DNA from: Squalus acanthias | Lineage: Eukaryota | DNA: 64,000 nucleotides | Direction of reading: 5' to 3' | NCBI GenBank assembly: GCA_030390025.1 | Contig: CM059432.1 | Location: forward strand, 46,502,001 to 46,566,000 | In this document: positions 1 to 64,000 of the stretch, in pieces | Numbering within the stretch: the first letter of the stretch is position 1 | Layout: each line of letters starts with the position of its first letter | Notes under the pieces: model-generated | Seen by the model: the letters and a program-made list of their open reading frames with translations, nothing else | Database searches by the model: none | Told to the model about the DNA's origin: nothing | Translations under genes and position numbers: made by a program

Positions 1-172
1 CACTTGTTTTTCAGACTGGAGGAAGTGTGCAGTGGTGTCCCCCAGGGGTCAGTATTAAGACCACTGCCCTTTTTGATATGTATTAATGACCTGGATTTGG
101 GAATACACGGCATAATTTCAAAGTTTGCAGATGACACAAAACTCAGAAATGTAGTAAACAGTGAGGAGGTTA
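1..172 (+). mobile_element. CR1 LINE RT fragment (probably continued at ~2690)
   Basis: SGVPQGSVL...INDLD..ISKFADDTKL RT motifs. Confidence 0.8.
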
Positions 173-176
173 GGTA

Positions 177-2469
177 CATAAGAACATAAGAAGTAAGAGC
201 AGGAGTAGGCCATATGGCATCTCGAGCCTGCTCCGCCATTCAATAAGATCATGGCTGATCATCCACCTTAACTCCACTTTCCCGCCCGATCTCCATATCC
301 CTTGATTCCCCTAGAGTCCAAAAATCTATCTATCTCAGCCTTGAATATACTCAAAGACTCAATATCTACAGCCCTCTGGGGCAGAGAATTCCAAAGATTC
401 ACAACCCTCTGAGTGAAGAAATTCCTCCTCATCTCAGTCTTAAATGGCCTACCCCTTATCCTGAGACTATGCCCCCTAGTTCTAGACACTCCAGCCAGGG
501 GAAACAACTTCTCAGCATCAAGTCTGTCAATCCCCCTCAGAATCTTGTATGTTTCAATGAGATCACACCTCATTCTTCTAAACTCCAGAGAGTATAGGCC
601 CATTCTACACAATCTCTCTTCATAGGACAGCCCTCTCATCCCAGGAATCAATCTAGTGAACCTTTGTTGCACCACCTCCAAGGCAAGTATATCCTTCCTT
701 AGATAAGGAGACCAAAACTGTGCACAGTACTCCAGGTGTGGTCTCACCAAGGCCCTGTACAATTGTAGCAAGACTTCCTTACTCTTACACTCCAACCCCC
801 TTGCAATAAAGACCAACATGCCATTTGCCTTCCTTATTGCTTGCTTACCTGCATTCTAGCTTTCTGTGTTTCTTGCACGAGGACACCCAAATCTCTCTGA
901 ACACCAACATTTGAAAGTTTCTCACCATTTAAAAAATATTCTGTTTTTTATTCTTCCTACCAAAGTGAATAATTCACATTTCCCTACATTATACTCCATC
1001 TGCCACCTTACTGCCCACTCACTTCGTCTATCTATATCCCTTTGCAGACTTTTTGTGTTCTCCTCACAGCTTACTGTCCCACCTAGTTGTGTATCATCAG
1101 CAAACTTGGATACATTATACTCGGTCCCTTCATCTAGGTCATTAATATAGATTGTAAATAGCTGAGGCCCCAACACTGATCCTTGCGGCACCCCACTAGT
1201 TACAGCCTGCCAACCTGAACAAGATCAGTTTATCCCTACTCTCTGTTTTCTGTCCGTTAACCAATCCTCCATCCATGCTACTATATTACCCCCAACCCCA
1301 TGAGCCCTAATCTTGTGTAATAATCTTTTATGTGGCTCCTTATCGAATGCCTTTTGGAAATCCAAATATATTACATCCACTGGTTCACCTTTATCTACCC
1401 TGCTAGTTACATCCTCAAAAAACTCTAATAAATTTGTCAAACATGATTTCCCTTTCATAAAACCATATTGCCTCTGCCTAATCATGTTATGATTTTCTAA
1501 GCGACTTGACACCACTTCATTAACAATGGATTCCAGCATTTTCCCGACGACTGATATCAGGCTAACTGGCCTGTAGTTCCCTGTTTCAGCTGGACGGAAC
1601 AGCTCCCTCTTTCCCCAGTACTGGTGCCAGTAGCCCATGAATTGAAACCCCTTTTTTCCACACCACTCTTTGAGCCACGCATTTAACTCTCTGATCTGCT
1701 TGACCCTATTCCAATTTGCACGTGGCTCAGGTAGCAATCCAGAGATTATTACTCTTGTGGTTCTGCTTATTAATTTAGACCCTAGCTCCTCAAACTCCCT
1801 CAGCAGAACCTCATTCTTAGTTCTACCTATGTCGTTGGTTCCTACATGGACCACGACAACTGGATCCTCCCCCTCCCACGCCAAGTTCTTCTCCAGCCAC
1901 GAGGAGATATCCTTAACCCTGGCAGCGGGCAGGCAATACTACCTTCGGGACTCCCTTTCGCGGCTGCAGAGAACAGTATCTATCCCCCTGACTATACTGT
2001 CCCCTACTACTACCACATTCCTTCCTTCTCCCCCCACTTGGATGGCCCTCTGTACCACAGTGCCGTGGTCAGTTAGCCCATCCTCCCTGCAGTCCTTTTC
2101 CTCAGCCATACAGGTAGAAAGTACCTCATACCTGTTGGACAAGGTCCAGGGCTGAGGTTCCTCCATCACTACATCCTGGGTCCCCATACCTTCCTGACTC
2201 ACAGTCACACCCTCCTTTCACTGACCACTGACGAACTCTAAAGTACTACTTAACCTAAAGGGTATGACAGCCTCCTGGAACAAAGTGTCCAGGTAACTCT
2301 CCCCCTCCCTGATGCATCACAATGTCTGCAGCTCGGACTCCAGCTCAACAATTCTGAGCCGAAGTTCCTCAAGTTGCAGACACTTACTGCAGATGTGGTT
2401 GCTCGGGATCGCGATGCTCTCCACAAACTCCCACATGCTGCAGTTACAATAGACCACCTGCCCTGCCAT
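177..2469 (-). mobile_element. CR1 LINE with ORF1 (zinc-finger/leucine-zipper plus SGNH esterase) joined to the RT/3' end by an internal deletion
   Basis: ATG at 2469: MAGQVVYCNCSMWEF..ICSKCLQLEELRLRIVELESEL; VVVGDSIVRG and VHVGTND esterase blocks; NYRPVSL, YLDFQKAFD, PQGSVLGP and FADD RT motifs; (TTCTTATG)n tail near 177-192; frameshifts and stops. Confidence 0.9.
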
Positions 2470-2689
2470 CTCTAACCTTGTTTTATTTATTAATTAATCA
2501 GTTAAAGATTTTATTCAATCGATATTTTAGGTTTATTCGTTGATTATTTTATTTAGTTTAAGTTATTAATTTAATAAGTACTAGCAAGTTACAGTTTCTC
2601 AGCTCTTAATTTAACCCCCTTGCCTAAGTTGGAGAGCAAAAAAGAGTTGTAATACTCACCAAACTTAGAGAGCAAAAAAGAACATACTC

Positions 2690-3790
2690 CAGGAGGATAT
2701 AGACAGACTGGTGAAATGAGCAGACACATGGCAGATGAAATTTAACACAGAGAAGTGTGAAGTGATTCATTTTGGTAGGAGGAATGAGGAGAGGGAATAT
2801 AAACAAAATAATATCATTTTAAACGGGTACAGGAACAGAGAAACTTAGGCAGGTAGGTACACAAGTCTTTGAAGGTGGCAGGACAAGTTGAAAAAGGCTG
2901 TTAAAAAGACATACAGGATCCTGGGCTTTATAATTAGAGACATAGGGCTGGGTTTTCCCGGGTCCCACCCGCACGGTGCGGGGGGACCCGGGAGACGGTG
3001 GGAAACCTGGAAGTTCGCTTTTCCCGGCACGCTGTGGAGCTTTACTCCACAACGTGCGTGCGACGGAAGGGGCGGGTACCCTGCTCGGAAGTCAGCCTGA
3101 TTGACAGGCGGGCTTCCAATCGTGCGGGGAATGTGAACCAGGAGGCCACAGGACAAGGTAAGTGCTGGGCCCAGGATGGTTAGGGGGGGCAGGCTGATGA
3201 TGGGGGAGCTTGGGGGGGGCTGGGAGGAAGCACTCTTTCTTTTCCTGGCCCACAAGGATTGATCCCCGAGGCTGAAGCTGCCTCATTGCAACCACCGGGA
3301 ATCCCGAGCCCCAGGATCCCTGGCCGCCTGCAGTAAAACCTGCAAAGCAGGTTAAAGTAGAGGCTTCAGGTCTCATTATCATATTTAAATTGCCAACCTG
3401 CCTCTTGATAGAGGTGTTCAAAATCATAAACGGTTTTGAAAGAGTAAATAAAGAGAATCTTTTTCCAGTGGCAGACGAGTCAGTAACCAGAGGGCACAGA
3501 TTTAAGGTGTTTTGGCAAAAGAACCAGAGGCGACATGAGGAAAAAAATAAGCAGCGAGTTATTATTATCTGGAATGCACTACCTGAAAGGTTGGTGGAAG
3601 CAGATTCGATAATAACTTTCAGAAGGGAATTGGATAAATACTTGATGCTAGAAAATTTGCAGAGCTATGGGGAATGAGCAGAGGAGTGGGACTAATTGGA
3701 TAACTCTTTCAAAGAGTCAGCACAGGCACGATGGGCTGAATGGCCCCCTTCTGTGCTGCATCATTCTTTGATTCTATGTTTGTTCTCCAG
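2690..3790 (+). mobile_element. CR1 3' fragment interrupted by a GC-rich DNA-transposon piece (~2946-3404)
   Basis: Degenerate CR1 C-terminal peptides (LIEVFKI..TRGH..IWNALP) and CR1 3' UTR; the insert starts with TIR-like GGGCTGGGTTTTCC. Confidence 0.75.
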
Positions 3791-4289
3791 TCACTGCACT
3801 TTAATCAATTCATTGTCTGTGAAGTGCCTTGAAATGTTCCTGAAAAGTAGGGCAAGGTGCTATATAAATATAAATCTTCCTAACCAATTGTGAGGTAATT
3901 GTTGCCTTTCCTCAGTTATCAGGCAGCCATAATCACCACCTCTCAATATTATTTTACGTGTCAGTTTTTTTGTTTAAATCATTGTGTAGAATTCAAGCTG
4001 CTTTACAAACAAACTCTTAATGAGTAATTTTCTGGCTTTGCACTCCTGGCAGGCAGCCTTGCCCGTTGGGAACATATATTAATTTAAATGAATACTTGGA
4101 AAATGTTATGCAGTGCATGCCTGAGTTTCTGGTACGTGCTCCTGGCAGGTGAGACTGCCCACCTGGGGAGTCAGAAGAATAACCCCTTTGGTCTTTATTT
4201 ATAATAAGAGCTCCTTGGCTCAGTCACTGCTTGCTGACTCACTCACTGCTCCCCAGATACCACAATGGTGATGTTGTCTTCTCTTCTTC

Positions 4290-5630
4290 TGCTAAGGCAG
4301 TCCCTCAGAACCAAGGATGACTTGCTTCCACACTAAAAATGAGTTCTCGGGTGACTGATGAGTCCAATGTGGGATCTACAGTCTCTGTCACAGGTGGGGC
4401 CGATGGTGGTTGAAGGGGCAGGTGGGTGGAGTGCTTGGGTTGACGTGCGCTCCTTCCGCTGTTTGCGCTTGGCTTCCGCATGCTCCCGGCGAAGAGACTC
4501 GAGGTGTTCAGCACCTTCCCGGATGCTTCTCCTCCACTTTGTGCGACTTGGGCCAAGGATTTCCAGGTGTCGGTGGGGATGTTGCACTTTCTCAAGGAGG
4601 CTTTGAGGGTGTCCTTGAAGCGTTTCCTCTGCCCACCTGGGGCTCTTTTGCCGTGTCGGAGCTCCGATTAGAGCGCTTGTTTTGGGAGTCTCGTATCAGG
4701 CATGCGGATGATGTGGCCCGTCCAACGGAGCTGATTGAGCGTGGTCAAAGCTTCGATGCTGGGGATGTTGGCCTGAGCGAGAACACTGACGTTGGTGCGC
4801 CTATCCTGCCAATGGATTTGCAGGATCTTGCGGAGGTACCTCTCCAGTGCTTTGAGGTGCCTGCTATACATGGTCCATGTCTCTGAAGCATACAGGAGGG
4901 CGGGTATCACTACTGCTCTGTAGACCATGAGCTTGCTGCTGGGTTTGAGGTCCTGGTCTTCAAACACTCTCTTCCTCAGGTGACTGAAGGCTGCACTGGC
5001 ACACTGAAGGCAGTGTTGGACTTCGTCATCGACGTCTGCCCTTGTTGACAGTAGGCTCCCGAGGTATGGAAAGTGGTCCACGTTGTCCAAGGCCTCGTCA
5101 TGGATTTTGATAATCAGGGAGCAGGTTGGTAGAGGACCTTTGTCTTACAGATGTTTAGTGTAACGCCCATGCTCTCGTACGCTTCGGTGAAGGTGTTGAC
5201 GATGGTTTGGAGTTCGACCTCAGAGTGTGCGCAGACGCAAGCGTCGTCTGCATACTGTAATTTGATGACAGAGGATGGGATGACCTTGGATCTGGACTGG
5301 AGGCGACGGAGGTTGAACAGTTTGCCATTTGTTCTGTAGATTAGCTCCACTCCAGCAGGGAGCTTACTGAGGGTGAGATGGAGCATTGCAGCCAGGAAGA
5401 TCGAGAAGAGCGTTGGTGCGATGACACAGCCTTGCTTGACCCCGGTCCGTACGTGAATTGGGTCTGTGGTGGATCCGTTGGTCAGGATCACGGCTTGCAT
5501 GTCGTCGTGAAGCAGGCGGAGGATGGTGACAAACTTTTGAGGGCAGCCGAATTTGAGGAGGACACTCCATAATCCCTCACGGTTGACGGTGTCGAAGGCC
5601 TTTGTGAGGTCAAAGAAGGCCATGTACAGC
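4290..5630 (-). mobile_element. RTE-clade LINE, 5'-truncated and degenerate
   Basis: FFDLTKAFDTVNREGLW, GVKQGCVIAPTLF, LQYADD, FPYLGS, ALLYASETW and a C-terminal CxxC...H motif. Confidence 0.85.
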
Positions 5631-6735
5631 GGTTGGACTTATACATATACACATACATAGATAATTGATCACTGTACGTCAGATGGCTTTGCACATGTCC
5701 ATGACGCAACAAGGCCCAATTCCAAGGCCCAAGGCCAACATCCTGCACACCAAGGACGCCTTAAAAATGTCCAACATGTTATTGTGTCAAGCCATTATTC
5801 AAGCGTCCCTGACGACCACTAAAACAATCGTTAGTCCTTACGTATATAAGTGAGGGGCCTAGCTCCTGGTTTAGGTCCACTTACAGAAATTGGGCAGCAG
5901 TGAGCACACTCAGGATTCTTCAGTGGCTCCTGAGGCCTAAGCAGTGGCTGCCAATGAGAGGTAAGTTTTTTTTAAACATTTAAAAAAAAACCTGCCTGTG
6001 GAAGCAAGAGGAGCAGGAGTGATCCCCCGACTCCACAGTCCGCACGATTACCCTACTCATGTGGAACACAACTGAAATGCACTCCACTTGACATGACCTA
6101 AACCCACCTGTATTTCTGGTCATTTAAACAGACCAGACATTCCCCTGCAGCCCCCCCATCCAAGATACTAAACAAACATTAAGGGGGGAATTTTCCAGGG
6201 GGTCAGCGGGCGCGATCGGTGGCGGGTCGGGTGGGAAAGTTTTTTTTGACAGTGGGTCGGGACCCCGCTGTCAACCCACCATCACATGCCTTTCCCAAAT
6301 GTCAGGTCTGTCAGCACTGAGCAGACCCGATATGCAGCGGCGGGGGAGGCAATTCAGGTCATTATGACCTTGTTAACAGAGGATTAACAACTATTTTGAG
6401 CTCACCTTCAGAGTTTACCAGGTCGCCCACAGGGTCCACGCTGCTCGGGGATCACTTCTGGTCAGCTGGGCGGGAATTGAATGGCCGTGGAATCATCTCA
6501 TTACTTGACAACTGCAGATGTGCTATAAAAGCTCTCATCTCACAGCTGTTCACTTTCCAAGCTCAGAAGCTGTTGCTTACTGTATTTGGAAGACAGATTG
6601 CACTTAATGCAGGTTGCAAGTGTTTGGAGCAAACTCTATATCAGTGTCACCTCATTGGAACAACATTTTTAAAAAAACCTGCCTGATAATTTGCTTCTAT
6701 CATCTCAACTTCACCTGTCATCTATTACCTCAGAA

Positions 6736-7912
6736 TGGGTACCTTTTATACTCTCTCACCTTGGTCCTCAGAATCTGACCACGATCAGCGGCCACACCAG
6801 CAGCACCAACAACAAGACCGCCAACCTTCTCCTCAACCACCTGATGCTGCACAGGACAGAGGGCATCAACGCAGGGCTGGACCGTACCGAAGGTGAAACC
6901 CCCAACATAGGGTATACAAGCAGAGGATGAGCTTCCTCAACATGACTGAGCAGCAGTGCCAAAGGAGGCTCAGGCTATTGCGCCAGATCATCGCAGACAT
7001 TTGGAGATTGCTGGAGCACGAACTGCAGCCCAGAGCAGCGGGTGGACACGCCTTACCAGTAGCTGTCAAAGTCACCATTGCCCTCAACTTCTTCGCCTCA
7101 GGCTCCTTCCAGGCATCTGCAGCAGACATTTACGGCATCTCGCAGTTGGCTGCCCACAGATGCCCTCTTTGACAAGTCCGCCAATTATATCAACTTTTCC
7201 ACTGATAAAGCCAGTGTTACTGAGCGTGCGCTCGGCTTTGCGGCTCCGGCTGGCTTCAAACGGGTGCAGGGCGTCATCGACTGCACACATGTGGCCATCA
7301 GGGCACCCCATCATAACCCAGCAGTCTTTGTCAACCGCAAGGGCTTCCACTCCCTCAATGTGCAGCTCATCTGCAACCATAGGAAGATCATCATGCATGT
7401 GTACGCCAAATTCCCTGGCAGCTGCCATGACTCTTTCGTCCACCGCCAGTCCACCCTCCCTCAGCTCTTTGCACCGGATAGCTGCTTGGAGACAAGGGCT
7501 GTCCACTGAAGACGTGGCTCATAACACCGGTGAGGAGGCCAAGAAATGAGGCTGAGGAACATTATAATCAATCACCAGAACTCCACCAGAAGTTTTATAG
7601 AGCAGACAATAGGGTTGCTCAAAATTTGCTTCAGATGCCTGGACAGATCTGGAGGAGCCCTTCAGTATGCACCAGCCAGGGTCTCCAGAATTGTTGTGGT
7701 CTGCTGCGCCCTGCACAACATTAGCGCAGCATGAGGAACAAGGTGCAGAGCGCACAGCCTCATCGGAGGAGAAGGAGGAGGAGGAGCAGCAGGAGGTGGA
7801 AGACGAGGATGAGGAAGACCTGGAGGAGCCTGCGGACCAGATTCCACCAGTATGCGACCACATTGCTGCCCATGAGGCCAGGGATGGCCTCATCATGGCC
7901 AGATTTACTTAA
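6736..7912 (+). pseudogene. Harbinger (HARBI1-like) DDE transposase, frameshifted
   Basis: [86 protein letters not shown]; acidic C-terminus; split over several frames. Confidence 0.9.
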
Positions 7913-8319
7913 CTTTATGCAGCACAGCCACGTGGCTGGCACATGCGTAGCCAGGTTGGCATCATCCCACAGCAACACCATAAAGCATCCCTACAATGAC
8001 CAATCCATTCTTTTCACTGTCACCACCATTGCTGGAACTTAAGGTAGGCCTGACTGTTCACTCTGCCACTTCCAATTGTGCACACACATTTGTCAAAGAC
8101 CACAAAGTTTTCAAAATAAATGATTTAATACAAAAATGAATTGAACGTAAACTTTACAATAACATTTAAGAAAACAATCAAGTGACTACCCTTGTGAATC
8201 TACTTGTGTGACATCTTTCTTTTCCGTGTGCTTCTACGTGGTGCTACCCCTGTAGCTTCAGCAGAGGTAGAGGCAGCCTCCTCACTTCCCTGCTGTGCCT
8301 GCTTAGACGCCTTTGGTGG

Positions 8320-10305
8320 TCATCCTCTGGATTTTGGAACCTGTGAGGGCCCGGCCAAAGTCTGCTCCCCCTGTGGCTGTGCAGGGGCAGACTCGGCCAT
8401 CACTGTACGGGGAGGCATCTGGGGCTCTAACCGAGGGGTTGGCAAGGGTGTAGAAGTGTGAGCGCTTGGAGAGGAGCCCCCACTTCCATGTCCCCTCCCA
8501 CCATCATCCCTCTCATTGGCCACCCGCACTTCTATGCTAGCAAGTAGCTGGAGAGCACCTTGCTGCACATCAGTGGGGCCATGAGGACCCACGTCTACAC
8601 TGACATCCCTCCTAGAAAGGACGTCTATGAACCTTTGGTTTCTGTCCTCCATAGATGCCCATCTATTCTCCATAGATGCCCATCTATCCTCCATAGATAC
8701 CCATCTATTCTCCATAGATAGCCATCTATCCTCTATAGATGCCCATCTATCCTCCATTGATGCCCATCTATCCTCCATTGATGCCCATCTATCCTCCATA
8801 GATGCCCATCTATCCTCCATAGATGCCCATCTATCCTCCATTGATGCCCATCTATTCTCCATTGATAGCCATCTATCCTCTATAGATGCCATCTATACTC
8901 CATTGATGCCCATCTATGTTGCATAGACACCATGTGCTCGTGTGACTGGTGCATTAGGTCCTCCATGCAGGTGGCCATCCTATCTATGGAGGAACCTACA
9001 ACTGCGATTGCCTGCACCATGGTGGTGTTCATGTTGGAGAAGGATTCCTCGATTCTTTGAACACTCGCAGTCACCGCACTCGCAAAACCTGTCAGAGCCT
9101 CCTGCACTTGTTCCTGCAGCTCCAGGATCGCCCTCTTCCTGGATGGCCCCCGAGGCTCAGCGTCTGCATGCTGCTGAGCAGAGCTAGGAGACACCTGCGC
9201 CCTCAGACAAGGAGTCTGCACTGCTGACCCTGTCTCCACCATCTGCTCCTACTCATGTGTGCTGTGTGAGACACCAGGTGACAACACTACTCTATGTCGC
9301 GACGGCCCCACTGAGGTGTGCGTCTCTGCGCTGGTGCTGGCTTGCCTTGTCTCAGGTGACGCTGCGCCCTTGGAGGCTGGAGGCTCCTCTGAAGAGTCCT
9401 CTCGCTCTTCCTCCTGGACAGTGGGGGGGGCTCTTGATGGATCTGTGGGAGAGTAAAGAGATCAGTTAGATATATCATATGTAGATTGCATACAGATACC
9501 ATTATGCACATGATGAGCATTCAATGTCTCTTGACTTCAGCCCCCATATGAGTAACTGATGAATGCCATGTAGCTGTATGGAAACTGATTCCGTCACCAG
9601 GTTGTTCTGATGAGCCCCTCTCTCCGTCCCCCACTTCCAGCTGGTCGACCGCTCCAGTAATCTCCAGGGTAGCCTCCTCTGCACTGGTGAGGATTGCTAA
9701 CAATTGACGGTCTCCTCACATTCTCTCACTCTCCCTCTTATGGGCTCTCTTTTTCTGCAAAGAGGGAAAGAAGAGAAGGTTGAGTGAGAGTGATGGAATG
9801 AGTGTAAGGAATGGATGGGTTAGATCTTTAGAGGGAGACTATGATGGAGTGGGGTGGCAATACCCAGTGGCCTCCTTGTGTGTTGTTAGTTGGTATGATT
9901 GCATTAGGATGAAGGTGAGTGTGAGGGGTGCTTAATAAGATGGGGATGTGATAATGTAGATAGAGAGAGGGATGGGTGAAGGTGCAAGGGATGTTGCAGT
10001 GAGTAAGGATGTGCAGGAGTAGGGTTGGGAAAGGAGAGTGATGGGTAAGTGTGGCTTTATACTCACTTTTCTGATCTTAGAAGATCATTGAAGTGCTTGC
10101 GGCACTGCACCCAGGTCCTCATCACCACCGACCTGTTTGTCACCTCCTCCGCTATCTGCAGCCAGGCTACCTTGGTCTCCTGGGGCAGTCTCTTGCGACC
10201 ACTGGCAGGGAAGAGAACCTCCCTGTGTGCTCTGACTCCCTCCACAAGCACATGGAGGGAGTCCTCGCAGAATCAAGGAGCAGCCCTCTGCCTTTGTGAA
10301 CTCAT
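8320..10305 (-). pseudogene. Harbinger Myb/SANT-like DNA-binding protein gene, 3 exons (~10305-10067, 9754-9598, 9442-8320), disabled
   Basis: LVEGVRAHREVLF...AWLQIAEEV..RTWVQCRKHFNDL Myb-like motif; GT-AG introns readable on the minus strand; in-frame stops and a frameshift near 8890. Confidence 0.8.
8645..8917. repeat. 21-bp tandem repeat (~13 copies)
   Basis: Unit CCTCCATAGATGCCCATCTAT; the minus strand encodes (ASMEDRW)n. Confidence 0.95.
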
Positions 10306-13137
10306 CTTGCAGCCAAAGTAGGCTCAACTGTCCTAAATGAGAAGTGAAATCAAATGGGGCCATTGCCCCATTAAATATACCGGCAGCAAATGCGTCAGCG
10401 CTGACGTCACCAGACCCGCACCTTTTAATTGGGCTGGGTAACGTGCAGGGCAGTCTTAACAAGCCCCATTACGGAAAAATCTTTCCTTGCAGCGGGATGA
10501 AGGCAGCAACGGGCTCACGTGTCACCACCGACCTCGCCCGCCACGGACCCGCCCAGGTGGGGGAAATCGCGGCCTATGAGTGCTTCTTGGTTTTTCAACC
10601 CCCTTGATTACTTTAAATACCCACCTGCACTGATTCTTACCTGGTTTTAAAAAACAATATTTCTCTGTGGTTAGAGTCCGTAACAATGTCCAGTAGTGTC
10701 CAAGTGAGTCTAATATTGTTAATTCCACAATTTACACTGCAGAATTTGTTTTTAAATCACAAGTAAATCTGTTTTTTAAGGAGTTGAGGGTATGGCACAT
10801 TAGATCTGATGCTGGAGGTGCTGAACCTCAAGTGGAGCAACTGTTCACAGCCTGAAGTCTCTGAAAAATGTAACTAAAGCCAAGAGAATCAGTCATTAGA
10901 GTAATAAATTAATATTTCCATAATTGCTAGTGCATCTAATTAAATGTCTTCCAATTACTGGTTGTCGTTTCCTGCCAGATATTACAGACACACAGCCTCA
11001 ATCATGAGCTTTGCACCAGATGTATCTCTCTATGGCCTATATAATTAAGAAGATGGATTAAAATCAAAACTTTCTGCAAGAAAATGTGGACCATCTCACT
11101 TATTTACAGTAGTCTGATGCCACTTAAAAACTCTTGCATTTGCACTTCCATCTCGCCAAATTGTAAGCCAGGACAGCAAGTTATATCTTCATTTGAAAGA
11201 ATAATTCTTTATAAGTCTGTATTTTTTGTAAGAATGCATTACTTAATATGCTATTATTTTAACTTTTTTTTATACTTAAACAAATGCAAAATCTAGTTGG
11301 AAAGTGTTCCAGTGAGATCACTGGGCAAAATAATCCATTGCTTTCTGCAGCAAGGTTTCCAGAACAGCCTGTTCCTAACCATTCCAGGGACTGAGCATTG
11401 GTTAATAACACTCGGGCTCAAAGGATTTTACTGACTAAAAGACATGTTTTTAATATTTAAACTACCTACAAATACTTTAAATATTAAAAACATGTCTACA
11501 TGTAGGGTAGGATGATATCTTCTGAGAACTTTGTGTTAGAAAAGACTTGTTAAGCAGCAATCAAACTTTGACATGTGTCTGAAATTTGCAACAAGGAATC
11601 TCACATTAAAAATAACTTTTATATAGTTTGCAAAAAAAAACTTCTTGCAGTACTTGTGAATTATGTACTCTAATAGACTGGTGCAGAATCCCCCCTAACA
11701 GACTGAAATCTTGCAGCATGAAGTAATTTCTTCCTTTCCATCCATTATGAAGTGGTAAGTCATGTTGCGGAACAAATTTGCATATTTTGTTGCGATTTAA
11801 GCTCCTTATACTCCAATTAACTGACAATTGTGGGAATTACTAACTTGCCTGCAGTAGCTAGTCTCTTCCAGACGTGTGACGGCAAATTGTGAATTAGATT
11901 CTGTTTAGCTTTAACAGAATTTCCCTGTGCTAAAATAGCCTGCAGCAAAAGCATGCAGTGCCTGGCTGGAGTGATAGAGCTGGAGATTCATCACAAGATC
12001 TTGTTACCCAAAAATTGAATTTAGAAATGTAACTTGATATAGAAATATGCATTTCTTTTCAGTGTTGGTGAGACTCTATTCCGCAGCATGAATTCTAGAC
12101 ATTCTTGAGATTTGAGTTCACTTCCTCCATCTTTTCTGGGAAAGTGGTACTGCGTGCCATTTCTTTCTTAAACAAATAAAATAACAAATCTTGAAGACGT
12201 ATGCATTTTTTAGGCTCACATGTTAATGTGTATTAGGGGATGTAGGTCATTTACAATGTGTTCCTTTCAGACATAATCGGGACTTCACGTTGCATGATCA
12301 GTAGTATATAAATAGGAAATGGCAAAAATGCATAGCAGATCTGTTCAGCATTTGAGAGAGAAAGTTATGTTTTGGGTGCTATCCTTCATCAAAACTTACG
12401 ACCTGTTGTACATTTCTGACACTTTTCTGCTTTTATTGCCATTGTCGGCTGTGATTTTCCAATTTGGCAGAATCACAGCACACCTTGGTTGGGACACGAG
12501 TTCCACTTACCTCGATGATCCGCTCCAACCCCACCTCCGCCGCGCCCCCCACCCACCCCGAGATTTATTGAGTGATCTCTCAGATGATTTTCTGGATTTG
12601 CCTAATTTAAGCTGGCTCCCCATCCTGGGAGTGTGCGGAGAATTGGTGCAGTAGGCCTCAGGAGCCTGCCTCAGTGTGCCCAGGAAATTGAAAACAATTA
12701 ATTTTTTTAATTATTGTTTTGCCAATAATACCTCATCCTAAGTAATTGATCACCCTGCTATCAATTGGGAAAGCTAAGCCAGACTTTTCAATTTTAAAAG
12801 CCCTCATTTCTACCATAGCAACCCTAGATGCCAGGAATGCACAGATGTTTCTAGTACCCAACATTGTAAGGGCAGAAATGACAAAAAATACATCAGACAG
12901 CATATTCCTATTATTTACATGCTATTACAATATGCCCCCCATATGTGTTTGGACATATTGTATATCTCTGTCACCTCCTAATGGAAAATCTTGAATTGGT
13001 GAAGGAGAACCAGTTGAGCAGCTGCTGAAGACTTTCTGTTGCATTGCAGTGGAGTTCCGTCAGAGAGCTACATTGGTGAGACGTGTCCAGTACAGCATCC
13101 TAAGTGGTTTCTAATTAATCTACGCAGAAAACTCACT

Positions 13138-15370
13138 AGCCTAGAAATTGGAGTAGGCTGGGAACCTGTCGGTGAAGTTAATGGCCGCCCAGAGTAATAG
13201 CCCAGGTATTTTGGTGCTGCCTGCTCATTTACATAAGCGCAGTGCAAATCTTGGAGTGCAAGACTGTTTTTCCGGCGGTACTCTCAGCAGGAGGCGCAAT
13301 GTAGCGTGGCCGTTACATCCCTGGAGCAAGAAAACTGATGTCTTAAAGCAAGGATGTCATTTTAGAAAGCAATATCGGTCCCTTAAAGGGGAAATGCCTT
13401 CTAAAATGAAAAAAATTAAAATCATTTAAAAATAGGCAGTCTTTAGCCTTAGAGCTCAACTGCCTTCTGAAAATTTTTTAAAAAAAAATTCCCAAATGGC
13501 AGTCTTCAGCTCTTAAAGCTGAATTGCCTTCCAGATGTACAAAAATGGTAAAAGTGCTTCAGCACTAACACAAATGGCTCAGCAAGCCAGGGAATGGCAC
13601 CCAGGGTTTCACACGCAGCACTCAAGCTTTGTGCAGGGGGTCAACACTGCAAGAAAGTTCCTCTACTCACAGGGGCCAGGAGGCCCTCCAGAAAGAACAA
13701 TCTGAGAACAGATCACCGAGGCCGTCACTGCCAGCAGTGTCACTCCCACAACCTGGCTCCAGTGCCCAAAGAAGCTTCATGACCTCAGATTAGTGGTCAA
13801 GGTCAGTGAATGCATCTTCAAAAACCATCTCCTACCAACTGCACCACTAGCCTCACACACTGCTCATTGCACAACATCCCGCCCCCCTGCCCCCCCATCA
13901 CTCACCTACCAACAATCTATACCAAACACGAGGCACACCTCCCATTCCCAGCTTCACCTCACCCCCTTGGAGGAGACGGTGCTGGCTATTCTTGGCAGGG
14001 GCATGGCTGAGCCCTTGGCTGGAAGATGCAAGATGCTTGTATCTTCATACGTTATTCTCCTTCTCACATCCCACTTCCCCCTCATCCCACAATATCTTCT
14101 GATTTAGAAGGTGCACATGGTGTAAGAATGCAGCTCTTGCTTTCCCGCCCTCACCACAACTCTACCCTTGTGCCTTCCTCATTTTACACACCCAATGAAT
14201 CCAGCCTGCCCAGCCAGTGGTTGACCAAGAAGAGAGAGAGGAGAATGAAGAAGAAGAAGAAGAAACACCGTCACTCGATATCACAGTCCCAGCCACCAGC
14301 TTCTCAAGGTCGTCCTGCAAGGCCATCTCCAGTGTCCCCCACTGAAAGTCAGCAGTCTTCCACCAGCCATGCTGCAGCCACTGGGGTAGCACTGCGTGAC
14401 ATCAGTAGGATAGGCAAAGGCACACACAAGACATCACTAAGAGAATGCATAAGGGTGATGAGTTGATTTCTTGATGTCATGTTGGATGATAGATGTATAA
14501 AGTTGGATTGGAAAGTTTGCTTTGTGGCGGCTTTTATTTCAGCATTGTGGCCAAGAGAATGCTCTGATGGTCAGCAACAGATGGAAGGTAAGGTGTAGGA
14601 CAAATGTTGAAGGGGGAATTGGGGTTGTGGTCACTGGTACCACAGGCTGGATGATTCCATCCCGATATCCCGGCCAGAAAAGGGCTGTCTGTGTTGCATC
14701 CTTCCTTCCGCTTCCTCCTCTTCTGCTTCTTCTTCTGTGTCCTCCTCTTCTGTGTCTTCCTCTTCTGCTTCTTCCACTTCCCTCTGCAAGCGGATGCTGG
14801 AAATCTGAAATAAAAGCAGAAAATGCTGGAAATACTCAGCAGGTCAGGCAGACTCTCGACCTGAGACGTGAACTCTGTTTCTCTCTCCACGGATGCTGCC
14901 TGACCTGTTGAGTATTTCCAGCATTTTCTGTCTTCTCAGAGGCCTTTCATTTACCATCGGAAGCCTTGCAAGCATCCAGCAGCACTCCCTGCACACTTTA
15001 AAAACATTTAACATCTGTTGCACCAAGCCACTACTTCAATACAATATTAAAAAAAGTCAAAACGCTTAATTCCAAACTTACCTGAAAGATGTGTGTGTCC
15101 CTTTAAGAAGCGCCGACAGCATCTCTGCAGGGCTGCTTCATGCACGCTTTCCCGAGCGTGCTTAGGACCCGGCGTTAACCAGAGAGAAAAGTTTGCACGC
15201 CGACTGACATCATTCTCTGCTCATTTACATTTCAGGGGCCAGCGCTCTGGCCCTTACTAAAATTGCGGCTGCCGGGTCCCGTGCCGGAGGCGGGCAGAAG
15301 TGAGGCGGCTGCCATTTCTTTCCCGAAACGGTCCTTAACGGCCAGCCCAAACACTACGAATGTCTAGGCC
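13138..15370 (+). mobile_element. Non-autonomous Harbinger derivative (Myb remnant on +, transposase acidic tail on -)
   Basis: TIRs AGCCTAGAAATTGG and rc GGCCTAGACATTCG; TSD ACT/ACT; TTWLQCPKKLHDL Myb remnant at ~13750-13800. Confidence 0.8.
14793..14935. repeat. Palindromic Penelope-like terminal remnant nested in the Harbinger derivative
   Basis: Arms CAGAAAATGCTGGAAATACTCAGCAGGTCAGGCAG and CTGCCTGACCTGTTGAGTATTTCCAGCATTTTCTG; related degenerate copies at ~12335-12440, 23225-23425 and 26230-26670. Confidence 0.55.
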
Positions 15371-15471
15371 ACTGTATCTGCACAGAATACAGCTTTTGTT
15401 TCATCAAGAGATAGAAAAAGCTTTCCCCATGAATGGAATCAACCCTGTTTTCTAGGATGACAGCATATAAT

Positions 15472-16237
15472 GGCCCTGAAATTCGCCTCTCTGGCTGGCC
15501 GCGGGGGTAAGGATCGCACGCGCACTTACCTACCGCGCCTGCCGTTGGCCTCTGGGCCCACGGGGACTTCAGCTCCTGGGCCTGCTCCAAGTGCCGGCGC
15601 GCAGGGCTTGCGTATCCCAGGGGCGTAGTTAGTGCGATGCGTCCCCTGGGATCACGTGGGCCATGGAGAGCCAATGGCAGCAGACCATCTTTCATTCATA
15701 GATTTGACAGGAAGACCTGTCAAATCTATGAATTGAAATCGGCCCCAAAAGAACAGCTAAACTTAAAATATTTTTTTTTTAAAACCATCACATTTATAAA
15801 ATAACTATAAGTTAAATAAATTAACTACTTTAAACAAAAATTTAAATTTTTGAAAAAATTATAATACTTTTTAACAGTGCTAAAAATAAACTTACCTTTC
15901 TTTAAAGTATCTAAAAAAGATAAACCTGTTGAAAATTTTTTTAAATTATAATTAATTAACCACTTACCTTGTTGAAAACGGGTCCTGTGCCTCCTTTTTA
16001 AAAGCGCAGGTTCTTCAATACTTACCCTCCCGGAGAAACCTGAAAAAACCCCTAAATTTGCTGCGTGCGCGCAGCCTCTACCGCGCACGCGGTTCACCTC
16101 TGAACCGCTCCCTTCACCAGACCGGAAGTTCCGGTTTCCCGCGCATGCGCAGTGCATGCAGGAAACCGGCACTTCAGGACACCTTATGGGTGAGTACACA
16201 GCGCGTACTCACCCAGCAAGTGCCGAATTTTTGGTCC
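15472..16237. mobile_element. Harbinger-type MITE, family A copy 1 (multi-hairpin)
   Basis: TIRs GGCCCTGAAATTCG and rc GGACCAAAAATTCG; TSD AAT/AAT; homologous to 58782-59512. Confidence 0.85.
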
Positions 16238-17167
16238 AATATGTATTTGTGACTTTTTTAAGACATCTAAAGAAAATTAGCTAATAAAAATTAATTTATA
16301 TTTTCACATAATGATTTACATGGATGAACTGTTTTGACATAGGGGAAATTATTTTTCAGGAGGAATATATTGCTACTTTATTTGAGGAGATTGATGTCAT
16401 TACATGTAATATAGCTTTAATTCATGCGATTACAGCTTTCATTTGAGCATGTGTTACTCTTAATCATACACTCATTCACACCAATAAAATGGTGATTATA
16501 TAGATTGTTGCAGTACATATGATAGTCAGTGATTCAAAAGACTATAATTAACTGAATAATACCTATATTTCTCAAACAGTACTAATGCAGTAATAATATA
16601 TAATAGTCAGCTGAATGATTAAAAAAAGAAAGAACTTACATTTACATAATGTCTTTCACTTCATGATGTCCCAAAGAGCTTCCCAGTCAATGAAGTTTTT
16701 AAGTGTAGTCGCTTGTAATGTAGGGAAAAGAAAGCTATCCTTTTTACTAAACAAAACATCTCTCTTTTACTTAGGCTGTCATGACTGTGCTGGTTAATGT
16801 TTTAATGATGCCAAGCTTCAAGGTCAGAAAATGCCAAATTAAATTGTCATCAGTAACAATTATCCTCACAACTGATCTCGTGTGAGCAGGTTTTCATCTT
16901 TACTCTCAAGACATTTAAATAATCAGTTCCGTTAAAATACCTAAGACTGTTTAATCCTCATATAAAATTTGTTTAATTTAAATGAATTCTTATCTACACC
17001 TAACTGACAGTGGTTTCTCGAGTCAGTCCACTCAAAATGGCATGATTTCATTCAACGTCTCATTTAGACTTTGCAGATGAGATCAGCTAAGTTAAGTTTG
17101 TCGTTTACTTCATAGCACATAGTTATTTGAGGCAAAAGCTGCATAAATATTAAAAGGACAGCACGCA

Positions 17168-17993
17168 GCCCGGATAGTAACTTGGAGGCGGGGAGGGAGC
17201 GGGGGGACTGTTTTGCGGTCAGGAAACCTGGAAGAACGGGTTTCCTTCAGGCCCTGCCGAATTTAGTAGCAGCACCTGATTAACATTTTTTGTATCCATT
17301 TCCCAGCTACAGCCAGCTAGATTGAGAGGCTAGCTGGCTGTCGGGCGGGAAGGCCTGCAGCACCAGGCTGCAGCCGGGCAGTGGAGATATCGTGGTTCGG
17401 GGGCACTGGATCGATCAGAGGGGTCGGAGACATCAGGGGGACAGAGACACATCATGGGGGGGTGGTCGGAGACATCGGGGGGACAGAGACACATCATGGG
17501 GGGGGTGGTTGGAGACATGGGAGGGACCCGCGACACATCGAGGGGTCGGAGACATCGGAGGGACCGGAGGGTGGTGAGGGGATATCAGAGGTCGGAGGTG
17601 AGATTGGAGGCATGGGGGAGATCGGAAAGGTCGGGGGGGGGGGGGAAGATCGGAATGGTCGGGGGGACGGGATCGGAAGCGTTGAGGGGTGGGGGAGATC
17701 GGAAGGGTCGGGTTGGTGGGAGATCGTGGCTTGTAGGGGTGGGGGGAGCAGGTAAGCTGGATCCAGCAGTCCTCACCTCCCTTTAGCTTCCGGGTTTCCC
17801 AAGGCCCGGGAAATCCGGCTGGCCAGACTGAAATTTAAAATGGAGGTAAAATCTGAAGCACGGAGTCTCATTATAATATTTAAATGATCAACCCGTCTTC
17901 TGGGAGCGAATTTGTCGCCCGCTCCCCATTCCACCTCCGTTAAAACTGGAAACGACCCAAAGCCTCCCATTTTGGGGGGTTAAAATTCCCACC
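17168..17993. mobile_element. GC-rich non-autonomous DNA element with an internal G-rich minisatellite
   Basis: Right end GTTAAAATTCCCACC; shares blocks with 2946-3404 and with 39823-39993/41551-41720; ~42-bp degenerate GTCGGAGACATC repeats at 17420-17730. Confidence 0.55.
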
Positions 17994-18015
17994 GCTATTG
18001 TTCACTTGACATTTT

Positions 18016-18780
18016 GGGGTAAAAATTGAGTCGCGCCCCATTTGGGGCGCTAACCTCGCCGGGGCGCGACTTTTAGCGCCCCGAAAAAATTAGCGGCCCC
18101 GCGCCGGAACTTCAGTGGTTGCGCCCCAAGAGGGAAGCGGGGCGCCACTGGAAGCACCCCGCATCCCTCTTGGGGCGCTGCGAGTGAATATCCTGGCGCT
18201 ACGTGCGCAGCGCCACGCGCTGCGGCACGTCGCGCCGCGGTATTGCAGGCCTTCCTCCCCTTCTTAAAGGGGAGGGACCCTGCGCAGCGCGAACCGGGGC
18301 CCAGCTGGGCCCCCAGGGATCGGGAGTGCCGGCAAAAGAGCCCGGCACTCAAGAGAAGTGCCGGGCTCTTGGAGCGCAGCCGGCACTTCACGGTGGGGGG
18401 GCTTCACGGGGGCCGGGGACAGCAACGGGGGCAGGTGCTGGCAGGCGGCCAGCAACAAAAATGGCCGCCTGCCACCTCCCCTTTAAATATCGCCGCCCCG
18501 GCCGCACGTACGCCTCCCTGAACCCGTCGGACATAGCGTCTGGCGGTAAATCAGGGGGCGCGACTGAAGATCACGGCCGGGGCGCGAGCGGGGTGCTGCG
18601 CACGGCGATGACGTCATCGCCGGCGCGCGCCAGGCGCTACCGGCTGCCGCCGCCGCTAACCTCCCACTAAATTCTTCGGGAGGCGTGGGCGGCGCTGCGC
18701 CCGGGCGTTAGCTGCTTTACGCCCCATTAGCGCCCTCTTAAGGCGCTAACGGGAGGCGCAAGCAGCTGAATTTTTCCCCC
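18016..18780. mobile_element. Harbinger-type CpG-rich MITE, family B copy 1
   Basis: TIRs GGGGTAAAAATTGAG and rc GGGGGAAAAATTCAG; TSD TTT/TTT. Confidence 0.8.
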
Positions 18781-19961
18781 TTTGTCTATCCACTGCTTCT
18801 AAAGATGCAATTCTTCATCATCATCAAGGTTTTTGCAGTGATTTTGTTTATAGATCAATCAGATGGTTGTTAGTATTGGGATAAGTGTGGTCCTTTTGTT
18901 TATATTTACTTCGGTAACAGAACACTTTTTATTTTGAATGTTAATTTAAATTTGTATAGAAGAATCTCAACTTCCTGGAGCCAGGAAAATTGAAAAGGGT
19001 TGATGGAATGATTGAACTTTCCCTGGGGACTTTACCTGTCCCATCAGTTAGTGAACAAACGATTGAACTGATGCGGAGAGGATGTCACCTGGATCTTCAC
19101 TTACGCAACTGAAGAATGCAGATTCTGGTTTCAGTGAGTCTGCCATACCTATTACTGTGGGTATAATTTAATAATGGCACTAAGGAAGTTATTATCACTG
19201 TTGGTGATCTGTTTTGTTGCCTGCTTTTAGGCATAACTGCAAATTGTTAGTTTTCTGTCTTTGTTGCCAGGCTTCAGAGAAGCACTCAGCTTGGTAACTC
19301 TACAAAGGGTTGAGAAACATATCAATGAGTCAGCCAATTTATCCTTTGTACAGTATAGTAGTTGACTATATTACCCTAGATGCCTCTTTACTGCTATGTA
19401 GCTATATGTTAATAAATGCGTGCGTCAAAAAGGCTCTGTCAAAAGAAAGAGCCAAAGAGGATTTTCACCTTGATGAAGGATATGGAATTTGCCCTGATAT
19501 TATAGCCTGTGCAACTCACAGATCCCTAGCAATGTAGAGCTGACATCAGTTTAGATAGAGTGAGATACTGTGTGCTGGGCAGTTAAATACAGAAAACTTA
19601 AGTTATTTTTCTGAGATTTTTAGTTCAACACATTGGTTACTCTTTGCCTACTGTTAAAATAATTTAGAACAAATAGAATCATCATGGATTTTGTATAAAA
19701 ATGGCTATTGAGACGAAGGTATTTCAATAACCATCATTATCTGAAGTTAAGATATTTTGGTCATAGATCATGTCCATGTACTACTCAGAGAATAAAGCAC
19801 ACTGCTTCAGAGTATGTAAGAGATAAATATTTTGGATAACTCCATTTATCACAATCTGGATGAATGACCAGACTATTCCCAATGGCCCACGACTGCCATC
19901 CAACTATCAGAGAAGCACAGACTGTGACACGATTCTCCTTCATGGAAGAGTAAAACACTAA

Positions 19962-20720
19962 GGGGGTGAAATTCCCCAAGAGGGCCGTTTGGGGCGTTAA
20001 GTGAAAAATGTTTGGAAACGCCATGCAAACATTTGTTAAATTCCCTCTTTTTGGTCCAAGAGGGAAGTGGAGCGCTAAATCAAGCACTCCACTTGCCTCT
20101 TAGAGCCCAAGAGATGGGGAATGTCCCGATCTGGGGCGATATGCTCAGCAGCGCCACGTGTGGCCACGCTGCTTCATTGCAGGGCCTCTTCCCTGCATTA
20201 AAGGGAAGGGCCCCACGCTGCGAGGTCGGCATGTTTCATTGTAGATTTCTGGGCCACCGGGGAGTGGGAGTGCCACGCGATTAACCCGTCACTCAAGCAG
20301 AGTACCGGGCTGAGCGATTGCAGCACGGACGTCGCGACCGGTGGCTGAAAATAATTTTTTTTTTTTAAATCAGCTTTTTTTTGTTGGCCGGCCGCCCACC
20401 GTGCCTTTAAGTTGTGTCCCACGAGCGTCCGGCCTCACTGTGCGTGACCCCTACAGCAGTCAGTAACATCGCCCAGCGCTGCTGCGGGGTGCAAGTGCAA
20501 ATTTTTCTCCCGAGGCGCTACCGGGGCGCTGCGCCTGGAGATGACGTCATGATCTCCGAGCGCAGAAGATTGGGGCAATACTCGGCAGCGCCACCGCTAA
20601 CCTCCCGTGGAATTTCGCGGGAGGCGCGGCTAGCGTCTCGGGGGGGGGGGGGGGAGGGAAGCCATTTGCGCCCTGTTAGTGCCTCCCACCAGAGGTGCAA
20701 ATGAGCGGAATTTCGCCCTC
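19962..20720. mobile_element. Harbinger-type CpG-rich MITE, family B copy 2
   Basis: TIRs GGGGGTGAAATTCC and rc GAGGGCGAAATTCC; TSD TAA/TAA; shares GATGACGTCAT, CCGCTAACCTCCC and TTAAAGGG blocks with 18016-18780. Confidence 0.8.
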
Positions 20721-20904
20721 TAATATTCATAATTTCCGAAAGGAAAAATGAGAGTTATTATTCACAATTGCACAAATGTGCCAGCCTCGACATTCATCTG
20801 CAGAAATCTTGTTACAGGAGTTATTAGAATTACGTTTCACTTTCTTTACCAAAGGTATTGTCCTCCAATTCAACAGTCTTGTAAGACAGTGTGCAAGTTA
20901 TTTC

Positions 20905-21095
20905 TTTCTGTTCATGGGATGCGGGTGTCGCTGGCAACGCCAGCATTTATTGCCCATCCCTAATTGCCCTTGAGAAGATGGTAGTGAGCGCCATTTCAGA
21001 GGGTAGTTAAGAGTCAACCACATTGCTGTGGGTCTGGAGTCACATATAGGCCAGACCAGGTAAGGATGGCAGATTTCCTTCTCTAAAGGACATTA
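20905..21095 (-). mobile_element. SINE/LINE 3' tail fragment (same tail as the LINE ending near 31500)
   Basis: Reverse complement contains GGGCAATAAATGCTGGC..GCCAGCGAC..CATCCCATGAA. Confidence 0.65.
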
Positions 21096-21574
21096 GTAGT
21101 GGAAATTTGCAACCCTCAGACAGATATAAACAGACATCAGATTACTGAATACCAGACTGATTTCTTCAAAGAAATACAGAATTAAAGTTATTGTCACAAA
21201 AGCCACTGGGGAAATATCCAAATGGAAGCAGAACAGTTCCACAGCCAGATGCAAGCTATTCTTAACTGTTCCAGAAACCGCATTTACCCCCAAGACAATA
21301 ATGCCCTTTTTCATATTTTGACTTATTTTCTGTTACTTTGTAATATAGCACAATACATCATTTATTTTATGTATTCAAGGACATGACTAAAGGATGCTAC
21401 CAGGACAACTCATCTATTAAAGGTCTTTGGTCTTCACCTAGGTTTCTGATTATTTTAAATCTGTAACAAGGACATACGTTTCTCAAATTTCACTCATGTG
21501 ATTTCTGGAAACACAGAATAAATTGCCGAAATTTTACTGAGGTGACAATGGGAAAATTACAGATTTACCACAGC

Positions 21575-22980
21575 CCACTTCATGCTCCAACAGCCACTTT
21601 ACTGCATTTGGAAGACAGATTGAGCTTTATGCAGGTTGCAAGTGTTTGGAGCCAACTCTCTATCCAGTGTCACCTCATTGGAACGAGCTCTCTCACCTCT
21701 GACAGATCGCTTCTGTCATCTCAGGTTCACCTGCAATCTATTCCATCAGCATGGGTACAGTTTATACTCTCTCACCTTGGGCCTCAGAATCTGATCACGA
21801 TCAGCCGCAACACCAGCATCAACAGGCACACCAGCAGTATCAACAACCACACCAACCTTCTCCATAATCATCTGATGCTGCACAGGACAGAGGGCACCAG
21901 ACCACATTGCTGCCCGGGAGGCCAGGGATGGCCTCACCATGGCCACATTTACTTCACTTGACGCTGTACACCCTGGCTGCCACATGATGCGCCAGGTTGG
22001 CACCACCCCACACCAACAACATAAAGCATCCCGACAATGCCCAAGCCATTCCTTTCACACTCATCACCATTGCGGGGGGTACCGTTATGTCTCACCATTC
22101 ACTGCAACTCACTAAGCCACTTCCAAAGGTGCATACCAATCTGTCCAAGAATGCAAAGTGTTGAAAATAAAGGTTTCAATGTTTGACACCACCTTAACAG
22201 AAACTTCACATGAATATTGCATAAAACACCCAAGTGCCTACCCTTGCGTGCTGTTAGTTGGTATGATTGCACTAGGATGAGGGTGAGTGTGAGGGGTGGC
22301 TAGTGAGATGGGGACGTGATAATGTAGATAGAGAAGGATGGCTGGAGGTGCAAAGTAAGTTGGTGTGAGTAAGGCTGTGCAGGAGTAGGGTAGGGAAGGC
22401 AAGGCAGAGTGATGGGGATGGGATGAGAGGACAGCAGGATGAGGTTGAGTGTGGCTTTGTACTAACATTTCGTGATCTACTGAGATCATTGAAATGTTTG
22501 TGGCACTGCGCCCAGGACCTCCTGACCACATCCCTGCTTGTGCCCTCCTCTGCAATGTGAACCAGGCTGTGTTGATCTCTTGGGGAGGTGTCTTCCACCC
22601 ATGGGAAGAGGACCTCCCTGCGTGCTGTGACTCCCTCCATAATCATATGGAGAGAGTCATGGGAGAGCCTGGGTGCAGCCATACACCTCTGTGCAGTGCT
22701 TGTCAGTGTTTGCAGCACCTCACTGCTGCAGAACACTGACAGCACAACTGTCAAAAGAAAGTTGGCCATGGTCCCTTTAAGGAAACCGGCTGATGACGCG
22801 TCATCAAACGACGTCACGAGACCCGCTTCCTCTAATTAGCCGGGAAACTTGCTGGGCGGGCTTAACAAGCCCAATCACGGTAAACTCATTTCAGAGGCTG
22901 GGATGGAGACAGCAATGGGGTCAGGACCCACCACCGACGTCACCCGCCATGGACCCACTGAGGTTCGTAAAATCCAGCCC
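21575..22980. mobile_element. Internally deleted Harbinger copy related to 6183-10574
   Basis: Collinear blocks matching ~6550-6865, 7856-8196 and 9875-10560; Myb exon 1 on - (VVRRSWAQCHKHFNDL); right TIR rc GGGCTGGATTTTACG. Confidence 0.85.
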
Positions 22981-24738
22981 TCTGCTCCCATTCTTGAAGG
23001 GAGCATGGATCAGTAATCGGGCTGCAACACTGTAGCTCCAATCCTCTGACCCATCCTTTCTTCAAGTGCAGCTCCCCGCTAGGAGTGCAGGTTGGAAAAT
23101 CGTAATACAATGAACGAGAGAGCAAATTATTACTGCGACAGGATATATTTGTCAATAAAAACTACTGGTTATAAAGTCACTGAACACAACCAAATCATAA
23201 GAAATCGAAGAACTAAAAAATTGTAAATGCTGAAGATATGAAATGAAGATAGAAAACTCTGAAAATGTCCAGCAGGTACATCAACATCTGAAGAAAAGAC
23301 AAGTTAATATTTTAGGTAGAAACCTTTCGTTACAACTCTGAAACATTACACCTGAAACATTAAGGGACCTTCTCTCTTTGGAGAGACTGAAATACCTGAT
23401 GTGTATTTTCAGCATTTTCAGTTTTTCCAAGAAAAATCAATACTTGTCAGGATCACTGTCTTCATTTTATTTTGTTTCCATATTAAACCTTTTATTTTGT
23501 ATTTCACGTTTGCTCTTTTTCTAATTTCACTTGAGACTAGTTAAAACCTTAGACTAGATTCATTTAGCCAAAAACACTGAACAGGTTTGCCACCCAGGGT
23601 TCATTTGCTCTTGGGCATTTATGCAATATTTTTGATAACCCTGGGATTAAACTGAAACTGTGGAAGTCTTTTCAGGAAATCTGTGGAATTGTAAAAAAAA
23701 AACCATGTGAGTAGCTACAGGAACCATGGTATCATTTTAGTATATCAGTGAAATGGTACTGTCAGTGCAGTTAACTTCCTGATGTATACGTTGTACCCTC
23801 ATTACTGTATTTACACCTTTTGGATTATAGTAGAATGATTTATATAGTAATATAACATTTTCGTGTTTTACAAACAGAATGAATGAATTGATGCAAATTA
23901 TAATCTGAATGTTTATTTTAATTTCACTCCAAGATACTGGCATTCTAAGTAGAAAATATCATGAGGGATACCCTTTTAGCTGCTTGAACATTACAGAAAT
24001 AACTGACATCATTGTCTGGTTTCATAACACATAGGTGGCATACTTTGCAAGACAATGAATTATTTACAAGGATGTGTAGTACAAGATTTTCTGCACTTCA
24101 GGTTTTCAAAACCCTTGCACTGGGAAGAGAACTGACATTGCCATATTAAGTTCTCTTCACTGCGTCAGGAGATGAGAAGTCCATTGTAATTCAGTTAAAG
24201 AGCCACTGTCATTTTTGCTATGCTGCATGAGGTCTTCTATAACATTGAGGAAAAATGTCTTTTACAGTTATTTGAAGTTTTTATATATGTCATCAGTTAG
24301 TCAGAGAAGTTGTCAAAACCAATAAATAAAGTGATGCGGTTCACCTACAACAATTCCCCACAGACTTGTTAAAATGTCTTTGACAAAGGGCTGACACAAC
24401 TGAGCACTTGACTACTGACCAAAGAGCAAAATTAATAATAGCTGGTTATCCACATTCTAATGAATTTTAAAGTGAGCTGCCCTTTTATATGATGCAGAGA
24501 TGCAGTAAAGCAATATATATATATATCTGCTCTGACCACAATAAGACAAAAACATGTTGGAAATGCACTGTTCTTGTCATGTAGTCATTGATAATCAAAT
24601 TGGAAGTAAAGCTGGGAAAAAAGCAAATGGGCTCACCACTTTACTGCAGAAAATTGTGGTGGGATATTAGATTTGAAGTATTTAGAACAACTAGAACGCA
24701 GTAAGAAGTCCAATCCTTGCTTCCAACCAAAATATCAC

Positions 24739-25281
24739 AGGGGAAAAATTGGACTGCGTTGCACCCATTTTCCGGGCGGAGAACGGGTGCAAAGAGGTCA
24801 CATAGGGGGGTCAACACCCCGCGCCCGAACAGCGTCGGAAACTTGTTCGTGCCATCTTGGTTTGGGCACTGTGGAGGCCTTCCTGGCTACTGCCTAAAAT
24901 ATGCATTAGGGCCTTGAATATGCTAATTAGGGGCCTAACGCCTGCTTTAGGGCCCATTCTGGAAATTGGTTTGCCCTGGTCAAGCCTGCTGTGTTTGTGA
25001 TTACTTGGTCTACCTTAAAGGGACTGCTGGAGGTCACCACCATAATGGTAAGTTTATAAAAAAAAAATACTTACCTTAATGTGGAGCCAAGAGGGACAGG
25101 AATGCTCCTCCTGGTTCCACATTAAAACTTTGGGCTGCTGCCAGGCAGTGTTTAGCCCTTCCCTTCGGCCTGTGGCAGACTGGGACACCAGCTAATGAGG
25201 TCGGTGGACCAATTTGCCATGATCCCGCTTGGGCCTTGGGCCTTGGGCCTTGGGCCTTGGGCCTGATCCAATTTCTAGGCC
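24739..25281. mobile_element. Harbinger-type MITE with an internal (TTGGGCC)n array
   Basis: TIRs AGGGGAAAAATTGG and rc GGCCTAGAAATTGG; TSD CAC/CAC; 7-mer repeated ~5 times at 25229-25264; related fragment at ~5870-6050. Confidence 0.7.
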
Positions 25282-25851
25282 CACATCTTTAAATTTCAGG
25301 GTTCCCTGCGCATTTGTGTTTGTTGTGTTTCCTCTATTCCACAATGAAGCATTTAGGTTTTATGTGCATCATAAAGTAGCTTTGACAGTGGTCATGTAGA
25401 AGCCGATATCCCAGCACTTCCTGCCCTCCTCATTGTAGGAGGCTACTTGGTGGTGACAGTCTTATGGTGGATAAAAATAAGGGAGAAAAATGCAGTTAAT
25501 ACATTATTGAAGAGAATGCAGTTGAGCCTTTTGGAATTCCTTAACAAATCTGTGAAAGCCTTTTTGGGAGATTTGTCGCAATATGAATAGAATTTGTGAA
25601 AGACTGTAAGAAGCATGGTAAAATCATCGCTTGTAGTGATAAAATAAAGCTGCCAGTGCCATGTGACCTCTGTATAGCAAATTAGTAAATTAGTTGCCAA
25701 GCTCCATACTAGCCTTTAATGACTAAAACTGGCATTAAAAAACGGTTGTGGCTGTTTTGTGAATGTGGCTTCTGTATGAGAATTGTAGTATAGAAATATC
25801 TCAGTTAAGAAATGTTCAAAATTCTGTCTTTCATCACTTCATAAAAATAAT

Positions 25852-25985
25852 GGGGGTAATTTTGACTTTGGTGATAGTGTAAAATTGTGAAGTCAATGGA
25901 AATGAAAATGGGGAGAGGTGTGTAATGGATGGCTGAATCCATATCAAATGTTTTTACGCTATCACCCAAAGTCAAAATTACCCCC
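25852..25985. mobile_element. Small palindromic MITE
   Basis: ~35-bp TIRs GGGGGTAATTTTGACTTTGG.. and ..CCAAAGTCAAAATTACCCCC; relatives at ~26480-26626, 27665-27788 and 49259-49438. Confidence 0.8.
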
Positions 25986-26759
25986 ATTCATTTATGAAGT
26001 AATGAAAGACAGCAATATGAATATAAATCCCTCTTCAATGTTTTCTATTCAGCCTGAGTCTTGCTTTGCGGTTTTTCAATGCGAAGAGATTTTAAGGCAC
26101 AAAGTTAGAGTTTAGTAGTCATGACTAGTCGATAGAGCTTCAAGTTATACTTATGTCATTGACACAGTGAACGGCATTTTTTTTGTAAGGGTTCTTAACA
26201 AGCAAAACATCCTGTCAAAAGTGAATCAAAAAACAGAAACGGTAGAAATATACACCAAGTCAGTCAGTATCTGTAAAGAGAAAAGGCAGGTTAACGTTTT
26301 GAGTATAACCCCTCATCAGAACTGAAAACTGAAGGACAATCAAACATTTTAGTAGGGTTGGGGGAAGAAAAGAAAGGAGAAGAAACAAGAGAGATTCTAT
26401 ACACAGAGAGGAAGTTAATGAGATAAATGACCTGCAAGCTGTTTAATAGAAAACTGTGTTTCAAGCATTTCCCATTCTTGGGGGTAATTTTAACCTAACC
26501 TGTCCCGGCAAGAAGCTGATAGGCCGTCCGTTTAACACCCCGTCCGATTTTATTTTCCATTGGGTGTAAAATGGGCGGGCGATCCCATCCCATCAGTTAC
26601 CTACTGGTTGGGTTAAAAGTACTCCCTGTTTCAGATTTCCAGCATTTGCAGTTCTTTTTTTCTTTTTGTTTATACTGTCAAAAGTGTGCAGCCTTTACAC
26701 ACAGTATACACAAATGCTAAAGAACTATCAAATTTAACCAGTGAACTCTCCAATTGCAG

Positions 26760-26898
26760 GACCAATGGTTTTGGCGTGTTCGGAACAATAAGGTTCTGGA
26801 TGGTTACCCCATGCAGATTGCCTATTTCTGGAGGGGTTTGCCTTCTAACATTGATGCAGTTTATGAGCGGCCTGATGGGAAATTTGTGTTTTTTAAAG
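26760..26898 (+). CDS. MMP16: MMP16 (MT3-MMP) internal coding exon (probable exon 7), hemopexin domain
   Basis: ttgcAG|GAC acceptor and AAAG|GTgag donor; 139 bp; translates [46 protein letters not shown], matching the recalled MMP16 hemopexin sequence. Confidence 0.95.
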
Positions 26899-27431
26899 GT
26901 GAGTGTGAACTTTTGTCGCCAGAGCAAAAATTATTTGTGCTCTCTACAATGAAAAGAAACTGTTCCTTTTTTAAACTCTGTAAACTCCTGAAAGATTTTC
27001 CTATTTAGCATCTGCATTTAATTTTACGTTAATTTAGTTTTAACAGTTCATGTGACAATGAAAATTAAACTTTAATATGCTAAACATAATTCATATAGCA
27101 AAAGTGCTGATCTGAATTTATATTAAGTTTGGCCTGGTATAGTAAAAGTTGATCATTTACAGTTGTATGATGAAATGTATTTATAAATTAAATAGACTGC
27201 AGTCAGTTGATTGATTTCTAGAAGTTAGAATCCATCAAACTATTAGATTTTTGAGTTTTCCTTTGCTGCTACTTCCAAAATTTAATTCTGTTCAGAACTA
27301 AAACTTTGTAAAACTGATGTTCTGCATAATCCTCTTGAGTATTTCAAAGCACAATCAGGAAAAGTGATGAGTTTTTTTTCAGTTATCCCAGTGGCCTAAT
27401 GCATGACATAAGATGATACTGTGCAAAACAA

Positions 27432-27885
27432 ACCCGTCTTTCGGATGAGACATTAAATCAAGGTCCCGTCTACTCTGAGGTGGACGTAAAAGATGCCACA
27501 ACACTATTCAAAGAAGAGCGGGGGAGTTTTCCCGATATCCTGGCCAGCATTTATTCCACAACCAACAACCTCAAAGCAGTTTAATTGGTCATTTATCTCA
27601 TTGCTGTTTATGGGTCCTTACTGTGCACAGATTGGTTGCTGCATTTCCCTACATCAAAAAAAATGGGGCCAAATTTGACTTTGTGCGACAGTAAAGTCAA
27701 TGGAAATGAAAACCAGGAGAGATGTACAACGAGCTGCCGATTTATTAGCACCCCTTTTACACTATCACACAAAGTCAAAATTACCCCCAGTGACTACACT
27801 TCAAAAGTAATTAATTGGCTGTGAAGCGCTATGGGATGGCCTGAGCTCATGAAAGGCACTATATAAATGCAAGTTCTTTCTTTCC
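27432..27885 (+). mobile_element. Deu-domain SINE (SacSINE1/AmnSINE1-like) with a small MITE inserted at 27665-27788
   Basis: CGTCTTTCGGATGAGACATTAAATCAAGGTCCCGTC..GGTGGACGTAAAAGAT core; tail GGCACTATATAAATGCAAGTTCTTTCTT. Confidence 0.7.
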
Positions 27886-28118
27886 TTTAGGAAGATCCTG
27901 GGTTCAATCACTGCTCTGCACTCAATTAGTTGATATCATTTAGAGGGGGGCTGCTACAATTAGCCTCAGTGTCCCTAGTCTGGGAAGGAGATAAAATGAA
28001 CCAGAGTTCCTGTTGCTGTTTGCTATCCAATGACGTCTGCAGATTGAATTTTGTGTAAGGACAAGTTCAAACTTGGTCTTAGTGCCCCCACCCATTACAT
28101 AGTTTGTCAAGAATCATT

Positions 28119-28869
28119 GGGCCGATTTTTGCTTTGAGCACATATTAGGTGGACGGTGGGCATTGCGTACGCTGTGCCCACCTAACGCCGTCGCTGTGGG
28201 GCTTTTATAGCCGAGCCTCATTTACATTAATGCAACAACCTGAAAGCACGAAACTTGCTCCCTATAGGCAGCTTGCCAATCTGGCAACAGGAAATCTGGC
28301 AGAACAGCCAATTGTGATGGGCCTACAGCGACCCCTTTAAGGGGAGGCATGGAAGCGCCGGAAGTGAAAGGAAGCACCAGTTGAGTACAGGCAAAATTTT
28401 TGCAGCGCCTAAAGCAACAAGAACATTAAATGTGGAAGGTTTTTAGCCTTAAATCTAACAAGTGACTGGAAAATAAAAGCATGCCATAACTGCATCAGGC
28501 TTTCCTTGACCGCAGCTGATGATCCCTTTCCTGGCCACTCAAAAGGGCTGGTTCCGAACTTGTACTAACCTGTTTAGTGGGCAGTCAAAGGGGATTCTGC
28601 TAATCCGGTATGCAGAGACGAAAATGGCATCGTGTGTGTGTACACGGTGGGGAGGTGGTTGTATATATATCATTTGACCCTGATTAACATATATTTATGA
28701 GGCTCCCACCTGTTTCTGGCAGGAGCTCCAGCCACTTAGGTCGAAATCCACCCAAAATTTGGAAGGGGTAAAAACCAGGTGGTAAATTGGCACTTCAACG
28801 AGTCACGCTGTTTTGATCCCAATACCGCCCCAGTGCAAACAGGCTGGTAGGGAAACGAAAATCACTCCC
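28119..28869. mobile_element. Harbinger-type non-autonomous element
   Basis: TIRs GGGCCGATTTTT and rc GGGAGTGATTTTCG; TSD ATT/ATT. Confidence 0.65.
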
Positions 28870-29689
28870 ATTGTCTCGGCTAACACATGAAGAGTGGCCA
28901 CTTATACAAAGTGTGAAGGCTGCTAATGCCAGTAGAACCACATCCCAGCAGAACTCAACACTTTAAGGACAGGTGAGAAAGTTGAGGTAAAGGAAGAGAT
29001 CGAGCCATGGGACATCCTTTATTTTGTATTTTTTTCCTGACAAGGTTATAGTTTTTTATTAAATTTAATAATGCAACATGATATAGTTGTAGGGTAAATT
29101 CACCCATTGAAGGGAGCAAAGGTCAGTGATAGGCCTACAACACAATAACTCAGACTCTCCCACCCCCACTTCCTTCAAGCAAGGCTCCCAACTGGGAGCG
29201 TGAGTTCAGTGAATTTACCCTAATGAATGTAAGTACTGTCATAAAAAGTGCTCCAATTTTAACTTATCCCGCCCAGTGAGAATGGCATGGGTTTAATACC
29301 CCGTCTGATTTTACACTGCTTTGATTTCAATGGAGCCGACAATCGGGCGGGGTACATTGGATGTCTGACCCGAGAACGCCCGGTTTTCACCGGGCAGGTT
29401 ACGGGGCTGCAGTATTACTACAGTGTAAAAGTTACACTTATGCTAGCCAGTAAAATCATTCAGTAGCACGGTAAGGTTTGTGTAAATACCCACAAGGAGC
29501 TTTGACCTGTTAAATTCATTTTACTTTAAAATCCTGTTAACATAAAACTGACTTTTGACTGGCTTCAAAGGAATCAAAGGTTTACAGACCATTCCGCCCA
29601 TAAACCTGGTCTGTCATTTTCAACAACAACAATAACAACTTGTATTTATATAGCGCCTTTAAGGTAGTAAAACATCCCAAGGCGCTCCA

Positions 29690-31506
29690 CAGTCCTGCCA
29701 CATCCAGTCATGAATGGTGGTGGATCATTAAACAACTAACGGGAGGAGGAAGTTCCGTGAATATCCCCATCCTCAATGATGGTGGAGCCCAGCACGTGAG
29801 TGCAAAAGACAAAGCTGAAGCGTTTGCAACCATCTTCAGCCAGAAGTGCCGAGCGGATGATCCATATCGGTCACCTCCTGACGTCCCCACCACCACAGAA
29901 GCCAGGCTTCAGCCAATTCGATTCACTACACATGATATCAAGAAATGGCTGAGCGCACTGGATACAGCAAAGGCTATGGGCCTCGACAACATCCCAGCTG
30001 TTGTGCTGAAGACTTGTGCTCCAGAACTAGCCGTACCTCTAGCCAAGCTGTTCCAGTACAGCTACAATACTGGCATCTACCCGACAATGTGGAAAACTGC
30101 CCAGGTGTGTCCTGTCCACAAAAAGCAGGACAAATCCAATCCGGCCAATTACCGCCCCATCAGTCTACTCTCAATCATCAGCAAAGTGATGGCAGGTGCT
30201 GTCGACAGTGCTATCAAGCAGCACTGACTCACCAATATCCTGCTCACTTATGCCCAGTTTGGGTTCCACCAAGACCACTCTGCTCCCGACCTCATTACAG
30301 CCTTGGTCCAAACATTGGACAAAGGAGCTGAATTCCAGAGGTGAGGTGAGAGTGACTGCCCTTGACATCAAGGCAGCATTTGACCGAGAGTGGCATCAAG
30401 GAGCCCTAATAAAATGAAGTCAATGGGAATCGGGGGTGGGGGGGAACTCTCCACTGGCTGGAGTCATACCTAGCACAAAGGTTGTGGTTGTTGGAGGTCA
30501 ATCATCACAGCCCAGGACATCGCTGCAGGAGTTCCTCAGGGCAGTGTCCTCGGCCCAACCATTTCCAGCTGCTTCATCAATGACCTTCCCTCCATCATAA
30601 GGTCAGAAGTGGGGATGTTCATTGATGACTGCACAGTGTTCAGTGCCATTCGCAACTCCTCAAATAATAAAGCAGTCCATGCCCGCATGCAGCAAGACCT
30701 GGGTGACATTCAGGCTTGGACTGATAAGTGGCAGTTAACATTAGCGCCACACAAGTGCCAGGCAATGACTATCTCCAACAAGCGAGTGTCTAACCACCGC
30801 CCCTTGACATTCAATGGCATTACCATCTCCGAATCCCCCACCATCAACATCCTGGGGGTCACCATTGACCAGAAACTTAAATACTGTGGCAACAAGAGCA
30901 GGTCAGAGGCTAGGTATTGTGCGGCGAGTGTCTCACCTCCTGACTCCCCAAAGCCTTTCGACCATCTACAAGGCACAAGTCAGGAGGGTAATAGAATACT
31001 CTCCACTTGCCTGGTTGAGTGCAGCTCCAACAACACTCAAGAAGCTCAACACCATCCAAGACAAAGCAGCCCGCTTGATTGGCACCCCATCCACCACCTT
31101 AAACATTCACTCCCTCCACCACCGGCATACCGTGGCTGCAGTGTGTACCATCTACAAGATGCACTCCAGCAACTTGTCAAGGTTTCTTCGGCAGCACCTC
31201 CCAAACCCGCAACCTCTACCACCTAGAAGGACAAGGGCAGCAGGTGCATGGGAACACCACCATCTCCAAGTTCCCCTCCAAGTCACACACCATCCTGACT
31301 TGGAAGTATATCGCCGTTCCTTCATCGTCGCTAGGTCAAAATCCTGGAACTCCCTCCCTAACAGCACTGTGGGAGTACCTCCACCACACGGACTGCAGCA
31401 GTTCAAGAAGGCAGCTCACCACCACCTTCTCAAGTGCAATTAGGGGTGGGCAATAAATGCTGGCCTTGCCAGCGACGCCTACATCCCATGAACGAAAAAA
31501 AAAAAA
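29690..31506 (+). mobile_element. CR1/L2-group LINE, 5'-truncated, inserted into the tail of an L2 element
   Basis: NYRPISLLSIISKVM, ALDIKAAFD, GVPQGSVLGP and MFIDD RT motifs; 3' AATAAA and A-tail; L2 tail sequence on both sides. Confidence 0.85.
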
Positions 31507-31959
31507 CAGGAGTATTTTAAGACAAAAAATTTGACACTGAGCCACATAAGGAGAAATTAGGGCAAGTGACCAAAAGCAAGGTCAAAGAGGTAGGTTTTAA
31601 GGAGCGTCTTAAAGGAGGAAAGAGAGGTAGCGAGGCGGAGAGGTTTAGGCAGGGAATTCCAGAGCTTAGGGCCTAGGCAGTTGAAGGCACGGCCACTAAT
31701 GGTTGAGCGATTATAATCAGGGATGCTCAAGAGGGCAGAATTAGAGGAGCGCAGATATCTCGGGGGTTGTAGGGCTGGAGGAGATTACAGATATAGGGAG
31801 AGGCGAGGCCATGGAGGGATTTGAAAACAAGGATGAGAATTTTGAAATCGAGACGTTGCTTAACCGGGAGCCAATGTAGGTCAGCGATCACGGATGATGG
31901 GTGAACGGGATTTGGTGCGAGTTAGGACACGGGCAGCCGAGTTTTGGATGACCTCAAGT

Positions 31960-32285
31960 GGGCAACACGGTGGCATAGTGGTTAGCACTGGTGCCTCACA
32001 GCGCCAGGGACCCGGGTTCGAATCTGGCCTCGGGTGACTGTGTGGAGTTTGCACATTCTCCCCGTGTCTGCGTGGGTTTCCTCCGGGTGCTCCGGTTTCC
32101 TCCCACAGTCCAAAAATGTGCGGGTTAGGTTGATTTGGCTATGATAAATTGACCCTTAGTGTTAGGGGGGGATTAAATATGTGGGGTTACGGGGATAGGA
32201 TAGGAAGGGATATGTTAGGGGGAATTAAATACGTGGGGTTACGGGGATAGGGTGGGATATGTGTCGGTGCAGGCTCGATGGGGAT
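31960..32285 (+). mobile_element. tRNA-derived V-SINE (HE1-like)
   Basis: A box TGGCATAGTGG, B box GGTTCGAATC, V-domain GTGTGGAGTTTGCACATTCTCCCCGTGTCTGCGTGGGTTTCCTCCGGGTGCTCCGGTTTCCTCCCACAGTCCAAA. Confidence 0.85.
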
Positions 32286-33762
32286 TCTGTGTGAGAAAGC
32301 AGGGACAGGGTACTGGATTTGGATGATCAGCCATGATCGTATTGAATTGTGGAGCAGGCTCGACGGGCCGAATGGCCTACTCCTGCTCCTAGTTTCTATG
32401 TTTCTATGTTTCTATGTTTACGTAGGGTAGAATGTGGGAGGTCAGCCAGGTGTGCGTTGGAATAGTCAAGTCTAAAGGTAACAAAGGCATGGATGAGGGT
32501 TTCATCAGCGGATGAGCTGAGGCAAGGGCGGAGATGGGCAATGTTACAAAGGTGGAAATAGACTGTCTTAGTTATGCCGTGGATATGTGGTCGGAAGCTC
32601 ATTTCAGGGTCAAATATGACACCAAGGTTGCGAACAGTGTGGTTCAACCTGAGATAGATGTTAGGAAGAGGGATGGAGTAAATGCTGGGGAATGGAGTTT
32701 TGGCGGGGACCAAAAACAATGGCTTCGGTCTTCCCAATATTTAATTGGAGAAAATTTCTGCTCATCCAGAACTGGATGTCGGACAAGCAGTCTGACAATT
32801 TAGAGACCGTGGAGGGGTCACGAGAAGTGGTGGTGAGGTAGAGGTGGGTGTCGTCAGCGTGCATGTGGAAACTGACATGTGTTTTTGGATGATGTCACCA
32901 AGGGGCAGCATTTAGATGAGAAATAGGAGGGGGCCAAGGATAGATCCTTGGGGGACGTCAGTGGTAACGATGCAGGAGCAGGAAGAGAAGCCATTGCAGG
33001 TGATTCTCTGGCTACGATTAGACAAATAAGAATAGATAACAATTTTCATTAATCATAGAAGCTTATTCCATTTCACTTTTTTTTTTCTCCGTAACCCCTT
33101 AATATCCTTACTTCCCAAGCAATTAGCTATCTCTTCTTTAAATACCTCAAATGATTTTACATCTATTATCTTCTGGCACAGTGCATTAACATTGTCGCAA
33201 CCCTTTGTATAAAAAAGATTTTCCTTTATATGGCTTAGTTAGAATTCTAAGATTATGTCACCTTCTTCTGAATTCGTCAAAGTTCACAAATAATTTCCTC
33301 CTCATCTCAGTCTTAAATGGCTGACTCCTTTTCCTGAGACTATCCCCCCTAGTTCTAGATTCTACAGCCATGGGGAATAATCGCTTAGTATCTACCCTGT
33401 CAATCCCCCTCAGAATCTTATATGTTTCAATGAGATCACCTCTCATTCTTCTAAACTCCAGAGAGTTTCGGCCCAATCTACTCAATCTCTCCTCATAGGA
33501 CAACCCTCTCATCACAGGGATCAATCTAGTAAACATTCATTGCACCGCTTCTAAGGCAAGGATGCCCTTTCTCAGATAAGGAGAACAAAACTGTGCACAG
33601 GTCTCCAGGTGTGGTCTCACCAAAGCCCTGTACAATTGTAATAAGACTTCCTTACTCTTGTACTCCAACCCCCTTGCAATAAAGGCTACCATGCCATTTA
33701 CCTTCCTAATTGCTTGCTGTACCTGCATGCTAACTCTCTGTGTTTCCTGTATGAGGACACCT

Positions 33763-36700
33763 TCCCTGGGTATGTCCTGTCCCAATATTTAGCACTGTCG
33801 AGGATAGACCCACCAGGTGGCAAAGTGGATCACCACACAGTCCTTGTGGAGACGAATTCCCATCTTCACATTAAGGACACCCTCCATCGTGTTATGTGGC
33901 ACTGCCACCGTGCTAAATGGGATAGATTCAGAACAGATCTAGCAGCTCAAAATTGAGCATCCATGAGGCGCTGTGGGCCATCAGCAGCAGCAGAATTGTA
34001 CTCCACCACAATCTGTAACCTCATGGCCCAGCATATCCCTCACTCTACCATTACCATCAAGCCAGGGGACCAAACCTGGTTCAATGAGGAGTGCAGAAGA
34101 GCATGCCAGGAGCAGCACCAGATGTACCTAAAAATGAGGTGCTAACCTGGGGAAGCTGCAACACAGGACTACATGCATGCTAAAAAGCAGAAACAACATG
34201 CTATAGACAGAGCTAAGCAATCCCACAATCAATGGGTCAGATCAATGCTCTGCAGTCCTGCCACAACCAGTTGTGAATGGTGGTGAACAATTAAACAACT
34301 AACAAGAGGTGGAAGCTCCATGAATATCCACATCCTGAATGATATCGAAGCCCAGCATGAGAGTGCAAAAGACAAGGCTGAAGCGTTTGCAACCATCTTC
34401 AGTCAGAAGTGCTGAATGGATGATCCATCTCGGCCTCCTCCCGAGGTCCCCACCATCAAAGAAGCCAGTCTTCAGCCAATTCAATTCACTCCACGTGATA
34501 TCAAGAAACAGCTGAGCGCAGTGGATACAGCAAAAGCTATGGGCCCCAACAACATCCCGGCTGTCGTGCTGAAGACTTGTGCTCCAGAACTAGCCGCGCC
34601 TCTAGCCAAGCTGTTCCATTACAGCTACAACACTGGAATCTACCCGACAATGTGGAAAACTGCCAAGGTATGTCCTGTCCACAAAAAGCAGGACAAATTC
34701 AATATGGCCAATTACCGCCCCATCAGTCTACTCTCAATCATCAGCAAAGTGATGGAAGGTGTCGTCAAACAGTGCTATCAAGCAGCACTTACTCAACAAT
34801 AACCTGCTCACTGATGCACAGTTTAGGTTCCGCCAAGACCATACGGCTCATTACAGCCTTGGTCCAAACATGGACAAAAGAGCTGAATTCCAGAGGTGAG
34901 TTGAGTGTGACTGCACTTGACATCAAGGCAGCATTTGAGCAAGTGTGGCATCAAGGAGCCCTAGTAAAATTAAAGTCAATGGGAATGAGGGGGAAAACTC
35001 TCCACTGGCTGTAGTCATACCTAGCAGAAAGGAAGATGGTTCTGGTTGTTAGAGGTCAATCATCTCAGCCCAGGACATCGTTGCAGGAGTTCCTCAAGGC
35101 AGTGTCCTACGCTCAACCATCTTCAGCTGCTTCATCAATGACCTTCCCTCCATCTTAAGGTTAGAAGTCGGGATGTTCGCTGATGATTGGACAGTGTTCC
35201 TTCCATTCGCAACTCCTCAGATAATGAAGCAGTCCATGCCCACATGCAGCAATGGACGACATTCAGGCTTGGGCTGATAAGTGGCAAGTAACATTCACGC
35301 CACACAAGTGCCAGGCAATAACCGTCTCCAACAAATGAGAGTCTAACCACCTCCCCTTAACATTCAAAGATATTACCATTGCTGACTCCCCCACCATCAA
35401 CATCCTGGGGGTCACCATAAACCAGAAATTTAACTGGACCAGCCACATAAATACTGTGGCCACAAGAGCTGGTCAGAGGCTGGGTATTCTGTGGCAAGTG
35501 TCTCACCTCCTGACTCCCCAAAGCCTTTTCACCATCTACAAGGCACAAGTAAGGAGTGTGATGGAATTGTCAGCATGGATTTGTCAAGGGAAGGTCGTGT
35601 CTGACTAACTTGATTTTATTTTTTGAGGATGCAACAAGGAGAGTCGATGAGGGTAGTGTGTTTGATGTAGTCTATATGGATTTTAGCAAGGCTTTTGATC
35701 AGGTCCTGCATGGCAGACTGGTCACAAAAGTAAAAGCCCATGGGATCCAAGGCAAAGTGGCAAGTTGGATCCAAAATTGGCTCAGAGGCAGGAAACAAAG
35801 GGTAATGGTCGAAGGATGTTTTTGTGACTGGAAGGCTGTTTCCAGTGGGGTTCCACAGGGCTCAGTACTGGGTCCTCAGCTTTTTATGGTATATATCAAT
35901 GATTTGGACTTGAACGTAGGAAGCATGATTAAGAAGTTTGCAGATGATACGAGAATTGGCCGTGTGGTTGATAATGAAGAAGAAGACTGCAGGAAGATAT
36001 CAATGGACTAGTCAGGTAAGCAGAGCAGTGGCAAATTGAATTCAATCTGGAGAAGTGTGAGCTAATGCATTTGGGGAGGGCTAACAAGGCAAGGGCATAC
36101 ACTATAAATGGTAGGACACTGAGAAGTGCAGAAGATCAGAGGGACCTTGGAGTGCATGTCCACAGATCCCTGAAGGTAGCAGGACAGGTAGATAAAGTGG
36201 TTAAGAAGGCATACGGGATACTTGCCTTTATTAGCCGAGGCATAGAATATAAGAGCAGGGAGGTTATGCTTGAACTGTATAAAACACTAGTTAGGCCGCA
36301 GCTAGAATACTGCGTGCAGTTCTGGTCACCACATTACAGGAAGGATGTGATTGCACTAGAGGGGGTGCACAGGAGATTTACGAGGATGTTGCCTGGGTTG
36401 GGGAATTTTAGCAATGAGGAAAGATTGGATAGGCTGGGTTGTTTTCTCTGGAACAGAGGAGGCTGAGGGGATACCTAATTGAGGTGTATAAAATTATGAG
36501 GGGCCTAGATAGAGTGGATAGGAAGGACCTATTTCCCTTAGCAGAAGGGTCAATAACCAGGGGGCATAGATTTAAAGTAATTGGTCGGAGGTTGAGAGGG
36601 GAGTTGAGGAGAAATGTTTTCACCCAGAGGGTGGTGGGAGTCATGAACTCACTGCCTGAAAGACTGGTAGAGGCAGAGACCCTCATCACATTTAAAAAGT

Positions 36701-37275
36701 ACTTGGATATGCACTTGAAGTGCCGTAACCTACAAGGCTATGGACCAAGAGCTGGAAAGTGGGATTAGGGTGGATAGCTCTTTGTCGGCCGGCGTGGACA
36801 AGATGGGATGAATGGCCTCCTTCTGTGCTGTAAATTTCTATGATTCTATGATGATATTCTCCACTTGCCTGGATGAGTGCAGCTCCAACAATACTCAAGA
36901 TGATTGACACCACCCAGGACAAAGAAGCCCAATTGATTGGGACACCATCCACCAACTTAAACATTCACTCCCAAGCCCGCGACCTCTACCACCTAGAAGG
37001 ACAAGGGCAGCAGGCGCATGGGAACACCATCACCTCCAAGTTCTCCTCCAAGTTACACACCATCCTGACGTGGAAATATATCGCCGTTCCTTCATCGTCG
37101 CTGGGTCAAAATCCTGGAATTCCTTCTGTAACAGCACTACAGGAGTACGTTCACCACACGGACTGCAGTGGTTCAAGAAGGCGGCTCACCACCACCTTCT
37201 CAAGGGAAATTAGTGATGAGCAATAAATGCTGGCCTTGCCAGCGACACCTGCATCCCAGGAATGAATAACAAAAA
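33763..37275 (+). mobile_element. LINE of the same family as 29690-31506, itself interrupted by a CR1
   Basis: TSD ACACCT at 33757-33762 and 37276-37281; RT motifs; same 3' tail. Confidence 0.85.
35568..36853 (+). mobile_element. CR1 LINE 3' portion
   Basis: YMDFSKAFD, SGVPQGSVLGP, KFADDT, LVRPQLEYCVQFWSP; (ATTCTATG)n tail. Confidence 0.9.
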
Positions 37276-39993
37276 ACACCTAAATCTCTCTGAACACCAA
37301 CATTTAATAGTTTCTCACAATTCAAAAAATATTCTGTTTTTCTATTCTTCCTACCAAAGTGAATAACCTCACATTTCTCCAGATTATACTCCATCTGCCA
37401 CCTTATTGCCCATTCACTTAACCTGTCTATATCCCTTTGTAGGCTCTTTGTGTCCTCCTGACAGCTTACTTTCCCACCTAGCTTTGTATCGTCAACAAAC
37501 TTGGATCCATTGCACTCGGTCCCTTCATCTAACTCATTAATATAGATTGTAAATAGCTGAGGCCCAAGCACTGATCCTTGCGGCACTCCACTAGTTACAG
37601 CCTGCCAACCGGAAAATTACCCATTTATCCCTACTCTCTCTTTTCTGTCTGTTAACCAATCCTCTATCCTTGCTAATATATTACCCCCAACCCCATGAGC
37701 CCTAATCTTGCGTAGCAACGTTTATGTGGCACCTTATCGAATGGCTTTTGGAAATCCAAATATATTACATCCACTGGTTCCCCTTTATCTACCCTGCTAG
37801 TTACATCCTCAAAACACTCTAACAAACTTGTTAAACACGATTTCCCTTTCATAAAACCATGTTGACTCTGCCTAATCATATTATGATTTTCTAAGTGCCC
37901 TGTTACCACTTAATTAATAATGACTTCCAGTATTTTCCTGACGACTGATGTCAGGCTAACTGGCCTGTAGTTCCCTGTTTTCTCTCTTCCCTCCTTTCTT
38001 GAATAGCAGGTATACATTTGCTGCCTTCCAATCTGCTGGGACCATTCTAGAATCTAGGGTATTTTGGAAGATCACAACCAATGCATCCACTATGTCTTCA
38101 GCCACCTCTTTTAGAACCCGAGGATTTAGGCCATCAGGTCCAGGGGATTTGTCAGCTTTTAGTCCTATTAGTTTCTCAAGTATTTTTCTCTACTGATATT
38201 AATTACTTTAAGTTCCACACTCTTATTAGCCCCTTGGTTCCCCATTATTTTTGGTATGCTTTTTGTGTCTTCTACTGTGAAGACAGTTACCAAATATTTG
38301 TTTAAAGTCTCTGCCATTTCCTTTATTCCATTATAATTTCTCCTGTCTCAGCCTCTAAGGGACCTTTGCTACTTTTGCTACTCTCTTCCTTTTTACATAC
38401 TTGTAGAAGCTCTGACAATCTGTTTTTATATTTCTTGCTAGTTTACTCTCATATTCTCCCTTTTTATCAATTTTTTGGTCATCCTTTGCTGTTTCTAAAG
38501 CTCTCCCAATCCTCAAGCTTACTAATGTTCTTTGCAACATTATAAGCCTCTTCTTTTAATCTAATACTATGCTTAACTTCTTTAGTTAGCCATAGATGGA
38601 TCACTTTTCACGTGGAGTTTTTATTTCTCAATGGGATGTATATTCGTTGAGAATTTTGGAATATTTCTTTAAATGTTTGCCACTGCTTATCTACCATCAT
38701 ACCGTTAATCTAATTTCCCAATCTACCTTAGCTAACTTGCCCCTCATACCTATGTAATTGGCTTTTTTTAAGTTTAAGACACTTGTTTCTGACTGAAGTA
38801 TTTCACTCTCATAATGTGAAATTTTATCATATTATGATCACTCCTCCCCAGAGGAGCCTTTACTATGAGATTACTAATTAACCGTGTCTCATTACACAAT
38901 ACAAGATCTAAAATAGCCTTTTACCTGGTTGGTTCCATGACATATTGTTCTAAGAAACTGTCTTGAATGCATTCCATGAACTCATTCTCCAGACTACCTT
39001 TGCCATTTTGATTTGCCCAGTCTATATGAAGATTAAAGTCCCCCATGATAATTGTATTACCTTTGTTACAAGTTCCTATTATTTGTTAATTAATACTCTG
39101 TCCAATGGTATAGCTACTTTTTGGGGGCCTATAAACTACTCCCACCAGTTTTTTCTACCCCTTGTTATTTCTTATCTCTACCCATACTGATTCTACTTCC
39201 TGACCTTCCAAGCCAAGATCTTTTCTTACTACTGTCCTTATATCATACTTTATTATCAGGGCTACCCCCCCCCCCCCCCCCCCCACCCACCCTTGCTTGA
39301 CTGAGAACTTCAAGATCTTCTTCACACTTATGTCATATAGAAACATTTACTTCATCAGAGTGATTGCTGAGAATGCTGACTCGCACAGTGAGCCGGGCCA
39401 GACTGACACCTGCTCTCCATCCAGAATGCTTGCCCTTTGCCATGACATGCCCTGTTGGAGCTCCTCGTTTTTGGTTGAGCTTGATTTCTCCTTCTAGCCT
39501 GAAGCAGATAGTCTGTTTGGTCGAGCTGACCATTATGGCAATTCCCCTCTCCATACATATTGCCGGTGTCCCCAAGTTTCTGAAATCCGTGTTTTCACCA
39601 GTTGATATACCATTTTAGCAGATAACCAATAAGCAGTAACCAAGGAAGTAAAGTGCACACGACAATCAAAAACACTCGCACACTGCTTTTCATCTTACCA
39701 TTTTACCAACAAATGCGCAAAAAGGTTAAAAGTACACATGTATATGCCGTGTGAATATGAGTATTGAGATTATATACCCAATGACGGTGGCTATTTTTCA
39801 TTTTTTATTTACATAGTTACATAGGGCTAAACTTAACTCCCAAAAACGGGTGCGTTGATGTCAGGTGAGATGTTAAACCTTTAAAAATCTCAAACACCGC
39901 CCACTTCCAGGTTTAACGGAGGCGGGACAAAGGGCGGGCAGCTAACCCGCCCCCAATTAAATATTTTAATGAGGCTGACAGCCTCTGATTTAA

Positions 39994-41550
39994 CATAGAA
40001 ACATAGAAGATAGGAGCAGGAGTAGGCCATTTGGCCCCTCGAGCCTGCTCCGCCATTCGATGAGATCATGGCTGATCATCCAAACTCAGTACCCTGTACC
40101 TGCCTTCTCCCCATATCCCTTGATACCTTTAGCTTTAAGAAATATATCTAACTCATTCTTGAATATATTTAATGACTTGGCCTCAACTACCTTCTGTGGT
40201 AGAGAATTCCACAGGTTCACCACCCTCTGGGTGAAGAAATTCTTCCTCATTTCTGTCCTAAATGGCTTACCCCTTATCCTTAGATTATGACCCCTGGTTC
40301 TGGACTCTCCGACCATTGGGAACATTCTTCCTGCATCTAGTTTGTCCAGACCTGTCAGAATTTTATATGTTTCGATGAGATCCCCTCTCATTCTTCTATA
40401 CTCCAGCGAGTATAAGCCCAATCGACCCAATCTCTCCTCATATGTCATTCCTGCCATCCCAGGTATCAGCCTTGTGAATCTTCGCTGAACTCCTTCCACG
40501 GCAAGAATATCCTTCCTCAGATAAGGTGACCAAAACTGCACACAGTACTCAAGGTGTGGTCTCACCAAGGCCCTGTACAACTGCAGCAGGACATCCCTGT
40601 TCCTATACTCAAACCCTTTCGCTATGAAGGCCAACATACCATTTGCCTTCTTCAGCGCCTGCTGCACCTGCATGCTTACCTTCAGCGACTGGTGCACAAG
40701 GACACCCAGGTCTCGTTGCACTTCCCCTTCTCCCAATTTATTGCCATTCAGATAATAGTCTGCCTTTCTATTTTTGACACCAAAGTGGATAACCTCGCAT
40801 TTATCCACGTTATATTGCATATGCCACGCTTCTGCCCACTCACCCAACCTGTCCAAATCATCCTGGAGTTTCTCAGTATCGTCCTCGGAGCACACACGCC
40901 CACCCAGCTTTGTGTCATCTGCAAACTTGGAGATATTACATTTAGTTCCCTTATCCAGATCATTAATGTATATTGTGAATAGCTGGGGTCCAAGGACCGA
41001 TCCCTGTGGTACCCCACTAGTCACTGCCTGCCACTCGGAAAAAGACCCATTAATTCCTACTCTCTGCTTTCTGTCCGCCAACCAGTTCTCTATTCAAGTC
41101 AATACCTTGCCCCCAATCCCATGTGCCTTAACTTTACACGCTAATCTCTTATGCGGGACCTTATCGAAAGCCTTTTGAAAGTCCAAATACATCACATCTA
41201 CTTGTTCTCCCTTATCTATTTTCCCAGTTACATCCTCAAAAAATTCCAGTAGATTAGTCAAGCACGATTTACCTTTTGTAAATCCATGTTGACTTTGTCC
41301 GATCCTGTCACTGTTTTTCAAGTGCTCAGCTATTACATCCTTTATAATGGACTCTAGCATTTTCCCCACTACCGATGTCTGTAATTCCCCGCTTTCTCTC
41401 TACCACCCTTTTTGAATAGTGGGGTAACATTAGCTACCCTCCAATCCATGGGTACAGTTCCAGATTCCATCAAATGTTGGAAGATGATCAGCAATGCATC
41501 TACTATTTCTAGGGCCACTTCCTTAAGTATCCTAGGATGTAGATTATCAG
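39994..41550 (-). mobile_element. Young 5'-truncated CR1 with an uninterrupted 331-aa RT/C-terminal ORF (41081-40086)
   Basis: Open frame with SGVPQGSVLGP, KFADDTKL and LVRPHLEYCVQFWSP; (TTTCTATG)n tail; splits a DNA element. Confidence 0.92.
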
Positions 41551-41820
41551 GCTTTGCAGGTTTATCCCTGGCTGGCCGGGTTCCCCTGGCCTTGGGAAAC
41601 CCGGCAGCTGAAGAGAGGCGAGAACAGCTTCGGGGAGAAGGCAAGTGCTTCCGCCCCCAGACCCTCAAGCTCCTCACCCCCAACAGACCCACCCTCCCCA
41701 TACAGCCTCCTCTGCAACCCCGGGTTGAGGGTATAACCTATCAAACCTTTCATAATCTTAAAGACCGCTATCAGATCATCCCTCAGCCTTCTATTTTCTA
41801 TTCTATTTACCAATCATAAA

Positions 41821-42186
41821 TGTAATTAGCCGCATTTGGATTCGCAATTCGCCACATGTGGCTAGTGACTAAAGTATTGGACAACACTGCCATAGACCGA
41901 GCCTGATGAAGAATATTGCAACCCATGTTAATTGTATTCAGGTGGTGTATATCAATTGGATGCTAATTGTATTCAGGTGGTGTATATCAATTGGATGTTA
42001 ATTGTATTCAGGTGGTGGGTATTAATTGGGGACTCTTGTGTTCATATATATGGGAGCAGGAGGACGGGAGCTTATCTTGGGGGTGCATGGTATGTAATGT
42101 GTGTCTCTGTAAATAAAGGTTTGTAAGCGACTGAATACTAGGCTCTAGTATTCTATCCTTCACCACCTGACTATCTGACTTTTACA
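41821..42186 (+). mobile_element. Possible solo LTR
   Basis: TGTAA...TTACA termini, TATA-like tract near 42044, AATAAA near 42112, internal 35-bp tandem repeat; no TSD seen. Confidence 0.45.
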
Positions 42187-43227
42187 ACCCACTCACCAAG
42201 TTTTAATATGTAACTATTCAATGTTCTGTGGGTGTTGTTCACAGGGAGTCAAGATCAAGTGTAGTTGGCAGGCAGGGGGATAAGTGGCCCAGGGCTGAGT
42301 GACAACTGCAATGGTGGAGGACAGAGGGGGAAGGTGGAGAAGGAAGGTAATGTAGATTTAGAGGTTGGAGGGGAAGAAGGTAGCAGAGGATTAGAGGCTA
42401 TGGAGGGGGGTGAGGTAGAACAGGGTTAGAATTTGGGGGAAAGAGGATGGTAAAGTAGGGCTAGAGGCTGAGGTGGGGAGGGGAAAGGTAGGGCAGGATT
42501 TGAGGCTTGGGAGGGAAGGCAGTGGAAGGTTGGAAGCTGGGGAGGAAGGGAAAAGATAGAGCGGGGTTAGCATTACAATGCTACAAGACACTGGTCAGAA
42601 CCAAAACTGGGAATAATTTGTGTGATATTTTCCCTGCATTGACATAATGAAGTTTTGATCCAGTGACAAGATGAACGGAGACAGTGGACAGGGGTTCTGA
42701 TACCACTAAATTTACTATCAGATATATATAGGTTCCTTTAACATTCATTTTATAAAGCTTATCTAAATAGGCATTCATCCTACAAAAAAATGCTACATAG
42801 GAAAATCAGAAATAATTTACTTTTTTCCCATTTGGAACTCTTTTTATACATACATTCAACATATGTGCAGAAGTGAATTATCAGCTAAATGATTAGAATT
42901 TTACAAAATGAATAAGTATCAGGAATTAGGAACATCCAATAGTCATAAGCACTGGTAAGAACAGCTTCTGGTTTTACTGATTATCTCTAAATTTAGCTAA
43001 GTTTTGGGGTCCAATTTTTTTCCGCCAATGTTCTCCCATTTTTAGTCTAGAAATAAAACCTGAATAAAATCCCCCCAAAAAAACTTGGGTTGTTAAATTG
43101 GCAATGAAACTGACATTACTGACTCTTTAAATATTTATTCATAAAACCTTTGTTGAATGTTTTGTTAATTTATACTTGGAAAGAAAGAAATTTATACTTA
43201 GAAAGAATAACAACTCAAAGCAAGGTA

Positions 43228-43652
43228 CAGGAAACTTTCGTTTATCCGGCACCCAAATATCCAGAATTCTCGCTTAACCGGCAAAAATCATCCTCCGAAA
43301 ACGCCTCTCAAATAACCGGCAATGTTGCCGAGTCGCAGTCGAGTCTCTGCGAACGCCGAGTGCTCCGAAAAATCCTCTCAAATAACCGGCAATGTTGCCG
43401 ATCCCGAGTCCGAGTCAGAGTCCGCGAACGCCGATTTAGTCAGTAGGGGTACTTTTCAAAAGTGCCACTATTCGGCCTCCTGGCGCTGTTGCAAGTCCGA
43501 AACATTGCAGTAGCATGAGTAGATTCTCCCGTGCTGCTTGGAGTCTCTTTGTTAAAAATAGCCTCGGTAGATATAACTCTCTGTTATCCGGTACTTTCGA
43601 TAAACCGGCACCACGCCGGTCCCGTCGATGCCGGATAAACGAAAGTTTCCTG
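43228..43652. mobile_element. Tc1/mariner-pogo (Tigger-like) MITE
   Basis: Perfect 24-bp TIR CAGGAAACTTTCGTTTATCCGGCA; TA TSD on both sides; internal direct duplication. Confidence 0.9.
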
Positions 43653-46600
43653 TACTACACAATGTCTTATCCTTATTATTGTTAGGGATGTTAGAGCACT
43701 GTAATCTGTGCTAGGACTGTATGTATATCCCAGAGCCTGTAGATGGTTAACAAGGGCTGGGACTCCCATCATTTAATTTCCCACTAATAGACTTACTGCA
43801 CATCTGCAAAGTTTCAACACAACATCTCATGGCAACATGCCTCCAAGTGATTAATATTCATCATATAATAATGAAGGAAGTAGTACATTGTCCACAAAAA
43901 CCTAACATATGTATATTTTGAAACATCATCATAAATCACTATTGCTACGAAAATTGCAGGAAGCAGCACTGAAAAGAGCCTGAAGTCAGCAATTATTTCC
44001 TCCTTTCAGGAATTTGCATTTACGTAGATTGACTACTTGTATTTTCCTTGATGAGATCTGCTGTTGAAAGGGTTTACCCTTTTGAGGCAGCATCCTTTCC
44101 ATAACGAGGCTTCCTCAATGAGACTGAAAGTTGTTTGCTACACCCATCAGTCATCCAATTTAATGACCATTAGGCTGCAGATAGGTTGACACACAGACCA
44201 TTTGCCATAATGTTCATACATCAATAAAGAGGCTCAGAAGTACAGCCTGTTACTAAATTACAGGTTAGTTTATTATGAAATTTTTGTCTTGTCTGTTAGG
44301 TGAAATAGAAAACCACTTTAAGCTATTAATCAGCTGTTGGAAAGATGCTCTGGACTGTAGGAGAGAATTGAAAAATATTGCAGCTCTTCCTCCTCTAAAA
44401 GGAAACCAGTGCTCTCCCAGTATAACAAATCTGCTGGAATGAGCATGAGAAAAATCAGGTAGAATGACAGGAAATTCCTTGCGGAACTGCTAACCATGAG
44501 CAGTCAGACATTCAACTCCTGCTGATGCCGGAAAAAAATAGTGAAGAGCTCAGCGACTCGGAAACCCTCTTACAGCTGAGACTGCTGCAGTCCACCGAGG
44601 CCTTTTGTGAGTTGTAGTGAAGCTGTGAGTCAGTGGTCGAGTTGTTCCAACAGTGAGTGGCATTGGAGACTGGGTGGTCTGTAAACAGCTACCCCAAACT
44701 GAGAACCATTCCAGCAATAAAAGTACAGGAATCGTTTCAGCTAAAATGCTTCAGGCAATGAAGCAACCTCTTAAAAAAAAATGGAGCCATTGCAAAGCTT
44801 CATTAAGCTGCAGAATCCGAGTTTACTAGCCATTCACACATATATATATGTAAAAAAAAAGCAATTATAATCCACAAGTTCAGTTTTTCCGGAGGGTTCT
44901 TCAGTTCTACAGCATTTTCAGATTGCTATGACAGGAATTTGTTTTTAGCTTAGTAATATATATTTCCCCCCCCAATTGATCCTCATCTCAGTATTTATAG
45001 CTGCAGGACTGACTTGTTGGTTCAGCATATTTTAAAAAGATTTTTTCTCATACCTCTGCCTTGCCAGCAGAATGAGGGACTCATGTAACACTCAATGATA
45101 ATCCTGGTCTGGCCATTTCTAGCAGCTGAAATAAATTTCCCTCAAAACCTCCATATTGTTTTCCTTTCTTACAATCAGAAACCTAATAAGCCTTGACCAA
45201 CATGGCAAATAATCTGACTAGTGACCTTTGACAAATTTCAGGATATGGGCTTGTGTCTGACAATATCATTTGCCAGGTTTCTGACATGTATTGATGAAGA
45301 TGGAAATAATATTTTTAGGCTCTAATGATAAGATAAATCTGCCAGCAGTTGTGAGAATGAGCAGCTTTATGTGACTTCACAAACATGGAAAACTGAATGC
45401 ACCTCCTTGGTAAGCACAATTAAATCCCGATGCTCGGTAGCACAGAGGACTGGAAACAGCAATTCTCCACACAGCAGGATCTCATACTGGTCCGGCCTCT
45501 GCCATCAGAGTGAGTCTATCAGACTGTGAACATAGGCAGCGTGTTTCCCAATGGGAAAGGAGAACAAATTAGCTGTTGAGTTACCTTGGACTTCTCTCAC
45601 ACATCCCTTAGCTGCCGCTCAAGAGCTGCACGTGCAAGCATAAATCACAAAGTGGTTGCAATTCCCTATGGCGTACCTGCACATTTTACCCAGCGCAATT
45701 TGCTCTGGCAGTGCATGGAGAAAACTTTCCTGGGTCTTCCACTGTTCCCTCATTTAAATGCAGTTGGTGCAATCCTAGCACGATTTGCATCATCCGCTGG
45801 GAGCACAGAGGTCCAGATGTCTTGAGCAGGAACAGAAATGGCTGGTGCAGCATCTTAAAGAGGTACCTGCACTTCCTGTTGATGGCAGGGTTTGAAACTG
45901 GGCATTTTCTGCTTTGTTTTGTGCTGAGATGAGGAAGAAGACGAATGCCCAGGACCAAGCAAAAAAACCTATGTCAGGAAAAGTGTTTTGAATGGTAGGA
46001 TCTATCAATAAAGTTCAAATCAAATGGCAACAAATAAAACATCCAATCAATGGTGCAATGCCAAGCCACAAAAGCAGAAAAGAAACAGGATTAATCTCAT
46101 TGAAAGGCCAGTTGGGACAGTTTTAAGACTACTTCTGGTTGTTATACTTCAAGTTTGAAAGACACACAGTGTTGGCCTTGGTCCAAGGGTGCAGCGCATC
46201 AGAATTCCCATGGTAGCAAGGACACATCCCCAGCACACCCCAAATGAATGCTGTAATGAGGCTTACACCATGGAGCAATCCAAAGCACCTATGGACCCAA
46301 CACATGCCCATCAGAAAACCCAGGGTGCACAGAAGTGGAATTTTAGACCCAAAATATGAGATTCAGATGAAGGCGGCACTTTTGCCCATTTTATCACATT
46401 CTTCCAATATACCAACCCATTGGCCTGAGTACAATCCATTAATCCTGGACTCCTGTGTACAGGTCTCCTGCCTGCCATCCCAGCAGGGGAAGGGCACATG
46501 GAAGGTCATAGAAAAAACTATGATTTGACAAGATGGTCCATTTATAGCTATAGTGAAAAAAATATTTCTATGCATCACGACAGTTTACAGATCATCCCAC

Positions 46601-46835
46601 TGAAAGATTTGGTTCACGGAATGATAACATTTTTTCAGCTTTGTCTATATCTATAAAATTTGTCGCAATGAAATACCTTAGTTTCATATGGTCCGCCATA
46701 CCTATTACAGGTGATGCTCTATTGTAATTTTGAAATTCTGAGCCTTGCTTTAGAAAACTTGAGGAAAACTACACAATGTCGATAACAACAAATGGTAAAA
46801 TATCAATAACACGATAACACCCACTGAGAGCTGTT

Positions 46836-47420
46836 CAACAATAACAACAACAACTTGTATTTATATAGCACCTTTAATGTAGTAAAACGTCCCAAAACGC
46901 TTCACAGGAGCATTATCTAGCAAAATTTGACACCAAGCCACATAAGCGCATACTAGGGCAAACTTGGTCAAACAGCTAGGTTTTAAGGAGCGCCTTAAAG
47001 GAGAAAAGAGAGGTAGAGAAGTGGAGAAGTTTAGGGAGGGAATTCCAGAGTTTAGGGCCTTGGCAGCTGAACGCACAGCCGCCAATGGTAGAGCCATTAT
47101 AATCAGGGATGCTCAAGATGCCAGAATTGGAGGAGCACTTATATGTCGGAGGGTTGTAAGGCTGGAAGAGATTACAGATATAGGGAGGGGTGAGGCAGGG
47201 AAGGATTTGAAAACAGGATGAGAATTTTAAAATCAAGACGTTGCTTAACCGGGAGCCAGTGTAGGTCAGCGAGCACAGGGGTGATGGATGAAGGGGACTT
47301 GCTGCGTTCTAGGATACAGAAAGCAGAGCTTTGGATGACCTCAAGTTTATGGAGGGTAAAACGTGGGAGGCGGCCAGGAGTGCGTTAGATAAGTAAAGTC
47401 TAGAGATAAAAAAGGCATGT
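46836..47420 (-). mobile_element. L2 LINE 3' end
   Basis: GCAFSCQGPKLWNSLP..FKALLKT; (GTT)n tail; homologous to 31510-31960. Confidence 0.8.
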
Positions 47421-47441
47421 CTTCAGTATATAACAACATTG

Positions 47442-47649
47442 AGAAGTCGCACAACACCAGGTTATAGTCCAACAGTTTTATTTAAAATTACGAGCTTTCG
47501 GAGCTGCTGCTCCTTCGTCAGGTAATCTACCTGACGAAGGAGCGGAGCTCCGAAAGCTCGTAATTTTAAATAAAACTGTTGGACTATAACCTGGTGTTGT
47601 GCGACTTCCCATTTTTGTCCACCCCAGTCCAACACCGGCACCTCTGCAT
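47442..47649. mobile_element. Penelope-like inverted terminal remnant with hammerhead-like cores
   Basis: ~80-bp near-perfect inverted arms 47443-47608; CTGACGA-stem-GAAA core; 13-bp TSD TATAACAACATTG. Confidence 0.75.
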
Positions 47650-48229
47650 TATAACAACATTGTTTGAGGCCATCTGAATCCTAATCCCATTACAGTTACT
47701 TTAAATACAATAGAACATAAAGGATCAAAGATCCAATTATCTGTTTCCCCAATTATTTATCAAATTGTGGGGAAAAACCTTGTGCAAGACAATGCCGCAT
47801 TGCACATCTCATGATCAACAATCTCCTCCGGTCTGATATGTATCAGCTACACAACTGAAGACTTAATTCATTTTCTGCATATTTGCACTTGACTTGTCTT
47901 TATTCCAGTCTAAAAGTGTTTCTGTACCATACATGCAATACAAAAATGTAGACACTCGATTATACACAAGTGTCTGTTGCTCACCCTTCTATTATAGTAA
48001 CAATGACAGTTCAGAAAATGCTGCAATGAAGGAAGTGCAGGTCTAACCTGTGCTTTTGGAGCTTCAACTGGAGGCGAGTTATCATCATTGTGAATATATC
48101 TTGCAAACAGCAAAATGACGACTGTCTCTTTTAACAAGACACAATTATACCTAGGAGACAGGCATTTTTTAGCTTAATAATTTACTCAATAGAACTAAAC
48201 TAAGAATGTTACAAATCATTTTCTTGTAG

Positions 48230-48380
48230 GGAGTAAGTACTGGGTCTTTAAAGAAGCTACGCTGGAGTTAGGATATCCTCAGAATGTGGTGGAGCTAGGA
48301 AGTGGAGTACCTTCTCAGGGTATTGACACAGCAGTGTGGTGGGAAGACGTTGGTAAAACCTACTTCTTCAAAGGAGACAG
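48230..48380 (+). CDS. MMP16: MMP16 internal coding exon (probable exon 8)
   Basis: ttcttgtAG|GG acceptor and ACAG|GTtagt donor; 151 bp; phase-compatible with the previous exon; (G)SKYWVFKEATLELGYPQNVVELGSGVPSQGIDTAVWWEDVGKTYFFKGD(R). Not in the ORF track. Confidence 0.95.
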
Positions 48381-49876
48381 GTTAGTGCCTCTGCCTGTGG
48401 AATGTGCATGATAAATCAAAGTGATTAATGTGCTTTTAAGTGTTGGTCTGGATGGCTTGTGATGTATGTGAGCAGCCTTTAACTGGAGAGTGAAGATGAA
48501 AGTCCTGCTTACACAGAACTTTTTCCACACAAATTCATCATGCAAATAAGGGTTAACATGTTTATACAATGGTACACAAACAATCTATTGTCCCTTAGGA
48601 TTAAATCTAATGAACTCATCATTCAGTGCACAGACTTAACCTCTGGTAGAAGCTAATTCCTCTTGGGATTTGCGCTGTACAAGTGCGGCAGTGGCTTTAA
48701 GTATTGCGTGTGTTTGCCAAACTTTATCCTGTCAAGCTCTTATGTAATGTTACGAAACACCAGAGAATTCTCAAGCACATCACAGATCCACATTAGTCAT
48801 TCCCATTGTTGTTTGACTCTGGCCTTACAACATAAAAATTTTGTATCTTCCTGTTGCCAGTGTTAAATATTTTATTTGACACATCCCCTGCTTATTTTGA
48901 GAATGTTGAACCCAGTTTACATTTATGCAGCTCATTCTAGTGCAGCCCTGGTATAAATTTACCTCGATTAATTTTTATAATGTAAATCCCTCACCTTGGT
49001 AATTGTCCAACTGGCACCAACTGCCACCTCTTTGCCTGTAGGCTTCATAACTAGCATTGGCATAATGTAAATATGGTAATTGTGTGCCTCCTGAGTCTGC
49101 CATTGATCTGCGAGATTTTGTCTGGGTAAACGCGGATGTCAGTGCGATGATGTGGTATATATCAACTGTCATTCTGCCAGATGCCTCTGCAGGTAGGCTA
49201 TTTGAAGCTGAAGTTATCATTGGTGCAAATGTAATTCAATACTCCCGCGAAGTTCAATGGGGGTGAAATTCAACTTCAGCGGCGGCACAAAATGGGCAGT
49301 TGCAAATCAGTCGCCTATTTATACACCCCGCCCGATTTTCTTTTCCATTGACATTATGGTGACGTTATGCAGGGTGTCTAACAGGCAGCCGATTCACCAT
49401 TGCCCATTTCGTGCCCCTAACCAAGTTGAATTTCACCCAAAATAACTATATAAAGATAATTATAGAATGGTGTTAAGGCACAATACAGCTAGATTAAAAA
49501 TCCATTGTGTAACTCCATTGATAGCTCAGTGGGTTTATCCAGTAAACAGTCGAACTATGCAAACTAGAGAAGATCCCATGTTTGGTTCTTAGTCTGTGCT
49601 GCATTGGTTGATCTCAATCAGAGCTATAATAGAGGTGCTACAATTAGCCTCAACACTCCCTTGATAGCATGCAGGTTTACTTAATTTATATGATTATTAG
49701 TGCCCCACACCAATTTGGAGACACTAGCTTCTGCTGGTGAAACTGCCTTGCAGTGTTAACAGAAGAATAATGGAATTGGCAATAAAAAAATTGTAACTGT
49801 TGCTAGGCTGGCACCTCCTGGCAATCCTTCAAGCAGTTATATTTTGATCAACCTGAAATAATTTTTGTGACCCAGG

Positions 49877-52158
49877 GGCCTCGAAGTTTTGGGGTGTAGC
49901 GCTGGCCATTAAGGACAGTTTTGTTGAAAAAATGGCAGCCACCTCGCTTCCGCCTGCTTCCGGCGTGAAACACGGCGGCCGCCATTTTGGAGAGGTCGTT
50001 AGCGCTGCTGTTGCCTGCGCTCGCCTCTCACATGTAAATATGCAGATCATGACGTCAATTGGTGTGCAACGCCTGAATAGATGCACGACTGCGATTTTGA
50101 ACGTCACCGCTCTCCATACCTCCCTCTCCTAGTCACGCACTGAAGAAACGTGCGTGCAGCACTTCTTAAAAGAACACACATATCTTTTAGGTAAGTTTAG
50201 ACTTCGGCTGGGAGTGTGAAATCAGGTGTTTCTTCTTCTTCTTCACTCTCCTCTCCCTCTTCTTCGTCAACCACTGGCTGGACAGGCTAGATTTCTTGGG
50301 TGTCTGAAATGACGAAGGCGCAAGGGTAGGGTTGTGGTGAGGGGAAAGCGGGAAAGTACAGGGCACAATTTCAAAATTTGCAGATGACACAAAACTTGGA
50401 AGTATAGTGAACAGTGAGGAGGATAGTGATAGACTTCAAGAGGACATAGACAGGCTGGTGGAATGGGCGGACATGTGGCAGATGAAATTTAATGCAGAAA
50501 AGTGCAAAGTGATACATTTTGGTAGGAAGAACGAGGAGAGGCAATATAAACTAAAGAGTACAATTCTAAAGCGGGTTCATAAACAGAGAGACCTGGGGGT
50601 ATATGTGCACAAATCGTTGAAGGTGGCAGGGCAGGTTGAGAAAGCGGTTAAAAAAGTATACGGGATGCTGGGCTTCAGAAATAGAGGCATAGAGTACAAC
50701 AGCAAGGAAGTTATAAAACACTGGTTCAGCCTCAACTGGAGTATTGTGCCCAATTCTGGCCACCGCACTTTAGGAAGGATGTGAAGGCCTTAGAGAGGGT
50801 GCAGAAAAGATTTATGAGAATGGTTCCAGGAATGAGGGACTTCAGTTATGTGGATAGACTAGAGAAGCTGGGGTTGTTCTCCTTGGAGCAGAGAAGTTTG
50901 ACAGGAGATTTGATAGAGGTATTCAAAATCATGCTGGGTCTAGACAGAGTAGATAGAGAGAAACTGTTCCCATTGGCAGAAGGATTGAGAACCAGAGGAC
51001 ACAGATTTCAGGTGATTGACAACAGAACCAAAGGCGACATGAGGAAAAACTTTTTTACGCAGCGATTGGTTAGGCTCTGGAATGCACTGGCTGAAAGGGT
51101 GGTGGAGGCAGATTCAATCGTGACTTTCAAAAGGGATTTGGATAAGCACCCGAAGGAAAAAAATTTGCAGGGTTACGGGGAAAGGGCAGGGGAGTGGGAC
51201 TAGCTGAAGTGCTCTTGCTGTAACCATTCTATGATTCTATGAAAGCAAGAGGTGCATGCTTACACCATGCGCAGCTTGTACATCAGAAGAGATTGTGGGA
51301 TGAGGGGGAAGTGGAATGTGAGAAGGAGGATAATGTATGAGGATACCGGCATCTTGTATTCTTTCAGCCCCGCCGCTGGCCAAGGGCTCAGCCATGCCCA
51401 TGCCAAGAATGGCCAGCACCATCTCCTCCAAGGGGGTGAGGTGAAGCTAGGAATGTGAGATGTCCCTTGTCTTTGGTAGAGATTGTTGCTAGGTGAATGA
51501 TGGAGGCGGGACGGTCATGCATTGAGCAGTGTGTGAGGCTAGTGGTGCAGTTGGTAGGAGATGGCTTTTGAAGATGCATTCACTGGCCTTTACCACTTGT
51601 CTGAGGTCATGAAACTTCTTTGGGCACTGGAGCCAGGTGGTGGGGGCGACACTGCTGGCAATGATGGCCTTGGCAATCTGATCCCATATCCTTTTTTCTA
51701 GAGGACCCCTGGCCCCCTGTAGGTAGAGGACCTCTCTTCCAGTGTTGACTCCTTGCACAACGCTCGAGTGCTTCATCCGAGAGCCTGGGTGCCCTTTCCC
51801 TGGCCTGTTAAGCCATCTTTTATGTGCAGAAGGCAGTTCAGTTTTAAGTGCTAGTGACTGCATAGTTTTGAATGATTTTAAATTTTTGTTTCAGAAGGCA
51901 GTTCACCTTTAGGGCTCAAGACTGCCTTCAAAACTTGCTTTAAGAAAATGCAGCGTCGCTACAGCGATGTGACCTTGGGCCTCCTGCTGAGTGCACAGCC
52001 TGTGAGCAGTGCAATAGTCGCTGGGCTGTGCGCTAAAATCATTTAAATTAGCCGGCAGCGCCCAGTTAACATGCTGCCTGCGCTTTCTAAACAGGCGCAA
52101 GCAAATCTCGCCCCTCGGTACCCCCGCCCTTTTTGGAGCCTTATCGAATTTCGCGGCC
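49877..52158 (-). mobile_element. Harbinger derivative related to 13138-15370, in inverted orientation, with a CR1 insertion
   Basis: TIRs GGCCTCGAAGTT and rc GGCCGCGAAATT; TSD AGG/AGG; Myb remnant IWDQIAKAI..TTWLQCPKKFHDL. Confidence 0.85.
50357..51240 (+). mobile_element. CR1 3' fragment
   Basis: KFADDTKL, WQMKFNAEKCKVIHFG, LWNAL; (ATTCTATG)n tail; GAAAG duplicated at the flanks. Confidence 0.9.
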
Positions 52159-52674
52159 AGGGATTCTTGTTGTCTCTTGTCAATGGTGGGGTTCAGTCAC
52201 ACAGATTGCGACTTCCCTGATTACTAGAGATCGTTCCTGTCTCCTGCAGATCCTGCAGCAGGGTACACGGAATGTTTCAATGCACACTGACAACAGGCAA
52301 GGACTTAGAAAATCTACATATGTGTCATCTTAAAACATTAATACTACTCAATTCAATGCCTGGTCATTTATTCCACAAGTCCATTATCTTTTGAATGGAA
52401 AGGTTCTGACTGGCTTTTGTTGCTACTCCTTACTTCATAACTTTAAACTTTAGTTCTTTGGTTTTGACCTGTTCACCTATACCACAGTGAACATTGGCTC
52501 TGGATAAACATTGTCCCCTTTACAGTCCTGAAAATATCACCTGAAATATCTGAAGCAGAGGAAGGTACAATGCTATGGGGAGAGAGAGGAACAGTTTGGA
52601 TTGCTCTAGGAAAAGCCTAGCTTAGGCACACTGGACTAAACGGCTTCCTCTATGCTGTAAACATCTATGCTATC

Positions 52675-53013
52675 CCTGTAACCTCCTCCAGCCCTACAAC
52701 CCTTCAAGATCTCTGCTCTCCTCCAATTCTGGCCTCTTGCGCATCCCCGATTTTCATCGCTCCACCATTGGCAGCTGTGCCTTTAGCTGCCTAGGCCCTA
52801 AGTTCTGGAATTCCCTCCCTAAATCTCTCTGCCTCTCTACCTCTCTCCTCCTTTAAGATGCTATTTAAAACCTACCTCTTTGACCAAGCTTTTGGTTACC
52901 TGCCCTAATATCTCCTTATGTGTCTCGGTGTCAAATTTTGTTTGATAACGTTACTATGAAGCGCCTTAGGACGTTTTATTACGTTAACGGCGCAATATAA
53001 ATGTAAGTTGTTG
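52675..53013 (+). mobile_element. L2 3' end inside a degraded CR1
   Basis: Reverse complement of the 46836-47170 family; GTTGTTG tail. Confidence 0.75.
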
Positions 53014-54959
53014 ATTTTTTGTTATGGTTCTAAACTTTTCTATTTTCCAAGGAAAATAGCTAACTTTCTTAATGTTTCCTCATAACATAAGTTCCTGAGA
53101 GCCGGAATCATTTAGTTGTTCTTCCATACCTTCTCCGGTGTAATAATATCCTTCCTCTGATCAGGTGACCAGAACTGCACATAGAACTCAAGATGAGATC
53201 TGATCAAAGCCTATGCAGCATGAACATAACCTCTTTTGATTTGTACTCTGTCCATCTGCTAATGCAACCCAGTTCCTCATTTGTCTTTTTTACTGCAGAG
53301 TAATCTGATCAGAAGTAGGCGGGCAGGAGGCAAGTTGGCTGGTGGCGCACTGTTAAATTGCTGTAATGGATTTGATGGTGACCCCTACCACTACCTTTTT
53401 GGCAGTTACTTCATAGAGTAAATTTTAAATCAATAAAATATACTTAGGCCAGGAATTTCCTCACAGCTGCTCCTGCTCTGCCACCATACCTTCATCAGGG
53501 GTACAGTGGAACCCTGTTTATCAACAAACAGGGTTTTCACTGCACTTCTGGCAAAGTTACGGTGGCGGAGCGGAGAAAATTCCTGCTCCAGGTTTTATTT
53601 GTTCTAAATTCATTAACCATGCAGGATTTATTGCGGCAAATGCAAAGTAAGTCACTTGAAGTTCATTGTGTTATTTGACTTTCTTGTTTCCTGATTCAGG
53701 TCTCATTTGCCACTGGAAACAAAAGGGGTGAAATTCTTCTTATCAGCAAGTTTAGTGGAAAAAAATCAGTGTGAATACAGCACAGGATATCCCATTTCGT
53801 ATCCAGACTGACTTTTTTGTTAAAGTGATCAACATGAGAAATTTCAGCCCCAGGCTGTTAATTTATTCTGGATAGTATAGATATGACTTCAAGATTCTTA
53901 CAAAAGGACACCATATCACTGTGGTGTTATACTTTTCATGTAGACCTTTTTTCACACCAGTCTCACAGTGAAAAATAATACCTAGGGGTAGACCCAAAGA
54001 TTGGACTATTGCCATGTTGTGTTGTGTAAGTATAGATTTTGTGTGCTAATCAGACAGTGTTTATTTAATGCAGTGACAATAAACTGTTGTAAAATAGGAG
54101 CTTCTGGAAGCAGACAGGCAGTCAAGAACGAGCTAATATTTGAGTAAAAGAAAAAGCAACTAGAAGAAAGGAAAATGAGAACAATAGAAACAGGAAAATA
54201 CTCAAAGATGAAAATACATAAAATATAAGAAAAGAAGGAAACTAAAGTCAAAGGAGTCAAAACAAAGGAACAAGAGTGAAAGCTAGATAGAAATGAAGAC
54301 ATACAATGCAGCAAAAATTGGTATGACATTAAAAAGAGCGAAAGAAAAAGTTATTCCAAAGAGTGAAAGGAAAATAAATGAAGATTAAAAGAAAGTTTAC
54401 AAAAATGTATGTAATATTAAAGTGACAGCTTGATAGTTTGAAGCTAAGTGATAATAATTGTGGCCCGATTTTCCACAAATAGGTTGAGCTGGACTGTGGT
54501 GCAAGCTCATATGCAGCAGCAGCCCAGAGGATGGCTTGCACAGACTTTGCTGATAGAAGACTTTCCTTTTTAATTTGAGTAGGCTACTAGCAAATGAAAA
54601 GCTTGCCCAAATACCTTGGCCCATAGGACACTTGGCAGGGAAGTGTAAAATCCAACAAGGCAGCAGCTCTTATAGGGCTGCAACTCGTCATTAAAAGGCA
54701 AATGTGATGGTAGAAAAAATTGACTAATTGGGGGTGATTTGATAATTTTATGCTCCTGGCAGGAAGCGCGTATTAGAAATTCAGGTGCATGCTGGGTATG
54801 ATTGATCAACCATTAGTATAAAATGGTCAGAAAATTGTGCACGGCATGTGCCCAAATTTCTCATAGGCACTGTCATTGGGTGAGGGTTCCAATCAGGAGC
54901 AGAAAGCCAACCAACTACACCCATTGTTCACAATCGTACAGTGGAAATATGTGGGCAGC

Positions 54960-55150
54960 ACAGTTACTTTTGATGCTGAAGAATTGGAGGTCCTGCCGCT
55001 GGAGGTGCGCCAAAGGAGGGAGATCCTATTTGAGACTGGAAGCCACACTTCAATAAAAGCACGAGTGCAAGCTGCACAGAATTAGCTCAATGATTGAGTC
55101 AGTGCATTCATCCAAGTTCCTCACACCTGGCTACAAACCAGGAAGAAGAA
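54960..55150 (+). pseudogene. Old Myb/SANT-like Harbinger remnant
   Basis: FDAEELEVLPLEVRQRREILF ... TWLQTRKK resembles the Myb exon of the other copies. Confidence 0.45.
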
Positions 55151-56284
55151 ATTGTCTGGTATCAGAAAACACAGCCCAAAGCACTTGACAGACAATGAAT
55201 TCCATTTGAAGTGTACTCACTATTGTTTTTTAGGCAAACATGACAGCCAACTTGCATAAAGCAAGATCCTATGATGAGACAAATAACCACTTAATCTATT
55301 TTAGTGATGTTGGTTGAAGGACGAATGTTGACTAGGACACCTGGAAAATTACATACCTTTCTTTGAATAGTGCCATGGGATTGTTCAACAGGCAAGCAGG
55401 GATTTGGTTTATCATCCGAAAGACTTCCAATAGTGCAGTGGCCTCTCGGTGTTATACTAAAGTGTCACCCTGAATTATGTAATCAAGTCTTCGAGTAGGA
55501 TGTGACGCCACAATTTTCTGACTGAAAAGGGAAAGTGATACCAACTGAGCCAATCTAAGGGAACCATTTACAATATCAGCTAAAATGGGTGACAGGAGGT
55601 GATCAGGAGTTTAGCTGAAATGGGGTTGAGAGGGCAAGAGGTAACCCTTATGATGAGCTTAAGAGGGATTGTGGTGAAACTGGAGAAAATAAGGTATAAG
55701 GCTAGCATGGGATGGGTCTGGGGAAGGTTTGATTTAGTGGGCAGAGGGAAGTGGGAGGAGCTGCTGAATCGATGGTCTCTATCATGGAGATCAGCTCCTT
55801 GTACTTGTTGTTAGAGGTGAAGGTGGAGAGGATGTGGAAAGGAGTTTTAGGAGGCAGTTGCTGCAGAGAAAAGAAGCCTGGGGCTGTCTTTGCTCTCCAG
55901 GATGATCCCAGAATAGATGCTTAGGTAGAGGAGAGTGAGGCCCTGTAGAGATTGATCTGCAGTTTGCGCCCCTTGAACTTGATGGAGTGAAGAAGGGAGC
56001 TGTACTGGGGAATTGATTGAGATGGGAGGCAGTGAAGGTTTTGCTGGAGACAAGGGCATTAAAGGTGGAGATAAAAACAAGTGACTCACCTGCCTTCACC
56101 AATCGTGACAGATAAAACCCCAGCTCCTTGCTCAAGACCCGCCAATTAAAATCAATGATTGGAAAATTGAAATTGGCTGCGCTGACCTCCACACCCAGTT
56201 CTTCAATTTATGCTCCTGATGAGCAAGACTCTGGGAGCAGAGTTTTGCAATTTTCGGACTCTAATCTCTGATAGCATTATTTAA

Positions 56285-56445
56285 TTGAGAGGTCGCACAA
56301 CACCAGGTTATAGTCCAACGAGGAAGGGGCGATCGATAGCTCCGAAAGCTTGTGATTTCAAATAAAACTGTTGGACTATAACCTGGTGTTGTGCGACCTC
56401 TCAATTTTGTCCACCCCAGTCCAACACCGGCATCTCCGCATCATG
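56285..56445. mobile_element. Second Penelope-like inverted remnant, just upstream of the exon at 56515
   Basis: Same family as 47442-47649; 12-bp TSD AGCATTATTTAA at 56273-56284 and 56446-56457. Confidence 0.75.
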
Positions 56446-56514
56446 AGCATTATTTAAACCCAGCTTTAGAACATCACATGGTTCACATTCATTTTTTTCT
56501 CTTCTGCCTATAAG

Positions 56515-56630
56515 GTATTGGAGGTACAATGAAGAAAAACATGGTGTAGACAGTGGTTATCCCAAATCTATTTCAATATGGAAAGGAATCCCCGCGTCTC
56601 CACAAGGGGCCTTTGTCAGCAAAGAAAGTG
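56515..56630 (+). CDS. MMP16: MMP16 internal coding exon (probable exon 9)
   Basis: Pyrimidine tract plus taAG|G acceptor and AGTG|GTaag donor; 116 bp; (R)YWRYNEEKHGVDSGYPKSISIWKGIPASPQGAFVSKES(G). Not in the ORF track. Confidence 0.95.
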
Positions 56631-57482
56631 GTAAGAGCAAATGTAAAGATGATCAACTGCTGCAGTTTTTATTTTGTTCAAACTTGTACATTTCTGTATA
56701 TTGATTCAATCAAAGTTTCAGGTAAATGATTTTTAAAAGTGTTTTTCATAAACATAACAAACAAGATATTGCACTGGGTTTCAAATCCTTGTGGATTTTT
56801 ACCTTAAATTTTAACAATAACTTTTTATTGTCTTAAAAATGTACAAATTTAGCACTGAAAGTGAAGGTTAGACTTTGTAAAGCACCACCACTCTTAGCCG
56901 TAGGCCCCAGGTCAAGTCTGAGAGCCGGGTTTGAGATCACCACAATTTGAATGGATAGAAGTCTCTGGATGATATTTAAGGCTCCAAATTTGCAGTCTCA
57001 AACTTCTTGGGTCAAAATACTAGCTGTGCCTGACTAGTTCCAGCAGCTCACCTTTTTGCACAAACCTCCTTCCTCAGAAATTTAAATGAATGAACGGAAA
57101 ATGAGATGGGCTCCATTACAGGCATGCAGTCCTGTCCACCTGATATTTCCTCTATGTGCTGTGCCCAAGCGATGCTTTATGCTCAAGTGCTCAAAAGGAA
57201 AATCTGCCCTCAAAGCACATAACGATCATGTGCTCTTACAATTTGATGTTTTGCCACACATCTCCATTCTGTCGATCAACATGATCTTAAATCTTCCTGA
57301 TGCTTGCCATTTCAGTTCGCTCTCACATTCTCATTCCAAATTTTCCACTTTTGGCCTCCAGCACCTCTCTAAACAAAGTCAATTCAAACTTCTGGAACAG
57401 TACGAGTGATTCCACAATCCAGCATTGCCACAGTGGAATGGTGTTCACAGGGAGTAAAATAATAGGTGCGCAGCCCATGCAA

Positions 57483-57718
57483 TGACAGCCGTGCCTTCAG
57501 CCACCTAGGCCCCACGCTCTGAAATTCCCTCTCTAAACCCCTCTGCCTCTCCACCTCCCTCTCCTCCTTTAAGACCCCCCTTAACACCCGCCTCTTTGAC
57601 CAAGCATTTAGTCAACCTTACTAAGATCTCTTTCTTTGGCTCAGCCTCCATTTTTTCGACTATGCCTTGGGATATTTTTCTACGTTAAAGGTGCTATGTA
57701 AATACAAGTTGTTGTTGC
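57483..57718 (+). mobile_element. L2 3' tail
   Basis: Homologous to 52770-53013; GTTGTTG tail. Confidence 0.65.
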
Positions 57719-58781
57719 TAATTTTAATGGAAAAAAAACAAATCACAGCTTGTGTGGCCACAGTTTCCTGAGATCTGCTTCCTGCAAGCACTGATCCGTG
57801 CTGAAAGTGTCAGATCACAAATCACCCTGAATATTTCATCCTCCTCCTGGGTACCTTTCACCTCATTGTCTGAACAATTTCATACCTTAGCTGTCTCCTG
57901 GAATTTCCCGGTAGGATGCTCCTGTTCACATTTCATTGCTTCCCCTTTCATTGGAGTGCTCATTTACCTCAATTTTTATCTTTTTAGTGACTTTTCACAT
58001 TAAAGGAATGTATAGAACCATTAAGGCCATTGAGGTTCATCTGGCCAATCCAAAGTTTAAAAAATAAAATACTGTACTCTGTCTGATATACCCCTCAATA
58101 ACTTCTTTCACCAAAAAAACTATCCAAGTCCATCTTGAATTTGCCAACACCATCCATCTCTACTATCTCGCGGGCAGGTATCCACATATTTACCATCCCG
58201 TGTGCTCCCCTAGTCAAATTTACACTGTCTGTTCATCTTTCTTTTTTTGGAGGCTTAAGTTCCTGCCCCCTGGATACAGAATTTATGGTTATGGCAAAAA
58301 AAACTAAATTTAGCTTATCTATTCCCTGTAGAATTATTAAAACTTCTATAAAGTCTCCCCTGAACCTTGTTTTCTCCAATGTAAACATTCCCAACCTGCT
58401 TAGTCTCTTCTCAAATCTCAATTGCCAAATCAAAGAGTATCAGCTTAGTTGCTGTTCTCTATACCCTCTTTCCAAAGTCAGATTGTTCTCACTCTATTAC
58501 AATGGCCAGAATTTCATACAGCGTTTCAGATGGTGCCAAATCAGTGCTCGAGACAAGCTTAGTATTAACCTGTGGCACTTGTATTCTATCCCTCTGAGTA
58601 ACAACAACTTGCACATGTATAGTGCCTTATATAATGTCCAGAGGCATTTCACATAGACTTGAGCACATAATCTAAGCTGACATCTCAGTGCAGTACTGAC
58701 AAAGTGCTGCATATCGGAGGTGCTATCTTTTAGATCAGATTTTAAACCGAGGCCCTGTCTTCCCTGTCAGGTGGACATAAT

Positions 58782-59512
58782 GGCCCAAAAATTCGTGAGG
58801 GAGCCTTCGTGCGAGGGTAAGGCTTCCCCGCGATCTCTCACTGCGCGCTGGCTTTTTCAGTCCCAGCTCGCACGAACTTGATGTTCTGGACAGCAGCTGT
58901 GCAGGGCTTCCGTATCCCACAGGCGCAGTTAATTCGTGCGAGCTGTGGGATCACGTGACTCAGTTAGAGCCAATGGCAGCACACCATCTTTCATTCATAG
59001 CTTTCACATAAGTGCTGTGAAAGCTATGAATCTATACCCCCCAAAAGAACAGCTAAACCTCAATTAAATTTAAAAAAAAACCATCACATTAATAAAATAA
59101 GTATAGTTAAATAAATTAACCATTTTAAACAAAAAATTAAATTTTTGAAAAAATTTAAAATCTTTTAAAAATAAACTTACCTGTCTTTAAACTCTCTAAA
59201 AAAGATATACCTGTTAAAAAAAATTCAAAATAATACTTAATTAACTACTTACCTTGTTAAAAGAGGGTCTTACTCCTCCTTTCATTATGTCTAAAATGTT
59301 CCATGCTTACCTGCGCGTTCAAAGCACTAAGTGCACTGCGTGCGCGCAGCCTGTAGCGCGCACGCGGTTCACCTAGGAACCGCCCCCTTTTGAATTCACC
59401 AAGTGCCGGTTTTCAGCGCATGTGCAGTGCATGCAGAAAACCGGCAATTGGAGACAGAATACGCGAGAGTACACAGTGCGTACTCTCGCGTAGCGGCACT
59501 AATTTTTGGGCC
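58782..59512. mobile_element. Harbinger-type MITE, family A copy 2
   Basis: TIRs GGCCCAAAAATTCG and rc GGCCCAAAAATTAG; AAT/AAT flanks; homologous to 15472-16237. Confidence 0.85.
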
Positions 59513-59706
59513 AATATGTGACTCCAGACCCACAGTAACGTGGTTGACTCTTAACTCTGAAATGGCCTAGCAAGCCACTCAGATGGGCAATAAATGCTGG
59601 GCATGCCAGCGACACTCACAACCCGTGAATTAATTTTTTTTTTTAATTCTGTTTTTTTTATTGTGATAGCCTGTGAGACTGAATAATTTTGTTTTTACAT
59701 TTCCAG

Positions 59707-60041
59707 GGTATACATTTTTTTACAAAGGAAAGGAGTACTGGAAATTCAATAACCATAAACTCAGGGTGGAGCCGAACTATCCAAGGTCAATACTTAAAGA
59801 GTGGATGGGATGTGACCGAACTAAAACTGGAGACAAGGATAGGCATGATACACAAGATGATGTTGACATTGTGATTAAAATTGATAACACTTCCAGCACT
59901 GTGAATGCCATAGCCATTGTTATCCCTTGTACTCTGGCCTTGTGCTTTCTGGTGTTGGTCTACACAGTGGTGCAATTTAAGAGGAAAGGAACGCCACGCC
60001 ACATACTATACTGCAAGCGATCCATGCAAGAGTGGGTGTGA
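59707..60041 (+). CDS. MMP16: MMP16 terminal coding exon: end of hemopexin domain, stalk, TM helix, cytoplasmic tail
   Basis: tttccAG|GG acceptor; YTFFYKGKEYWKFNN...MGC...AIAIVIPCTLALCFLVLVYTVVQFKRKGTPRHILYCKRSMQEWV*; the tail is diagnostic of MMP16 among MT-MMPs. Confidence 0.96.
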
Positions 60042-63000
60042 TTGTAGCAGAAGCAACATGAGATTTCAACTAGTGGGCTGTAATGCTGGAACCCAGCAAT
60101 GAGCAGGCATCTCTCTGCCTGAGACACGTGAATCATGACTGATTTTCGCAGAGTCGTCTGTTCTGAGCATGAGTGGAGATTATAAATGAGAGAGGGTGAA
60201 GCTCCCATGATACACGGTATCATCTGTATATCAGTCCTTTGTCTTTCTTTGGTGCGCCATTCCGTATAGGCCTTTTATCTGCACGCTTGATGCCCTAGTG
60301 GACTTTGACTCCAGATTTAAAAAAGGAAAAACAAGAAAATACTTCTCAAGATCTTTATCAAGATTGGTACTATACTTCATTGCTGAACCTGATCTCTTCC
60401 CTATTTTGAGGGTTGTGTTGAGAATCCTTCTGCTGACTTAATCTTTTTTCTGAACCAGAAAGACCCTTCACCTTTTGCATTCATTTTCCAAAGAGGATCA
60501 CTATCTGTCTAATAAGGAAATATTGCTGCACTTGATCCTTTCAAGTAGGAGACCAGGATTACAAAGCATTGAAAATTGGACTGTTCTGACAATCCTGTAT
60601 CCAAGTAACAGGGGCCAAAATATCTGCAATATTCTTAACAGCCTTAAATATATTTTTCATTTTTGTTTTGTTAACGCAGTTCTAAGCAAAGTCGATGCGT
60701 GGGATTTTCAATAGCTATTGTTCATGTAGATTTAAAAGCTGTGTAATGGAAATGTAGAATTACAGTTAGGGAGTTCCTATAGATTGGTTTTCATGCTGCC
60801 ACGCACAGGGCTGTTTAAACTTCTATAAACCCCATCAAGAGGGATTATTTTTAGTATAGAAAACTAGGAATTGTAGTAGAATGCTAGAAATGGAAATATT
60901 GAGAAAAAGTGATGTGACTTTTACCTGAAATTGCTGCCAGAGCGACATCAGCATTAATATACATATTGTATAATGCCATGAATGAATTCCTGATTGGTTG
61001 AAGAGGTGTGCATTAATGGACTACATATAATCAAAAGTGTGGTTAATTTCTCAGTCAATTGCATTTTAATGTTCATGAGGTATTTTTATCTAGGGATATT
61101 GAATAAGATGTGTGTTGATTATCACATAAACCAGTCTACTCTGGGCATGTCTTAATTGCCAATGAATCCATGCATTCTCATTGGTTATTGCTATTATATA
61201 AAGCCTGGGACCTACAGACGTTAGCGGTGCACTACAGCACCATCAGTTCCAAGGTACCATCGTTAAGCATTTCAGTGTTATGTGCATTAAGTGTACGAAT
61301 AACAATTTATGAAGTTACAGTGGTCCACAGTTACCCCTAAATTAATTATGATAGACAGTTAGAAGCTTGAGAAGCCCACTTTTGAAAAAATCCTGTTTGA
61401 AGTTCTACATGTCTTTGCAGTGAAGTTTAAGATCAGTACAATGGTCTTTGTGCATTAAAAATCTCATTTTCACCCTCCTCTCCTCCACTGACTCCAGTGC
61501 GATAAAGACCAGAAACTCAGTGAAGAGCAGAGATCATTCATTACCATGAGAATGCAAACTTGCTTCAAAATTCCCAAATGAATGGTTCAATGGACAAAAC
61601 ATCTTCAGAAATGGGCTTCTTTCAGCTTCCACCTATAGATGGGGAAAGTTTTTAATTACAGAGCTACTGTGGTTTGCTGTATGTAGCTTTCAATAAACCT
61701 GCAGCAAAGGTTGTTTCACTCAGTATTTTAAAACTCAGCGACTGACTGAAACCTTTGTTGATTTTAAGAGCTGCTTCCCCTTGGGGCCAACCTGTCATTG
61801 GGCTGTGCACTGATGTAACAAACAGCCATCTCACCAATATGTAACTCACACAAATCAGAACTCACTTTTGTACGGAAATGTGAGTGAAAAGTGGCTTTTA
61901 AAGTAGTTAAAGGTTTGCCTTTAACATTACTCAATACATTTTCAGGCTGTTGTAATTACTGATCTTTTCAAATGTCTTTATTTAGAAAATGTTACTGTTC
62001 CACATCCTTGAAGAGTTTTCTCTTTCTTCCTGTCTCTTGTCTCTGACCTTTAGCTGCCAACTAAAGAAATTAAGTAACAGGAAAAGAAGCTAAATTCACA
62101 TAATTGACCTGACTTATTATTTCCTGTTATTACCGACAGTTAAACGTAATCATACTTTTCAATAAGGCCTATGGTCTAGATTCTGTGCTGGAGTACCCCA
62201 ATGTGATTTAAAGACATCCTCAAAGGGTACTTTCATTCAAACTTAAATGTTCTGTCCATTGTAATTAGTTTGTGCCACTGCACCTCTTTTGTGCAGTATC
62301 TCCATTTGGCCATTGTATCTGACCTTTGTAAACTGTTAAAACAAATGACTTGCACAGCAACTTGGTGGTAAAAGGGGCTGTGATTGGCAGGCACAGATAG
62401 GTCATGTGTTGATATTCAGGGAAACGCAACCTATTTCTCCCCCAAATCTGAGCTATTACGATTCCTCAGTTGCCTCTTTTTTGGCTTAACGCATGGTTCT
62501 AGTGAGTATAGCATACTGATCAAAGATTTTTCCTGTAGTCGCTTCTAGTCAGTAAGCCCTTTGATTTCTCCCTGTTAACTGTATGGTGGATAGAGGTCCA
62601 GGGAGCAGGAGGAGAGTGTTACTCCAGATATGAACATATCTGGTCATATGTAATGGATTATTTATGTTTACATTTTCTTGCTATAACCCTTTGGCTGCTA
62701 TGGGTGGTCACAATCAATTAAATACACATCAAGCATTCAAATCAACGCATTCCTTGCCCCACACACAACCATGGCAATCAAAGAGTTCAGGGCTGTGCAG
62801 TGATTGTTTTGTATTTATTGATTCATATTTATTTTCAAACAGTTCTTAATGTCAGCTGTAAGTGTCTTTTTTCGGGAAGGGTAAATGGCTTTTTATACTA
62901 TTATATATCTTATGTATTCAGCATCACTGTTTCACTGTGTTGTATTAAAAATGAAAAAAAAAAACTGTCAATAAATGGGAATCCAGACTATGAAGTTAAC
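60042..63000 (+). other. MMP16: Putative long MMP16 3' UTR
   Basis: Follows the stop codon; no recognisable TE copies for ~3 kb, unlike the introns; AU-rich TATTTAT motifs near 62657 and 62812-62832. The end position is inferred. Confidence 0.5.
62970..62975 (+). promoter_or_regulatory. Candidate polyadenylation signal
   Basis: AATAAA preceded by ATTAAA and AU-rich sequence, followed by a GT-rich tract at ~63008-63025. An alternative AATAAA lies at 61692. Confidence 0.4.
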
Positions 63001-64000
63001 ATAAGAACTCTTTGTTGAATGTGTCATTAAATACTTTTCTCTGATTTGTGTTTATGAGATTCATTAAAATGGACCTAAATTATCTGAACTCCTGTAATCT
63101 TACAGAGGGAAATTAATCTTGCTGGAAGATCTATTTATTATTACAAACCCAGAGTTAATCAATGGTGAAAAAGGATGGAATAAATGGATATTTAATTAGT
63201 AGTGCAAACATGTAATAATCTGCATTCAAATCATTGCACTGTTCTTTAACTACTGAACTTTTGGATTCACCGTCAAACAGTTCACTGTTGATGAACTTTC
63301 TGAATCTACAGGAGTATGTCTGGAAGTGTCAACAGACAGAGCAACATAGCATTTTAACATTACCACCCATTCTCACTCACATCGATGTCTTTTTGTCAGA
63401 AGTATTAAATTTAAAGGGAGCTTATTAAGTATTTTTTTACTATCTTTAAGTCATAGGGATCTAACAAAGCTGATGGTAGCCATGAAGTCCAGTCAATTTA
63501 AAAAATAATGGTTTGAAAAGAAATATGATACAAAATGAAGGAAATAAAATGAATGCTATAGTAAGATGACATACCATAGCAGCCAAACTACAGTGCCTCA
63601 CCCCATTCTTCATATGTGAGCCCTGGTAGCAAGCTATTCAACGACATAAGTCACCACAATCAAGCCCAATCCTGTACTCACCCAACATTCGCGGATATAC
63701 ACTAACAACAGGGGTCGTTGGATAAATCAAGAGTGGGAACCATAGCCATTGTTTCTCTCACTAACACAAGGCCAATTGTAACACCCTTGCCACTGCTAAT
63801 ACAGCATACACCAGGGATTGAACGTGGGACAGTCCTGGTCTGTATGGGTCATCTATTCAGCGTGTGAACCCACTGAGTCATTGCATACTCCTCTCCTTTC
63901 TTTAAAGGGAAGACTCCAGACAGATGTCAATCAAAATATTATCAGTAAGCATTGCAATATGCAAAACTCATGATAACTGCACCATCTTTCAGTGTGTTTG

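Follow-up and report, generated by a model that had tools for sequence, protein, structure and literature searches.

A shark Harbinger-type MITE whose internal hairpins carry compensatory changes between two copies

We analyzed a 64,000-nucleotide stretch of Squalus acanthias DNA (the window) and confirmed, by aligning the full sequences of two copies of a MITE, that their internal hairpins are kept through compensatory changes at a level well above chance. A first-pass annotation had placed the copies at 15472-16237 and 58782-59512, and these coordinates and those of the stems were as written on recheck. We consider it evenly balanced whether copying of one hairpin arm onto the other, combined with selection for mobility, accounts for the pattern; if so, the hairpins would be DNA-level features and no host RNA function would be needed.

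Element copies, family and genomic setting

The two copies and their ends were located as follows:

15472..16237, + strand: MITE copy 1 (subfamily 1), non-coding, PIF/Harbinger-type (BLAST, contig depth)
58782..59512, + strand: MITE copy 2, representing subfamily 2 and located within the host gene's last intron (BLAST; alleles present as loose ends in runs X3, X7, X11 and X12)
15469..15471 (left) and 16238-16240 (right), + strand: target-site duplication AAT of copy 1 (past 16240, 12 X3 contigs continue with dissimilar sequence)
58779..58781 (left) and 59513-59515 (right), + strand: target-site duplication AAT of copy 2, in a palindromic flank ACAT-AAT-ATGT
15472..15486, + strand: left terminal inverted repeat (TIR) of copy 1, pairing imperfectly with 16223-16237
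16223..16237, - strand: right TIR of copy 1, in inverted-repeat pairing with the left TIR

The evidence supported both stretches as copies of a non-autonomous PIF/Harbinger MITE of 730-770 bp. They were homologous end to end, with 75.5% identity over 645 columns by BLAST and 542 of 731 aligned bases identical in the end-to-end alignment. The TIRs are ~15 bp long and imperfect, and have a G-rich start followed by AAATT, in the style of the other Harbinger ends of the window. The 3-bp duplication AAT flanks 2/2 copies on both sides, and the target was palindromic in 2/2 copies (n only 2), with A-x-A-T before and A-T-G-T after the duplication. Short TIRs and a 3-bp target-site duplication are marks of Harbinger elements in the available text of two earlier reports (PMC9179366, PMC9710019). 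The longest ATG frames were 110 aa in one copy versus 31 aa in the other, so that no long frame was common to both. High contig depth was confined to the bins 15462-15492 through 16237-16267, with values of about zero outside them. Taken together with thousands of variant contigs and the presence of Harbinger transposase and Myb genes nearby, the TIRs, the AAT duplication, the palindromic target and the absence of a common ORF upheld the original description of a Harbinger-type MITE.

Other identities were considered and rejected. Helitrons and Helentrons make no target duplication and have TC and CTRR ends, and this identity was ruled out by the TIRs and the 3-bp duplication. A Kolobok/T2 or piggyBac MITE, both of which carry a TTAA duplication, was ruled out since the flanks are AAT, and a fold-back palindromic MITE was ruled out since end-to-end pairing was limited to the short TIRs. 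No third copy was found in the 64-kb window by BLAST or nhmmer, and pattern scans of metagenome, viral and prokaryotic genome contigs gave 0 matches to the element.

The MITE family is clearly large, with thousands of variant contigs in public runs. Between 0.34 and 0.78 of the element's sampled words were present in public runs labelled with six organisms (18 of 20 rows); the shares of rows X19 and X20 were small. Contigs matching the element, which are not copy numbers, amounted to 17,066 in X3, 4,817 in X7, and 623 and 895 in the remaining two of four runs. Alleles of copy 2 recurred as loose ends in runs of three organisms (A, C and D), indicating that the window copies represent two subfamilies. 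The observed/expected ratio of CpG was 0.98 and 1.02 in the copies versus 0.41 in the window, and values so near to expectation suggest that both copies are young. Since the copies are young and stand for two subfamilies, the compensations arose between master lineages. We also observed that copy-2-type alleles at 16078-16101 made up 66-92% of the depth in X7, X11 and X12 versus 6-39% in X3; X12 and X3 share an organism code despite this gap, and contig depth sums are unreliable, so the gap may be technical.

The host gene was recognized from the following exons:

26763-26897, 48232-48380, ~56510-56630 and ~59710 onward, + strand: hemopexin exons of a membrane-type MMP gene (domain matches; closest solved structure MMP14)

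We take it to be an MMP16/24-like membrane-type MMP gene. Its introns measure 21 kb, 8 kb and 3 kb and abound in Harbinger elements and in LINE fragments, CR1-type ones among them. Copy 2 ends ~200 bp before the last acceptor, and copy 1, which is upstream of the first exon seen, probably lies in the preceding intron. A Harbinger transposase (PF13359) fragment was found at 7156-7506, with best matches that were all shark proteins, and ~6184-10575 holds a degenerate two-gene Harbinger with convergent genes, a DDE_Tnp_4 transposase on the + strand and a Myb_DNA-bind_5 (Myb/SANT, PF13873) gene on the - strand. When compared within the window, this element and the MITE had a similar TIR style and no common interior, and no autonomous element with the MITE's interior was found in the 64 kb.

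Several further repeats were noted. The degenerate two-gene Harbinger contains a 21-bp tandem repeat at 8641-8931 and has an internally deleted relative at ~21500-22980. Related Harbinger-like elements with a Myb-gene remnant (by eye) occur in opposite orientation at ~13139-15270 and 49875-52157; the latter carries a CR1-type insertion and ends in a TIR resembling the one described here, and is a possible partner lineage. Short Harbinger-type MITEs (125-180 bp) with long TIRs were seen at 25852-25986, 27665-27789, 49260-49439 and 26480-26625, several of them with AAT or ATT flanks, and an element at 43225-43655, with a perfect 27-bp TIR and an internal ~70 bp duplication, is not Harbinger-like.

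Hairpins and compensated pairs

The interior of the element contains the following features:

Arms 15499-15505/15557-15563 (copy 2, 58806-58815/58867-58876): stem 0, from the strand-neutral scan; 3 compensated pairs, overlooked in the first pass
15614..15652 (copy 2, 58914-58951): stem 1; 2 compensated pairs
15694..15733: stem 2, an 18-bp perfect hairpin; 2 compensated pairs, with deletion breakpoints clustered at its tip (15710-15718)
15734..15990: AT-rich core, in which the copies have no G+C-containing stem in common and are 82% identical
16063-16090 and 16089-16108: stems 5 and 5b, unchanged between copies save for the loop ends
16125..16175: stem 3, including an inner stem (16143-16159) and an outer extension; 2 compensated pairs
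16187..16215: stem 4, with an invariant GAGTAC/GTACTC core; 3 compensated outer pairs
58864-58876/58933-58945 (58864..58945): copy-2-specific perfect 13-bp inverted repeat, which competes with stems 0 and 1

Stems 0, 1 and 2 make up a left domain and stems 5, 5b, 3 and 4 a right domain, with the AT-rich core in the middle. We defined stems in copy 1 alone, as perfect, at least 8 bp long and with a G+C content of at least 30%, and obtained 7 stems. Six of these were common to copy 2, and their 65 pairs comprised 53 that were unchanged, 8 that were compensated and 4 that were broken, the broken pairs all being at the loop-closing end. The seventh stem (16167-16174/16218-16225), which copy 2 does not keep (7 of 8 pairs broken), was excluded from the null.

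The 7 compensated pairs that had been counted by eye in the first pass all proved real: 15620/15646 and 15621/15645 in stem 1, 15702/15725 and 15706/15721 in stem 2, 16138/16162 in stem 3, and 16189/16213 and 16191/16211 in stem 4. The eighth (16187/16215) adjoins stem 4. Position 16187 was C in 97-100% of contig depth, and this pair is weak evidence because the T-A pair is peculiar to copy 1 and both changes have the form expected of CpG decay. When 20 changed positions were distributed at random on 64 pairs, the probability of at least 7 compensated pairs was 6e-9; it was 1e-5 under a lenient null in which every double hit was counted as complementary. A strand-neutral scan added 4 compensated pairs, 3 in stem 0 and 1 (16125/16175) in the stem-3 extension. 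Stem 0 also has an unrepaired C-A mismatch at 15502/15560, and a G>C allele at 16107, with 15-52% of the depth, would break a pair of stem 5b, its partner being absent from the 40 positions listed. Relative to shuffles, both element ends had z values of -3.7 to -7.9 when folded as RNA and -4.4 to -7.8 as DNA.

We compared the rate of change in the different parts of the element. The copies differed at 20 of 128 sites in arms, 18 of 105 in loops and spacers, 43 of 244 in the core and 95 of 211 in linkers (arms vs loops, P 0.86; arms vs core, P 0.67; arms vs linkers, P 2e-8). The regions of stems 1-5 were 76-92% identical and the core 82%, whereas the four linkers, the first of which contains stem 0, reached only 50-57%. 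The arms were as conserved as the loops and the core and far more conserved than the linkers. Since the arms were no more conserved than the loops and core, the rates fit neutral copying as well as selection. The data do not show that the non-coding cargo is selected for structure, as had been proposed: the arms change at the rate of the loops and the AT-rich core.

A second Harbinger-type MITE pair in the window (18016-18789 and 19962-20720) was also hairpin-rich, with RNA z of -7.5 to -21.7. Its 13 first-copy stems contained only 4 compensated pairs, most changed pairs being broken in a poor alignment, and the reciprocal analysis gave 2 compensated pairs in 3 stems. With few compensated and mostly broken pairs, the second pair offered no independent confirmation. 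The copy at 18016-18789 is extremely self-complementary (RNA z -17 to -22), and a nested hairpin near 18121-18178 and 20058-20101 shows ~3 compensated pairs, most other stems not being shared. In an unrelated element, a fold-back palindromic repeat with two copies (47433-47618 and 56283-56406), one pair is compensated, with A/A arms in one copy versus G/G arms in the other.

Evidence for the RNA or the DNA level

The interiors of the shared stems held 163 Watson-Crick cells, 0 G-T, 1 A-C and 2 other, with few informative sites; stem 2 fell below the G+C filter of this count and has no internal mismatch. The first-pass annotation had suggested that G-U pairs tolerated on one strand only would indicate an RNA function, and 0 G-T pairs inside shared stems gave no such sign. 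At stem edges, G-T pairs on the + strand were seen by eye at 16062/16091 (both copies) and 15626/15639 (copy 1), a slight lean to the + strand, and the folding z placed + ahead in two segments and - in one, with a tie in one. There was no consistent strand preference in folding or in G-T tolerance, and the evidence leans to DNA. The Rfam search suggested earlier gave 0 matches over the window at gathering score and 0 for copy 1 at E up to 1. Four sub-threshold Rfam miRNA matches for copy 2 were rejected as generic hairpins, and a tRNA search found none. Among the alternatives raised in the first pass, a structured RNA was the least supported, with 0 internal G-T, mixed folding z and no Rfam family, while the DNA-level alternatives (palindrome-templated repair, or a cruciform or ssDNA signal) are favoured by strand-symmetric pairing, tip breakpoints, an apparently inverted loop and an arm divergence equal to that of loops and core. 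Covariation that was both strand-symmetric and copy-specific had been named as counting against the original claim; we found the symmetry but not the copy-specificity, since the changes are at the subfamily level.

Among the compensations, 5/11 were of the transition type, compared with 61% in rRNA in the available text of PMC8794818 (P 0.22) and with one third (P 0.29). As this share differs from neither expectation, it provides no argument against RNA; an argument from transversions against G-U intermediates was tested and dropped, since 5/11 separates neither model. The runs X11 and X12, which we guessed to be RNA, had contigs along the element and 0/15 of the listed joints, a result that says nothing on expression or splicing.

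Short motifs kept between the copies were as follows:

15653..15675, + strand: CACGTG and CCAAT motifs, between left-domain stems and kept in both copies
15890..16026, - strand: three 5'-splice-site-like GGTAAG motifs that copy 2 retains; copy 1 has a fourth at 15525-15530

We presume CACGTG and CCAAT to be an E-box and a CCAAT-box, that is, promoter labels. The motif GCGCATG(C/T)GC was also kept in both copies. Copy 1 has 4 GGTAAG versus 0.11 expected, on the minus strand and thus opposite to the host gene's sense; these motifs may be left over from introns of the parent element. Facing GGTAAG/CTTACC-type motifs were seen in several Harbinger-like elements (25047-25075, 5960-5998 and 15506-15530), two of them around an AT-rich spacer, and are possibly fused first-intron remnants of the two transposon genes.

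Breakpoints were concentrated at the tip of stem 2, where 6 of 30 listed joint breakpoints (15/16 joints listed) fell within 9 bases (P 1e-6; 1e-4 over 85 windows). The 7 skips with resolved junctions placed 3 of their 14 breakpoints at this tip (P 5e-4), and these three junctions remove one arm; the remaining 3/6 joints at the tip may be alignment breaks. The loop of stem 4 was read as its reverse complement in the loose end of 6 X3 contigs, with the downstream letters in register with the window, and 6/7 letters of this apparent inverted loop equal the loop of copy 2 reversed (chance 0.0013). The basis for this call is a 30-letter consensus built from short contigs. Since two places are compatible with 7 X3 contigs, the inverted loop could be a misplaced palindrome, or else a library chimera. 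Copy 1 had no counterpart of the perfect 13-bp inverted repeat of copy 2. The stem-2 tip breakpoints, the inverted loop and the copy-2-only inverted repeat point to the DNA level.

Such traces resemble the footprints of template switching, which in the available text of Monttinen and Loytynoja (2022, PMC8794818) are multiple compensations, stem extension, new perfect inverted repeats and loop inversion. The MITE is like the hairpin maintenance described there in having multiple compensations per stem, extension, new repeats and loop inversion. The cases in the text available from that study are rRNA and microRNA genes under RNA selection (PMC8794818), whereas ours is a DNA transposon. Since DNA-level copying gives the same pattern, covariation between two copies is no proof of RNA helices.

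Mechanism, alternatives and significance

For its movement the MITE would depend in trans on a Harbinger transposase and the Myb/SANT protein that partners it. Between the two subfamilies, the arms of short inverted repeats have changed in pairs, and the supporting traces suggest that one arm was copied onto the other by template switching in replication or gap repair. Besides making paired changes in one step, such switching could turn loops around, create inverted repeats and cause DNA breaks at hairpin tips. Resting copies would then decay, so that stems would be perfect only in actively multiplying masters, and symmetric arms would help mobilisation, most likely as inverted pairs of protein sites or as extruded hairpins near both ends. 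Alternatively, transposition-coupled repair might account for the perfection kept in the mobile lineage. The C-A mismatch in stem 0 and the mostly broken changed pairs of the neighbouring MITE pair suggest that near-perfect stems are tied to the multiplying lineage. A more specific reading appears doubtful to us: PIF/Harbinger-IS5-type transposition would have a structure-dependent step in which local hairpins of both subterminal domains, as cruciforms or ssDNA folds, raise mobility when the Myb/SANT-transposase complex reads them or when gaps are repaired, with secondary structure thereby selected in a cut-and-paste element.

Functionless stems could instead be kept perfect by neutral homogenisation only, through arm-to-arm copying during multiplication (e.g. 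gap repair after excision). Arm divergence per site equal to that of loops and core is what unbiased conversion predicts, and the tip breakpoints, loop inversion and subfamily-specific inverted repeat argue that the mutational process is active. This account would, however, need conversion far faster than point mutation on arms of 7-18 bp with loops of up to 51 nt, and the same six stems have stayed in place while the four linkers dropped to 50-57% (arms vs linkers, P 2e-8). Hairpin-tip deletions would moreover wear away unselected stems, and we regard neutral homogenisation as possible, if rather doubtful. We consider a role of the RNA at the level of the element unlikely. Here the MITE would be transcribed from promoter-like ends and its hairpins and 5'-splice-site-like motifs would shape an RNA selected in master copies; on the same unlikely footing, the role would cover stability, escape from silencing or small-RNA production. 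Strong RNA folding, the covariation, the kept CACGTG, CCAAT and GCGCATG(C/T)GC motifs, the enrichment of donor-like motifs on one strand and the two stem-edge G-T pairs on + agree with such a role, but shared stems contain no internal G-T, folding has no consistent strand bias, no Rfam family reached gathering score and the sub-threshold miRNA matches were for copy 2 only. Cut-and-paste elements have no RNA intermediate, which also speaks against an RNA role.

A very unlikely alternative is that the stems serve just as inverted pairs of sites bound by the Myb/SANT protein or by host factors; the double-stranded sequence would then count and folding would not, and the paired changes would follow the specificity of the protein. 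The Myb-like protein of zebrafish Harbinger3_DR does bind a 9-bp subterminal motif, according to the available text of PMC9710019, and the MITE has stems with invariant cores in both subterminal domains. Yet the six arms have no obvious common motif by eye, and G-C, C-G, A-T and T-A swap freely, although a protein that reads sequence would not need such mirroring. Exaptation by the host, as a structured RNA or a regulatory element in the introns of the MMP gene, would fit the same orientation of the copies, one being intronic in the host gene and the other upstream of the first exon seen. We find it most improbable, given the thousands of variant contigs, the compensations common to subfamilies and the youth of the copies (CpG 0.98 and 1.02 vs 0.41), which carry private mismatches.

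Fold-back MITEs such as Made1 fold over the whole element as one long hairpin, with paired changes in the arms, whereas the shark MITE has local modules around an AT-rich core. Tourist-like MITEs have a TAA/TTA duplication; in our element it is AAT. Tourist-like PIF/Harbinger MITEs such as rice mPing are otherwise similar to the shark MITE in the available text of PMC9921582 (see also PMC2836001), being short and non-coding, with short TIRs, a 3-bp duplication and a high copy number, but the six local interior hairpins with paired changes set ours apart. In mPing, internal regions can either enhance or repress transposition, and the available text of that report mentions neither hairpins nor secondary structure (PMC9921582); the premise that cut-and-paste MITEs need only terminal sites was therefore too strong. 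As far as the available text of PMC3016246 and PMC9710019 goes, zebrafish Harbinger3_DR likewise has a palindromic target built on a 3-bp core, W being the central letter (PMC3016246), but its target letters differ from those of the shark MITE (an AWT-type core with ACAT/ATGT flanks). It is a two-protein system with subterminal Myb-binding sites, and in the same portions of text its Myb-like protein binds subterminal DNA without hairpins being invoked (PMC9710019) and no covarying internal stems are mentioned. In the available text on elephant shark no Harbinger was found and neither "hairpin" nor "palindrom" occurs (PMC9179366), and that of PMC9392472 and PMC11893794 held no usable Myb-binding motif. 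In the open literature searched, no vertebrate Harbinger MITE with several covarying hairpins in its interior came to light. The element class and the mutational mechanism are already known, and the covarying multi-hairpin interior is an apparent addition, although repeat libraries may already hold the family.

An RNA helix is commonly considered to be functional once compensatory changes are seen in it. Since textbook covariation occurs here in a DNA transposon without an RNA step, either this is a clear case in which covariation misleads, or it points to an unrecognised DNA-structure requirement in Harbinger transposition. The tip of stem 2 resembles a small fragile site that recurs throughout the genome. 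If the requirement is true, the structure-dependent step could be mapped in shark MITEs, which form a natural library of thousands of copies in several species.
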